Positions 1 to 32,000 of a DNA stretch of 32,000 bases are shown here, piece after piece. The notes under the pieces were generated by a model, which was given only the letters and a program-made list of their open reading frames with translations, ran no database searches and was not told the DNA's origin. A program made the position numbers and the translations under genes. The stretch covers positions 3,138,965-3,170,964 of the forward strand of contig NZ_CP104011.1 of assembly GCF_025133575.1 (NCBI RefSeq), written 5' to 3'. The stretch comes from Pseudomonas sp. GCEP-101 (lineage in GTDB: Bacteria > Pseudomonadota > Gammaproteobacteria > Pseudomonadales > Pseudomonadaceae). The first letter of the stretch is position 1, and every line of letters begins with the position of its first letter.

Positions 1-392
1 GTCACCTTTGGACGGGCTGCAGCCCATCGTTTTTGTGCAGGCGCGCAGCGAAAAGGCGCGCTACCTGAGGCTTCGAGCACTGCCGGGAGCGCACAGAAGG
101 CGAAGTTTCCCGGTCGAAACCTGCCTACCAGCCTGCCAGAGCCGTTAAATATGTCAAACGAATTCGACGCGGGGCGTCAAAAATAATGGCCGAAATCCTG
201 CGGCGGGATATTTCTATCTGACTGTTTTTAAAGGGTTTTTATTAATTTCCCGGCGCTCTGAAAAGTCCATTATTTAAAACGCACGGTCATAATGGTGAAA
301 AATTCCGCACACTTTTTCACGCCGCCTGTGCAGGATCGGCAACGCCCGCGCAGGCGGCACGCTCTGCCGCGCGGGTTTGCCACGAGGGGCGA

Positions 393-2063
393 TCAGAAGC
401 ACTCGATGCGGTTGCGGCCGTTCTGCTTGGCGCGGTAGAGGGCGGTGTCGCTGCGCGACAGCGCGGCTTCGGCGGAGGTGTCGTGCGCTTCCAGCGCGGC
501 GATGCCGATGCTGATGCTCAGCGGTATGCGCTGGCCACCCTGCATCAGCGGCAGTTCCTGCAGCTGTTGTTGCAGGCGCTGGGCGAATATCTGCGCGGCG
601 GCGACGTCGGCGTCGCCCAGCACCACGGCGAATTCCTCGCCGCCCATGCGTCCGGCGAAATCCACGCGACGGATGTCGCGCCCGAGGATGCAGGCGAAAT
701 GGCGCAGGGCCTCGTCGCCCACGGCGTGCCCCCAACGGTCGTTGATGGCCTTGAAGTGGTCGATGTCGCACATCAGGATCGCCGCGTGACGCGTCGTCGA
801 GCGTTGCACGCGGCCCAGTTCGGCCTCGATCAGGCGCATGAAGTGGCCACGATTGGGCAGCTGGGTGAGGAAGTCGGTGGTGGCCAGCACCTGCAGTTCG
901 GCTTCGATGCGCTTGCGTTCGGTAATGTCGGTGATGAAGCCGTGCCAGATCAGGCTGCCGTCGGGCAGCCGCTTGGGGTGCGCGTTGCCCTGGCGCCAGA
1001 GGATGCCGCGCCCGGCGATCTGCACGCGGTATTCGTGCCGCCAGGGTTGCATCTGGGCGGCGGAGGTTTCCAGCGAGGCAAGGCAGGCTGGCAGGTCCTC
1101 GGGGTGGATCAGGTCGCGCAGGAACACCGAGTTCTGCTGCATCTGTTCGGCCGGCACGCCGTAGATGTCCATCACCCCCGCGCTGACGTAGGGGAAGGAG
1201 CCGGTGCCGTCGGGCTGGCGGCGGAACTGGAAGACCATGCCGGGGATTTCGTTGGTCAGGTCGGTGAGCAGTTCGACGCTCTCGCGCAGCTTTTCGGCCA
1301 TGCTGCGCAGGGCGGTGATGTCGGTGGTGGTGCCGAGCATGCGCAGGGCATTGCCGGCGGCATCGCGCTCGACCACCTTGCCGCGGCTGCAGACCCAGAT
1401 GTAGTGGCCGTCCTTGTGGCGCAGGCGGTGTTCCACCTCGTAGGCCTCGGTGCGGCCCTCGAAGTGCTCGCGCATGGTGTTCTGCACATAGTCGAGGTCA
1501 TCCGGGTGTACCCGGGTGTAGGCGTCCTCGATGCGGCTGCCGATTTCATCCTCGCTGTAGCCCAGCAGGGATTTCCAGGCGCTGGAGTAGTGGATCTCGC
1601 CGGTGGGCACATGCCGGTCCCAGATGCCGGTGCCGCTGCCGTCCACCGCCAGGGCCATGCGCCGCGCGCTTTCCTTGTGCGGTGAGCGGGCGCGGTCGAG
1701 CAGGGCCTCGCCCAGTTCCAGCACATCGCGCAGCAAGTTCTGCTGCTCCTGGCTGAGCACGTTGTCGCCATTGCCCAGCAGCAGCAACCGTGCCTGGGGA
1801 AAGCCTTCCGGGTCGCGCAGGACCCGGCTCGCCAGCAGGTTCAGCCGTTGCCCCTGATGGCTCAGCGGGCTGGTGGCGGCATTGAGTGACAGCAGGGTGG
1901 CGAGGGAAAGCGCACCGGCGCCGTCGAGGCCGAGTTGGCCGAGCAACTGGCCGTGCATATCGATAAGCAGCACGGCGCAATCCCCACCGGCGTGGCGGGC
2001 TAGCCGCAGCAGGCCCTCGTATCGCTCGTATTCCTTTACCCCGGGATTACTGGAAGTTCGCAT
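393..2063 (-). CDS. Sensor diguanylate cyclase (N-terminal sensory region, two PAS/PAC, GGDEF)
   Basis: ORF 393..2345. I chose the ATG at 2063 (MRTSSNPGVKEY) because the upstream extension is Arg/Pro/Cys-rich and shadow-like. PAS-like segments are present (GIWDRHVPTGEIHYS..., HKDGHYIWV, PDGSLIWHGFITDITERK). The C-terminal GGDEF domain has an intact GGEEF and an RxxD I-site (RRVD) five residues upstream. Confidence 0.85.
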   Translation of the reverse strand: MRTSSNPGVKEYERYEGLLRLARHAGGDCAVLLIDMHGQLLGQLGLDGAGALSLATLLSLNAATSPLSHQGQRLNLLASRVLRDPEGFPQARLLLLGNGDNVLSQEQQNLLRDVLELGEALLDRARSPHKESARRMALAVDGSGTGIWDRHVPTGEIHYSSAWKSLLGYSEDEIGSRIEDAYTRVHPDDLDYVQNTMREHFEGRTEAYEVEHRLRHKDGHYIWVCSRGKVVERDAAGNALRMLGTTTDITALRSMAEKLRESVELLTDLTNEIPGMVFQFRRQPDGTGSFPYVSAGVMDIYGVPAEQMQQNSVFLRDLIHPEDLPACLASLETSAAQMQPWRHEYRVQIAGRGILWRQGNAHPKRLPDGSLIWHGFITDITERKRIEAELQVLATTDFLTQLPNRGHFMRLIEAELGRVQRSTTRHAAILMCDIDHFKAINDRWGHAVGDEALRHFACILGRDIRRVDFAGRMGGEEFAVVLGDADVAAAQIFAQRLQQQLQELPLMQGGQRIPLSISIGIAALEAHDTSAEAALSRSDTALYRAKQNGRNRIECF

Positions 2064-2296
2064 CCGATAGCAGCTTCTCGACGGAGGATAGGCACGATTC
2101 TGCGTGATGGTCGGCACCGGACATGCGGCGAGCCGACGCAGTGGCTTTATGAAATCACGGCGGATGAGCGGCCACAATCTCCGCCTGCGACACGGACGAC
2201 GAACGTGCGTATCTGCCGGGTTGCAGCTGGCGGGCGGGCGGGTGCATGCGCAGTGGCCGATTCGGGCACCGGATAGGGATGACAAATGCCGGACAT

Positions 2297-2323
2297 AAAA
2301 AAAGCCGCTCCATGGGAGCGGCT
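2297..2323 (-). terminator. Rho-independent terminator downstream of the porin gene
   Basis: Perfect 9-bp stem agccgctcc/ggagcggct with a 3-nt loop. On the minus strand it is followed by a T7 run (A-run 2297..2303 on the plus strand). Confidence 0.6.
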
Positions 2324-2558
2324 CGGAAGGACGTCGAAGGAGCAATCACAATATCAACGTCAGGAGGTGTCTTCCGCCGGAAAAGTGCGGAAGCGGGAAG
2401 ATGGAGTTGATTCTAGAAAGTTGTCTGCGCGGGATAAACCGTTAATCCGGGAAGAGACTTTCTGCACGGGCGTAATAATCTCGCCAGAACGCGGGGCAAA
2501 CATTCAGATGAATCCGAAAGTTGCCCCGGTCGAATGAGCGAATAGTTTCCGCGCTGAA

Positions 2559-3887
2559 TTACAGGATCGACAGCGGGTACTCGACGATCAGGCGCAGTTC
2601 GTTGTTGTCGGCTTCACCCTGGTCGCCATTGGAGCGGTGGAACGCCTGGCGCATACGGAACGACAGGTCCTTCGCCGGGCCCTCCTGGACGACGTACTTG
2701 GCCTCCAGGTCGGTCTCGTGGTGCTTGCCATCCTCGCCGTACAGGCCGACGTACTGGCCGTTCGGGTCGGCGTGGGTGCCGTCGATGTTGTCGCCCTTGA
2801 TGTAGCGGGCCATGAAGCTCAGGCCGGGCACGCCGTAGGTATCCATCGCCAGGTCGTAACGGGCCTGCCAGGAGCGCTCGCCCGGGCCGTTGAAGTCGGA
2901 GTACTGCACGGAGTTGGCGAGGAAGATGGAGTCGCCGCCCGCGCCGGCACCGTTGTCGCCGAAGCCGACGTAGTCGAACGGGGTGTCGCCGTTGACCTTC
3001 TGGAAGGCCAGGGTGAAGGTGTGCGCCTGCAGGAAGGAGTAGGCGGCGGCCAGCGACCAGGTGGTGTTGCTGATCTTGCCGGCCTTGGCCTGGCCATGGT
3101 CGCGGGTGTTGTAGATATTGAAGTCGAAGCCCAGCGACTGGTCGCTGGTCATCGGCAGCAACCAGTTCACGTTGCCGTAGTACTGGCGCCAGATGTCCTC
3201 GAACTCGGAGCCGTACAGCGACACGTTGAGGTGGTCGGTGATGGCGTACTTGCCGCCGACGTAGTCCACGCTGTCGGCCTCGACGTTGGCGTAGGTGGCG
3301 TACAGGCCGCCGTCATGGCTGGTGGTGATCGGGCTGGTGCCCGCGGTGAAGTGGCCGGCTTCCACGTCCAGCCCGTCGATTTCGCTGCTCAGCAGGTTGA
3401 AGCCCGAGGCGGTCTGCGGGATCAGGCGCGAACCGCCGGCCGCGAAGACCGGCGCTACCGGCTGCATGTCACCGAATTTCAGCTCGGTCTTGGAGAGGCG
3501 CACTTTCAGCGCGGCGCCCGCCTTGCCGTAGTCGTCCTCGGGGTCGCCATGGTTGTCCACCGGCAGGTTGCCGGTGCCGGTGCGCCCGCCGCCGGCGTCG
3601 AGCTTGATACCCAGGTAGCCGAAGGCATCGACGCCAAAGCCGACGGTGCCCTGGGTGTAGCCGGAGGAGAAGTTCGCCAGGAAGCCCTGGGTCCAGTCGC
3701 GGTTGTCGTCGCGGCCGTTCTTGCCGTCGTGGTCGTAGTAGTAGTTGCGCAGCAGGATGTCGAACTTGGCGTCCTCGGCGAAGCCCTTGGCGTCGGCCTG
3801 GCTGGTGACGAAGGGTTCGGCGCTGGCGAACTGGCTGGCGGCGGCGGAAACAGCGAGCATGATGACGCTGCGTTTGAGGTGCTTCAT
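2559..3887 (-). CDS. OprD-family (Occ) outer-membrane porin
   Basis: ORF 2559..3977. Start taken at ATG 3887 (MKHLKRSVIMLAVSAAASQFASA signal peptide). It has typical OprD-family blocks (FDILLRNYYYDHD, GFLANFSSGYTQGTVGFGVDAFG, LKFGDMQP, SWQARYD) and the C-terminal ELRLIVEYPLSIL beta-barrel end. Confidence 0.9.
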   Translation of the reverse strand: MKHLKRSVIMLAVSAAASQFASAEPFVTSQADAKGFAEDAKFDILLRNYYYDHDGKNGRDDNRDWTQGFLANFSSGYTQGTVGFGVDAFGYLGIKLDAGGGRTGTGNLPVDNHGDPEDDYGKAGAALKVRLSKTELKFGDMQPVAPVFAAGGSRLIPQTASGFNLLSSEIDGLDVEAGHFTAGTSPITTSHDGGLYATYANVEADSVDYVGGKYAITDHLNVSLYGSEFEDIWRQYYGNVNWLLPMTSDQSLGFDFNIYNTRDHGQAKAGKISNTTWSLAAAYSFLQAHTFTLAFQKVNGDTPFDYVGFGDNGAGAGGDSIFLANSVQYSDFNGPGERSWQARYDLAMDTYGVPGLSFMARYIKGDNIDGTHADPNGQYVGLYGEDGKHHETDLEAKYVVQEGPAKDLSFRMRQAFHRSNGDQGEADNNELRLIVEYPLSIL

Positions 3888-4338
3888 GGATATTGCCCCT
3901 AGAGTCTTGGAGGGCCGGCTCGATGAGATGCGTGAGAACCGGACATTTTTATAGGCAGGCACAATGAACCCGAACATGGATTGACCACGACGGAAATCGC
4001 AGGAAGTTGCGTTGGCATTGTTGCTATGAACTTTTACCCGTCCGCTCCAGACCGGTAAAAGCCAGCGCCCATAATGCCGAACGAGTGCCCGATTTAAATG
4101 ACGGAATATGAAAAGGTCTATGTCTCAAAGTGTAATAATCCCTCGCTGAAGTTCAGTGGGGATAGTGCGCGCTCATGGACTGGAAGTATTGACTGACGAC
4201 AATACTCGCGGGCCCGCGCAAGGAGCTCCAAGAATATCGATGGGCATGGCGGCCGGCGCTGCGATGACGCTAAGCTGCGCGCCCCGGTCGCCGCACGATG
4301 CGGCGATGTGTCCCCCATCGATTGCAGAGATTTGTCCC

Positions 4339-4716
4339 ATGATGCCTACCTTCATTCCCGACGCGGACCCCGAATCCATCTCCTCCGACGTCGCCGGCTT
4401 CGGCGGCCTGCTGGTGTCCACGCAGATCCCCACCCGCGAGGACGGCAGCCTGGAACTGGGCGACATCACCGCCCAGAGCGAAGCCACCCTGCGCAGCCTG
4501 CAAGTGGCTCTGGAAAAGGCCGGCAGCGGCCTGGACCACGTGCTGCACCTGACCATCTACCTCACCAGCATGGCCGAGCGCGCCGCGTTCAACGAGGTGT
4601 ACTGCCGCTTCTTCGCCAAGCCTTACCCGGTGCGCGCCGCCGTGGGGATCGCCGAGCTGGCGGTCGAGGGCATGAAGGTCGAAGTCACCGCCATCGCGGC
4701 CAAGCGCGCGGGCTGA
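4339..4716 (+). CDS. RidA/YjgF/L-PSP family enamine/imine deaminase-like protein
   Basis: Internal ATG at 4339 (MMPTFIP) of ORF 4156..4716. The family signature is visible by eye (GDITAQSEATLRSLQVALEKAGSGLDHVLHLTIYL, RAAVGIAELAVEGMKVEV). The upstream part of the ORF looks non-coding. Confidence 0.85.
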   Translation: MMPTFIPDADPESISSDVAGFGGLLVSTQIPTREDGSLELGDITAQSEATLRSLQVALEKAGSGLDHVLHLTIYLTSMAERAAFNEVYCRFFAKPYPVRAAVGIAELAVEGMKVEVTAIAAKRAG

Positions 4717-4736
4717 TTCCCCGTCGTCGCTCGATC

Positions 4737-4765
4737 GGGCCGCTTTGCGGCCCTTTCTTTTTTTC
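4737..4765 (+). terminator. Rho-independent terminator after the RidA-like gene
   Basis: Stem gggccg/cggccc with loop ctttg, followed by tttcttttttt. Confidence 0.7.
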
Positions 4766-5108
4766 TCCCTTGCATGGTGACGCCGCGGGTTCGCGAGCAC
4801 CCTCGCTCCTACGAAGAGCAACGCGGATCTGTAGAGCGAGGCAGACGCCCAGCCCTTGCTCGCGAACCGCTCCCCTCCGATCCCGCCGCCCGAATGTATT
4901 GCTGTGTATCTGCCACTCCCTGCGCCGGTACACGCATACAAAAGCCTCCAGCCGCCGATACGCCCGCGATACATCGCCCAGGCGAAATAGCCCTACCCGA
5001 ACGACACGGCGCCTGGGCAGGGCAACCCCTCCAGCGCAGCGTCCCCAGGGATTCGCCCTTGCGGCATGACCCCGGCGCAGCCCGCGCCACAGCATCTGGA
5101 GAAGCACC

Positions 5109-5627
5109 ATGACCCGTACCTCGAAGACTCAACTGGGCCTGCTCGCTGTCGCCCTGGCCGGTAGCCTGAACCTGGCATCCTCCGCCTTCGCTGTCGAAGC
5201 CCTGCCCCAGGGCTACCAACTGGCCTCTGCCGCCAAGGCGGGCGAAGGCAAATGTGGCGAGGGCAAGTGCGGCGCCAACCAGACCAAGGCCAAGGCCAGC
5301 CAGGGCGAAGGCAAGTGTGGCGAAGGCAAATGCGGCGCCGACGGTGCCCAGGCCAAGGCCAGCGGTGCGGAAGGCAAGTGCGGTGAAGGCAAATGTGGCG
5401 ATGCCTCCTTCGCCCGTACCGACGCCGACCACGACGGCCGTGTCTCCCGCGCCGAACTGCTGGCCGTGGCGCCCAAGGCCAATGCCGAGTTCGATGCCAT
5501 CGACGCCAACCACGACGGCTACCTCTCCGAGGCTGAGGTCTACCAGTTCCGCAAGCACCAGTTCGATTCCAACGGCAAACCCTTCCCGTCCGACCTGTAC
5601 AGCAAGCTGAGCCAGGCCAGGAACTGA
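5109..5627 (+). CDS. Secreted EGKCG-repeat protein with a C-terminal EF-hand pair (candidate MNIO substrate)
   Basis: SD ggagaag lies upstream of ATG 5109. Sec signal peptide ends in AFA. There are six EGKCG motifs arranged as three [10 protein letters not shown] doublets (nt 5241..5400). Two canonical EF-hand loops follow ([26 protein letters not shown]). Confidence 0.85.
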
Positions 5628-5688
5628 GCCGAGCCGACCACCTCCCCGCGCCGCCGGCCGGGGAGGGCACTTCGCCAAGGAGACCGCC

Positions 5689-6534
5689 ATGAGCACCACC
5701 GCACCCCTACAGGGGGCAGGCCTGGGCCTGCGCCGCGCCCTGCTGCCCGACCTGCTGACCCTGGACGACCGCGCCGTGGACTTCCTCGAAGTCGCCCCGG
5801 ACAACTGGATCGGCGTGGGCGGCACCTACGGCGAAGGGTTGGCCCGCCTGGCCGAGCGCTTCCCGCTGTCCTGCCATGGCCTGTCGCTGTCCCTCGGTGG
5901 CCCGGAGCCGCTGGACCACGTGTTCCTCGGCCGCATCCGCGAGTTCCTCGACCAGCACCAGGTGCCGCTGTTCAGCGAACACCTGAGCTACTGCTCCGAC
6001 GAAGGCCACCTCTACGACCTGATTCCCATGCCCTTCACCGACGAGGCCGTGCGCCACATCGCCGGGCGCATCCGCGAAGTGCAGGACGCCCTCGGCCGCC
6101 GTATCGCGGTGGAGAACATCTCCTACTACGCCGCGCCCTACCAGGCGCTGAGCGAAATCGACTTCCTCCGCGCCGTGCTCGGCGAGGCCGACTGCGACCT
6201 GCTGCTGGACGTCAACAACCTCTACGTCAATGCCCACAACCACGGCTACGACGCCGCCGATTTCCTGGCCCGCGTGCCGGCCGAGCGCGTCGTCTGCCTG
6301 CATGTCGCCGGGCACTACGACGAAGCGCCGGACCTGAAGATCGATACCCATGGCGCCGAGGTGAAGGACGACGTCTGGAGCCTGCTGGCCAGCGCCTACC
6401 AGTACCTGGGCACGGTGCCGACCCTGCTCGAGCGTGATTTCAACCTGCCGCCGCTGGCCGAACTGCTCGGCGAAGTGAACACCATCCGCCGCCTGCAAGC
6501 CGCCGCGCGCCGGCCGGAGGTGCGCCATGGCTGA
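5689..6534 (+). CDS. DUF692 / MNIO-family (MbnB-like TIM-barrel) enzyme
   Basis: Hallmark DUF692 blocks are present: [69 protein letters not shown]. It lies immediately downstream of the Cys-repeat protein. Confidence 0.85.
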
Positions 6535-7300
6535 GACCCTGCGCGACCAGCAACTGCGCATGACCCGCTACATCCGTGACCCGCAGGCCAACGAGCCGCC
6601 GCCCGGCATCGAGGCGCGGCGCCTGGCGGTGTACCGGCAATTGTTCTTCGGCAACCTGCAGTCGCTACTCGCCGGCAACTTCCCGGTGCTGCACGCCAGC
6701 CTGGCGCGCGAGCACTGGCAGGCGCTGACCGAGGACTTCTACGCGGCCTTCCGCTGCCAGACGCCGCTGTTCACCGAGGTTGCCGGCGAGTTCGTCGAAT
6801 ATCTGGAGGGGCGCACCGATCAGCCCGGCTGGGTGGCGGAACTGGCGCACTACGAGTTCATCGAGACGGCGCTGCTGCTCAGCGACAACGCCGAGCCACC
6901 CCATGATCCGCACGGTGACCTGCTCGACGGCGTGCCGCTGCTTTCCAGCCTTGCCGTGCCGCTGGCCTACGCCTGGCCGGTCAGCCATATCGGCCCCGAG
7001 CACCTCCCGTCGCAGGCGCCGGCCGAGCCGACATTGCTGCTGGCGCGCCGGGATACCGACCTGAAGGTGTACTTCTCGCGTCTGGCACCGCTGGCCCATG
7101 CGCTGCTGGTGTCGCTGCAACAGTGGCAGCTCACCGGGCGCCAACACCTCACGGCGCTGGCGGAAATTGCCGGCGTCGAAGCGGCCGCCATCGAAGCGCA
7201 GGGCATCGCCCTGCTGCGCAGCCTGAAAGAACAGGGCGTGGTGCTCGGCACCCGCCCCAACTGCACCACCCCCCGTCGTCCCCTCTTGCACCGCCCCTGA
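6527..7300 (+). CDS. DUF2063-family partner protein of the DUF692 enzyme
   Basis: 8-nt overlap (ATGGCTGA) with the DUF692 gene. The N-terminal pattern is typical of DUF2063 (FRRYIRDP-like [25 protein letters not shown]). The DUF692+DUF2063 pairing is the conserved operon architecture. Confidence 0.75.
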
Positions 7301-7312
7301 AGGAGAAGCGCC

Positions 7313-7735
7313 ATGACCGACACCCTCGCAACCGTGATCTACACCGCCCACACCCACACCACCGGCGGCCGCGACGGCCGCGGCCAGACCGCCGACGGCG
7401 AGCTGGACCTGCCCCTGAGCCCGCCCGGTTCGGGCCGCCCCGGCACGAACCCCGAGCAGCTGTTCGCCATCGGCTGGTCCGCCTGCTTCATCGGCGCCCT
7501 GCGTCGCACCGGGCAGAAACTGAACCTGCGCCTGCCGGCCGACGTGGCGGTGAGCGCCGACGTGTCCCTGGGCAACACCGCCGACGGCGGCTTCGCCCTG
7601 GCCGCCCAACTCACCGTGCACCTGCCGGGGCTGGCCGCCGAGGACAAGGCGAAACTGGTGGAAGAAGCGCACCAGATCTGCCCGTACTCCAAAGCTACCC
7701 GCGGCAATATCGAGGTAGGGTTCGTCATTCCCTGA
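7313..7735 (+). CDS. ohr: Ohr/OsmC-family organic hydroperoxide reductase
   Basis: Strong Ohr pattern: TTGGRDG, GTNPEQLFAIGWSACF (first catalytic Cys) and ICPYSKATRGNIEV (second Cys). Begins 13 nt after the DUF2063 stop. Confidence 0.85.
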   Translation: MTDTLATVIYTAHTHTTGGRDGRGQTADGELDLPLSPPGSGRPGTNPEQLFAIGWSACFIGALRRTGQKLNLRLPADVAVSADVSLGNTADGGFALAAQLTVHLPGLAAEDKAKLVEEAHQICPYSKATRGNIEVGFVIP

Positions 7736-7757
7736 TCGATCCCTTCTCACCGCGCAG

Positions 7758-7791
7758 CCCGTGCACCTTCATCGGTGCGCGGGTTTTTTTT
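7758..7791 (+). terminator. Rho-independent terminator ending the EGKCG-MNIO-ohr operon
   Basis: 10-bp stem cccgtgcacc/ggtgcgcggg (one G-U pair), loop ttcatc, then T8. Confidence 0.8.
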
Positions 7792-7819
7792 GTGTCTCAT
7801 CGGCGCGCGAGGTGCTTCC

Positions 7820-7869
7820 CTGTAGGAGCGGGCCATGCCCGCGATCGCGCCCATGGGGCGCTCCTGCAG
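7820..7869. repeat. REP-like palindromic element (copy 1)
   Basis: ctgtaggagcg ... cgctcctgcag inverted termini. It shares an identical 24-mer tgtaggagcgggccatgcccgcga (7821..7844) with 8406..8429. Confidence 0.6.
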
Positions 7870-8069
7870 GTTGGCGCCGGTATTCCCGACCGCGTAGGCG
7901 CGGACTTTGTCCGCGATGCTTTTGCTTCGGGCTGGGAGTTTTTGCGCCGCCTCGGTTTGCGCGTAGGCTTCATGTTTCGCCCCCTCGGGCGAGTTACTTT
8001 TCCAAACGCCGAAAAATAACCAAAAGGCTTGCCCCGGACATCCGGTTTTTCGCTTGGGGCGAAAAATGC

Positions 8070-8178
8070 CCTCGTTGAACCGCAGTTTCAGGGGCCCGCC
8101 GCGAAGGGCCATCCCTGGCCCATCGCGGCTCTCGCGACATCCATGTCGCTCAACCCCTGAAACTCCGCTTCAACGAGG
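8070..8178. repeat. 109-bp structured element bounded by 25-bp imperfect inverted repeats
   Basis: The arms are cctcgttgaaccgcagtttcagggg (8070..8094) and cccctgaaactccgcttcaacgagg (8154..8178), complementary at 23/25 positions. An internal palindrome gcgacatccatgtcgc sits at 8134..8149. Confidence 0.45.
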
Positions 8179-8231
8179 CCTCCTGAACGGGGCATTCGGA
8201 GCATGCGGATGCTCTTCTGGACGTCTTGAGT

Positions 8232-8264
8232 AGCCAAAGCCAAAGCCAAAGCCAAAGCCAAAGC
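8232..8264. repeat. Hexanucleotide microsatellite (AGCCAA)x5.5
   Basis: Direct reading: agccaa repeated five times plus agc, in an intergenic position. Confidence 0.9.
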
Positions 8265-8275
8265 TAGGGCTGCAC

Positions 8276-8351
8276 GTAGGGCGAATAACCCGGAACGGGT
8301 TATCCGCCGATACCTCGACGGCGGATAACGCTGGCGCGTTATGCGCCCTAC
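8276..8351. repeat. Nested palindromic REP-like unit
   Basis: Outer inverted repeat gtagggcgaataac / gttatgcgccctac. Inner inverted repeat gttatccgcc / ggcggataac. Confidence 0.6.
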
Positions 8352-8404
8352 GATCGCTGCGGCGGTGTCCGGACTGGCATGAAACCCCGAGGGTAATTCG
8401 CACC

Positions 8405-8463
8405 TTGTAGGAGCGGGCCATGCCCGCGAACGGCGGACGAAGTCCGCGTTCAACCTCCTGCAC
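8405..8463. repeat. REP-like palindromic element (copy 2)
   Basis: Same 24-mer as copy 1 at 8406..8429. The matching ctcctgca arm is at 8455..8462. Confidence 0.6.
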
Positions 8464-8478
8464 CGACTTCCCGCAGAC

Positions 8479-8513
8479 AAACAAAAACGCCCTCTCCACA
8501 GGGAGAGGGCGTT
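8479..8513 (-). terminator. Rho-independent terminator after the DoxX gene
   Basis: 12-bp perfect stem aacgccctctcc/ggagagggcgtt, loop acag. On the minus strand it is followed by tttttgttt. Confidence 0.75.
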
Positions 8514-8542
8514 GCGGGTCTAGCAGACGAATGGCCAGCCGA

Positions 8543-9058
8543 TCAGGCGCTCCGCGAAGCCCCCTGGACTCGCCGCACCACTCCATCCAGGCTCAACGCC
8601 CCGGCCCCCTTGAGTGCCAGCGGCAGCAGCGCCACCAGGTAGATCAGCGGCAGCTTGTAGTTGCCAAAACCATGGTCGGTGATCGAGTAGCCCTGGGCCA
8701 GTTCCGCCAGGCTCGACCACTGTGCCGGCCAGTGCACCGCGGCAATCGCGACGAGGGTCACGACGATCAGCGAGGCCGAGGCGAAGCGGGTGGCCAGGCC
8801 GAGCAGGAGCAATACCGGCGCGATCAGTTCGGCCCACATCGACACCTGCCAGTCGAAGCCGGCGGAGAAGTGGTTGAAGGGGAAAGGGAAGTTGGCGTGG
8901 ATCTGTTCGAACCAGTTGTCACCGTGCCATTTCTCCAGGCCCGACTCGAAGAATTCCCAGGCCAGGAACAGCCGCAGCGGGATGTCCCAGCCCCAGGCGG
9001 CGAGGCGGTCGAGTTGGGCGAAAACGGTCTTGATCGGGTTCAGGGTCAGCAGGGTCAT
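8543..9058 (-). CDS. DoxX-family inner-membrane protein
   Basis: ATG at 9058 (MTLLTLNPIK) within the long shadow-extended ORF 8543..9730. 171 aa with four hydrophobic segments and DoxX-like RLFLAWEFFESGLEKW and LLLLGLATRFASASL blocks. Confidence 0.85.
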   Translation of the reverse strand: MTLLTLNPIKTVFAQLDRLAAWGWDIPLRLFLAWEFFESGLEKWHGDNWFEQIHANFPFPFNHFSAGFDWQVSMWAELIAPVLLLLGLATRFASASLIVVTLVAIAAVHWPAQWSSLAELAQGYSITDHGFGNYKLPLIYLVALLPLALKGAGALSLDGVVRRVQGASRSA

Positions 9059-9138
9059 GGCACACCTCGAAGGCGGAGTCGTGGGCAGGGGATCAGCGGC
9101 CGGGCGCAGGTCAGGCCCGGTCGTGGCAGGCATAGGAG

Positions 9139-9777
9139 TCAGGCGTTCGGCAGGGCGGGACGGGCGCCACGGCGCAGGCGCACCGCCAGCTTGGCGAGGA
9201 GCTTGAAGGCGATGGCGCTGAAGATCAGGCCGAAGCCCAGTGGGTACCAGGAGCCCAGCGGCAGGCGCTTGTAGAAGGACAGCAGGAACACCAGGGCGAT
9301 GACCCAGGTGCCGGTGCTGTGCAGGCGCTTCCAGGTGCGGGCGCCGAGCCGCTTCACCGCGTAGGGGAACGAGGTGAGGGTCAGCAGGATGATGAACAGG
9401 TAGCCGACCGAGCCGGGGATGTTCGCGGCGGCGCTGCGGCCGTGCCAGAAGGTCTCGGGGAAGAACTTTACGTAGAAGACGATCAGCACGGCGTGCACGG
9501 CGTGGGAGAAGGCAAAGGCCAGGCCGAGAAAGCGCCGCTCGCGCAGCAGGCCGCGGGTGAAGTCGCCCGGCAGCAGCGACGCCAGGGACGAGGCGAGAAA
9601 GGTGGCGAGGAACAGCGCGAAGGAGGTGCGGGCGGTGACGCGGATGGCGCTGCGCAGCGCTTCCACCCACTGCGGCTGGGACCACAGGGCCAGGACGGTG
9701 ACGATCAGCACCAGCAGCGACAGCAGGCAAAACAGGCGCCAGCCATGCAGGCGGGCGGGGTTGGCGGGACGGTTCAT
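9139..9777 (-). CDS. Polytopic membrane protein, tentatively ferric-reductase/MsrQ-like transmembrane domain
   Basis: ATG at 9777 (MNRPANPARLHGW). About six hydrophobic helices with conserved-looking His pairs (FAFSHAVHAV, RLHSTGTW). The family call is tentative. Confidence 0.6.
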   Translation of the reverse strand: MNRPANPARLHGWRLFCLLSLLVLIVTVLALWSQPQWVEALRSAIRVTARTSFALFLATFLASSLASLLPGDFTRGLLRERRFLGLAFAFSHAVHAVLIVFYVKFFPETFWHGRSAAANIPGSVGYLFIILLTLTSFPYAVKRLGARTWKRLHSTGTWVIALVFLLSFYKRLPLGSWYPLGFGLIFSAIAFKLLAKLAVRLRRGARPALPNA

Positions 9778-9901
9778 GGCGGGCTCCTTGGAGGAACGCG
9801 GCGGGCGGGGTGCCGCCGCTGTTCGTGGAGCCATCCTGGGGGCAGGGCTTATCCCGGATGTGTCCGGGGACAGGCGTCTTGTATCGCTCTGTACAAACCG
9901 C

Positions 9902-11212
9902 TCACGGCGCCGGGCGCAACTGCAGCTGCGCGCAGAGCCCGCCGCTGGCGCGGTTGGACAGGGTCAACGTGCCGCCCAGCGCCTGGCTCAGTTGCTGGAC
10001 GATGGCCAGGCCCAGGCCGGTGCCGCCGGTGCTGCGGTTGCGCGAACTTTCCACCCGGTAGAAAGGTTTTACCACTTCGGCGAGCTCGTCCTCGGGGATG
10101 CCCGGGCCGTCGTCCAACACACGCACATACACCGTACCCTGGGTGTCGCGCTCGACCTCCACCTGGGCGGAGCCACCGAACTTCAGGGCGTTGTCCACCA
10201 GGTTGGTGAGCACCCGGCGCAGGGCATGGGGGCGGGTTTCCAGCACCGCGTGGCTGCTGCCCAGCAGTTCCACGGCCTGGCCGCTGTCCTGGTAGTCCAG
10301 CACCAGGCTGTCGAGGAAGGCGTCGAGGTTGACCTTCACCGCCGCCTCGCTGGCGCCGTCCATGCTGCGCGCGTAGGCGACGCCCTCGCGGACCAGGTGC
10401 TGCATTTCCTCCAGGTCGCTCCACAGGCGCTCGCGCTCGGGGGAGTCGTCCATCTGCTCGACGCGCAGCTTCATCCGTGTGATGGGCGTCTGCAGGTCGT
10501 GGGAGATGGCAGCGAGCAGTTGCATGCGCTCCTTGAGGTAGCTGCCGATGCGGCCCTGCAGTGCGTTGAAGGCGCGGGCGGCGTAGGCGACTTCGCTGGG
10601 GCCGCGCTCGTCCAGTTCCGGCGCCGGGGCGTCGGGGTCGAGGTCGTCCACCGCCTGCGCCAGCTGGGTGAGCGGGCGGATGGCCAGGCGCACGGCGATC
10701 CAGGTGCAGAACAGCAACAGCGCCAGCTGGACCAGCAGCACCCACGGCAGCCATTGCGCCACAGGCACGCCCTTGGGCGTCACGTCGATGGTCAGCGGGC
10801 TGCCGTCCTTGAGCGTCAGGTGCACCTGGAAGTGCGGGATGGCGCCGGGGATGTTCTCGAAGCGCAGCGGGTAGCGCGGCCCGACGACGTCGGCAATGGA
10901 CTGGGCGGCCATTGGCGCCTGCGCCATGTTCATCGGCTCGCCCGGCTGGCCTTCGCTGAGCAGGTAGCGGTAGTTGGGGCGCTGCACCATCGGCAGCCAC
11001 GCCTGGCGCTCGTCCCGGGGCAGGCGGTCGAGCAGGGCGACGGCGGTGCTGACGTCGGTCTCCAGGTTGCCCAGCATCATGTTGCGCGCGCTCTGGTAGC
11101 GCTCGTAGAACTGCGAGCAGAACGACAGGCTGTAGGCGAACACCAGCCCGGCGAGGAAGATCAGCGCCAGGCGCGCGGCCAGCGTGCGTGGCCAGTGCAG
11201 GAGGGATTTCAT
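9902..11212 (-). CDS. EnvZ-type sensor histidine kinase (2 TM, HAMP, HisKA, HATPase_c)
   Basis: H-box LLAAISHDLQTPIT, N-box LTNLVDNALKF, G-boxes DDGPGIP and GGTGLGLAIV. The ATGA start overlaps the stop of the upstream regulator gene. Confidence 0.9.
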   Translation of the reverse strand: MKSLLHWPRTLAARLALIFLAGLVFAYSLSFCSQFYERYQSARNMMLGNLETDVSTAVALLDRLPRDERQAWLPMVQRPNYRYLLSEGQPGEPMNMAQAPMAAQSIADVVGPRYPLRFENIPGAIPHFQVHLTLKDGSPLTIDVTPKGVPVAQWLPWVLLVQLALLLFCTWIAVRLAIRPLTQLAQAVDDLDPDAPAPELDERGPSEVAYAARAFNALQGRIGSYLKERMQLLAAISHDLQTPITRMKLRVEQMDDSPERERLWSDLEEMQHLVREGVAYARSMDGASEAAVKVNLDAFLDSLVLDYQDSGQAVELLGSSHAVLETRPHALRRVLTNLVDNALKFGGSAQVEVERDTQGTVYVRVLDDGPGIPEDELAEVVKPFYRVESSRNRSTGGTGLGLAIVQQLSQALGGTLTLSNRASGGLCAQLQLRPAP

Positions 11213-11949
11213 TCGTTCGGCTCGAGCAGTTCGACGGCCAGGGCGAAGACGTAGCCTTCGCTGCGCACCGTCTTGATGTAGGCCGGCTCGCGGGCGTCAT
11301 CCAGCAGGCGCTGGCGCAGGCGGCTGACCAGCAGGTCGATGGAGCGGTCGAAGATGTCCGCCTCGCGACCCTGGGTGAGGTTCAGCAACTGTTCGCGGCT
11401 GAGCACGCGCTGCGGGTGATCGACGAACACGCGCAACAGGCGGTACTCGGCGCCGCTGAGGGCGACCAGGGTGCCGTCTTCGTCGAGCAGGTGGCGCGCG
11501 GTGGTGTCCAGCTTCCAGCGGCCGAAGCCGATCAGCCGGCTCGCCTCGCTGACCTGCAGGTTCGGCGGCAGCATGCGGGTGCGGCGCAGCACGGCGTTGA
11601 TCCGCGCCAGCAGCTCGCGGGCGGAGAAGGGCTTGGTGAGGTAGTCGTCGGCGCCCATTTCCAGGCCGATGATGCGGTCGGTCTCGTCGTTGCGCGCGGT
11701 GAGCATCAGCACCGGGGTGGACTTGTGCTTGCCCACGCGCAGCTCGCGGCACAGCTTCAGGCCATCGTCGCCGGGCATCATGATGTCGAGGACGATCAGG
11801 TCCACCGCGTTGGCGTCGAGAAAGGCGCGCATCTGCCGGCCGTCCGCCGCCAGGCTCACGCGCAGGCCGTTCTTCTTCAGGTAGTTGCCGACCAGCTCGC
11901 GGATCTCGCGGTCGTCGTCGACGATCAGTACGTGATCGACATGGTCCAT
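11209..11949 (-). CDS. OmpR-family response regulator
   Basis: ATG at 11949 (MDHVDHVLIVDDD). Receiver motifs are DLIVLDIMMPGDDG and a conserved K in YLTKPF. The winged-helix C-terminus carries LSGAEYRLLRVF and IKTVRSEGY. Confidence 0.9.
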   Translation of the reverse strand: MDHVDHVLIVDDDREIRELVGNYLKKNGLRVSLAADGRQMRAFLDANAVDLIVLDIMMPGDDGLKLCRELRVGKHKSTPVLMLTARNDETDRIIGLEMGADDYLTKPFSARELLARINAVLRRTRMLPPNLQVSEASRLIGFGRWKLDTTARHLLDEDGTLVALSGAEYRLLRVFVDHPQRVLSREQLLNLTQGREADIFDRSIDLLVSRLRQRLLDDAREPAYIKTVRSEGYVFALAVELLEPNE

Positions 11950-12175
11950 GCCGGTGCCTCGTTCGTAGTGGGTTGAGGCGAGTGTATAGCGCAGCGCCGT
12001 GCTTGCCTGCCGTGCTTTGTATTCCACTGTATCCAACCCCGCCGGCGATACCCGGCGCGGCAAACCCAGGGCCTGCGCGACACAAGCCCGATACCTCCTG
12101 AACGTGAAATGGGCACCAACGGCAAGGCACACAGCCCCCCGCCGATCAAACCCGACACAGGACAGGAGAACCACC

Positions 12176-12448
12176 ATGAAATCCGCTCACATCGCCCAAG
12201 CTTGCCTCTTCGCTGCCATCGCCGCCTTTGCCAGCGTCGGCGCCCAGGCTGCCGACACCCCGCCCGCCGAGCAGTACCACTACGGACAGAAACTGGACGT
12301 GAAGCGCGTCCTGGCCATCCACGAAGAGAACGCCTCGCCGTTCGACTGCGGCATCGTCAACGCCCGCATGGACTACCTGGATTCCCACGGCCAGCCGCAC
12401 AGCCTGGCCTATCGCAAGTTCGCCACCAACTGCAACGAAGGCGGCTGA
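12176..12448 (+). CDS. Small secreted DUF2790-like protein
   Basis: SD aggaga precedes ATG 12176. Signal peptide ends in GAQA. The YHYGQKLDVKRVL ... CGIVNARMDYLDSHGQ pattern is typical of DUF2790. Divergent from the two-component operon. Confidence 0.7.
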   Translation: MKSAHIAQACLFAAIAAFASVGAQAADTPPAEQYHYGQKLDVKRVLAIHEENASPFDCGIVNARMDYLDSHGQPHSLAYRKFATNCNEGG

Positions 12449-12459
12449 TTCCCCTGGGC

Positions 12460-12489
12460 CGCGGCCACGGAACGGCCGCGACGTTTTTT
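12460..12489 (+). terminator. Rho-independent terminator or attenuator after the DUF2790 gene
   Basis: Stem cgcggcc/ggccgcg followed by acgtttttt. Confidence 0.65.
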
Positions 12490-12541
12490 CCCTGGCGCTT
12501 AACCATCGCGACTCCCGGGCCGACGGCCCATCGAGGTGCCC

Positions 12542-13762
12542 ATGTTGCTCATCGCCTTTCTCGGCGGGGCGCTGACCTTGCTCAGCCCCTGCATCCTTCC
12601 CGTCCTGCCGTTGTTGCTGCAGCGCGCCGGCGGCCCGGCGTGGTCGCCCTGGTTCACGCTGCTCGGCCTGGCCAGCGGCTTCGCCGTGCTGGCGAGCCTG
12701 GCGACCGTCTCCAGCAACTGGGTGATCGCCGCCAGCGAATGGGGCCGCTACGTCGCCCTCGTGTTGCTCGCGGTGTCCGCGCTGGCGCTGCTGTGGCCGC
12801 GCTTCAGCGACGTAATGGCCAAGCCCTGGGCGTGGCTCGGTGATCGCCTGCACGGTGAGTCCCGGCGCTTGCCGCCGACTGTTTCCGCGTGGGTACTGGG
12901 CTTCGCTGCCGGCCTGCTGTGGGCGCCGTGCGCCGGGCCGGTGCTGGGGCTGATTCTCTCCGGCGCCATGCTGCAAGGCCCGAGTGCGCAGACCAGCCTG
13001 CTGCTGTTCGCCTACGGCCTGGGCAGCGCGACGGTGCTGGGTGTGGTGCTCTTCGCCGGCCGCCGGCTGATGCAGCACGTGCGCCCGCGCATGGCGGTCA
13101 TCGAGGGGCTGCGCCGCGCTACCGGCCTGCTCGCCCTGCTGGCCGTCGTCGGCATCGCCAGCGGTGCCAGCGCACAACTGGCCGCCGGCCGCTCATCCAC
13201 GCTGGTGAACAGCCTGGAGCGCAAGGTCATCGACGGGGTGCCCGCGCTGATCAGCCAACTGATGCCCGGCGACATGGCACACGGCGCCGAGCGCCTGCCC
13301 GACCTCGGCCCGGCGCCCGAGCTGCAAGGCGCGGTGGAGTGGATCAACAGCCCCGAACTGAACCTGCGCGAGCTGCGCGGCAAGGTCGTGCTGGTCGACT
13401 TCTGGACCTACGACTGCATCAACTGCCAGCACAGCCTGCCGTACGTGAACGCCTGGGCGAAGAAGTACGCGGACCAGGGCCTGGTGGTGATCGGCATACA
13501 CACCCCGGAGTACCCCTACGAACGCGTGCCGGCCAATGTCCGCGAAGCGGTGAAGCGACACGACATCCACTACCCCGTGGCGCTGGACAACCAGTACCGC
13601 CTCTGGAATGCCTTCGCCAACCAGTACTGGCCGGCGCACTACTTCATCGACGCCCAAGGGCGGATTCGCCACCTGTCCATCGGCGAGGGTGGGTATGAGG
13701 AGCAGGAGCAGGTGATCCAGGCGTTGTTGAAGGAGAGGGATCAGGGAAAGGCAGGGGTTTGA
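12542..13762 (+). CDS. DipZ-like thiol-disulfide oxidoreductase (CcdA/DsbD transmembrane domain fused to a thioredoxin-like domain)
   Basis: N-terminal DsbD-type membrane domain with LLSPCILPVLP and LLWAPCAGPVL Cys-Pro motifs. C-terminal redoxin domain with VLVDFWTYDCINCQHSLP (CxxC). ATG 12542 is preferred over GTG 12536 on SD spacing. Confidence 0.85.
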   Translation: MLLIAFLGGALTLLSPCILPVLPLLLQRAGGPAWSPWFTLLGLASGFAVLASLATVSSNWVIAASEWGRYVALVLLAVSALALLWPRFSDVMAKPWAWLGDRLHGESRRLPPTVSAWVLGFAAGLLWAPCAGPVLGLILSGAMLQGPSAQTSLLLFAYGLGSATVLGVVLFAGRRLMQHVRPRMAVIEGLRRATGLLALLAVVGIASGASAQLAAGRSSTLVNSLERKVIDGVPALISQLMPGDMAHGAERLPDLGPAPELQGAVEWINSPELNLRELRGKVVLVDFWTYDCINCQHSLPYVNAWAKKYADQGLVVIGIHTPEYPYERVPANVREAVKRHDIHYPVALDNQYRLWNAFANQYWPAHYFIDAQGRIRHLSIGEGGYEEQEQVIQALLKERDQGKAGV

Positions 13763-13798
13763 ACGAGGGAAAAAAGCCAATCCCGTGACGCTCGATGA

Positions 13799-14167
<369 letters not shown>

Positions 14168-14176
14168 GGATCGAGC

Positions 14177-14524
14177 GTGTCCAGGTTGGTCGTCCGATTT
14201 ACCCACACCGCAGAACAGAGCATCCAGGACCAGGTTCATCACCTGGTTCCGTTCCTGGGGCAGCAGAATGCCCTGGATTCGCTCCTTGAACTGATCGTCG
14301 AGATCGAAGAGAAGCTGCCGCGAGCGCCGGCAGGATATCCTGTCAGCGAGCAAGCGAGCCTGCTGGGCGTATTGCACTTCCGCGAGTTCAACACGGGGCC
14401 GTACCGCGTGTTCTATGAGGTGCATGAACACCTGAGCGAAATCGCCGTCATTCTGGTGCTGCGGCAGAAGCAGAGTGTGCAGCAGCAACTGATTCGTTAC
14501 TGCCTTGTCGGGCCTTTTGAATAG
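14177..14524 (+). CDS. ParE/RelE-superfamily toxin
   Basis: GTG start 6 nt after gagga and 9 nt after the antitoxin stop. 115 aa. The [24 protein letters not shown] pattern is typical of ParE/RelE. Confidence 0.75.
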
Positions 14525-14528
14525 AGCT

Positions 14529-16376
14529 TCATCCCGCCACCCGATTCCGCCCCTGCCTCTTCGCCTCGTACAACGCCGCATCCGCCCGCCCCACCAGCGC
14601 GTCGGCGGCGCTTTCCTGCCCAGGCACCATTGCCGCCACACCGATGCTCACGCTCACCCGCCCCAGCGGCGAGAACTCATGGGGCAGGGCGAGGGCCTCC
14701 ACCGCCTGCAGCAGCTTGTTCGCCATGCCTTGCACGCCGGCGAGGTCGGTCGTCGGCGCGAGGAAGACGAACTCCTCGCCGCCATAACGCGCCACCAGGT
14801 CGGTGGAGCGGTTCACCGTGGCCGCCAGCGTCTGGGCGATCCGCCGCAGGCAGGCGTCGCCCGCCGGGTGGCCATAGTGATCGTTGTAGCGCTTGAACCA
14901 GTCCACATCGACCACCGCCAGGGCCAGCCACTCGCCCGAGCGGCGCGCACGGCCCCATTCCTGCTCCAGCACGCCGTCGAAGCGGCGGCGGTTGGCGATG
15001 CCGGTCAACGCGTCGGTCAGGCTCATGGCGTGCAACTGGCTGTTCAGCTCGCGCAGCTCGTCGGTGCGCTCGGCCACGCGCAGCTCCAGCTCGTGCTCGG
15101 AGGTGCGCAAGTTGTCCACCAACTGCTGCTGGGTGCGGATCAACTCCTCCTGCACCCGCGCCTTTTCCCGACGCATCACGTTGAAGCGGTCGGCGAGGGC
15201 GAAGGCCAACACGATCATTTCCATCGCCGAGCCCAGTTGCAGGCCATCCACGGTGAACAGGTTGGTCGGCACCAGACCCATGGCCCGTAGCGACGTCATC
15301 GCCCCGCCGAGCATCAGCAACGCAAAGGCCGCGAGAAAGAAGAACGCGCTGCGCTGGCGCTTGAATACGCTGGCCACGGCGCCCGCCAGCAGGATGACCG
15401 CCGTGGCGAAGTTCAGCAGGATGCCGGCGCGGGACACGTACGGCAGGAAGAACGCATAGGCGACGAGGCTGAGCAGATACAGCACGATCATCCCGCGCAG
15501 CACCCAATCCAGGCGCGGCAGGATGCGTTCGAACTGCATCATCCTCCGCGCGAACAACAGCAGCGCCGCCAGTGCCAGCGACACGCCCGAGTAGTAGACG
15601 ATGTTGGCGTTGAGCGGCACGCCGAGGATCGACCAGTCCGGCGCCAGGCCATTCTTGATTGCCAGCGCCGAGGCGGTGCAACTGACGAAGACCACGTAGA
15701 GCAGGTAGATCGGATCGCGCAGCGCGAACAGCAGCATCAGGTTGAACAGGATCATCGCCATGGCGATGCCGAAGTACCACGCCTTGCCCGTGTAATCGTC
15801 GCGCTCGTAGGCGTGGAACGCCTCCACCGGCCACAACTGCAGCGGCACCAGCAAACCGATGCTCGACGCCACCCGCAGGTACACCACCTGCTCCGAATGC
15901 GCCGGCAGGTCCAGCGGAAAGACGAAATTGCGATTCGGGTAGACCTTGCTCGACTGCGGCACATCGCTGCCGGTGTTGATGGTCCGGTACGAGCCGTCCG
16001 CCTGGGTGATGTTCGCCTGCACATGGGATACCCGCGGGTTCTCCACCACCAGCAAACGCTGCAACGGCGCGTCGCTCGGGTTGCTCAGCTGCACCTTCAG
16101 CCAGAACGCCGAACGGGTGAACCCCATCGCCAGCGAACTGCCCGGCGGCTGGCCGCCTTCGAAGCGCGCCTGCTGCTCCGGGGACAGCACGTCTGTCAGC
16201 GTCAGAGCGCGGCTCGGGTCTTCGAGGACTGAAACGTACGTGGTGAGCGTCAGCGGTTGGGTGGTCACGCTGGTGGCATCGACCACCAAGTCGGCCCAGG
16301 CGGGGCGGATCAACAACAGGAAAGCTGCGAGCAGGAGCCAGGACAGGGATTGCCGGTGCAGGGCGGGAGCGGGCAT
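14529..16376 (-). CDS. 7TMR-DISM-type membrane diguanylate cyclase
   Basis: Signal peptide, periplasmic beta-rich domain (FWLKVQLSNPSD, 7TMR-DISMED2-like), seven hydrophobic helices, a coiled coil, then GGDEF with GGEEF and an RSTD I-site. Confidence 0.9.
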   Translation of the reverse strand: MPAPALHRQSLSWLLLAAFLLLIRPAWADLVVDATSVTTQPLTLTTYVSVLEDPSRALTLTDVLSPEQQARFEGGQPPGSSLAMGFTRSAFWLKVQLSNPSDAPLQRLLVVENPRVSHVQANITQADGSYRTINTGSDVPQSSKVYPNRNFVFPLDLPAHSEQVVYLRVASSIGLLVPLQLWPVEAFHAYERDDYTGKAWYFGIAMAMILFNLMLLFALRDPIYLLYVVFVSCTASALAIKNGLAPDWSILGVPLNANIVYYSGVSLALAALLLFARRMMQFERILPRLDWVLRGMIVLYLLSLVAYAFFLPYVSRAGILLNFATAVILLAGAVASVFKRQRSAFFFLAAFALLMLGGAMTSLRAMGLVPTNLFTVDGLQLGSAMEMIVLAFALADRFNVMRREKARVQEELIRTQQQLVDNLRTSEHELELRVAERTDELRELNSQLHAMSLTDALTGIANRRRFDGVLEQEWGRARRSGEWLALAVVDVDWFKRYNDHYGHPAGDACLRRIAQTLAATVNRSTDLVARYGGEEFVFLAPTTDLAGVQGMANKLLQAVEALALPHEFSPLGRVSVSIGVAAMVPGQESAADALVGRADAALYEAKRQGRNRVAG

Positions 16377-16431
16377 GCGGCGAGTCCGAGATGTGAGGAG
16401 ATGGAGATTCTACAAGACGGGATTTGGCAGC

Positions 16432-16480
16432 ACCAAAAACGCAAAAGCCCCCGGCAACTTACGCTGCTGGGGGCTTTTGC
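16432..16480 (-). terminator. Ancestral tRNA-Gly terminator left at the attL side
   Basis: Perfect 12-bp stem gcaaaagccccc/gggggcttttgc, followed on the minus strand by gtttttgg. It lies just downstream (minus sense) of the tRNA 3' fragment. Confidence 0.65.
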
Positions 16481-16485
16481 TTGGA

Positions 16486-16517
16486 TTCTGGAGCGGGCGA
16501 AGGGAATCGAACCCTCG
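16486..16517. repeat. attL: 32-bp direct repeat containing a duplicate of the tRNA-Gly 3' end
   Basis: ttctggagcgggcgaagggaatcgaaccctcg is identical to 30335..30366. Identity breaks on both sides. Confidence 0.85.
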
Positions 16518-16608
16518 AAGATGTAGTGTTAGAGCATCCCAGTGAGTATCGTTAGGGGGAATGCAGCCGCCTGCCATGTTCATTTAATGCCATTGTGTCC
16601 CCTCTATT

Positions 16609-16626
16609 TCGACACTTTTTCGACAC
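16609..16626. repeat. 18-bp motif tcgacactttttcgacac (left arm copy), candidate integrase arm-type site
   Basis: Identical to 30254..30271 and in the same orientation. About 91 bp inside attL. Confidence 0.5.
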
Positions 16627-16646
16627 AGAATCCCGGCCCAACTCGT

Positions 16647-17717
16647 CTATTTGAGTACCAAAATGGGGTGCGCCCGTTCCCTAGGGTGGCCAGGGAAGCT
16701 TGAAAAGCAAATATTGCTATTGGCTGCAGCGCTAGGTCTGGTTGGGCCGTATACGCTTTCCATACTGAAGAAAACAGATTTTTTATCGTTCTCCGCGAAC
16801 CCACTAAATCCATTCTGAATAAGATTGGTAACTGTGGCCTCTTCTCGTTCTGTTCCTAAATAGCATAAGTCTTGGCACATTTGAGCGAGTTGAAGAGCTG
16901 TAGGTCTTTTCTCGGCCTCGTAGGCTAAGCAACTATCTACAATTCTTTGCAGTTCTTCGGACAGCGGTTTGAATTGGGGGTTGGAGGTCATAAATGCCGG
17001 CCACGGTTTTCGATCCTTGGTCTTAACATTAACCGCCGCATCTAGGTATAAACCAAAAGGGTGTTCGCCAGTTAATAGAAGGAACATCATTGCGCCAAGG
17101 GACCAAATGTCTACTGGTTTTTCAGTCCGATCACCTGCCTTTCTGAACATCATTTCAGGAGCCATAAATGGAAGGGCTCCTTTAATTGTTCCTGATGTTG
17201 AGTTGGTGAAGTCCCCCTTTCTATGTGCGTCCTCGAAAACTTCTTCAGTTAAGGTGGCGATACCAAAATCTGTGATCTTTAATTCGTATAAATTCACGCC
17301 GTGGGAGGTGATGATATTGCTTGGTTTTAAGTCTCTATGAATTACACCTGCTCTATGCGATGCCAGTATGCCTTTAGCTAGGTGATGAAGAACGTGTGCT
17401 GCTAAGTGGGGGTCAAGGAATCCAAATTTCTTTAACTTCGCGTCAAGGGTTTCCCCTTCAACAAACTCTTCAATCAAGAAGAATTGCTCGTCTTCTTCGA
17501 TGTAGTCTAATGTCTTTGCAACATTGTGATTGTTGATTTTTGCCGCAATAATAGCGCTGTTCTTGAATCGTTTTTCGGCTTGCCCGGCTTGTGGAGTTTT
17601 TAGCGCGACGTGCATTCCTAGTAGCTTATCGTTTGCGAGATATACATCTTGCATGCCGCCACTGCCGATATGTTTTATTACTTGGTATCTATTAGATATC
17701 AGAAGGTCTTTTTTCAT
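16647..17717 (-). CDS. Hanks-type Ser/Thr protein kinase with a C-terminal cold-shock/OB-like tail
   Basis: Motifs GSGGMQDVY (G-loop), VALK, HRDLKPSN, DFG and FMAPE. SD ggaggt is upstream. The start overlaps the stop of the upstream kinase gene (TAATG). AT-rich. Confidence 0.9.
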   Translation of the reverse strand: MKKDLLISNRYQVIKHIGSGGMQDVYLANDKLLGMHVALKTPQAGQAEKRFKNSAIIAAKINNHNVAKTLDYIEEDEQFFLIEEFVEGETLDAKLKKFGFLDPHLAAHVLHHLAKGILASHRAGVIHRDLKPSNIITSHGVNLYELKITDFGIATLTEEVFEDAHRKGDFTNSTSGTIKGALPFMAPEMMFRKAGDRTEKPVDIWSLGAMMFLLLTGEHPFGLYLDAAVNVKTKDRKPWPAFMTSNPQFKPLSEELQRIVDSCLAYEAEKRPTALQLAQMCQDLCYLGTEREEATVTNLIQNGFSGFAENDKKSVFFSMESVYGPTRPSAAANSNICFSSFPGHPRERAHPILVLK

Positions 17718-18772
17718 TATGGCATTACCTCCGGATTAGACACGTCGAAAGTTATAAATCTTCTGCTAGATCCTGTGCCGAATGTCAGGACGCAGCAGTG
17801 AGGCAGAGCTTCACCATTTGCGATATTTCTATTGTTGGCGGTGACTTGTCCGGATTGGGATTTGACTATGAATTGATAGCCGTCATAGTTAATACTTATT
17901 TCCCCGAGTGATGCGATTTTTACGTTGACGTTAGTCGAGTCTTTATTCAGTTCGTACGTGGCTCCGTTTGCAACTAACAGTGCTCGATGCTTATTGTGAA
18001 GCAAGTGACGATTTAGAGTTTTCTCTATTTCGCTAATGTGGGGGCGCTTTTGTGTGTCATGGCTGAGGCAATCTTCAAGTAAACCTATAATGTCGGAAGG
18101 TATTCCTTTGAGATATTCATTCAGCTCTCCCGGTTCTATTTTTCCCGGCGGGTAAGCTGTGAGCGTTGCCGGGATTCGCTTATCCTTTTTCAGCGCAAGC
18201 GCGGTTATTGCGAAGGCGTATACATCAATCGAGTTATCGAAGCTGACATCACTCTTTTTCCACAATTCCGGAGCCATAAAAATAGGGGTGCCAATGGCGT
18301 TAACTGTAGCTGCGTCCTCGCCATGCCTCCGGGAAAGTCCGAAGTCGAGAATCTTCAGATTTCCACTGGAGTCAATTTTTATGTTGGAAGGTTTGATGTC
18401 TCGGTGGATAATTCCCGAAGCATGTATGGCTGAGAGTCCGCAAGCTATTTGCCAAAGTGTTTTCAAATATTCATTGTCTAAGCTTTGGCAGCCGGGTGTG
18501 AGAGTGTCTCCATCGATAAATTCTAGAATTAGTGCCTGGTTTGTGTTTCCGTCTTCTTTTATCTCAATTATGTCGTAAAGCTGAACAACGTGCCTTGAGC
18601 GAATTTGAAGAAGGGCTTTTTGCTCATCTAGCAGTCGACGGGCCTCTTCGCCCTTTTTTAGGACTTTGAGGATGACTTCTCTGTTGAGGTGGGTGTCGGT
18701 GCATTTATATATTTCACCCATTCCGCCGGCAGTCAAAGGGGCGGATAGTTCATATCTACTTGGAAGAATCAT
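17717..18772 (-). CDS. Hanks-type Ser/Thr protein kinase with a C-terminal FHA-like tail
   Basis: Motifs GGMGEIYK, VILK, HRDIKPSN, DFG and FMAPE. ATG 18772, preceded by aagga at 8 nt, is preferred over GTG 18778. Overlaps the PP2C 3' end by 17 nt. Confidence 0.9.
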   Translation of the reverse strand: MILPSRYELSAPLTAGGMGEIYKCTDTHLNREVILKVLKKGEEARRLLDEQKALLQIRSRHVVQLYDIIEIKEDGNTNQALILEFIDGDTLTPGCQSLDNEYLKTLWQIACGLSAIHASGIIHRDIKPSNIKIDSSGNLKILDFGLSRRHGEDAATVNAIGTPIFMAPELWKKSDVSFDNSIDVYAFAITALALKKDKRIPATLTAYPPGKIEPGELNEYLKGIPSDIIGLLEDCLSHDTQKRPHISEIEKTLNRHLLHNKHRALLVANGATYELNKDSTNVNVKIASLGEISINYDGYQFIVKSQSGQVTANNRNIANGEALPHCCVLTFGTGSSRRFITFDVSNPEVMP

Positions 18773-19880
18773 CAGCACTATCCTTATGCTCTATATCCAT
18801 TTCAATTACGATTTGAAGATCTTCATCTTTTGGTGCTTCAACTTTTGGAAGCTTTGTCTTCTTTTTTGCCTTGCTTTTTCTGTTCTTGTTTGGGCTAGGT
18901 CTTTGGTCGTTGTCAGGCGGAGTTTTAGCTTCCGGTTCGTTACCAATTTCGACTGGCAATGCTGGCGTAGAGCTAGGCGCCGGTGGTTGTCTTTCTATAG
19001 GACGGAGTTCATTTGGTGAATGATTTCTCACCTCATCTTTGATCCAAGCAATGTGAAGTTCACTGAATGGGTCAAGGATTTGAATGGAGGATTCATCTTT
19101 TGTGATGAGTTCTTTTGCATCTTGTAGAGAAACGACTGCGCCAGAAGCATTGTCAGGAGCACCTAGCCAGCGAGCGAGAGTCCCCAGTCGCTGAGCAGCT
19201 TGATAGATATCCGCAGAGTTTATGAAGATTGAAGAAAACATGCTCTCTTCAGGGAAATGAATGCCATCAGTCGTCAAGAGGAAGCGGTTATAGGTGTTAT
19301 TAATGAAGCTAATGTGAGGCCGTATTCCTGGGCCCATTCCCATGAACTGAAGTAGCTCTCGGCCATGACCACCTACTGCTTCTGCTAAAGAATCATCTGT
19401 CGTCAGTCTGCGTAGTTGTCTAGGTGACTCAATCGTCTCGGCATAAATTCGGCTATCTCCGACATTAACCGAAAATGTTCCATGTTTTTCTGTTATTAGT
19501 AATGCTGAAAGAGTTGCGCCGCCGGCTCCACCGGAAAAATCGTAAACACAGTCGTTAGAGTCTATGGTCGACTGCCGCAACCTTTCCATTTCTGGGCGGT
19601 GCCGGTATTTTATTAGCGAATTGAAGAAGGAGGCTATTGCTCTAGTAGCACACTCTGCTCCATCCTTCATTCCACCCATTCCATCCGAAATGGCAATCGC
19701 TAAAAAGCCACCGTCATTTTTTTCGTTCCCGCTAACTTTTAAGCAGGCAACGCGGTCTTGGTTCTGTGATCTCTTTAAACCAATGTCCGTAAATAGTGCG
19801 ATGTTTTTTCTTGCTGTCAGTCCACTGCTCTTGTCCGGGACATCTCTAGACAGCCACTTAATTAATGTACTATTCAACAT
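18756..19880 (-). CDS. PP2C-family Ser/Thr phosphatase with a Lys-rich disordered tail
   Basis: Motifs RSQNQDR, SDGMGGMKDG, VGDSRIY and LLTTDG (metal-binding Asp residues). The C-terminal 90 aa are low complexity (KNRKSKAKKKTKLPK). No SD precedes its ATG. Confidence 0.9.
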   Translation of the reverse strand: MLNSTLIKWLSRDVPDKSSGLTARKNIALFTDIGLKRSQNQDRVACLKVSGNEKNDGGFLAIAISDGMGGMKDGAECATRAIASFFNSLIKYRHRPEMERLRQSTIDSNDCVYDFSGGAGGATLSALLITEKHGTFSVNVGDSRIYAETIESPRQLRRLTTDDSLAEAVGGHGRELLQFMGMGPGIRPHISFINNTYNRFLLTTDGIHFPEESMFSSIFINSADIYQAAQRLGTLARWLGAPDNASGAVVSLQDAKELITKDESSIQILDPFSELHIAWIKDEVRNHSPNELRPIERQPPAPSSTPALPVEIGNEPEAKTPPDNDQRPSPNKNRKSKAKKKTKLPKVEAPKDEDLQIVIEMDIEHKDSADDSSK

Positions 19881-19881
19881 A

Positions 19882-19977
19882 TCAATGGCTTCGATGAAAG
19901 TGGGCGAAATTTAGATGGTCGTGCTGAGTTAAGCAGAGGGGCAAAGGGTTTTTAAGTGATTCGTGGTAGCTAGGCAT
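19882..19977 (-). CDS. Candidate 31-aa His-rich upstream ORF translationally coupled to the PP2C gene
   Basis: Not in the supplied track. aaggag lies 9 nt before ATG 19977. Translation: MPSYHESLKNPLPLCLTQHDHLNFAHFHRSH. The TGA stop ends 1 nt before the PP2C ATG. Confidence 0.35.
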   Translation of the reverse strand: MPSYHESLKNPLPLCLTQHDHLNFAHFHRSH

Positions 19978-20046
19978 TTAATTACACTCCTTGTGCTTAA
20001 TTCCCTTTTTTGACGTACCAACGCAGTGCCACTGTCCGTGTTAGCT

Positions 20047-20316
20047 CTATCCCGCGCCGGGTACGGCTAATTTGGCATCTGCTTCCTCGTAGCCAGGGGC
20101 TATCTGACCTCGAGCCGGATCTACGTCACCTTTCAGAAGCCATAGCTCGTATTGAGGAAACACTCGTAACAGCTCTTCCAAGTCTTCTATGCGGGCTTTG
20201 ACCTTGCGGTTAGTCGCGACGGTCTGCCAGCGCTGTCGCTCTGTAATAGCGGTGGTTTCGGCCAGTTTTGTCGCACCGATAAACCTTACAAGGGTTCTAA
20301 CCCGCTCTTCTATCAT
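20047..20316 (-). CDS. Pf repressor C-like immunity protein (Pf4r-like)
   Basis: 89-aa protein divergent from the excisionase-like gene across an AT-rich operator region. This is the position and size of Pf4r in Pf4. The call rests on synteny more than on motifs. Confidence 0.65.
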   Translation of the reverse strand: MIEERVRTLVRFIGATKLAETTAITERQRWQTVATNRKVKARIEDLEELLRVFPQYELWLLKGDVDPARGQIAPGYEEADAKLAVPGAG

Positions 20317-20421
20317 TCCAAAACGCTCTAAGAGATAATAAATAATTTATTGATGAATTATTTATCAGTGCTAGGATTGGCCTGTGATAAATAATTTATT
20401 AGAGCTTCTCGTCCTAATGGA
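20317..20421. promoter_or_regulatory. Divergent immunity/excision control region with three ATAAATAATT operator-like sites
   Basis: 14-bp direct repeat ataaataatttatt at 20338..20351 and 20387..20400. Perfect 12-bp inverted repeat aattatttatca (20356..20367) / tgataaataatt (20385..20396). Confidence 0.6.
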
Positions 20422-20658
20422 ATGAATAGTGACGGAACGAGCATGGAACTGGAAGAGCTGTCTCCCAATGCCCTGGTAGGGCCGCAACAGGACGTAGAGC
20501 CCATCGAGAAGTGGGCGGAACGCAACGGCGTCACCTTCGGCACGGCCCGCGCTTGGGTGTACCGGGGCGTCCTGCCCTCGGTGAAGCTCGGCAAGCTTCG
20601 CATGGTGAATAGCGCGCTGCTTCGTACGTGGCTGCTGGAACAGGAGTGGACGGCATGA
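20422..20658 (+). CDS. Excisionase / MerR-like HTH DNA-binding protein (XisF-like)
   Basis: The pattern IEKWAERNGVTFGTARAWVYRGVLPSVKLGKLRMV matches the excisionase-type winged HTH. Divergent from the repressor, as in Pf4. The start could be 20422 or 20443. Confidence 0.7.
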   Translation: MNSDGTSMELEELSPNALVGPQQDVEPIEKWAERNGVTFGTARAWVYRGVLPSVKLGKLRMVNSALLRTWLLEQEWTA

Positions 20659-21305
20659 AGGCTGAGATTCGTGCCGAGTTTCTGCGGACGCTGACTCTTT
20701 TTTGCTGCTCTGATTTGCAGCTCGGCACTTGGGCGCGGGATCACAACGCCAGTTGCTATGGCCGTCTGCTGGGATTTATCGACGCTCTCGAAATGGCTGG
20801 GGAGATCGGATACGACGAGTTCTCCCGCATGGAAGCCCTCGTTTTTAACGTGATCGGATACAGCGGCCGTCCATTCCCCAGCGCTCTCAATGCTGGTCCT
20901 GTGATGCCGTCTTGGGAGGCGTTCAAACGCTGCCAGAAAGCAGGGGAGGCGATAGCTGATGATTCCCTCGAACCGCCCGCACCAACCGCACGCCCCGGAC
21001 TGCGACTGCTCTGTCTGTTGGTCCCGTCGCGAACTGGCGAAGCCCGTAGTCTTCCAGTCCACACCCTGCACCGAGTGCCGCCCTACGCGAGTCTTCACGG
21101 TCGTTACCACGATGGCGCTGGTCGCGGGAGTGTGGCGCTCGATCCACTCGACGTACCGGGTGGAACCGGGTTTTACCTGCGCGAAACACATGCCCGCGCT
21201 CCGTCCGCCGAAGTACTGGCACGTTGTGTACGACAGCGGCAAACCGACTCCCTTCGTGCCGATCCGCGAGCCCTTCGAGTTGGAGGCCTGAGCCATGCAC
21301 ACTGA
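20655..21305 (+). CDS. Pf hypothetical protein; 3' boundary uncertain
   Basis: ATGA overlap with the xis stop. The first 100 codons read like a real helical protein (MKAEIRAEFLRTLTLF...). After about 20960 the alternative frame has much better GC3, so the true end is unclear. Confidence 0.35.
   Translation: MKAEIRAEFLRTLTLFCCSDLQLGTWARDHNASCYGRLLGFIDALEMAGEIGYDEFSRMEALVFNVIGYSGRPFPSALNAGPVMPSWEAFKRCQKAGEAIADDSLEPPAPTARPGLRLLCLLVPSRTGEARSLPVHTLHRVPPYASLHGRYHDGAGRGSVALDPLDVPGGTGFYLRETHARAPSAEVLARCVRQRQTDSLRADPRALRVGGLSHAH
20959..21291 (+). CDS. Pf hypothetical Cys-rich protein (possible zinc ribbon: CDCSVC ... CTEC)
   Basis: Strong GC third-position bias by eye (roughly 85%). It runs in the +1 frame relative to 20655. 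Confidence 0.55.
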   Translation: MIPSNRPHQPHAPDCDCSVCWSRRELAKPVVFQSTPCTECRPTRVFTVVTTMALVAGVWRSIHSTYRVEPGFTCAKHMPALRPPKYWHVVYDSGKPTPFVPIREPFELEA

Positions 21306-21522
21306 CGCCGCCTTTAGCCTTACCTTGCTGTTCGCTCTCCTCACCTGTGTGGGCTTTCCGCTGATGTGCGTGGCCCACGAAATTTCGAAGTGGGCCGACC
21401 GCAACAACTGCACTCAGGCCAAACCGGTCCAGGGCCGCCGCACCGGCTTGTCCGAACGCGCTTTTCCGTTCGGACAAACGGAGCGCCGGGCGAAGCGCAC
21501 CCTTGACCGTCCCCCGCCCTGA
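21295..21522 (+). CDS. Pf hypothetical small membrane protein
   Basis: ATG lies 4 nt after the previous stop. Contains an N-terminal hydrophobic helix FSLTLLFALLTCVGFPLMCV. GC3 bias is good. Confidence 0.45.
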   Translation: MHTDAAFSLTLLFALLTCVGFPLMCVAHEISKWADRNNCTQAKPVQGRRTGLSERAFPFGQTERRAKRTLDRPPP

Positions 21523-21745
21523 ATAGCCTCCGCTCGGGAGTAAGGGGCAGCACCACCGCCCCGCGCTCCTGAGCCCTCGGCGGCGAGAGCGGGATGACAA
21601 GGGCAGCGCCCTTGGTGTTTCCAATCTCGCCACCCGCACCCAAGCAAAACCCAGGCACCACCACACCCGCTGAAAGACGGCCACCAACGCGCCCAATTTG
21701 CAGCAGCGGGCCAACTCATGCCCAAAAAAGGCAAAGGAGCTTCAG

Positions 21746-22159
21746 ATGAACATGTTTGCAACCACCGGCGGAATCGTTGAACTGTGGGTCACCCAGACCG
21801 ACACCTTCACCTCCAAAACCTCCGGCGAAATCTTCGCCAGTGTCCAGGCGATTTCGCCGATACCCGAAGGCGCACGTGGCAATGCCCGTGGCTTCGAAAT
21901 CACCCAGTACGACATCGAGCCGACCCTGCTCGACGGCATCGTCTTCGAAGGCTCCCCGGTGCTGTGCAAGTTCGCCACCGTGGTCCGCCCGACCAAAGAC
22001 CGCTTCGGCAACACCAAGAACACCCAGGTGCTGACCGAACTGCTCGCCACCGGCAAAGACGCTGCCGCGCCGGCTCCCGCCCGCCCGGCTGCTCCCCAGC
22101 AAACCCAGCGCCCCTCCCAGCCCGCCGCCGAGAAACCCGGCGACTCGGCCAAGAGCTAA
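21746..22159 (+). CDS. Pf ssDNA-binding protein (gene 5 protein homolog)
   Basis: SD aaaggag. MNMFATTGGIVELWVTQTDTFTSKTSGEIFASVQAISPIPEGARGNARGFEI closely matches the Pf1 gene 5 protein as I recall it. It has a Pro/Ala/Gln-rich tail. Confidence 0.9.
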   Translation: MNMFATTGGIVELWVTQTDTFTSKTSGEIFASVQAISPIPEGARGNARGFEITQYDIEPTLLDGIVFEGSPVLCKFATVVRPTKDRFGNTKNTQVLTELLATGKDAAAPAPARPAAPQQTQRPSQPAAEKPGDSAKS

Positions 22160-22174
22160 TTCGGGAGCGCTGCC

Positions 22175-22261
22175 ATGACTAAGTACCTCTCCCTGTTCGC
22201 TGTGGGCCTTGCCACTGGCTACCTGTGGGGCTGGGTCGATGGCGTGGCGCGCTTCCTATGA
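22175..22261 (+). CDS. pfsE: PfsE-like 28-aa superinfection-exclusion peptide
   Basis: Not in the track. SD gggag lies 8 nt upstream. [28 protein letters not shown] carries the aromatic Y-x-WGW motif of Pf4 PfsE (PA0721). Same position as Pf1 ORF30. Confidence 0.7.
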
Positions 22262-22470
22262 ATTTCCTCGCCTGTGACGGCAGCTGGGCGGTCAGCGCCG
22301 ATGGTTCCGCCATCTGCACCGGCACCCTGCACGTAGTCACCAGCGAGGAAATGCAGAGCGAGTTCGGCTCTGCACTCACCTGGGATCAGGTCGCGGAACT
22401 GCGTGGCGAAGTCCTCACGCTGTTCTGCATCGCCTTCGGCTTCCTGGTCCTGAAACGACTGCTCAAGTAG
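22258..22470 (+). CDS. Pf conserved hypothetical protein (Pf1 ORF71 / PA0722 position)
   Basis: ATGA overlap with the pfsE stop. 70 aa with a C-terminal TM helix [13 protein letters not shown]. Confidence 0.65.
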
Positions 22471-22483
22471 CGAGGTAGTACCC

Positions 22484-22726
22484 ATGAAACAGCTCAAGAC
22501 CCACCTGCAGAACCGCGCCGCCGGCTACGGCCGTCGCGCCCGCCAAGCCGTGGTTGGCATCGCCGCTGTCGGCTCCACCCTGGCGGCCACCGCCTATGCC
22601 GCTGTCCCGGCAGAAGCCACCGGCGCCCTGACCACTGCCGGCGACGACACCAACACCATCGGTTGGGCCGTCTTCGCCGTGCTGGTTGCCGCCGCGGCGT
22701 TCAAGTACATGCGCCGCGCCCTGTAA
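22484..22726 (+). CDS. coaB: Major coat protein (g8p, CoaB)
   Basis: SD gaggtag. Signal peptide ending AYA, then an acidic N-terminus, a hydrophobic core (IGWAVFAVLVAAAAF) and a basic C-terminus (KYMRRAL). This is the classic inovirus g8p layout. Confidence 0.85.
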   Translation: MKQLKTHLQNRAAGYGRRARQAVVGIAAVGSTLAATAYAAVPAEATGALTTAGDDTNTIGWAVFAVLVAAAAFKYMRRAL

Positions 22727-22754
22727 GCCCACCCGGCCTAACAGCCGAAGCACC

Positions 22755-22784
22755 GAACCCCGCTCCGGCGGGGTTCTTTCTTCT
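22755..22784 (+). terminator. Terminator/attenuator immediately after the major coat gene
   Basis: 9-bp stem gaaccccgc/gcggggttc, loop tccg, then tttcttct. Its position is analogous to the post-gVIII terminator of Ff phages. Confidence 0.7.
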
Positions 22785-22796
22785 GGAGTCCGAACA

Positions 22797-22868
22797 ATGT
22801 CCGTTCAATGGTTCGTCCTCATCGTCTCCACCGTGGCCTTCGCCGTGGTCCTGTTCGGGCGGGTCTGA
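22797..22868 (+). CDS. 23-aa hydrophobic peptide (g7p/g9p-like virion cap candidate)
   Basis: SD ggag lies 8 nt upstream. MSVQWFVLIVSTVAFAVVLFGRV. The stop is 2 nt before the next ATG. Confidence 0.5.
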   Translation: MSVQWFVLIVSTVAFAVVLFGRV

Positions 22869-22870
22869 CC

Positions 22871-24402
22871 ATGGGCCGTTTCCTGATCCTGCTGCTTGCC
22901 GCCCTGGTCGCCACGCCGACGATTGCCACCGAGCGAGTGAAGGTAGATCCCTTCATCAAGGCCGGCCCGGGCTACAGCGCCGCCAATGGCTCGATCACAG
23001 GCTACGTGCCCTCCAAGTCCAACGCCGATCTTCTGCTCGAAGCCGAGCGCAAAGGTTGGATGGGGTCTGGCACGGCGAAGACGCCTGTGACCATCAAGCC
23101 CAAGGTTACTGTTCCCGTCGGTGGGCTCTCTTCCAGGTTGAAAGCTGGCCTGAAGACAAATGCTGGTCAGCTTGTTCTTGGGGCGGCTGTTTCCGGCGCT
23201 GTCGCCGCTGTGGGCTGGGTCATGTCGGACGACAACACCAAGATTCAGAAAAAAGAGGTAATGCCTGTCGATACGGTCGCCGACAAGAACCAGTATCAAT
23301 GGCTGGTCCTTCTGGAACTAATGGCACCGCTGGCACCTTTCCATCTCCGCAAGCGTATTGCGCGTATCGCGATACCGTAATTAATTACAACCAGAACGGT
23401 CCGGATAAGGTTGTCGTTACAAAGGTCAACGACACCCACTACACCTGTGCGGTTCTCGGCGCTCAGTTCGGTGGTGTAACCACAGACGTCTGGCGTACTG
23501 GCACTACTTGTTATGGCGGCACCGCATACAGCGGCACTCTTGCTGCCTGTGCCACGACTACCAAGGCCGATCTTTCACCAACTGATTGGGACGCCGTTGA
23601 TCCATGGGTTGCTGCCCAGTCCGCCACGTGGCTTAAGGGGCTTCTGAGCGAGGTTTGCGGCGGTACGTATGGCGGTGTCAATCCTCAGTCCTGTTACGAC
23701 GGTCTTCAGAAACAGAGTGCCGCCATCATTTCTGGGCCGACCTCCGTCCAGGGGCCGAAGCAAACCACCACCGGCACTTACAACCGGCCGGACGGCACCC
23801 TCGGCAACACCTCCACGACAACCAACACCACCTACAACATCCGCTACGGCGATACGTACTTCGACTACGACACCGTCACCACCACGACAACCTATCAGGA
23901 CGGCCAAAAGACCGGCGAGCAAACCACCTCCGATGAAGGTGAGCCGCAGGAAAAGCCCGAGGACGAAAAGGACAAGGAGGAAGAGGAAAAGCCCGAACGC
24001 CTCGCCTCTGGCGAACCTTGCGATGTGCCGCTGTCCTGCTCGGGCGACGCCATCGACTGCGCAGTGCTGACCCAGGAAAAAGCCCTGCGCTGTGCCTACG
24101 AAAAGCAGAGTGACTACGAGAAGCACGAGGCCGACATTAAGGCCGCCGTCACCGGTGCCAAGTTCGAAATGGACGACAGCACCGAGATTCAAATCCCGTC
24201 CTTCATCAACCAGGGCACGCGCTTTCTCCCGGCGTCCTGCCCGGCTGACAAGACCTTCTCCCTCAGAACCAACGGCGGCCGCACCTTCGCCGTGACCTAT
24301 GAGCCGCTGTGCGCGGCTGCCACTGACCTTGGCTACCTGATCGTCATTGCGGTCGGGGCTTTCTGCGTCCTCTACGTCGGACGCTCCCTCGGAGGTGAAT
24401 GA
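22871..24402 (+). pseudogene. g3p-like minor coat / receptor-binding protein (CoaA-like) split across two frames
   Basis: The signal peptide MGRFLILLLAALVATPTIA is in the frame of 22871..23380. The Thr/Gly-rich linker, acidic linker and C-terminal membrane anchor (LIVIAVGAFCVLYVG) are in the -1 frame, which ends at 24402. That second frame has no signal peptide or SD of its own (first ATG at 23299). Confidence 0.6.
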
Positions 24403-24728
24403 TGCAATACGCCTTTATCGTCCAGATGCTACTGATCATCGCCGTCCCCATCGTGAAGATGGTCCTGCGCGCCATCGGCTTCGCGGTCGTCAGCTACGTC
24501 GGCTTCAACCTGCTGATCGACATGGCCCGTAGTTACCTGATGTCGCAGATGGGCAATGTCGCCGTGCCGATCCAGCAGATCCTCGGCCTCGCGAAGATTG
24601 ATGTGGCCATCAACATGTACCTCGCGGCCGTCACCACTCGTGCGCTCATGGCGGGCTGGCTCAAGGCACAGGACCGTCTCCGTCGGCAGGTGTGGAACCC
24701 GCCGGGCCGCGACTACATCGACGCCTAA
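24399..24728 (+). CDS. g6p-like minor coat protein (DUF2523-like)
   Basis: Overlaps the g3p stop (ATGATG). The start is probably 24402 on SD spacing. Contains two or three TM helices. Position matches Pf4 PA0725. Confidence 0.7.
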   Translation: MMQYAFIVQMLLIIAVPIVKMVLRAIGFAVVSYVGFNLLIDMARSYLMSQMGNVAVPIQQILGLAKIDVAINMYLAAVTTRALMAGWLKAQDRLRRQVWNPPGRDYIDA

Positions 24729-24740
24729 GGGGGACCGGTC

Positions 24741-25922
24741 ATGCTCTACATCCGCACCGGTAAGCCCGGCCACGGCAAAACCCTCAACACCATCCGCGAA
24801 GTGGACGCCAAAGCCAAAGCCGAAGGCCGCATCGTCTACTTCCACAACGTCGCCGGCCTCAAGCCCGAGAAGCTGGAGGCGGCCTGGTTCGAGTTCGAAG
24901 ACCCGTTCAAATGGTACGAGCTGCCCCAGGACGCAATCATCGTGGTGGACGAGGCTCAAGGCTGGTTCGGCGCCCGCGATCCGCGCAACCGCCCGCCGGA
25001 GCACATCACCCGCTTCGAAACCATGCGCCACCAGGGCCACGAAGTGCATCTGGTGACGCAGGACCCGCGCTATATCGATGTCCACTTGCGCCGCCTGTGC
25101 AATGGGCACATCCACTACTGGCGGGTCTTCAAGAGCCAGCAACTGCTGCGCTTCGAGTCCGAGGCGGTCATCGAGGCAGTCGAGAAAAAGACCTCCTTTA
25201 AGGACGCCGACAAGACGGTCATCAAGCTCGATAAGAAGTACTTCGGGGTTTACACGAGCACCCAGGCGCAGCACCACTTCAAGTTCAAGCCGCCGAAGAA
25301 AATGATCCTGGCGTTGGCGGTGATCGTCGGCGCCGGCTTCATGGTGTATCGCGCCTTCGAGCGCTACCAGCAGGGCAGCAAGCCGGCAGAAGCGGCGGCG
25401 ACCACCATCGCACCGAAGGACCAGCCCGGCATGGTCGATCAGGCCAAGTCGATGGTGGGCTCGCTGATCAGCCCCAGCGGCGGCGAAGCCCCGAAGGCGG
25501 TCACCCCCGAGCAGTACATCGAGCAGCGAAAACCCCGCATCGCGGATTTGCCAGCCTCGGCCCCGGTGTATGACCAGCTCAACACCCCGGTCAGCAAGCC
25601 GCGCATCTACTGCCTGTCCACCAGTGATCCCAAGCTGGTGGAGCGGCGACCGCCGGAGACGGTGAAGAACGGCCAGTCGTGCCAGTGCTACACGCAGCAG
25701 GCGACCAAGTTCGCGACCAGCTTCGAGTTCTGCATCAGCGTGGCGCGCAACGGCTACTTCGATCCCACCTTGCCCGACCGAGGCACCGGCCCTGACGCGC
25801 GCATGGCGCAGCCGTCACCTCCACCCCCGATCTACCCGAGCGCTCAGCCAACGGCCAGCAATGAGCCCAGCGGGCCCACGGTGACGGTCATTCCCTATGA
25901 GAAAGGCAAGTTCTTGTGGTGA
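24741..25922 (+). CDS. Zot-like assembly ATPase (g1p)
   Basis: Walker A GKPGHGKT, Walker B IIVVDEAQ, a central TM helix (ILALAVIVGAGFMVY) and a periplasmic C-terminal domain. Confidence 0.9.
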   Translation: MLYIRTGKPGHGKTLNTIREVDAKAKAEGRIVYFHNVAGLKPEKLEAAWFEFEDPFKWYELPQDAIIVVDEAQGWFGARDPRNRPPEHITRFETMRHQGHEVHLVTQDPRYIDVHLRRLCNGHIHYWRVFKSQQLLRFESEAVIEAVEKKTSFKDADKTVIKLDKKYFGVYTSTQAQHHFKFKPPKKMILALAVIVGAGFMVYRAFERYQQGSKPAEAAATTIAPKDQPGMVDQAKSMVGSLISPSGGEAPKAVTPEQYIEQRKPRIADLPASAPVYDQLNTPVSKPRIYCLSTSDPKLVERRPPETVKNGQSCQCYTQQATKFATSFEFCISVARNGYFDPTLPDRGTGPDARMAQPSPPPPIYPSAQPTASNEPSGPTVTVIPYEKGKFLW

Positions 25923-26064
25923 GCCCGCCAGGGCCGTTTTGCGGTTTGAGCCGACGTAGGAGGCCACCCGCAAACGGCCCGGCGGGGCGCGGCCGACGAC
26001 CCTGTAACACGTCGGATAACCCACTGAGCACAGTTTCGTTTCGTATCTATTTGGAGTGTTTCCA

Positions 26065-27360
26065 ATGACCAAGCCACAGCATCAAGTTCGCGTCACCCTC
26101 AAACCCGGTGGCGAAATTTACGAGTCGCCCGAAGGGCGTTTGTTCTTCGACGACAAGCTGGCCAAGTTCACCGATCTATCCGGCGTGCGCCTGCTTCGTT
26201 GCGGGGTGGACACGGTTCGGCAGCTCTACAACGGTCTGATCCGCCCCGAGATAATGGCGATCTTTGATGAGCCGGAAGACATTGTGGAGTTCGCCGGTTA
26301 CCAGTGGGCCAAGGGCAGGGTAGGGCGCGATTCCGGTTACCAGTACCGGCTACAGAACGCAGATATGGGCCTGATCCTGCTGATCAAGAATCACAACGTG
26401 AAGCTCGAAAACATCGGCCCGCACCTCAAGATTGAAGTGTCTCCGCACGCCCTGGATGGTGCCGATCCTTCGATCCTGCAAGGCGTACTGGATGACCTCG
26501 CCGCTGGTGTGCTTGCCGCCTGCGAAGTGAATCAGTGCGCCGTACACCTCGCACTCGATGTGCAGGGCTGGACGCCTTCCAGCGACCTCGTAGAGCGTAT
26601 GCGTTGCCGTTCGCACCGGGTGCGCCAGATCACCGGTATCGACCGTATCGAGTTCGACGGTAACGCCTCGGTATACGGGCGTGGTGAAACCTTCATGTTC
26701 GGCTCGGCCAACGGCCTTCAGCTCTGCATCTACAACAAGACGCTCCAGGCCCGGAGCACGGACAAGCTCGACTACTGGGAAAACGTTTGGGCATCCCTCA
26801 ACGGCGATCCTTTCGGCGATGGCGAGCCCGCCTATAACCCGCTGGAAACGGTGTGGCGCATCGAGTTTCGCTTCCACCACTCGGTAGTACAGCAGTTCTC
26901 CGAAGGCTCCCGGATGGCCTCTGGTGAGGTAATCGGCTGCCGTACCTACTCGGGTCTTTGCCCGCATCTGCAAGGACTGTGGGAATACGCTTGCGACAGC
27001 TTCCGCCTGTTGTTGGATAACCCCAAGTGGTTCGATCCGTTCTGGTCGCTGATCACCCTGGATACCAAGGTGCAGGTAGAGGCCGATCCGCTCATTGAGC
27101 GCACGGAATACCGCCGCTACTACAAGACCGCTCAGGGCTTTTCCGGCAAGAACTGCGAGATGTTCCTGGGACAGTTCGCCAGCCTTATTGCACGGGAGCG
27201 CGTACCACCAAAAAAAGCCCTTGAGGTCGGGAGAACGCTTCCCTTCTGGCATGTGATTGAAGATCACTACACCGCCAAGGGCTACAGCACTCGCGACCTC
27301 GAACGTCACATCATTGGGCTCATCAACGACCGGTACTTGAAGCGGGGGTACGCGATCTAA
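26065..27360 (+). CDS. Replication initiation protein (gene II/X family, PA0727-like)
   Basis: ggag lies 8 nt before ATG 26065 (the track starts at GTG 26056). 431 aa. Synteny places it between zot and int. The family call comes from position and size, plus RIEFRFHH-type blocks. Confidence 0.8.
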   Translation: MTKPQHQVRVTLKPGGEIYESPEGRLFFDDKLAKFTDLSGVRLLRCGVDTVRQLYNGLIRPEIMAIFDEPEDIVEFAGYQWAKGRVGRDSGYQYRLQNADMGLILLIKNHNVKLENIGPHLKIEVSPHALDGADPSILQGVLDDLAAGVLAACEVNQCAVHLALDVQGWTPSSDLVERMRCRSHRVRQITGIDRIEFDGNASVYGRGETFMFGSANGLQLCIYNKTLQARSTDKLDYWENVWASLNGDPFGDGEPAYNPLETVWRIEFRFHHSVVQQFSEGSRMASGEVIGCRTYSGLCPHLQGLWEYACDSFRLLLDNPKWFDPFWSLITLDTKVQVEADPLIERTEYRRYYKTAQGFSGKNCEMFLGQFASLIARERVPPKKALEVGRTLPFWHVIEDHYTAKGYSTRDLERHIIGLINDRYLKRGYAI

Positions 27361-28342
27361 TGAGCATCACCAAGCTCCCCGATGGCCGTTGGTTTGTTGA
27401 TGTCGAGCCGATAAAGGGAAAGCGTTTCCGGAAGCGGTTCAAGACCAAAATGGAAGCGCAGCAGTTCGAGGCCAACGCGCGCCAGAAGTGCGCCGAGAAT
27501 CCGAGTTGGACGATTAAGCCCAAGGATCGCCGCAAGCTCTCCGAGCTAGTCGAACTTTGGTATGAGCTTCACGGCCAGACCCTTGCCAATGGCAAGCGCT
27601 GTGTGGCGATTCTGCGGCTGATAGCGAAGGACCTGGGTGACCCTATAGCGGCAACTCTGGAGCCGGCCAAGTGGCCCGTGTGCGCTCCTTGCAAGTCGCT
27701 AAAGGCATGTCGGGCAAGTACGCCAACAACCGCCTTGGCTACCTCAAGTCGATGTACAACGAGCTACGACAGCTGGGGACCATCGACTACGAGAATCCCG
27801 TTGGACGCATGCGTCCGTTGAAGCTGCAGGAGAAGCCGCTGTCATACCTGACCAAGCATCAGGTTTCAGAGCTGCTGGCCGCGCTCGATGCCCGCACTAC
27901 GTCGCCGCATCCGAAGATGGTCGCTCGCATCTGCCTCGCAACAGGTGCTCGATGGGGAGAAGCTCAGGCTCTGACACCGGAGCGGTTGAAAGGCAATACG
28001 GTCATCTTCGCCAACACCAAGTCTAAGCGTGTTCGCTCGGTGCCAATCTCCGAAGCCTTGGCCAAAGAGATTCGTCAGCATTGGCAGGCCCATGGTCCGT
28101 TCACCAACTGCCTCGGCGTGTTTCGCATCCTGCTGCTGTCCACGTCGATCAAGCTCCCGAGAGGGCAGGCCAGCCACGTGCTACGCCATACGTTCGCTAG
28201 TCACTTCATCATGAACGGCGGGCACATCGTGACGTTGCAGCACGTTCTGGGGCATGCATCACTTTCGATGACTATGCGGTATGCTCATCTATCGGAAGAG
28301 CATTTAAAAGATGCAGTATTGTTGAATCCACTCCTGCGTTGA
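27360..28342 (+). pseudogene. Tyrosine recombinase (Pf integrase) interrupted by a -1 frame change near 27665..27675
   Basis: The N-terminal SAM-like part occupies frame 27360..27821. The catalytic part occupies frame 27671..28342, with R (ATGARWGEA), HVLRHTFAS, and LGHASLSMTMRYAHL with the catalytic Y. Joining across gccaagtggcccgtg restores a continuous integrase. Confidence 0.8.
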
Positions 28343-28388
28343 TTATGATGCGTCTGAAGTCTATATCGTGAAATAGTAAATCCTGTTC

Positions 28389-30218
28389 ATGGAGCGAATG
28401 GATATGAGTGCTGAGTTTGCAAGTCTTTCTGTAATCATTCGTGCGGCTTCGCCATTAATTAAAGATATTTATAATGGTGCAAAGGGGGAGGTTAAAAAAT
28501 GCCTCGAGAAATGGGGGGCGAGCTCGTTTCCCTCAAATCTGTCAGACAGTCTAGAGTATCTTGATTCGGTCAGAACTATTTGGAGTCCTGAGAAGAACGT
28601 TTCGTTGTCTGGGTTTTATTACCCTAGTAAGTTTGATATCAATGGTTGTGCGACAGAGGTGTGTAGAGTAACTGATCTTGGTAAGGGGAGTGTGGTAGTT
28701 CAAGGAATTGTTGGGCAGGGAAAGTCAGTATTTCTCAGGTATCTCGCGATCCAGGAGATATTAAGCTCTGATCGGCCAAGGATGCCTGTTTTTTTGGAGC
28801 TGAGAAGGCTGAGTAAGTCGTTTGGGTTGCTTGACGGGCTGAAGGCAGTACTATCCAGTTATGATTTAAGTGCGACGGATGAGGTTTTTAAGTATTTGGC
28901 TGAATCGGGGAAGATTGTTATTTTGCTCGATGGGTTTGATGAGCTTGATTCTGAGGTGGTTAAGGATACAGCTATAGTAATAGAAGGCTTGGTAAGGGCG
29001 TATCCTGGTTTGCAAGTAGTGGCTACGTCTAGGCCGCGAAACGAAATCCAAAAGATGAGCTGCTTTCGGGTGATGGATATATTGCCTTTGGAGAGTTCTG
29101 ACTATGCTGGATTTTTGGGTAAACTTGGGGTTGATGTTGTAAAGGCTCATTCGATAGTTGAGGCTATAGAGTCCAGTCCGAGTAAGGTCTCCGAGTTGAT
29201 TAGTACGCCGTTAATGCTGACTCTGGTGGTTTTTGTATACCAGTCTGAAAATCACATCCCAGCAGAGCTTCCGGAGTTTTTTGAGCGCCTCTTCTATACA
29301 GTATTCACTCGGCACGATAAATTGAAGCCGATATTTGATCGTCAGCACTATACGAAGTTGTCAGAGCGGAAGCTCCAAAGCTTATTTGAGGCGTTCTGCT
29401 TCATGAGTATGCAGTTAGGCAATGGTAGGTCTCTGAGCTCTGCTCAATTCTCGAAAGCATTTGATTTGGCGCAAGAGTATACGGATGGATCAGATTGTTA
29501 TGAGGTTGATTTTCGAAACGACATAACAAAGGTTTCTTGTTTGATGCTTGAGGAAGGGTTCGGCGATGTGACTTTTCTTCATAAAAGTATTGCTGAATAT
29601 CATGCTTCGGCGTTTGTTAAGAATTCGGATGATGTATTTGCAAAGCGATTTTACGAGCACGCGGCGAAAAACTGGTCTATGTGGGAGGCGGCTCTTTCTT
29701 TTTTAAAAGTTATAGATTCCTATCGATTCGCTAAGTATTTTGCTGTGGAGCAACTGATTGGTGCTATAGCGTTGGCAAGGTTGTTAGACTCTTGTGTGGA
29801 TGCGGTTAGCTTTGTTCGGTCTCTTCCAGAGTCGATGGGAGGGTTGTCGGCTAATTATGAGCAGACTTTTGATCCAGTCTATTTTTCCTATGAAAGCGTG
29901 GGTGCATGGACTGCGCCTGATAACTATTATGATGAGGATTTGGTGGATGTTATAACGGATGTTATTGCTGAGATAGTTCCAGACTCTTTGTCGGTGCATG
30001 AGATTTCAGAGTTGCGTAATTCTGGCGTTCGAGTGCTGGGGGTTGATGAAGACCTTATTGAGATTGGTCTTATAGATATTTTTAAAGTGTGGGGGTTTGA
30101 AAGGGTTAAAGAGAGTGTTGCTCAGCATTTGGCTGATCTTATTGTTCGGCTGGATCAAGCAAAAGTTCTTGCCGAGAAATTAGACAAGCGTGTGTCAATC
30201 TTTGATAAGAGACTGTAG
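28389..30218 (+). CDS. NACHT/STAND NTPase (bacterial NLR-like), right-end prophage cargo
   Basis: Walker A GIVGQGKS (aa 106-113), Walker B IVILLDGFDEL, then VVATSRP. A helical C-terminal region of about 260 aa follows. AT-rich. The likely true start is ATG 28404 (ggag 8 nt upstream). Confidence 0.8.
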   Translation: MERMDMSAEFASLSVIIRAASPLIKDIYNGAKGEVKKCLEKWGASSFPSNLSDSLEYLDSVRTIWSPEKNVSLSGFYYPSKFDINGCATEVCRVTDLGKGSVVVQGIVGQGKSVFLRYLAIQEILSSDRPRMPVFLELRRLSKSFGLLDGLKAVLSSYDLSATDEVFKYLAESGKIVILLDGFDELDSEVVKDTAIVIEGLVRAYPGLQVVATSRPRNEIQKMSCFRVMDILPLESSDYAGFLGKLGVDVVKAHSIVEAIESSPSKVSELISTPLMLTLVVFVYQSENHIPAELPEFFERLFYTVFTRHDKLKPIFDRQHYTKLSERKLQSLFEAFCFMSMQLGNGRSLSSAQFSKAFDLAQEYTDGSDCYEVDFRNDITKVSCLMLEEGFGDVTFLHKSIAEYHASAFVKNSDDVFAKRFYEHAAKNWSMWEAALSFLKVIDSYRFAKYFAVEQLIGAIALARLLDSCVDAVSFVRSLPESMGGLSANYEQTFDPVYFSYESVGAWTAPDNYYDEDLVDVITDVIAEIVPDSLSVHEISELRNSGVRVLGVDEDLIEIGLIDIFKVWGFERVKESVAQHLADLIVRLDQAKVLAEKLDKRVSIFDKRL

Positions 30219-30253
30219 CTTCTCCACATGGGAGGGGCGAGGTAATGTTTTTC

Positions 30254-30271
30254 TCGACACTTTTTCGACAC
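30254..30271. repeat. 18-bp motif tcgacactttttcgacac (right arm copy)
   Basis: Identical to 16609..16626. About 63 bp inside attR. Confidence 0.5.
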
Positions 30272-30284
30272 CTTACCGGCGTCC

Positions 30285-30324
30285 AAAAAGCAAAACCCCC
30301 GAAACGCTAGGCATTTCAGGGGTT
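30285..30324 (-). terminator. Phage-supplied terminator hairpin now following the intact tRNA-Gly
   Basis: Stem aacccccgaaa/tttcaggggtt (one mismatch). On the minus strand it is followed by ttttgcttttt. Confidence 0.55.
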
Positions 30325-30334
30325 CGGCAGGGTG

Positions 30335-30366
30335 TTCTGGAGCGGGCGAAGGGAATCGAACCCTCG
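30335..30366. repeat. attR: 32-bp direct repeat overlapping the tRNA-Gly 3' end
   Basis: Identical to 16486..16517. Confidence 0.85.
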
Positions 30367-30411
30367 TCATGAGCTTGGGAAGCTCAGGTAATGCCATTAT
30401 ACGACGCCCGC
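30338..30411 (-). tRNA. tRNA-Gly (anticodon CCC)
   Basis: The reverse complement reads GCGGGCGTCGTATAATGGCATTACCTGAGCTTCCCAAGCTCATGACGAGGGTTCGATTCCCTTCGCCCGCTCCA. It has a 7-bp acceptor stem, anticodon stem TGAGC/GCTCA with loop TTCCCAA, a GGTTCGATTCC T-arm and an encoded CCA. Confidence 0.95.
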
Positions 30412-30507
30412 TTGGGGGTGCCTTTTTACCAGAAGGGCGAGGCTTAGTGAAGCCTTCTGCGGTCAGGCGTGCCGAGCGGGTGGCTGGTGTGAACAGGCTG
30501 GCGCATG

Positions 30508-30546
30508 GAAAACCGGGGGCGGAAGGTCTGGGGCCGGCCCCCGGTT
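30508..30546 (-). terminator. Possible terminator after phaG
   Basis: 9-bp stem aaccggggg/cccccggtt, followed on the minus strand by only ttttcc. Confidence 0.45.
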
Positions 30547-30562
30547 GTGGGCGCAGGCTGCA

Positions 30563-31456
30563 TCAGCCCACCATGGCGGCGATGGGGACGCCCTGGCTGG
30601 TGGGCAGGTACGGGTTGGCCAGCACCGGGTGGCGTTGCGGCTGGAGGAAGCTCAGGAGGGCGTCCTGGGTTTCCTGCCAGGCCTTCTTGTGCTCCACGTC
30701 GATGAAGTGGCCGGCGTTGCGGATGGTGCGGAACTCGCAGTCGCGGATCAGTTGCTGGAACAGCTTGGCCTCGGCCGGGGTGGTGTAGATGTCCAGCTCG
30801 CCGTTCATGAACAGCAGGGGGATGTCGATGGCCGCGAACTTCTCCATGTAGCTTTCCGCGCTGAGCTTGAGCACCTGGCAGACGTGGAAGTGCATCTGCC
30901 GGTATTCATGCTCGTCGAGGCCGCTGACGTGGCGGAAGTTGTAGCGCTTGAACAACTGCGGCAGGTACTGGCCGATGGTGTCGTTCACCAGGTTGCCGAT
31001 GTTGGTGCGGTCGCAGGCGGACAGGTAGTCCAGGCCGCGGTGCAGGTAGTCGAGCATCGAGGCGTTGAGCAGCGGCGAGAAGGAGTTGATCACCGCCTTC
31101 TGGATCCGCGCCGGGCGCTCGGCCAGGGCGAGCAGGGTGGCGACGCCGCCCCAGGAGAACGACATCACCACGTCGGCGCGGTAGTGCTCGATCAGGCCCA
31201 GCAGCAGCTGTGCCTCGTACTCCTTGGTGATGAACTCGCGGCAGTCGTTGTGTGCGCGGGACCGGCCGGCGTACGGCTGGTCGTAGCAGACCACGTTGAA
31301 ATGCGGTTGCAGGTATTTCACCGTTTGCGCGAAGGAGGCGGTGGTTGCCAGCGAGCCGTTGACCAGGATGATGGTCTGGCGCGCTTCCCTGTTGGCGTGG
31401 AACTCCGTGTGTACCCGATGTTGCTGAATCTCGACGACGGCGGTTTCCGGCCTCAT
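30563..31456 (-). CDS. phaG: (R)-3-hydroxyacyl-ACP:CoA transacylase PhaG (RhlA-related alpha/beta hydrolase)
   Basis: SD ggagga lies 7 nt before ATG 31456. MRPETAVVEIQ..., IILVNGSLATTASFAQTVKYLQPHFNVVCYDQPYAG, MSFSWGG and GNLVNDTIGQYLPQLFKRYNFRHV match PhaG of P. putida and P. aeruginosa as recalled. Confidence 0.85.
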   Translation of the reverse strand: MRPETAVVEIQQHRVHTEFHANREARQTIILVNGSLATTASFAQTVKYLQPHFNVVCYDQPYAGRSRAHNDCREFITKEYEAQLLLGLIEHYRADVVMSFSWGGVATLLALAERPARIQKAVINSFSPLLNASMLDYLHRGLDYLSACDRTNIGNLVNDTIGQYLPQLFKRYNFRHVSGLDEHEYRQMHFHVCQVLKLSAESYMEKFAAIDIPLLFMNGELDIYTTPAEAKLFQQLIRDCEFRTIRNAGHFIDVEHKKAWQETQDALLSFLQPQRHPVLANPYLPTSQGVPIAAMVG

Positions 31457-32000
31457 GTCGTATTCCTCCAGACGCAGGTCATGGTGCGCACCCACCATCG
31501 GATGCGAAGAAAGTACCCAGGCAGAGGAAAGCGTCTTGACGTGACAGCTTCATGTCACTCGACGAAAGTTAACAATCTCTTGATTTTCAACTGGTTGGAG
31601 CATCAATGGGCACGATTTCCGGCGCCGGTCAGGACGCGGATTCGGGCTATTGATCAGGCAGGGAAGGGGCGGCGTGGGGAACGGCGTGCCGCGAAAAGCT
31701 GTATTGGATGCAGCGTGTGACTCATTGGTCACGCTTGAGCCAGAGTTAAGCAGCACCGTTCCGCCGGCGCAACCGTCATCGCGTGCTTGAGTCACATCGG
31801 TGGTGCGAATTCCGACGAAATGACATTTCTCCGCGTATTTGTCCGGCGCTTTGGTGAAGCCGGATTACACTCTTGGGATAGCTGTTATGCCCCTTGCCGA
31901 AGACGAGCGATCACGCCGTGCTCCCCCTGAGGCCGATACCGCGTGCGGAGCGGGTCCATGGCACTTCACCCAAGGTTCGTCACACCGCTGGTCCTTGCCC

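Follow-up and report, generated by a model that had tools for sequence, protein, structure and literature searches.

Copper-binding RiPPs whose precursors carry EGKCG repeats are the products of several described gene sets. In the captophorin systems HvfABC of H. influenzae (oxazolin), FonABC of F. thermophila (fontiphorin) and NgoABC of N. gonorrhoeae (gonophorin), a signal-bearing EGKCG-repeat precursor is followed by an HvfB-type MNIO (DUF692) and a DUF2063/PME1 partner, and the products bind copper (PMC13097082). Every EGKCG repeat of oxazolin, fontiphorin and gonophorin is modified to a 5-thiooxazole, a structure that replaced the former oxazolone-thioamide assignment in 2025–26. DoxX proteins are frequent accessories of captophorin systems, and ECF sigma factors are cited as regulators of other members. 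A second group, the bufferins Buf1 (DUF2282) and Buf2 of Caulobacter vibrioides and relatives, combines a Sec signal peptide, conversion of cysteine to 5-thiooxazole and periplasmic copper buffering with a DUF2063 partner and a DoxX accessory.

An EF-hand chimera of such precursors, the "Buf_EGKC|EF-hand" class, has already been described and equated with EfhP (PMC12452194). Ca2+ binding has been demonstrated for P. aeruginosa EfhP only, published predictors differ on whether this protein has a cleaved signal or is anchored in the membrane, and an efhP mutant is more sensitive to H2O2 (PMC4053335). In P. aeruginosa, BfmR binds the PA4107 (efhP) promoter, binding to its targets was demonstrated by EMSA and footprinting, and the bfmR promoter is autoregulated (PMC4148453). 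The efhP operon, the PA4103 operon and the bfmR operon are the top three BfmR targets in ChIP-seq, with efhP the most strongly activated gene (PMC8025907).

We analysed a 32,000-nucleotide stretch of Pseudomonas sp. GCEP-101 DNA (the window). As judged from its genes, the locus described here corresponds to the efhP cluster of P. aeruginosa, and thus to a system type that is already known. It has the same gene content, order and orientation as PA4101–PA4107, the precursor operon converging on an FRD-like/DoxX operon that lies behind the regulator and kinase genes. Identities to the P. paraeruginosa proteins are 55% for EfhP, 72% for PA4106, 50% for PA4105, 63% for PA4104 and 69% for PA4103; the syntenic regulator and kinase (L150) are 83% and 66% identical. 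Both sets encode an EF-hand chimera with EGKCG doublets and have BfmR boxes at the same three promoters. They differ in the number of doublets, which is three (6 Cys) here and two (4 Cys) in the efhP system, and in the flank of the regulator, where a DUF2790 gene and a DsbD–thioredoxin fusion take the place of PA4100. Moreover, the DUF2063 gene is followed here by ohr, whereas hvfC and hvfX of P. paraeruginosa converge with about 190 bp between them. We consider it likely that the whole locus represents the efhP-PA4106-PA4105 / PA4103-PA4104 / bfmRS set as it occurs in Metapseudomonas (P. nitroreducens group), with ohr appended to the first operon (Table 1). Because HvfA, HvfB, HvfC and HvfX are already named in NCBIfam and EF-hand chimeras are a published class, the window is mainly one further instance; Ohr is its sole new element, and the novelty is modest.

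Table 1. Positions of the genes and regulatory elements of the locus, in window coordinates.
Feature	Position	Strand	Match or description
hvfA promoter region with BfmR-box-like sites	4895..4977	.	TACACAGCAATACA 4895-4908 (-); direct repeat GATACGcccgcGATACA 4957-4973 (+); GATACATCGC 4968-4977 (+)
hvfA-EF, EfhP-like precursor, 172 aa	5109..5627	+	NF050137 and four EF-hand Pfam models above cut-off
Intercistronic GC-rich hairpin	5641..5666	+	CCUCCCCG...CGGGGAGG, between precursor gene and hvfB
hvfB, MNIO (DUF692) maturase, 281 aa	5689..6534	+	NF003818, PF05114
hvfC, DUF2063 + NGO1945_C partner (RRE-type, PME1), 257 aa	6527..7300	+	NF050145, PF09836, PF22106
ohr, cytoplasmic Cys-based organic hydroperoxide reductase, 140 aa, last operon gene	7313..7735	+	TIGR03561
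Intrinsic terminator of hvfA-hvfB-hvfC-ohr	7756..7793	+	12-bp stem, hairpin 7756-7785, then T8
Terminator of FRD-like/hvfX transcript	8486..8513	-	12-bp stem, then T-run
hvfX, DoxX-family membrane protein, PA4104 counterpart	8543..9058	-	PF07681 72.7 bits; NF050144
Ferric-reductase-like/MsrQ-like transmembrane protein (FRD-like), PA4103 counterpart, first gene of FRD-hvfX operon	9139..9834	-	weak MsrQ match NF003831, E = 4e-7
BfmR box	9879..9893	-	GTACAGAGCGATACA; 59 nt upstream of FRD-like start, in 67-nt gap after kinase gene
BfmS-like sensor histidine kinase	9902..11212	-	HAMP, HisKA, HATPase_c
BfmR-like OmpR-family response regulator	11209..11949	-	Response_reg, Trans_reg_C
BfmR-box-like site	12018..12031	-	TACAGTGGAATACA; pattern search, 2 mismatches; 69-82 nt upstream of regulator gene

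The sequence-only reading had proposed that four plus-strand genes form an operon with tight or overlapping junctions and a closing terminator. The ORF coordinates, gaps and hairpin confirm this arrangement, in which the EGKCG-repeat precursor, the HvfB MNIO, its HvfC partner and Ohr follow one another between positions 5109 and 7735. A 61-nt gap separates hvfA from hvfB, hvfB and hvfC overlap by 8 nt, and hvfC and ohr are 12 nt apart; a GGAG-type ribosome-binding site (AAGGAG for ohr) precedes each of the four start codons. The first terminator is seen only at 7756, where the hairpin folds with –25.6 kcal/mol (z = –4.4 against shuffles), and the RidA-like gene upstream of the operon ends at a terminator of its own (4737–4753). 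All four products score above curated NCBIfam/Pfam cut-offs in the profile search. A sigma-70 scan of positions 4000–9000 found no consensus promoter, a result that we count against the explanation as a whole.

The precursor had been read as a plain secreted Cys-repeat protein, and here the profiles lead to a different description. It contains three EGKCG doublets (nt 5244–5273, 5307–5336 and 5370–5399) with cysteines at residues 49, 54, 70, 75, 91 and 96, encoded by a 63-bp tandem repeat of 2.6 copies (5240–5400). The corresponding model, NF050137 (KCGExKCG_twice), matches three stretches with 61.3 bits against a cut-off of 19.5. Read from the sequence, residues 1–28 resemble a signal or anchor: the n-region is basic, the hydrophobic core is 17 residues long and AFA|VE occupies positions 26–30. 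C-terminal to the EGKCG segment, at residues ~99–165, lies an EF-hand pair that scores above the cut-offs of Pfam EF-hand_5, 6, 7 and 1, with canonical loops at residues 105–116 (nt 5421–5456) and 132–143 (nt 5502–5537). An AF2 model shows residues 1–98 as disordered and 99–165 as two helix-loop-helix units (pLDDT 70–85), and the C-terminal helix is conserved. The EF-hand pair places the precursor in the published "Buf_EGKC|EF-hand" class as an orthologue of EfhP. Judged by its profile matches, it belongs to the HvfA family by domain and to the EF-hand chimera subtype, and is not an HvfA equivalog, since it fails the strict model NF050188 (52.3 bits against 95). It departs from the captophorins in that its EGKCG segment is short and disordered and is fused to a folded EF-hand pair. 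From the bufferins it differs in having neither DUF2282, for which no match was found in the profile search, nor Buf_6/12Cys.

The two maturation proteins fit the captophorin pattern, as both pass equivalog cut-offs. HvfB scores 422.6 bits with NF003818 (cut-off 360) and 341 with PF05114 (25), and HvfC 263.1 with NF050145 (142), 82.8 with PF09836 (27.2) and 67.1 with PF22106 (27). Together with the match of the precursor, these scores bear out the proposal of an MNIO (DUF692) and DUF2063 system with an EGKCG-repeat substrate that has a signal-like N-terminus, including the suggested matches to PF05114 and PF09836. The nearest solved structure to HvfB is 3bww (E = 4e-78), and HvfC matches PDB 3dee (E = 1e-7). 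In an alignment, H63, H98, E142, D174, N176/177, H205, D219, H221 and E248 of HvfB are identical to residues of MbnB (7tcr) and 3bww; we take these columns, by analogy with the MbnB structures, to be the iron ligands. Two other assignments of HvfB were rejected. MNIO_BufB (NF050167) gives 270.1 bits, under its cut-off of 310, although the protein shares its MNIO subfamily with the bufferins, and the methanobactin enzyme model MbnB (TIGR04159) gives 49.5 against 325. Sec export, thiooxazole formation and periplasmic copper buffering are here predicted from the genes as features held in common with the bufferins.

Ohr had been described as standing in place of the usual DoxX. This is wrong, because an HvfX-family DoxX protein is encoded 0.8 kb downstream of ohr on the opposite strand, matching NF050144 (HvfX family Cu-binding RiPP maturation protein) with 140.5 bits against a cut-off of 80. 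Its gene is convergent to ohr and lies with the FRD-like gene in an operon apart, an arrangement shared with P. paraeruginosa and different from that of the captophorin systems.

Regulation likewise differs from that of captophorins, a two-component system being predicted here. Read from the sequence, the regulator gene starts at the ATG at 11949; the ORF that extends to 12177 is spurious, and the receiver domain begins at residue 83 of that long ORF. Upstream of hvfA, an alignment of seven Pseudomonas regions, including that of P. paraeruginosa efhP, has the invariant blocks GTATnnCnnTGTATC, TACAAA and GATACn6GATACA, and a box at about –180 to –230 is found in all Pseudomonas loci tested but one (L024). 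The box upstream of the FRD-like gene has a 15-nt core identical to the DNase-I-footprinted P. aeruginosa PA4103 site, which we reconstructed from primer p4103-mutation-F, and lies at –59 to –63 in every tested Pseudomonas locus that has an FRD-like gene. The pattern TACAA-N3-GATACA, with at most two mismatches, occurs 8 times in the window (2.25 expected), a count reached by none of 100 shuffles; three of these matches fall in the three predicted promoters. The site upstream of the regulator gene predicts autoregulation. The BfmRS-type pair and the boxes, neither of which the sequence-only reading had noted, appear to tie the precursor and FRD-like/hvfX operons together.

Ohr itself is a full-length member of the Ohr subfamily of OsmC/Ohr peroxiredoxins (TIGR03561, 157.4 bits against 88.85). 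Arg20, Glu48, Cys58 and Cys123 are intact by comparison with the solved Ohr structures 4mh4, 6ecy and 1n2f, as in the Ohr of Ohr/OhrR modules. Unlike in those modules, there is no OhrR (MarR-type) gene beside ohr, all neighbouring genes falling in other families, and ohr closes a RiPP-maturation operon whose promoter is of the BfmR-box type. Its description as an unusual accessory holds, as no mention of Ohr was found in the MNIO literature searched.

Beside EF-hand-type hvfA, ohr is found in four arrangements across two bacterial orders (Pseudomonas and Lysobacteraceae). It follows hvfC in 13 loci from 12 Metapseudomonas-group genomes, lies directly behind a stand-alone hvfA in L096 and L097, and diverges from a stand-alone hvfA in L149 and L172, with boxes in the common spacer. 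In the Lysobacteraceae it is either the last gene of the operon (L026) or placed between hvfC and the regulator genes (L025). This recurrence bears on the possibility that Ohr is a passenger, an antioxidant gene that was inserted after hvfC in one lineage, is read through and is functionally unrelated. Such an origin would fit the fact that ohr is missing from the loci of P. paraeruginosa, the P. putida group and Stenotrophomonas, and the close homologue that stands alone in P. guariconensis (L095). It would also fit the variable, repeat-rich gap downstream of ohr, which differs by 0.75–7.5 kb among relatives. In one relative (L103), an in-frame internal deletion of ohr removes Cys58 from an otherwise intact locus, which suggests that Ohr is probably dispensable for the system. 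Against it stand the four gene orders in two bacterial orders, among them the tight packing in a Lysobacter operon, where the FRD-like gene stops at 4320 and ohr starts at 4321. In addition, the stand-alone hvfA–ohr cassettes retain the BfmR-box promoter, and all but one of the Ohr relatives that are at least 84% identical adjoin hvfA. We therefore regard a passenger role as improbable.

By analogy with the characterised captophorins, the six EGKCG cysteines of the precursor, a putatively secreted and Ca2+-binding protein, are probably converted into copper-binding rings by HvfB and HvfC. The EfhP papers, which describe a Ca2+-binding protein with phenotypes that depend on Ca2+ and suggest that its EGKCG cysteines sense Fe, offer a different view. 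The EfhP-like protein would then be a periplasmic Ca2+ sensor only, whose unmodified cysteines sense metal (Fe) or redox state, with DUF692 and DUF2063 acting on another target; that the precursor falls under the HvfA equivalog cut-off is compatible with this. Yet EGKCG is the exact motif that is modified at each repeat of oxazolin, fontiphorin and gonophorin, and two blocks flanking the doublets are invariant across homologues. The order precursor–MNIO–partner is strictly kept (hvfA-hvfB-hvfC is common to the related loci having hvfB and hvfC; L140 differs), and HvfB exceeds its equivalog cut-off with all presumed ligand columns kept. A function confined to Ca2+ sensing thus seems quite unlikely.

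With modification as the preferred reading, we propose the following sequence of events. The BfmS/BfmR-type system would activate the hvfA, FRD-like/hvfX and its own promoters via GATACA-type boxes, as suggested by the conserved boxes and the experiments in P. aeruginosa. In the cytoplasm, HvfB, guided by HvfC, would turn the six EGKCG cysteines into 5-thiooxazoles with the help of iron and O2, by the precedent of HvfABC, FonABC and NgoABC. The signal sequence would then direct Sec export of the modified protein to the periplasm, where it may be released or membrane-anchored. There, the disordered thiooxazole segment would chelate copper and the C-terminal EF-hand pair would bind Ca2+. HvfX (DoxX) and the ferric-reductase-like protein may donate or take up electrons at the membrane, which is a speculative step. 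Finally, cytoplasmic Ohr would reduce organic or lipid hydroperoxides that arise under the same copper or oxidant stress, acting as a co-regulated protective accessory and not as a maturation enzyme.

A direct part for Ohr in maturation or product upkeep could be imagined, for example in clearing peptide or lipid hydroperoxides that arise from uncoupled turnover of the MNIO iron centre or in guarding thiooxazole thiolates against over-oxidation before export. MNIO chemistry needs O2, the gaps and terminators suggest that ohr is co-transcribed with both cytoplasmic maturation proteins, and its linkage to the precursor gene recurs even where hvfB and hvfC lie elsewhere. Nevertheless, the HvfABC, FonABC and NgoABC products are fully modified in E. 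coli or in vitro with no dedicated Ohr, the majority of loci do without one, and L103 carries a natural ohr deletion. We give this role scant credence and retain Ohr as an accessory.

For EGKCG relatives, the sequence-only reading had cited both copper binding, which stands for the HvfABC, FonABC and NgoABC products, and oxazolone-thioamide pairs, which do not. That the cysteines become such pairs, as in methanobactin, is very improbable: it was the first assignment for H. influenzae oxazolin and survives in NCBIfam model names, but alkylation-assisted HMBC gave 5-thiooxazole as the revised structure for oxazolin, fontiphorin and gonophorin, the same ring was confirmed in bufferin 1 by selective 13C/15N labelling, the absorbance that is diagnostic lies at ~305 nm and not at the 340/390 nm of methanobactin, and HvfB is distant from MbnB.

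One conserved gene set thus stands behind three literatures, on the EfhP Ca2+ sensor, on the BfmRS biofilm and virulence switch, and on MNIO/captophorin copper-binding RiPPs. The top BfmRS targets appear in the BfmRS literature as "hypothetical" operons, and no paper joining BfmR with MNIO work was found in the literature searched. The presence of Ohr in the Metapseudomonas and Lysobacteraceae versions hints at organic-peroxide stress in the physiology of the module. Tentatively, Ohr, the FRD-like protein, HvfX, a periplasmic thioredoxin-type protein and the MNIO-modified EF-hand protein might belong to a single envelope module under BfmRS control, linking Ca2+ sensing with defence against copper and organic peroxides, an idea we think rather unlikely. 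If it were true, the strong effects of BfmRS and EfhP on virulence and biofilms in P. aeruginosa would partly reflect a post-translationally modified metallophore protein, and the recurrent linkage of Ohr would suggest that the physiological stress or signal consists of lipid or organic hydroperoxides.

A minor observation concerns the hairpin between the precursor gene and hvfB, which may, on weak grounds, be a transcript-stabilising or attenuating element. Its centroid fold has –22.5 kcal/mol, which is not significant against shuffles (z = –0.5); L010 (z = –2.9), L081 (z = –4.1) and L026 each have a hairpin in the corresponding place.

The four plus-strand genes hvfA (precursor), hvfB (MNIO, DUF692), hvfC (DUF2063 partner) and ohr are closely packed, with a 61-nt gap between hvfA and hvfB, an 8-nt overlap of hvfB and hvfC, and a 12-nt gap between hvfC and ohr. 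Their open reading frames and the terminator hairpin that follows (-25.6 kcal/mol; z = -4.4 in folding against shuffles) bear out the tightly joined, terminated four-gene operon described in a sequence-only reading. Because the upstream RidA-like gene has its own terminator, the operon has its own promoter region (4754-5108). A sigma-70 promoter scan found no consensus match in 4000-9000. Between hvfA and hvfB, a GC-rich hairpin (5641-5666) occupies the same position in divergent loci, and in the window itself it folds no better than shuffles; it might perhaps raise precursor transcript relative to the enzyme transcripts.

Profile searches assigned the four products to families. The hvfB product matched PF05114 with 341 bits and NF003818 (HvfB family MNIO) with 422.6 (cut-off 360), the hvfC product matched PF09836, PF22106 and NF050145 (HvfC; 263.1, cut-off 142), and the ohr product matched TIGR03561 (Ohr; 157.4, cut-off 88.85). 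The precursor scored 61.3 with NF050137 (KCGExKCG_twice, HvfA-family domain; cut-off 19.5). These matches confirm both the DUF692 and DUF2063 assignments and the earlier proposal that the two enzymes are clustered with an EGKCG-repeat substrate. By the criteria tested, the locus belongs to the EGKCG/HvfABC systems, for which 'captophorins' has been put forward as a class name (PMC13097082), and more precisely to the subgroup of EfhP-type EF-hand chimeras. A bufferin sensu stricto was rejected on a BufB score of 270.1 against a cut-off of 310 and the absence of DUF2282, and a methanobactin system on an MbnB score of 49.5 against a cut-off of 325.

The EF-hand chimera class of precursor has already been published. 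The MNIO landscape paper divided Buf_EGKCG/oxazolin precursors into two types, of which the second combines a short unstructured EGKCG segment with two EF-hand_5 domains and is exemplified by P. aeruginosa EfhP (PMC12452194). The researchers who study EfhP had themselves remarked on 'four repeats of EGKCG' whose role they did not know, and had proposed iron sensing. The precursor in the window (172 aa) has a signal-like N-terminus (residues 1-28, AFA|VE), and its Cys-repeat segment, confined to the first half, holds three EGKCG doublets (Cys at 49, 54, 70, 75, 91 and 96) encoded by a 63-bp tandem repeat (2.6 copies). The initial description as a secreted Cys-repeat protein thus fits the first half; the second is a canonical EF-hand pair (residues about 99-165), with four EF-hand Pfam models above cut-off. 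In an AlphaFold2 model based on 27 homologues, residues 99-165 form two helix-loop-helix units (pLDDT 70-85), after which comes a conserved C-terminal helix, and residues 1-98 have no confident structure. A sequence search of the PDB returned only marginal EF-hand and lanmodulin matches, and the precursor falls below the strict HvfA equivalog model (52.3, cut-off 95). A database search yielded 3,825 relatives, of which the best 120 all carry EF-hand domains, come from Pseudomonas or close relatives wherever named, and include many labelled 'HvfA family oxazolone/thioamide-modified RiPP metallophore'; of these 120, 72 have two doublets, 45 have three and 2 have four. In a Lysobacter MAG (L026, 867-1974), two tandem EF-hand-type precursor genes with two and three doublets precede hvfB, and the last motif of the second is EGQCG instead of EGKCG.

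The oxazolone-thioamide pairs initially suggested as the product of the cysteines were first assigned in H. influenzae oxazolin, and that assignment has been superseded: the literature now assigns 5-thiooxazole to oxazolin, fontiphorin and gonophorin, and this is confirmed for bufferin 1.

The idea that Ohr takes the place of DoxX was not upheld, as an HvfX-family DoxX gene (hvfX) lies on the opposite strand. The layout of the locus is that of P. aeruginosa, in which efhP-PA4106-PA4105 converges on PA4103 (ferric-reductase-like)-PA4104, behind bfmR-bfmS (PMC4148453). A published qPCR primer, used as an exact probe for the PAO1 locus in a species-representative collection, matched only the sister species P. 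paraeruginosa, whose locus served as the comparator. It differs from the window in having two doublets in EfhP instead of three, and in lacking ohr, so that hvfC and hvfX converge about 190 bp apart. For the response regulator, the start at 12177 given by the ORF finder was rejected as 76 codons too far upstream, and the start at 11949 was taken from a reading of the sequence. Divergent from this gene, across a common box-containing spacer, lies a gene for a small secreted DUF2790 protein (12176-12448, +), followed by a fusion of a DsbD-type transmembrane domain with a thioredoxin-like domain (12536-13762, +). The position of the fusion beside the regulator is conserved in other Pseudomonas, and in L025 (Lysobacteraceae) a similar place is taken by a TlpA-like lipoprotein.

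Features of the window, with protein identity to the P. paraeruginosa counterpart
Feature	Position	Strand	Evidence or remark	Counterpart (identity)
BfmR-box-like site TACACTTTGAGACA	4121-4134	-	2 mismatches; spacer between OprD-family porin gene (2559-3977, -) and RidA-like gene	
Terminator of RidA-like gene	4737-4753		separate from operon	
BfmR-box-like site	4895-4908		motif search; upstream of hvfA	
hvfA (precursor)	5109-5627	+	GGAG-type ribosome-binding site; NF050137	EfhP (55%)
hvfB	5689-6534	+	GGAG-type ribosome-binding site; NF003818, PF05114	PA4106 (72%)
hvfC	6527-7300	+	GGAG-type ribosome-binding site; NF050145, PF09836, PF22106	PA4105 (50%)
ohr	7313-7735	+	GGAG-type ribosome-binding site; TIGR03561	
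Operon terminator	7756-7793	+	12-bp GC-rich hairpin with T8 tail	
hvfX (HvfX-family DoxX)	8543-9058	-	NF050144 (140.5, cut-off 80), PF07681; convergent to ohr	PA4104 (63%)
Ferric-reductase-like/MsrQ-like membrane protein	9139-9834	-	precedes hvfX	PA4103 (69%)
BfmR-box-like site	9880-9893		motif search; 67-nt gap before ferric-reductase-like gene	
Sensor kinase	9902-11212	-	upstream of ferric-reductase-like gene	BfmS (66%)
OmpR-type response regulator	11209-11949	-	upstream of ferric-reductase-like gene	BfmR (83%)
BfmR-box-like site	12018-12031		motif search; -69 to -82 of regulator gene (start 11949)	
TspB-like protein	22663-24402	+	filamentous-phage region	
Zot	24741-25922	+	filamentous-phage region	
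434-aa ORF, no family	within 22663-27821	+	filamentous-phage region	
ORF with phage-integrase N-terminal domain	27360-27821	+	filamentous-phage region	

In P. aeruginosa, the three strongest BfmR ChIP-seq peaks are the promoters of efhP, PA4103 and bfmR, efhP is the most activated gene, and the motif is TACAA-N3-GATACA (PMC8025907); binding has been demonstrated by EMSA and DNase footprinting (PMC4148453). Allowing up to 2 mismatches, the window holds 8 such sites where 2.25 are expected, a number reached in 0 of 100 shuffles, and three of the eight fall exactly in the three predicted promoters. The site at 4121-4134 may be a chance match. The box before the ferric-reductase-like gene reads GTACAGAGCGATACAAGAC and the footprinted PA4103 site, as reconstructed from a mutagenesis primer, reads GTACAGAGCGATACATAAC; their 15-nt cores are identical. 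With the exception of L024, every Pseudomonas locus tested has a box both before the ferric-reductase-like gene (-59 to -63) and before hvfA (about -180 to -230). When the upstream regions of seven hvfA genes were aligned, GTATnnCnnTGTATC, TACAAA and a GATACn6GATACA direct repeat proved invariant. Together, the box positions and these invariant blocks across related loci lend good support to the inferred control of the locus by a BfmRS orthologue.

The ohr gene encodes a complete protein (Arg20, Glu48, Cys58 and Cys123). The protein lacks a signal peptide, which places it in the cytoplasm, as for HvfB and HvfC; the neighbouring genes include no OhrR gene. Ohr had been singled out as an unusual accessory, and indeed neither Ohr nor OsmC appears in the MNIO landscape paper or its supplements (PMC12452194), nor did the literature searched yield a paper joining MNIO with 'organic hydroperoxide'. 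The landscape study accepted unrelated genes only within 10 bp of a core gene (PMC12452194), whereas the hvfC-ohr gap in the window is 12 nt.

Three genome scans showed that the Ohr linkage is a minority trait, yet recurrent. The order hvfA-hvfB-hvfC-ohr runs through the P. nitroreducens group and also occurs in Metapseudomonas resinovorans, and all but one of the Ohr relatives that are at least 84% identical adjoin hvfA. P. wayambapalatensis and P. machongensis have stand-alone hvfA-ohr cassettes, which lack hvfB and hvfC and carry the same BfmR-box promoter, and in two further loci (L149, L172) ohr and a stand-alone hvfA diverge from a common spacer that holds boxes. Lysobacteraceae have single-strand arrays of the form hvfX-hvfA-hvfA'-hvfB-hvfC-FRD-ohr (FRD, ferric-reductase-like; no intergenic bases between FRD and ohr) and hvfX-hvfA-hvfB-hvfC-ohr-TlpA-like-RR-HK. 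The gene is missing from the P. paraeruginosa, P. putida-group and Stenotrophomonas loci. In Pseudomonas MAG EaCA-3 (L103, 8001-8264), ohr keeps its operon position in an otherwise intact locus and has an in-frame internal deletion of roughly residues 28-88, which include the peroxidatic Cys (Cys58 region). The absence of ohr from several lineages and this deletion count against an essential role of Ohr.

In L096 (7346-8411), L097, L149 (7024-8462) and L172 (7258-8381), an EF-hand-type hvfA with BfmR-like boxes has ohr either immediately after it or in divergent orientation, and the vicinity contains neither hvfB nor hvfC. The precursor of L172 appears degenerate: it has a single doublet, and its first EF loop is damaged. 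Orphan hvfA-EF genes occur in many fluorescens-group Pseudomonas.

In the mechanism we propose, BfmRS-type activation would act on the promoters of hvfA, the ferric-reductase-like gene/hvfX and the regulator. HvfB and HvfC would turn the six cysteines into 5-thiooxazoles in the cytoplasm, and the modified precursor would be exported by Sec; in the periplasm its disordered segment would chelate copper, while the EF-hand pair would bind Ca2+. HvfX and the ferric-reductase-like protein could give membrane redox support, and Ohr, under the same control, could act in the cytoplasm to protect against organic hydroperoxides. As a rule, copper, gold and oxidants induce captophorin clusters (PMC13097082), and an efhP mutant is more sensitive to H2O2 at high Ca2+ (PMC4053335). 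A further, tentative proposal, which we consider rather unlikely, is that the modified EF-hand protein makes up, with Ohr, HvfX and the ferric-reductase-like protein, a single envelope stress module under BfmRS control. The sole feature not found in the literature searched is the recurrent Ohr accessory, along with the explicit link drawn between the BfmRS regulon and MNIO biology.

The ohr-hvfX gap (7736-8542) is repeat-rich. It contains two copies of a REP-like element, GTAGGAGCGGGCCATGCCCGCGA (7822-7845 and 8407-8430), an (AGCCAA)x5.5 microsatellite (8232-8264) and, just past the hvfX terminator, a TwoAYGGAY RNA (Rfam RF01731; 8061-8187, minus strand; 54.3 bits, gathering score 43). In relatives the gap can be as short as about 0.75 kb or as long as 7.5 kb; L002, L005 and L008 have an insert of roughly 7 kb, which in L005 contains six plus-strand ORFs.

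Elsewhere in the window, a low-GC island on the minus strand (16647-19880; 43-45% GC against about 65%) encodes a pair of neighbouring Ser/Thr protein kinases together with a PP2C phosphatase. Matches of the kinases to PADLOC models (mad6 and PD-T4-6, E = 1e-55 and 3e-47) suggest a horizontally acquired candidate defence module. Filamentous-phage (inovirus/Pf-like) genes occupy 22663-27821 on the plus strand. Adjoining this prophage remnant is a low-GC (44-47%) gene for a 609-aa NACHT-domain NTPase (28389-30218, +), with a marginal PADLOC match only (PDC-S60, E = 2e-4).

Follow-up and report, generated by a model that had tools for sequence, protein, structure and literature searches.

A KKP-family kinase-kinase-phosphatase module as the probably intact cargo of a Pf-like prophage in Pseudomonas sp. 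GCEP-101

The KKP module, which comprises two Ser/Thr kinases and one PP2C phosphatase, regulates Pf phage production and acts as a toxin-antitoxin phage defence (PMC11341870; PMC12328805). More than 1200 members of the family have been published. Related modules have been shown to protect E. coli from T4 and T-odd phages; the enterobacterial strains compared here are not the strains tested in the published work. PD-T4-6 is a stand-alone, single-gene Ser/Thr kinase system, and the presumed logic of single-kinase anti-phage systems is phosphorylation-driven growth arrest. Host eSTK/eSTP pairs (for example, PpkA/PppA) occupy a chromosomal core-genome locus amid genes of a dedicated pathway, and their kinase bears a membrane or sensor domain.

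Here we analyze a window, that is, the whole 32,000-nt stretch of the Pseudomonas sp. GCEP-101 chromosome (GCF_025133575.1 NZ_CP104011.1:3138965-3170964), in which a sequence-only reading had assigned an operon to the PfkA/PfkB/PfpC (KKP) class, either as a member or as a divergent relative. One-to-one homology, gene order, adjacency to the repressor gene, and tail domains support that assignment.

Operon genes and assignment to the KKP family

The block comprises three minus-strand genes (positions counted from the first letter of the window):

18756..19880, minus strand: pfpC-like, PP2C phosphatase, 374 aa, 1125 bp; Pfam PP2C_2, E 1.4e-9; phrog_17277, E 5e-64
17717..18772, minus strand: pfkB-like, Ser/Thr kinase with putative C-terminal FHA-like domain, 351 aa, 1056 bp; Pfam Pkinase, E 1.5e-38
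16647..17717, minus strand: pfkA-like, Ser/Thr kinase with predicted C-terminal cold-shock domain with GFA motif, 356 aa, 1071 bp; Pfam Pkinase, E 4.2e-44

The ORFs confirm the extents, orientation, and overlapping junctions that the sequence-only reading had given. As read from the sequence, the pfpC-like stop and the pfkB-like start overlap by 17 nt, ATGATTCTTCCAAGTAG, and the pfkB-like stop and the pfkA-like start have one nucleotide in common, TAATG. An alternative GTG start for pfkB-like lies upstream at 18778 and yields 353 aa; the length of 351 aa is counted from the ATG. The block is AT-rich, as claimed: GC content is 42-48% across 16.5-20.5 kb vs. 63-70% in the flanks (500-nt windows), and is 44.7% for the operon vs. 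60.9% for the prophage core. The Pseudomonas sp. GCEP-101 protein WP_259753258.1 and the pfkA-like product are 100% identical, and the mutual identity of the two window kinases is only 29%.

The published definition of KKP (Guo et al. 2024, methods; PMC11341870) specifies a co-oriented PP2C (PF13672)-Pkinase (PF00069)-Pkinase triplet in which each gene is 900-1300 bp. The genes analyzed here run in the order PP2C, Pkinase, Pkinase, all on the minus strand; their lengths, 1125, 1056, and 1071 bp, lie within the specified range; and, in the profile HMM search that the sequence-only reading had suggested, the PP2C_2 match and both Pkinase matches exceed Pfam gathering scores. For pairwise alignment, likewise suggested, we recovered the MPAO1 reference KKP genes from two public contigs (L004, L005) by use of primer sequences in PMC11341870 and then checked them against the primers. 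The pfkA-like protein is 49% identical to MPAO1 PfkA (full length, E 8e-116), the pfkB-like protein is 42% identical to MPAO1 PfkB (full length, E 5e-86), and the pfpC-like protein is 37% identical to MPAO1 PfpC (over 282 aa, E 2e-52), a one-to-one homology to PfkA, PfkB, and PfpC. The published KKP catalogue includes homologues of the window clade, in P. fluorescens BRIP34879 and in a P. chlororaphis strain (PMC11341870). We conclude that the GCEP-101 module belongs to the known KKP family and is not a novel system type.

Catalytic residues and tail domains

Both kinases had been described as retaining the G-loop, VA(I/L)K, HRDxKPSN, DFG, and APE motifs, and both do: the pfkA-like protein has GSGGMQ, K40, HRDLKPSN, DFG, and APE, and the pfkB-like protein has AGGMG, K36, alphaC E50, HRDIKPSN, DFG, and APE. 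Alignment, which had been named as a check for loss of catalytic residues, finds all of these present and also reveals a feature that had been missed: the pfkA-like protein has Ser54 at the position where the canonical alphaC glutamate is expected. The same Glu-to-Ser replacement occurs in every PfkA examined, including the functional MPAO1 prototype. GGM, HRD, and DFG, the motifs mutated in the KKP paper (PMC11341870), are present in both kinases, and the PP2C catalytic motifs are present in the phosphatase, in which all five metal-binding aspartates of tPphA have aligned counterparts: D42, D66, D142, D205, and D243. The C-terminal tail of the pfpC-like protein is rich in lysine and proline.

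PfkA proteins are further defined by a C-terminal cold-shock domain with a GF(I/A) motif, and PfkB proteins by a C-terminal FHA domain. The last 77 aa of the pfkA-like protein yield an AlphaFold2 model with pLDDT 90.4, for which the top 36 PDB matches in Foldseek are cold-shock or S1-like OB-folds, mostly cold-shock proteins, with probability 1.00; the matches include the cold-shock domains of CspA, CspB, and YB-1, with target-normalised TM-scores of up to 0.79. The Pfam CSD model gives no sequence-level detection in the pfkA-like protein and gives only E 0.0011 in the prototype PfkA. In the pfkA-like protein, the motif SGFAEND stands opposite GFI in the alignment with PfkA_MP, and the GFA variant is required in Shewanella KKP. 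We conclude that the pfkA-like tail is, as modelled, a cold-shock domain with the GF(I/A) motif.

The last 99 aa of the pfkB-like protein yield an AlphaFold2 model with pLDDT 88.8, for which the best PDB matches in Foldseek are FHA domains (Ki67, Rad53 FHA1, Pml1, YscD, CEP170), with probabilities of 0.85-0.99 and TM-scores of 0.46-0.59; the E-values, 0.05-0.7, are weak. In alignment, this tail is collinear with the PfkB_MP tail, and the Pfam FHA model detects a domain in neither the pfkB-like protein nor the reference PfkB. We scored the PfkB-type tail as present with the weakness of the Foldseek E-values in view; the model suggests, on evidence weaker than for the cold-shock tail, an FHA-like domain.

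The Pf-like prophage and related modules

The remaining features of the element are:

16486..16517, unstranded: attL, a 32-nt copy of the tRNA-Gly(CCC) 3' end; exact direct repeat with 30335-30366
19881..20046, minus strand: 166-nt intergenic region from the repressor gene to pfpC, presumed promoter or read-through region (sequence reading)
20047..20316, minus strand: Pf repressor gene, Pf6r/Pf4r-like, 89 aa; phrog_147 transcriptional regulator, E 1.5e-17
20336..20401, unstranded: putative operators, three copies of an AT-rich ATAAATAATTTAT-like motif in the divergent repressor/xis interval (inverted repeats I1-I3)
20422..20658, plus strand: XisF-like excisionase/antirepressor gene; phrog_1864, E 1e-32
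20959..27360, plus strand: Pf core, comprising PA0718 (PflM)-like, PA0719-like, ssDNA-binding protein, PA0722-like, CoaB, CoaA-like, DUF2523, Zot, and replication initiator genes (Pfam, PHROG, tblastn)
27360..28342, plus strand: tyrosine integrase gene in two frames, with a 1-nt deletion near 27668; split Pfam Int_N
28389..30218, plus strand: NACHT NTPase gene, 609 aa, AT-rich right-end cargo, GC 43.5%; Pfam NACHT, E 5.9e-10; phrog_32986, E 5e-54
30335..30411, minus strand: attR and tRNA-Gly(CCC) (tRNA at 30338-30411; ARAGORN and Rfam tRNA), with the repeat at 30335-30366

Because the second copy of the repeat is the 3' end of tRNA-Gly(CCC), the KKP block lies just inside attL. The operon is within the att repeats, 130 nt from attL, and its claimed position between attL and the Pf repressor gene, co-oriented with the repressor, holds. 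A consensus promoter/terminator scan of the 166-nt repressor-pfpC region returned nothing above shuffled background; the MPAO1 KKP promoter fragment likewise covers pf6r (PMC11341870). The window repressor and the 89-aa protein encoded upstream of the MPAO1 KKP share 40% identity. The XisF-like product shares 87% identity with the corresponding protein of L001, the closest P. aeruginosa relative, has a weak, sub-threshold Pfam HTH_17 match (20.8 bits vs. gathering score 27), and weakly matches the Cox-like excisionase family phrog_575. Core genes were identified by Pfam (Phage_Coat_B, DUF2523, Zot), by PHROG (ssDNA-binding protein, E 1.4e-63; phrog_1159, E 2.5e-219), and by tblastn with proteins of the Pf1 record; at the nucleotide level, the Pf core is only ~78% identical to Pf phages of P. 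aeruginosa, over ~25% of the query. The Int_N model is divided over two ORFs (positions 1-49 and 51-100), and alignment with the intact integrase of an otherwise near-identical prophage (L002) identifies the missing base. The element has the core genes, repressor/XisF switch, tyrosine integrase, and tRNA insertion expected of a Pf-type (Primolicivirus-like) inovirus, with two exceptions: a RepG (PA0717) homologue was not detected in the window prophage, and the integrase is frameshifted.

The prototype, KKP_MP of Pf6 in MPAO1 (PMC11341870; PMC12328805), has the same three genes, in the same order and with overlapping junctions; the same PP2C, kinase with FHA-like tail, and kinase with cold-shock tail; the same GGM, HRD, and DFG motifs; a similarly low GC content (41.9% vs. 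44.7%); and the same location in a Pf prophage, between an attachment site and the repressor gene and co-oriented with the latter. It differs in sequence (only 37-49% amino-acid identity), in motif (GFI vs. GFA), in prophage site (tRNA-Met vs. tRNA-Gly(CCC)), and in host (P. aeruginosa vs. a non-aeruginosa Pseudomonas). The closest relative is a P. aeruginosa KKP variant (e.g. CP151543.1, WP_341860489.1 cluster, one member of which, P0121, is found on 62 contigs), with identities of 83% for PfkA, 78% for PfkB, and 68% for PfpC. This variant shares the GFA motif, the 32-nt att core (which also flanks L001), an integrase 96% identical, and adjacency to the Pf repressor, xis, and rep genes; however, the Pf structural genes are gone from its element, the far end of which carries a ParE-type toxin-antitoxin pair, whereas the window prophage has the full core and a NACHT gene in that position.

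Enterobacterial modules (E. coli CP132061 and CP010235; Klebsiella phage Kp4865-2; S. Typhi prpZ-prkY-prkX on SPI-10) are, as here, PP2C-kinase-kinase operons carried as cargo of temperate elements, but in another host clade and on tailed phages or satellites rather than on an inovirus. The order PP2C, PfkB, PfkA is found at nine of 13 species-representative loci, the other four being incomplete or without one gene, and is also found in two E. coli prophages and MPAO1.

Proposed mechanism and alternative readings

The block very probably is an intact pfpC-pfkB-pfkA (KKP) operon that is cargo of a 13.85-kb Pf-like prophage at tRNA-Gly(CCC) and that works as follows, by homology to characterised KKP modules (PMC11341870; PMC12328805). 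PfkA, with its cold-shock domain, and PfkB, with its FHA-like domain, would form a joint, promiscuous Ser/Thr kinase pair, the unchecked activity of which would arrest growth. PfpC would constantly undo the phosphorylation by the kinases and thereby would serve as antitoxin. A phage protein that binds, inhibits, or destabilises PfpC would raise kinase activity and halt division of the infected cell, and the arrest would lower phage yield. At a low, non-toxic level, the kinases probably would phosphorylate an MvaT/MvaU-type silencer and help the Pf prophage to stay quiet. We infer the toxicity, defence, substrates, trigger, and MvaU control of the GCEP-101 module from that homology only. The sequence-only reading was cautious about targets and trigger, and its caution stands: MPAO1 PfkA phosphosites T34, S37, and T271 are not conserved, the aligned residues of the window protein being K31, G34, and E269, and RepG/PA0717, with no homologue detected in the prophage, is the only known Pf-encoded trigger of KKP. 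The host mvaT and mvaU genes lie outside the window.

The question of lysogeny control separates this reading from one in which KKP and NACHT are kept as host defence in a decaying, non-excising Pf prophage, a domesticated island in which KKP has no part in lysogeny. The integrase, when compared with that of the same prophage from another strain, is frameshifted, which fits such an island, as do the non-detection of RepG and the example of L001, which retains the KKP, repressor, xis, and rep genes together with a remnant of the integrase and has lost all structural genes. If the frameshift is real, excision may no longer be possible, and control of Pf production would be moot. But the frameshift is a single base that could be an assembly error; the L002 prophage has an intact integrase; the structural, assembly, and replication genes of the window prophage are all intact; and the prototype KKP can combine defence with lysogeny control. 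We consider a defence-only island unlikely, though a reading to be taken seriously.

We consider it very improbable that the module is a non-functional KKP remnant. Degenerate KKP is known, for example a locus with PfkA and a truncated PfkB from which PfpC is absent (L018), but here there are three full-length ORFs with every catalytic motif. Pseudomonas sp. NY15435 has PfkA and PfkB at 100% identity, the L002 prophage copy encodes all three proteins at 100% identity, and comparison with L001 gives a proportion of non-synonymous differences of 0.10-0.18, far lower than the synonymous change (saturated, at least 0.75). These substitution patterns show purifying selection on the module genes.

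Two further readings would place the genes in another class. That they are a different kinase defence system, a PD-T4-6-like single kinase or mad6 of MADS, is suggested by strong PADLOC matches of both kinases (E down to 1e-55); but these span the kinase domain only, PfpC has no PADLOC match, and PADLOC 2.0 is older than KKP and contains no KKP model. The likeness to PD-T4-6 and other single-kinase systems is confined to the homologous Hanks kinase domain: PD-T4-6 is without a paired kinase, PP2C antitoxin, and cold-shock or FHA tails, whereas the window has these (the last FHA-like). The three-gene order, the tails, and the one-to-one homology fit KKP, and the two paired kinases and PP2C place the module outside PD-T4-6; we give this reading very little weight. 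The Pkinase and PP2C domains are generic, as they would be in an ordinary, eukaryote-like host kinase/phosphatase signalling pair of the PpkA/PppA or Stk1/Stp1 manner that adjoins a prophage by chance. However, the block is inside the prophage att repeats, has a GC content ~20 points under that of the host flanks, has KKP-specific cold-shock and FHA-like tails instead of transmembrane or sensor domains (none in the Pfam results), and is most closely related to modules that unrelated bacteria carry in Pf, P2-like, and P4-like prophages. Its prophage-internal, AT-rich position and its architecture effectively refute a host signalling pair, which we regard as extremely improbable.

With the KKP family already published, the GCEP-101 module adds a member to it rather than a new type of system. 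A rough NJ tree puts the window pfkA-like protein and the Pf6 KKP in separate deep PfkA clades, with the window protein nearer to the enterobacterial P4- and P2-borne modules than to Pf6 PfkA; the PfkA proteins of the Klebsiella phage and the P4-like E. coli module are 61-65% identical to it. On this placement, capture of KKP by Pf phages seems to have happened more than once.

Three-gene block and surrounding prophage

The sequence-only reading had described three tightly packed minus-strand genes, for a PP2C phosphatase and two kinases, in an AT-rich block between attL and the repressor gene of a Pf prophage, and had proposed profile searches of their products. The three open reading frames are present exactly as described; the profile searches give PP2C_2 and Pkinase matches above Pfam gathering scores for all three window proteins; and both described overlaps, the 17 nt ATGATTCTTCCAAGTAG shared by the PP2C stop and the pfkB start and the single nucleotide shared by pfkB and pfkA in TAATG, can be read directly from the sequence. 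The block is AT-rich as claimed, with a GC content of 42-48% over 16.5-20.5 kb vs. 63-70% in the flanks, and of 44.7% for the operon vs. 60.9% for the prophage core. Chance could not have produced this combination of open reading frames, overlaps, GC dip and Pfam matches. The pfkB-like gene has an alternative GTG start upstream, at 18778, which would give 353 aa; the PfkA-like protein matches WP_259753258.1 (Pseudomonas sp. GCEP-101) at 100% identity; and a consensus search for promoters and terminators in the operon performed no better than on shuffled sequence.

Features of the block and of the element that contains it (positions in the window)
16486-16517 and 30335-30366: exact direct repeat of 32 nt
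16647..17717, minus strand: pfkA-like kinase gene, 356 aa; Pfam Pkinase, E 4.2e-44
17717..18772, minus strand: pfkB-like kinase gene, 351 aa from ATG; Pfam Pkinase, E 1.5e-38
18756..19880, minus strand: pfpC-like PP2C gene, 374 aa; Pfam PP2C_2, E 1.4e-9
20047..20316, same strand as the three-gene block: repressor gene, 89 aa
20336-20401: putative operators, three AT-rich 13-15-nt motif copies (ATAAATAATTTAT-like), in the gap between the repressor gene and the divergent xis gene
Right of the operator-like repeats, divergent from the repressor gene: XisF-like gene
20959-21291: PA0718 (PflM) homologue, after the open reading frame at the RepG position
Further core: homologues of PA0719 and of the ssDNA-binding protein PA0720
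Further core: CoaB, CoaA-like protein, DUF2523, Zot, replication initiator and tyrosine integrase
30338-30411, minus strand: tRNA-Gly(CCC), the 3' end of which is the right repeat copy

The direct repeat bounds a 13.85-kb element, in which the block lies between attL and the repressor gene, co-oriented with the latter, as had been claimed. The operator-like repeats are probably the operator sites of the Pf immunity switch. The core shows only about 78% nucleotide identity to P. aeruginosa Pf phages, across approximately one quarter of its length, and we therefore classify the element, on this similarity, as a Pf-like inovirus of a species other than P. aeruginosa. A megablast search of the block against the phage collection returned a sole match, 46 nt within 16470-16515 and overlapping attL; by this search, no deposited phage genome contains a close copy of the block.

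The integrase gene (27360-28342, plus strand) is broken into two frames near 27668 by a 1-nt deletion (GCCGGC-CAAG vs. GCCGGCAAAAG in the near-identical prophage of another strain, on contig L002, where a 328-aa integrase is called). Either the gene is a real pseudogene or the assembly is wrong at this base; if the deletion is genuine, the element may no longer be mobile, and a role of the block in lysogeny control would lose its purpose. Between the integrase gene and attR lies a gene for a 609-aa NACHT NTPase (28389-30218, plus strand), with 43.5% GC and a strong positive GC skew, that matches Pfam NACHT (E 5.9e-10), phrog_32986 (E 5e-54) and, weakly, PADLOC (PDC-S60). By these matches, it is a second defence-like cargo, at the opposite prophage end from the block. 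On the host side, approximately 2 kb outside attL, are genes for a Phd/YefM-like antitoxin and a ParE-like toxin (13817-14524, plus strand), in a segment where the gene caller for a related strain placed two opposite-strand genes; farther away, at 8061-8187 (minus strand), is an Rfam TwoAYGGAY RNA motif (54.3 bits vs. a gathering score of 43).

Comparison with the KKP of Pf6

Guo et al. (2024; PMC11341870) define KKP by its gene order, a PP2C gene first and then two kinase genes, by gene lengths of 900-1300 bp, and by an FHA tail on PfkB and a cold-shock-domain (CSD) tail carrying a GFI/A motif on PfkA. The reference genes, those of prophage Pf6 in P. aeruginosa MPAO1, are in no deposited phage genome, and we therefore used published primers to recover them. 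A primer from the supplement, searched in viral contigs, identified a contig with PfpC and Pf6r (L004), and a protein search with this PfpC identified contigs with the whole MPAO1 operon (L005); a second primer-derived pattern gave zero matches among viral contigs. The identity of L005 was confirmed by exact agreement with the published primer junctions, by T34 and S37 at the paper's phosphosites in PfkA, and by GFI in the CSD tail, as in the supplement.

Pairwise alignment, which had been proposed as a check, shows a one-to-one correspondence between the window proteins and those of MPAO1: 49% identity over 350 aa for PfkA (E 8e-116), 42% over 354 aa for PfkB (E 5e-86), and 37% over 282 aa for PfpC (E 2e-52). 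With only 29% identity between the window kinases themselves, their pairing with PfkA and PfkB is unambiguous. The window repressor and Pf6r are 40% identical.

Pfam searches of the isolated window tails, even at E values up to 10, gave no CSD and no FHA match; searches of the prototype tails gave a CSD match for PfkA only at E 0.0011 and no FHA match for PfkB. The tails being invisible to sequence profiles, we turned to structure prediction, using alignments of approximately 110 homologues for each tail. The predicted PfkA tail is a five-stranded barrel (pLDDT 90.4). Cold-shock proteins and CSDs (Bc-Csp, CspA, CspB, Unr, YB-1) make up most of its top PDB matches, and related S1-like OB-fold domains (RNase II) a few; all have a Foldseek probability of 1.00 and target-normalised TM-scores of at most 0.79. 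Its motif is GFA, the variant required for defence in the Shewanella KKP. The best matches of the predicted PfkB tail (pLDDT 88.8) are FHA domains, those of Ki67, Rad53 FHA1, Pml1/SNIP1, YscD and CEP170, with probabilities of 0.85-0.99, weak E values of 0.05-0.7 and TM-scores of 0.46-0.59; the model supports, but does not prove, an FHA-like fold.

The catalytic motifs claimed for all three proteins are likewise present. Both kinases contain a GGM-type glycine loop, the catalytic lysine, HRDxKPSN, DFG and APE, and PfpC, aligned with the cyanobacterial PP2C tPphA, keeps five of five metal-binding aspartates (D42, D66, D142, D205 and D243). Judged by all bioinformatic features of the KKP family, the locus belongs to this known system and represents no new class. 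The proposal that it is a member or a relative of KKP is thereby supported by the identities, the tails and the position.

In architecture and in placement beside the repressor gene, the locus agrees with the Pf6 prototype; it differs in clade, attachment site, host species and the absence of RepG. Phosphosites T34, S37 and T271 of Pf6 PfkA correspond to K31, G34 and E269 in the window PfkA. Where Pf4 and Pf6 contain PA0717 (RepG, the known Pf-encoded trigger of KKP), the window prophage has an unrelated open reading frame, at 20655-20960 (plus strand), and tblastn with PA0717 gave no match. A 225-aa open reading frame at 20628..21305 was considered as RepG and rejected: its matches to PHROG families are confined to the C-terminal half, which overlaps the PA0718 homologue in a different frame, the latter being the better supported of the two. 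A cis-acting trigger in this prophage would have to be another Pf protein, or there would be none.

Relatives and the PfkA alphaC serine

A glutamate in helix alphaC is the normal partner of the kinase catalytic lysine. The window PfkB has Glu50 at this position; the window PfkA has Ser54, in the context RFKNSA. We compared the window PfkA with sequences labelled L001, L005, L010-L021 and L091-L093, and the serine (RFxxSA) is present in 15 of the 16 PfkA compared, including the functional MPAO1 PfkA; in the sixteenth (L022), the motif search gave no match. Since the serine is so widely shared, with MPAO1 PfkA among its carriers, the comparison identifies it as a trait of the PfkA family and not a defect of the window copy. 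PMC11341870 does not discuss a salt bridge, a pseudokinase or an alphaC substitution. The serine in PfkA, beside the glutamate kept in PfkB, may mean that PfkA is an incomplete kinase that relies on PfkB for activation, which, if true, would provide a structural reason for two kinases in the system.

With PfkA as query, a protein search gave 1890 matches at E values up to 1e-20; the best 120, at 62-100% identity, belong to many Proteobacteria. The neighbourhood survey that had been proposed is small, since the genome contig scan used generic kinase peptides ([FY]MAPEMM and LKITDFGI), returned mostly unrelated kinases, and yielded only 13 true KKP loci (L010-L022). The order PP2C, PfkB, PfkA is kept in nine of these 13 loci, all from species-representative genomes (the other four are incomplete or minus one gene), and is also annotated in two E. 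coli prophages; the position of the block matches the slot used in Pf6. Across the recovered loci, PfkA is the best conserved protein and PfpC the least. Megablast of a Klebsiella-phage KKP against E. coli genomes gave no match; the same search in distant mode identified two E. coli KKP types. P. fluorescens BRIP34879 is both among our matches and in the PMC11341870 catalogue, and P. chlororaphis homologues are among our matches and a P. chlororaphis strain is in the catalogue; by these shared entries, the window's clade already lies within the published KKP set.

Closest to the window module is a P. aeruginosa variant (83% identity for PfkA, 78% for PfkB and 68% for PfpC), for which one member of the protein cluster is on 62 contigs. 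The element that carries it, in P. aeruginosa CP151543.1 (L001, ~2568-11074), has the same 32-nt att core as the window prophage and an integrase remnant, 96% identical and not called as a gene. Of the Pf genes, the repressor, xis and rep are retained in this Pf remnant, which also has a ParE-type toxin-antitoxin pair; all virion genes have been lost. Differences from the variant amount to 0.10-0.18 per non-synonymous site, with synonymous sites saturated, a pattern that indicates purifying selection on all three genes and, owing to the saturation, permits no numerical dN/dS.

We built a rough tree of 16 PfkA by neighbour joining, and it separates two deep groups. The first unites the window and the P. 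aeruginosa variant with P. fluorescens, a Klebsiella P2-like phage, an E. coli P4-like satellite and others; the second contains the Pf6 KKP, Pseudomonas sp. locus L018, Methylobacter, Synechococcus and a P2-borne module of E. coli. If this split holds in a proper phylogeny, Pf phages would have gained KKP at least twice. The module lies between att and the repressor gene in both the window prophage and Pf6; in L018 it lies beside Pf core genes, and the att and repressor positions were not located there. L018 (NZ_JAUYNT010000024.1, a Pseudomonas sp. MAG; ~4180-11035) is a Pf-like prophage (Zot, Rep, Int) with a Pf6-clade PfkA, a truncated PfkB and no PfpC, and looks like a degenerate KKP without its antitoxin.

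Proposed function and alternative readings

By homology with the characterised modules, PfkA and PfkB together would constitute a toxic kinase activity, which PfpC would reverse; a phage protein that inhibits or destabilises PfpC would then cause growth arrest; and low-level kinase activity would phosphorylate MvaU and so help to silence Pf. Phage proteins known to act in this way are T4 Gp59, on an E. coli module, and RepG4 of Pf4, on that of Pf6. What the window locus itself establishes is the parts list; its activity, substrates and trigger are inferred from homology. The changed phosphosites, the missing RepG and the split integrase counsel caution in assuming prototype-like function here. 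The joint reading, that KKP modules of two deep clades were captured independently by Pf phages, in each case into the att-repressor slot, with a PfkB-dependent PfkA and a trigger that is not RepG or is absent, is possible but doubtful.

Other accounts of the locus fare differently. The position inside the att repeats, the composition and the KKP-specific tails rule out a generic host signalling pair. PADLOC models for the PD-T4-6 and mad6 kinase systems match both kinases, but the matches are limited to the kinase domains, and the PADLOC database, in which PfpC has no match, is older than KKP. A dead KKP remnant is unlikely: the open reading frames are intact and under purifying selection, contig L002 encodes the same three proteins without a difference, and Pseudomonas sp. 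NY15435 has a PfkA and a PfkB of identical sequence. Of the variant readings, the most credible is that a defence island has been retained in a prophage that is decaying; this is compatible with KKP identity, and we consider it improbable.

As a KKP module, the locus represents a second, divergent Pf-borne lineage beside the sole Pf6 prototype, and its value lies in comparison. The contrast between this RepG-less lineage and Pf6 could help to separate conserved KKP function, for which the paired kinases, their two tails (cold-shock and FHA-like) and the serine-for-glutamate substitution in PfkA are candidates, from features specific to MPAO1, and its prophage presents AT-rich, defence-type cargo at both ends, KKP at the left and the NACHT NTPase at the right.

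Follow-up and report, generated by a model that had tools for sequence, protein, structure and literature searches.

A divergent bNACHT01-like protein as probable defence cargo of a Pf-like filamentous prophage in Pseudomonas sp. GCEP-101

Between the integrase gene and the right attachment site of a Pf-like filamentous prophage in Pseudomonas sp. GCEP-101 lies a single gene for a NACHT protein, which probably belongs, as a divergent member, to the bNACHT01-like group (clade 14 of Kibby et al., in which a NACHT module is followed by a SNaCT domain). Judged by its sequence, the protein would be a self-contained cargo of the Pf prophage, located next to attP and acting by the mechanism of abortive infection described below. 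"The window" refers to the whole stretch of 32,000 nucleotides that was analysed (contig NZ_CP104011.1), and all coordinates are those of the window.

The prophage and its NACHT gene

The prophage is delimited by a direct repeat and recognised by its core genes; Zot, Rep and Int were assigned by Pfam and by about 79% nucleotide identity to the Pf phages of P. aeruginosa. Its features are:

16486-30366: Pf-like filamentous prophage, 13.9 kb
16486-16517: attL, the other copy of the attR repeat
16647-19880, minus strand: KKP-like module, at the other end of the prophage from the NACHT gene
24741-25922: Zot, core gene
26056-27360: Rep, core gene
27360-28342, plus strand: Pf-type tyrosine integrase, in two ORFs, the reading frame being broken by a 1-nt deletion near 27667/27668
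28404-30218, plus strand: NACHT gene, 604 aa plus stop from the likely start (the longest ORF begins at 28389)
30254-30271, plus strand: 18-nt repeat TCGACACTTTTTCGACAC, with a twin at 16609-16626; candidate arm site for integrase or excisionase
30335-30366: attR, a 32-nt exact direct repeat
30338-30411, minus strand: tRNA-Gly(ccc), the integration target, overlapped at its 3' end by attR

The NACHT gene sits inside att-bounded DNA together with inovirus core genes, between the frameshifted integrase and attR, and has a GC content of 44-47%, compared with 58-65% in the flanks; the description in the first-pass annotation of an AT-rich gene in this position is thus correct. The annotation had also stated that Pf4 carries a toxin-antitoxin cargo in the same int-to-attR slot, and this holds for the Pf4-type sequence OQ658363.1, where Phd/YefM and RelE/ParE occupy the slot and the same transacylase gene comes next, in the flank. 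The TCGACACTTTTTCGACAC motif is also present in a Pf prophage remnant of Pseudomonas sp. ATCC 13867 and in a second Pf-like element (L064).

The ORF at 28389-30218 (plus strand, 609 aa) was confirmed from the ORF listing and by translation. The likely start of the gene is the ATG at 28404, as it has a Shine-Dalgarno-like GGAG 9 nt upstream, gives the 604 aa of WP_259753272.1 (NCBI; Pseudomonas sp. GCEP-101), to which the gene product is 100% identical, and coincides with the aligned Met at which homologues begin. The ATG at 28398, which would give an N-terminus (MD...) mimicking that of clade 14, was rejected, being 3 nt from the GGAG, with the homologues aligning to the Met at 28404. A promoter scan around the gene returned 3 sites where 3.1 were expected, which is the level of chance. 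Two further features, a pair of -35/-10-like boxes (28322-28349) and, past the gene, a hairpin resembling a terminator (30229-30256), are weak evidence. The features of the gene, all on the plus strand, are:

28391-28394: Shine-Dalgarno-like GGAG, read from the sequence
28404-28568: N-terminal extension of about 55 aa, predicted effector (delimited by alignment, residue frequencies and hydropathy; the role is taken from bNACHT11)
28569-29723: NACHT module, ORF residues 61-445 (Pfam, invariant columns, Foldseek and family profile)
28704-28727: Walker A, GIVGQGKS, checked by translation
28920-28946: Walker B, ILLDGFDEL, checked by translation, in which DGFDE is D181-G-F-D-E185
29025-29036: TSRP with the sensor arginine, checked by translation
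29574-29588: FLHKS with the conserved His398, coordinates checked
29724-30182: hypervariable SNaCT-like C-terminal domain, ORF residues 446-598, predicted sensor of phage proteins
30183-30215: conserved C-terminal tail DKRVSIFDKRL (family motif K-[RK]-x-L-I-F)

Translation and the Pfam domain NACHT (PF05729; ORF residues 102-238, 39.7 bits, the gathering score being 26.7) bear out the earlier recognition of a NACHT ORF with Walker A, Walker B and TSRP motifs. Kibby et al. define the NACHT subclade by a Walker A of the form GxxxxGK[ST] and a Walker B of the form D[GAS]hDE, and the protein has both. All nucleotide-binding motifs are intact and lie on columns that are invariant in the family (K112, D181, D184/E185, R215 and H398). 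The estimate that about 95 aa precede the P-loop was close, the number being about 100; however, only about 55 of these precede the NACHT module, with the strand [RK]T[IL]W, which is conserved, beginning at ORF residue 61. The annotation had seen no effector motif at the N-terminus and no obvious C-terminal repeats; in Pfam at E<=1, likewise, neither repeat domains nor an enzymatic N-terminal domain were found, and residues 1-100 matched no domain.

The AlphaFold2 model of the protein (pLDDT 88.9, pTM 0.77) has helices at residues 13-30, 33-38, 40-43 and 47-59, in the region of the N-terminal extension, which has an uncharged, Ala/Thr/Ile-rich start followed by P-[LIV]-[IV]-x-D-[LI]-Y-x-G-A-K. 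The C-terminal 260 aa had been described as helical, which the model contradicts: five strands are predicted (487-492, 498-504, 533-535, 549-553 and 556-560), and then a long terminal helix. In a Foldseek search of the PDB, the top 50 matches were all NLRC4, NLRP, NOD2 or NAIP (E down to 2e-9); this, the model and His398 in FLHKS point to an NLR-type NACHT fold including the winged-helix extension. Among PDB sequences the family profile reached only NLRC4 (E=1e-5) and NLRP3, and a search with the single protein sequence found nothing relevant; the structure of bNACHT11 (9ORF) came up neither with Foldseek nor with the family profile. A fold search of viral proteins in BFVD was uninformative: a single siphovirus protein of NLR-like type was matched, the rest being generic AAA+ clamp loaders. 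Within the family the C-terminal domain is far more variable than the core: the frequency of the commonest residue is 0.32, compared with 0.63-0.70 in the core, and the median identity between C-terminal domains is 16%.

Likeness to clade 14 and to other sensors

A NACHT module with a short, non-repeat C-terminus and without a fused effector is what defines clade 14, the most abundant bNACHT clade according to the authors of the bNACHT11 study (bioRxiv 10.1101/2024.12.17.629029), and single genes of the clade are enough to protect E. coli (Kibby Table S2; bioRxiv 10.1101/2022.07.19.500537). The window protein matches this description, with no fused enzymatic effector, a short N-terminal extension and, in residues 446-609, a C-terminal extension that is short, repeat-free and rapidly evolving, as are SNaCT domains. 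Aligned by hhalign to the group of bNACHT01/02/11/12/23, it matched over 526 columns (residues 46-586) with a probability of 100% and E=8e-62, its residue 586 falling on residue 588 of bNACHT12. BLASTP gave 29-30% identity to full-length bNACHT12 (E=3e-43) and to a bNACHT01-like protein (E=2e-46). With the profile of the window family, bNACHT11/02/01/12/23 of clade 14 scored 170-200 bits and bNACHT04 105 bits, whereas bNACHTs of other clades scored at most 45 bits or were unmatched, bNACHT25 of clade 6 giving no match. In the reverse direction, the clade-14 profile scored the window protein at 206-237 bits, between bNACHT23 (384) and bNACHT04 (136), both of which Kibby Table S1 places in clade 14, so that the placement of the window protein is one by ranking of profile scores; members of clades 4 and 8 scored at most 38 bits.

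The layout agrees as well. Both the window ORF and bNACHT01 are 609 aa long, and their domain boundaries correspond, the NACHT of bNACHT01 being at 65-445 and its SNaCT at 449-608 (Kibby Table S1; bioRxiv 10.1101/2022.07.19.500537). AlphaFold2 models of the window protein and of a bNACHT01-like protein have the same order of secondary structure, including a C-terminal β-hairpin and the long terminal helix; on the profile alignment and this predicted secondary structure, the C-terminal domain appears to be SNaCT-like. The first 45 or so residues of the window protein do not align with clade 14, and identity to the experimentally tested members of the clade is only 26-30%. A homologue in a Vibrio prophage (PQ189336.1, Vinavirales; 28% identity, tblastn E=1e-42) is annotated as NLR_like_bNACHT01. 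The search with PADLOC that had been proposed, and one with NCBIfam, gave only marginal matches, none above threshold (PDC-S60, E=2e-4; EruA, E=0.022); the PADLOC search cannot settle the matter and is not counted against a role in defence, because PADLOC-DB 2.0.0 returned zero matches even for the validated bNACHT12 and bNACHT02.

The window family shares with bNACHT01/02/11/12/23 a single gene for a protein of about 600-640 aa, a short N-terminal extension (about 55-63 aa) ahead of the conserved RTIH/KTIW strand, a NACHT with the D-G-F-D-E signature, a repeat-free and fast-evolving C-terminal domain of about 160 aa with a conserved extreme C-terminus, full-length profile homology with the same predicted order of secondary structure, and frequent location on mobile elements. 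It differs in its hosts (mainly Betaproteobacteria and Pseudomonas, rather than Enterobacterales and Vibrionales), in its N-terminus (uncharged, M-S/A-A-T-T-A-A-I..., rather than M-D/E-P-I-T) and, for the window gene, in being carried by a filamentous prophage.

More distant systems are alike in part. The Avs/AVAST proteins (Avs1-5, Avs7-21) are also sensors of the STAND NTPase type, which bind proteins of the phage, form oligomers and lead to abortive infection, and are often single-gene and often prophage-borne; they differ in belonging mostly to non-NACHT STAND clades and in having a large enzymatic effector (a nuclease or another enzyme) at the N-terminus and a large sensor of the repeat type, whereas the window protein has neither. 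Mammalian NLRC4, NAIP, NLRP3 and NOD2 share the NACHT fold (identity about 13-16%), and the same top matches were reported for bNACHT11 by its authors (bioRxiv 10.1101/2024.12.17.629029), but the window protein lacks their CARD or PYD effector and their LRR sensor. PfiT/PfiA of Pf4 and KKP of Pf6 are likewise accessory genes in the variable regions flanking attP, linked to defence or to the control of lysogeny; their proteins and mechanisms are unrelated to those of the NACHT family, and no co-occurrence with it was found.

Proposed mechanism and alternative explanations

In bNACHT11, the N-terminal extension of about 45 aa is needed for phage defence and for cell death of the plasmolysis type, the double mutation D2A;P3A abolishes function, the SNaCT domain binds phage proteins and a heptamer is formed (bioRxiv 10.1101/2024.12.17.629029); residues 633-639, the tail of that protein, are necessary for oligomerisation. 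By homology, the NACHT protein of the lysogen would be held as an inactive monomer until its hypervariable SNaCT-like domain binds at least one protein of an infecting phage, whereupon the NACHT module would drive the ATP-dependent assembly of a ring-shaped oligomer. The conserved C-terminal tail, likened to residues 633-639 of bNACHT11, would help to lock adjacent protomers. The N-terminal extensions of about 55 aa, clustered in this way, would then act, probably at the membrane, to kill or arrest the cell while the phage cycle is still incomplete, i.e., abortive infection. No partner gene would be needed, and the host would gain from the cargo, as would the Pf prophage that resides in it chronically.

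The N-terminus is where the window family departs from its characterised relatives. From Met1 to the conserved [RK]T[IL]W there are 56-57 aa in the window family, compared with 62-64 aa in clade 14. Across 110 proteins of the family, the second residue is S, A, P, L or I and the third A, I, L, T or V, whereas in clade 14 the second is D or E in 69% and the third is P in 39%. The window protein begins MSAEF and has no motif of the MDPIT or MEPIS kind; bNACHT01 (MDIIQ) and bNACHT12 (MDLVF) are also without P3 and still defend (Kibby et al.). Perhaps, though with rather low probability, the N-terminus of the window family is a distinct minimal effector, not of the MDPIT/MEPIS type, and Pf inoviruses shuffle such sensors across attP as a defence cassette that outlives the phage, as the ATCC 13867 remnant suggests. 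One form of such an effector may be a membrane-inserting helix that becomes a pore or funnel on assembly of the NACHT ring. This can be likened to the resistosomes of plant CC-NLRs and the HeLo domains of fungi.

In a survey of 51 loci (representatives of species, with the genes in the flank examined), contexts were varied and compatible with a single-gene system: no neighbour gene was conserved, and the largest neighbour cluster, in at most 5 of the 51 loci, consisted of short ORFs that overlap the NACHT match at its 5' end and are probably pieces of the NACHT gene itself. Homologues do occur at the ends of mobile elements (the int-tRNA slot of a P2-like prophage, a second Pf-like element and the Vinavirales prophage), but the proposition that they are always prophage-end cargo was rejected, a tyrosine recombinase being within 4 kb in only 3 of the 51 loci and inovirus genes in none.

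The first-pass annotation had placed the missing effector either in a short N-terminal helix bundle or in trans, with the KKP-like module as one possible partner. The former agrees with the closest characterised relatives. The latter, a two-part system in which the NACHT protein is only the sensor and KKP or a host factor is the effector, is quite improbable. It would account for the absence of an enzymatic domain (Pfam) and of the MDPIT motif; KKP is co-resident in the same prophage and is itself a module of defence and lysogeny control (PMC11341870), and host factors may take part in bNACHT signalling, DnaJ being reported to mediate the sensing by bNACHT25 (PMC12169576). However, clade-14 relatives act alone in E. 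coli, and KKP as the partner is unsupported, given the neighbour survey and the ATCC 13867 remnant: KKP-like triads were found in 0 of the 51 loci, and Ser/Thr kinases in the flanks of only two distant ones (Schlesneria, of the Planctomycetes, and a Holophagae metagenome-assembled genome); kinases are missing from the P2-like and Undibacterium contexts; L064 gave no KKP match; and the remnant has an intact 609-aa homologue with neither KKP nor phage core genes within 8 kb.

Somewhat less improbable, yet still unlikely, is that the gene serves the Pf element, by policing Pf superinfection or co-residents, by controlling Pf production or as an addiction-like stabiliser, and that defence against lytic phages is secondary. 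Pf4-type prophages have a toxin-antitoxin pair (PfiT/PfiA in Pf4) in the same slot, Pf lysogeny is under the control of accessory modules, KKP among them (PMC11341870), and in two Pf-like elements NACHT homologues lie on either side of attP, that of L064 being on the opposite side from the window gene. Against this stand the survey, by which most family members are outside prophages, the gene of ATCC 13867, which is intact although the Pf core has been lost, and the hypervariable sensor domain, which suits an arms race with diverse invaders. Least probable of all, and very much so, is a STAND NTPase without a role in defence, either a regulatory ATPase or a decaying passenger. Curated defence models gave no match above threshold, and the frameshift in the neighbouring integrase may mean that the element is decaying; but the negative result with PADLOC is uninformative, the ORF is complete and has every catalytic residue in place, the closest characterised relatives are all antiphage, and at E<=1e-30 the family takes in 702 cluster representatives (50% identity), mostly of about 600 aa among the best-scoring matches listed. 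The claim that this is a defence-type NACHT/STAND protein carried at the right end of a Pf-like prophage is supported, and membership of clade 14 is the reading preferred.

Meaning for Pf prophages and the bNACHT family

The architecture of a sensor without an evident effector had been regarded as unusual, but it is already the defining architecture of clade 14, for which the literature offers an explanation that would apply here by analogy, namely that the short N-terminus is the effector. The only new point concerning this kind of gene is its carriage by a filamentous, Pf-type prophage. Literature searches for inovirus with NACHT, or filamentous prophage with NLR_like, found nothing relevant and no report of NLR-like defence genes on Pf-type prophages, and NACHT is unmentioned in the literature on Pf accessory genes that was examined (including PMC11341870).

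The bNACHT01-like assignment ties to clade 14 a subfamily that is large and divergent and whose N-terminus is without the residues that are essential in bNACHT11; this difference provides a natural comparison for what a minimal effector really needs. Pf-type prophages would carry NLR-like defence genes on either side of attP, alongside KKP. The retention of only the NACHT gene by a prophage remnant in a related species (ATCC 13867) is circumstantial evidence that the gene benefits the host. Pf phages shape the biofilms and chronic infections of Pseudomonas, and for this reason the defence cargo of Pf prophages could affect the outcomes of phage therapy.

The NACHT gene and its prophage

The first-pass annotation described a 609-aa, AT-rich open reading frame (ORF) at 28389..30218 (+) with three NACHT motifs, lying between the integrase and attR of a prophage. 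The ORF is present, and all three motifs are exact translations of the DNA:

28704-28727, +, GIVGQGKS
28920-28946, +, ILLDGFDEL
29025-29036, +, TSRP

The gene occupies an island of 44-47% GC in surroundings of 58-65% GC, which agrees with the description as AT-rich. Its product is 100% identical to WP_259753272.1 of Pseudomonas sp. GCEP-101, annotated as 604 aa; the ATG at 28404 is the likely start codon, because GGAG (28391-28394) precedes it with a spacer of 9 nt and the aligned Met is the first residue of every homologue. Residues 102-238 correspond to Pfam NACHT (PF05729; 39.7 bits, curated cut-off 26.7), and Pfam at E<=1 gives, beyond NACHT, only overlapping P-loop families and no further domain. 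GC skew is strongly positive (0.19-0.32) over the gene, both here (28000-30500) and in Pseudomonas sp. ATCC 13867 (locus L005, 8000-9800), and differs in the surrounding DNA; donor-lineage composition may be its source.

Features of the prophage and related loci (window coordinates unless stated)
16486-16517 and 30335-30366, exact 32-nt direct repeat
16609-16626 and 30254-30271, 18-nt motif TCGACACTTTTTCGACAC; also L005 9856-9873 and 110-127 of L064 (IMG/VR contig IMGVR_UViG_2651869766_000001)
16598-16615, third, degenerate copy of this motif
16647-19880, -, KKP-like module: two Pkinase proteins and a PP2C phosphatase (Pfam), at the left prophage end
20358-21413, -, 351-aa ORF between KKP and the Pf core, no Pfam match
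24741-25922, Zot (Pfam)
27360-28342, tyrosine integrase (Pfam)
30293-30325, -, hairpin with a 15-bp stem, then a T-run
30338-30411, -, tRNA-Gly(ccc), its 3' end overlapped by the right repeat copy
L005 7628-10014, Pf remnant: integrase 3' fragment, intact NACHT homologue, arm motif, attR/tRNA-Gly(ccc)

The repeat encloses an element of 13.9 kb which, judged by its sequence, is a Pf-like inovirus, the core having ~79% nucleotide identity to P. aeruginosa Pf phages. From the repeat bounds and the position of the integrase, the NACHT gene does therefore sit between integrase and attR. The KKP-like genes match the described kinase-kinase-phosphatase module (PMC11341870) and lie in an island of 43-46% GC; thus, the prophage has two separate low-GC accessory islands. 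The Pf-type integrase consists of two overlapping ORFs, with a 1-base deletion near 27667/27668 relative to the PfAC08 integrase and one half of the Int_N domain in each ORF, which indicates either a pseudogene or a sequencing error. If it is a pseudogene, the prophage may be fixed at its present site.

Each prophage end has the motif TCGACACTTTTTCGACAC a little inward of the att core, at a distance of 63-91 nt. The motif is conserved in the Pf remnant and one other Pf-like element, and probably marks arm-type sites of the integrase or an excisionase. The hairpin, directly downstream of tRNA-Gly within the prophage arm and conserved in ATCC 13867, is probably the terminator of this tRNA gene, provided by the phage once integrated.

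Relationship to the tested bNACHT proteins

From 5.8 billion proteins searched, 557 relatives were recovered. Of the best 120 listed, nearly all are 600-630 aa; their sources are Pseudomonas, Undibacterium, Variovorax, Janthinobacterium, Sphaerotilus and numerous metagenomes. Among 1.84 billion cluster representatives, searched exhaustively, 702 matched at E<=1e-30; most of the best-scoring ones listed have ~600 aa, with matches that generally stop close to residue 450. By these searches, the family is large and of constant length.

Frequency of the commonest residue per region, alignment A1 (55 family members)
N-terminal extension: 0.51
Nucleotide-binding domain: 0.63
Helical and winged-helix part: 0.70
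Residues 446-598: 0.32 (median identity to the query 16%)
Extreme C-terminal tail, K-[RK]-x-L-I-F: 0.60

Scores with the window-family profile and the clade-14 SNaCT profile, in that order (sequences, Kibby et al. Table S2; clades, Table S1)
bNACHT11, 02, 01 and 12 (clade 14): 188-200 bits; 636-682 bits
bNACHT23 (clade 14): 171 bits; 384 bits
bNACHT04 (clade 14): 105 bits; 136 bits
bNACHT16 (clade 4): 43 bits; 38 bits
bNACHT13 (clade 8): 30 bits; 11 bits
bNACHT25 (clade 6): no match; no match
Window protein: 206-237 bits with the SNaCT profile

For direct comparison, full-length bNACHT12 (WP_021519735.1) and a bNACHT02-like gene were taken from E. coli plasmids, together with the bNACHT01-like protein P0129, which has 1 difference from bNACHT01 across 399 available residues. 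By BLASTP, residues 56-445 of the window protein (604 aa) are 30% identical to bNACHT12 (E=3e-43), and the protein is 29% identical to both the bNACHT02-like (E=4e-40) and the bNACHT01-like protein (E=2e-46). Profile-profile comparison with 44 aligned clade-14 proteins (probability 100%, E=8e-62, 526 columns) pairs query residues 46-586 with bNACHT12 residues 47-588, and therefore covers the C-terminal domain too. In bNACHT01 (609 aa), NACHT spans 65-445 and SNaCT 449-608 (Kibby et al. Table S1), boundaries which equal those of the window protein within a few residues.

The AlphaFold2 model built on A1 is confident (pLDDT 88.9, pTM 0.77), and its top PDB matches are NLRC4, NLRP3, NOD2 and NAIP (E down to 2e-9); the family profile also matches the NLRC4 sequence (E=1e-5). 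The model of the bNACHT01-like protein (pLDDT 84.4) has the same order of secondary structure: four short N-terminal helices, the NACHT core, then a C-terminal domain of helices, a beta-hairpin, a helix, short strands and a 40-residue terminal helix. Because profile scores, alignment, boundaries and secondary-structure order agree, the window protein is, by sequence and predicted structure, a divergent bNACHT01-like (NACHT+SNaCT) protein. This architecture has already been described, so the protein is a divergent new member of a described group.

The bNACHT02-like and bNACHT12 genes lie on ~40-46-kb E. coli plasmids (pISHS7_3 and pEC012-4), one with hha and a gene of the H-NS family beside it, the other with the toxin-antitoxin pair YacA/YacB and with IS elements. 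Of 5426 complete E. coli genomes, 18 contain the bNACHT02 5' sequence, nearly always on a plasmid.

The effector question

Alone among bacterial NACHT proteins, those of clade 14 have no fused effector domains, and several members protect E. coli as a single gene (Kibby et al.). In bNACHT11, SNaCT binds several unrelated phage proteins by beta-augmentation, this binding triggers an ATP-dependent heptamer, and an N-terminal extension of ~45 aa, consensus MDPIT, is needed for defence and plasmolysis-type cell death (bNACHT11 preprint). The window protein has the equivalent parts and one real difference, at the N-terminus. In this protein and 110 relatives, the N-terminus is uncharged and Ala/Thr/Ile-rich, M-[SAPLI]-[AILT]-[TAS]-[TA]-A-A-[IAT]-[IA], without an acidic residue at position 2, followed by a basic residue and P-[LIV]-[IV]-x-D-[LI]-Y-x-G-A-K. 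It is more hydrophobic than in clade 14 (mean Kyte-Doolittle hydropathy 1.23 versus 0.80), with fewer charged residues at positions 2-13 (0.8 versus 2.3) and a shorter extension (56-57 versus 62-64 aa). By analogy with bNACHT11, from which the individual steps are carried over, a mechanism of that type would operate here with a variant effector tip.

The first-pass annotation had proposed a defence sensor whose effector is either a short N-terminal segment or supplied in trans, possibly by KKP. The sensor with a short N-terminal effector stands, by the same analogy, as the likely answer to the "missing effector". An effector in trans is disfavoured by the absence of a conserved neighbour: among 51 species-representative genomes, no gene family occurs in >5 loci, and the top cluster (5 of 51 at most), made up of short ORFs that overlap the NACHT match at its 5' end, is probably fragments of the NACHT gene itself. 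Ordinary Ser/Thr kinases lie within the fetched flank in two of the 51, both distant (Schlesneria, Planctomycetes; a Holophagae metagenome-assembled genome). As for KKP, no link to the NACHT gene was found: neither KKP nor any Pf core gene lies within 8 kb in ATCC 13867, and L064 gave no KKP match. There is a good probability that the window protein is a single-protein antiphage sensor of the clade-14 type.

Capture and exchange of the cargo

ATCC 13867 has, at the same chromosomal site, an intact 609-aa homologue (53% identity), preceded by a 326-nt piece of the Pf integrase 3' end (84% identity) and followed, as in the window, by TCGACACTTTTTCGACAC, tRNA-Gly(ccc) and an alpha/beta-hydrolase gene; a TonB-dependent receptor gene lies directly upstream of the remnant. 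From its sequence, the locus looks like a prophage remnant in which the cargo alone was kept. L064 (1-11033) is an 11-kb Pf-like element with an unbroken integrase ORF of 387 aa. Its homologue (198-2081; 52% identity, 43% GC) lies just after TCGACACTTTTTCGACAC, on the opposite side of attP from that in the window, in the left accessory slot, which holds KKP in the window. To either side of attP, the cargo region acts as a single hotspot of exchange. The NACHT genes are far less alike than their flanks in each of the two comparisons (for ATCC 13867, ~68%, for the conserved part only, versus 84-85%), which suggests that the NACHT slot diverges rapidly or has undergone allele replacement.

Of the 51 species-representative loci, three have a tyrosine recombinase no more than 4 kb away, and inovirus genes are absent from all. 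In Pseudomonas P2-like prophages, a family gene occupies the integrase-to-tRNA-Ser slot, and a Vibrio temperate Vinavirales prophage has a homologue, annotated NLR_like_bNACHT01, at its end. Capture of the NACHT gene by mobile elements is recurrent. No paper linking NACHT proteins with inoviruses was found in the library searched. The window protein is of some interest for its carrier, a filamentous phage, for an N-terminal motif unlike those of the tested proteins, and for the retention of the gene in a decayed prophage.
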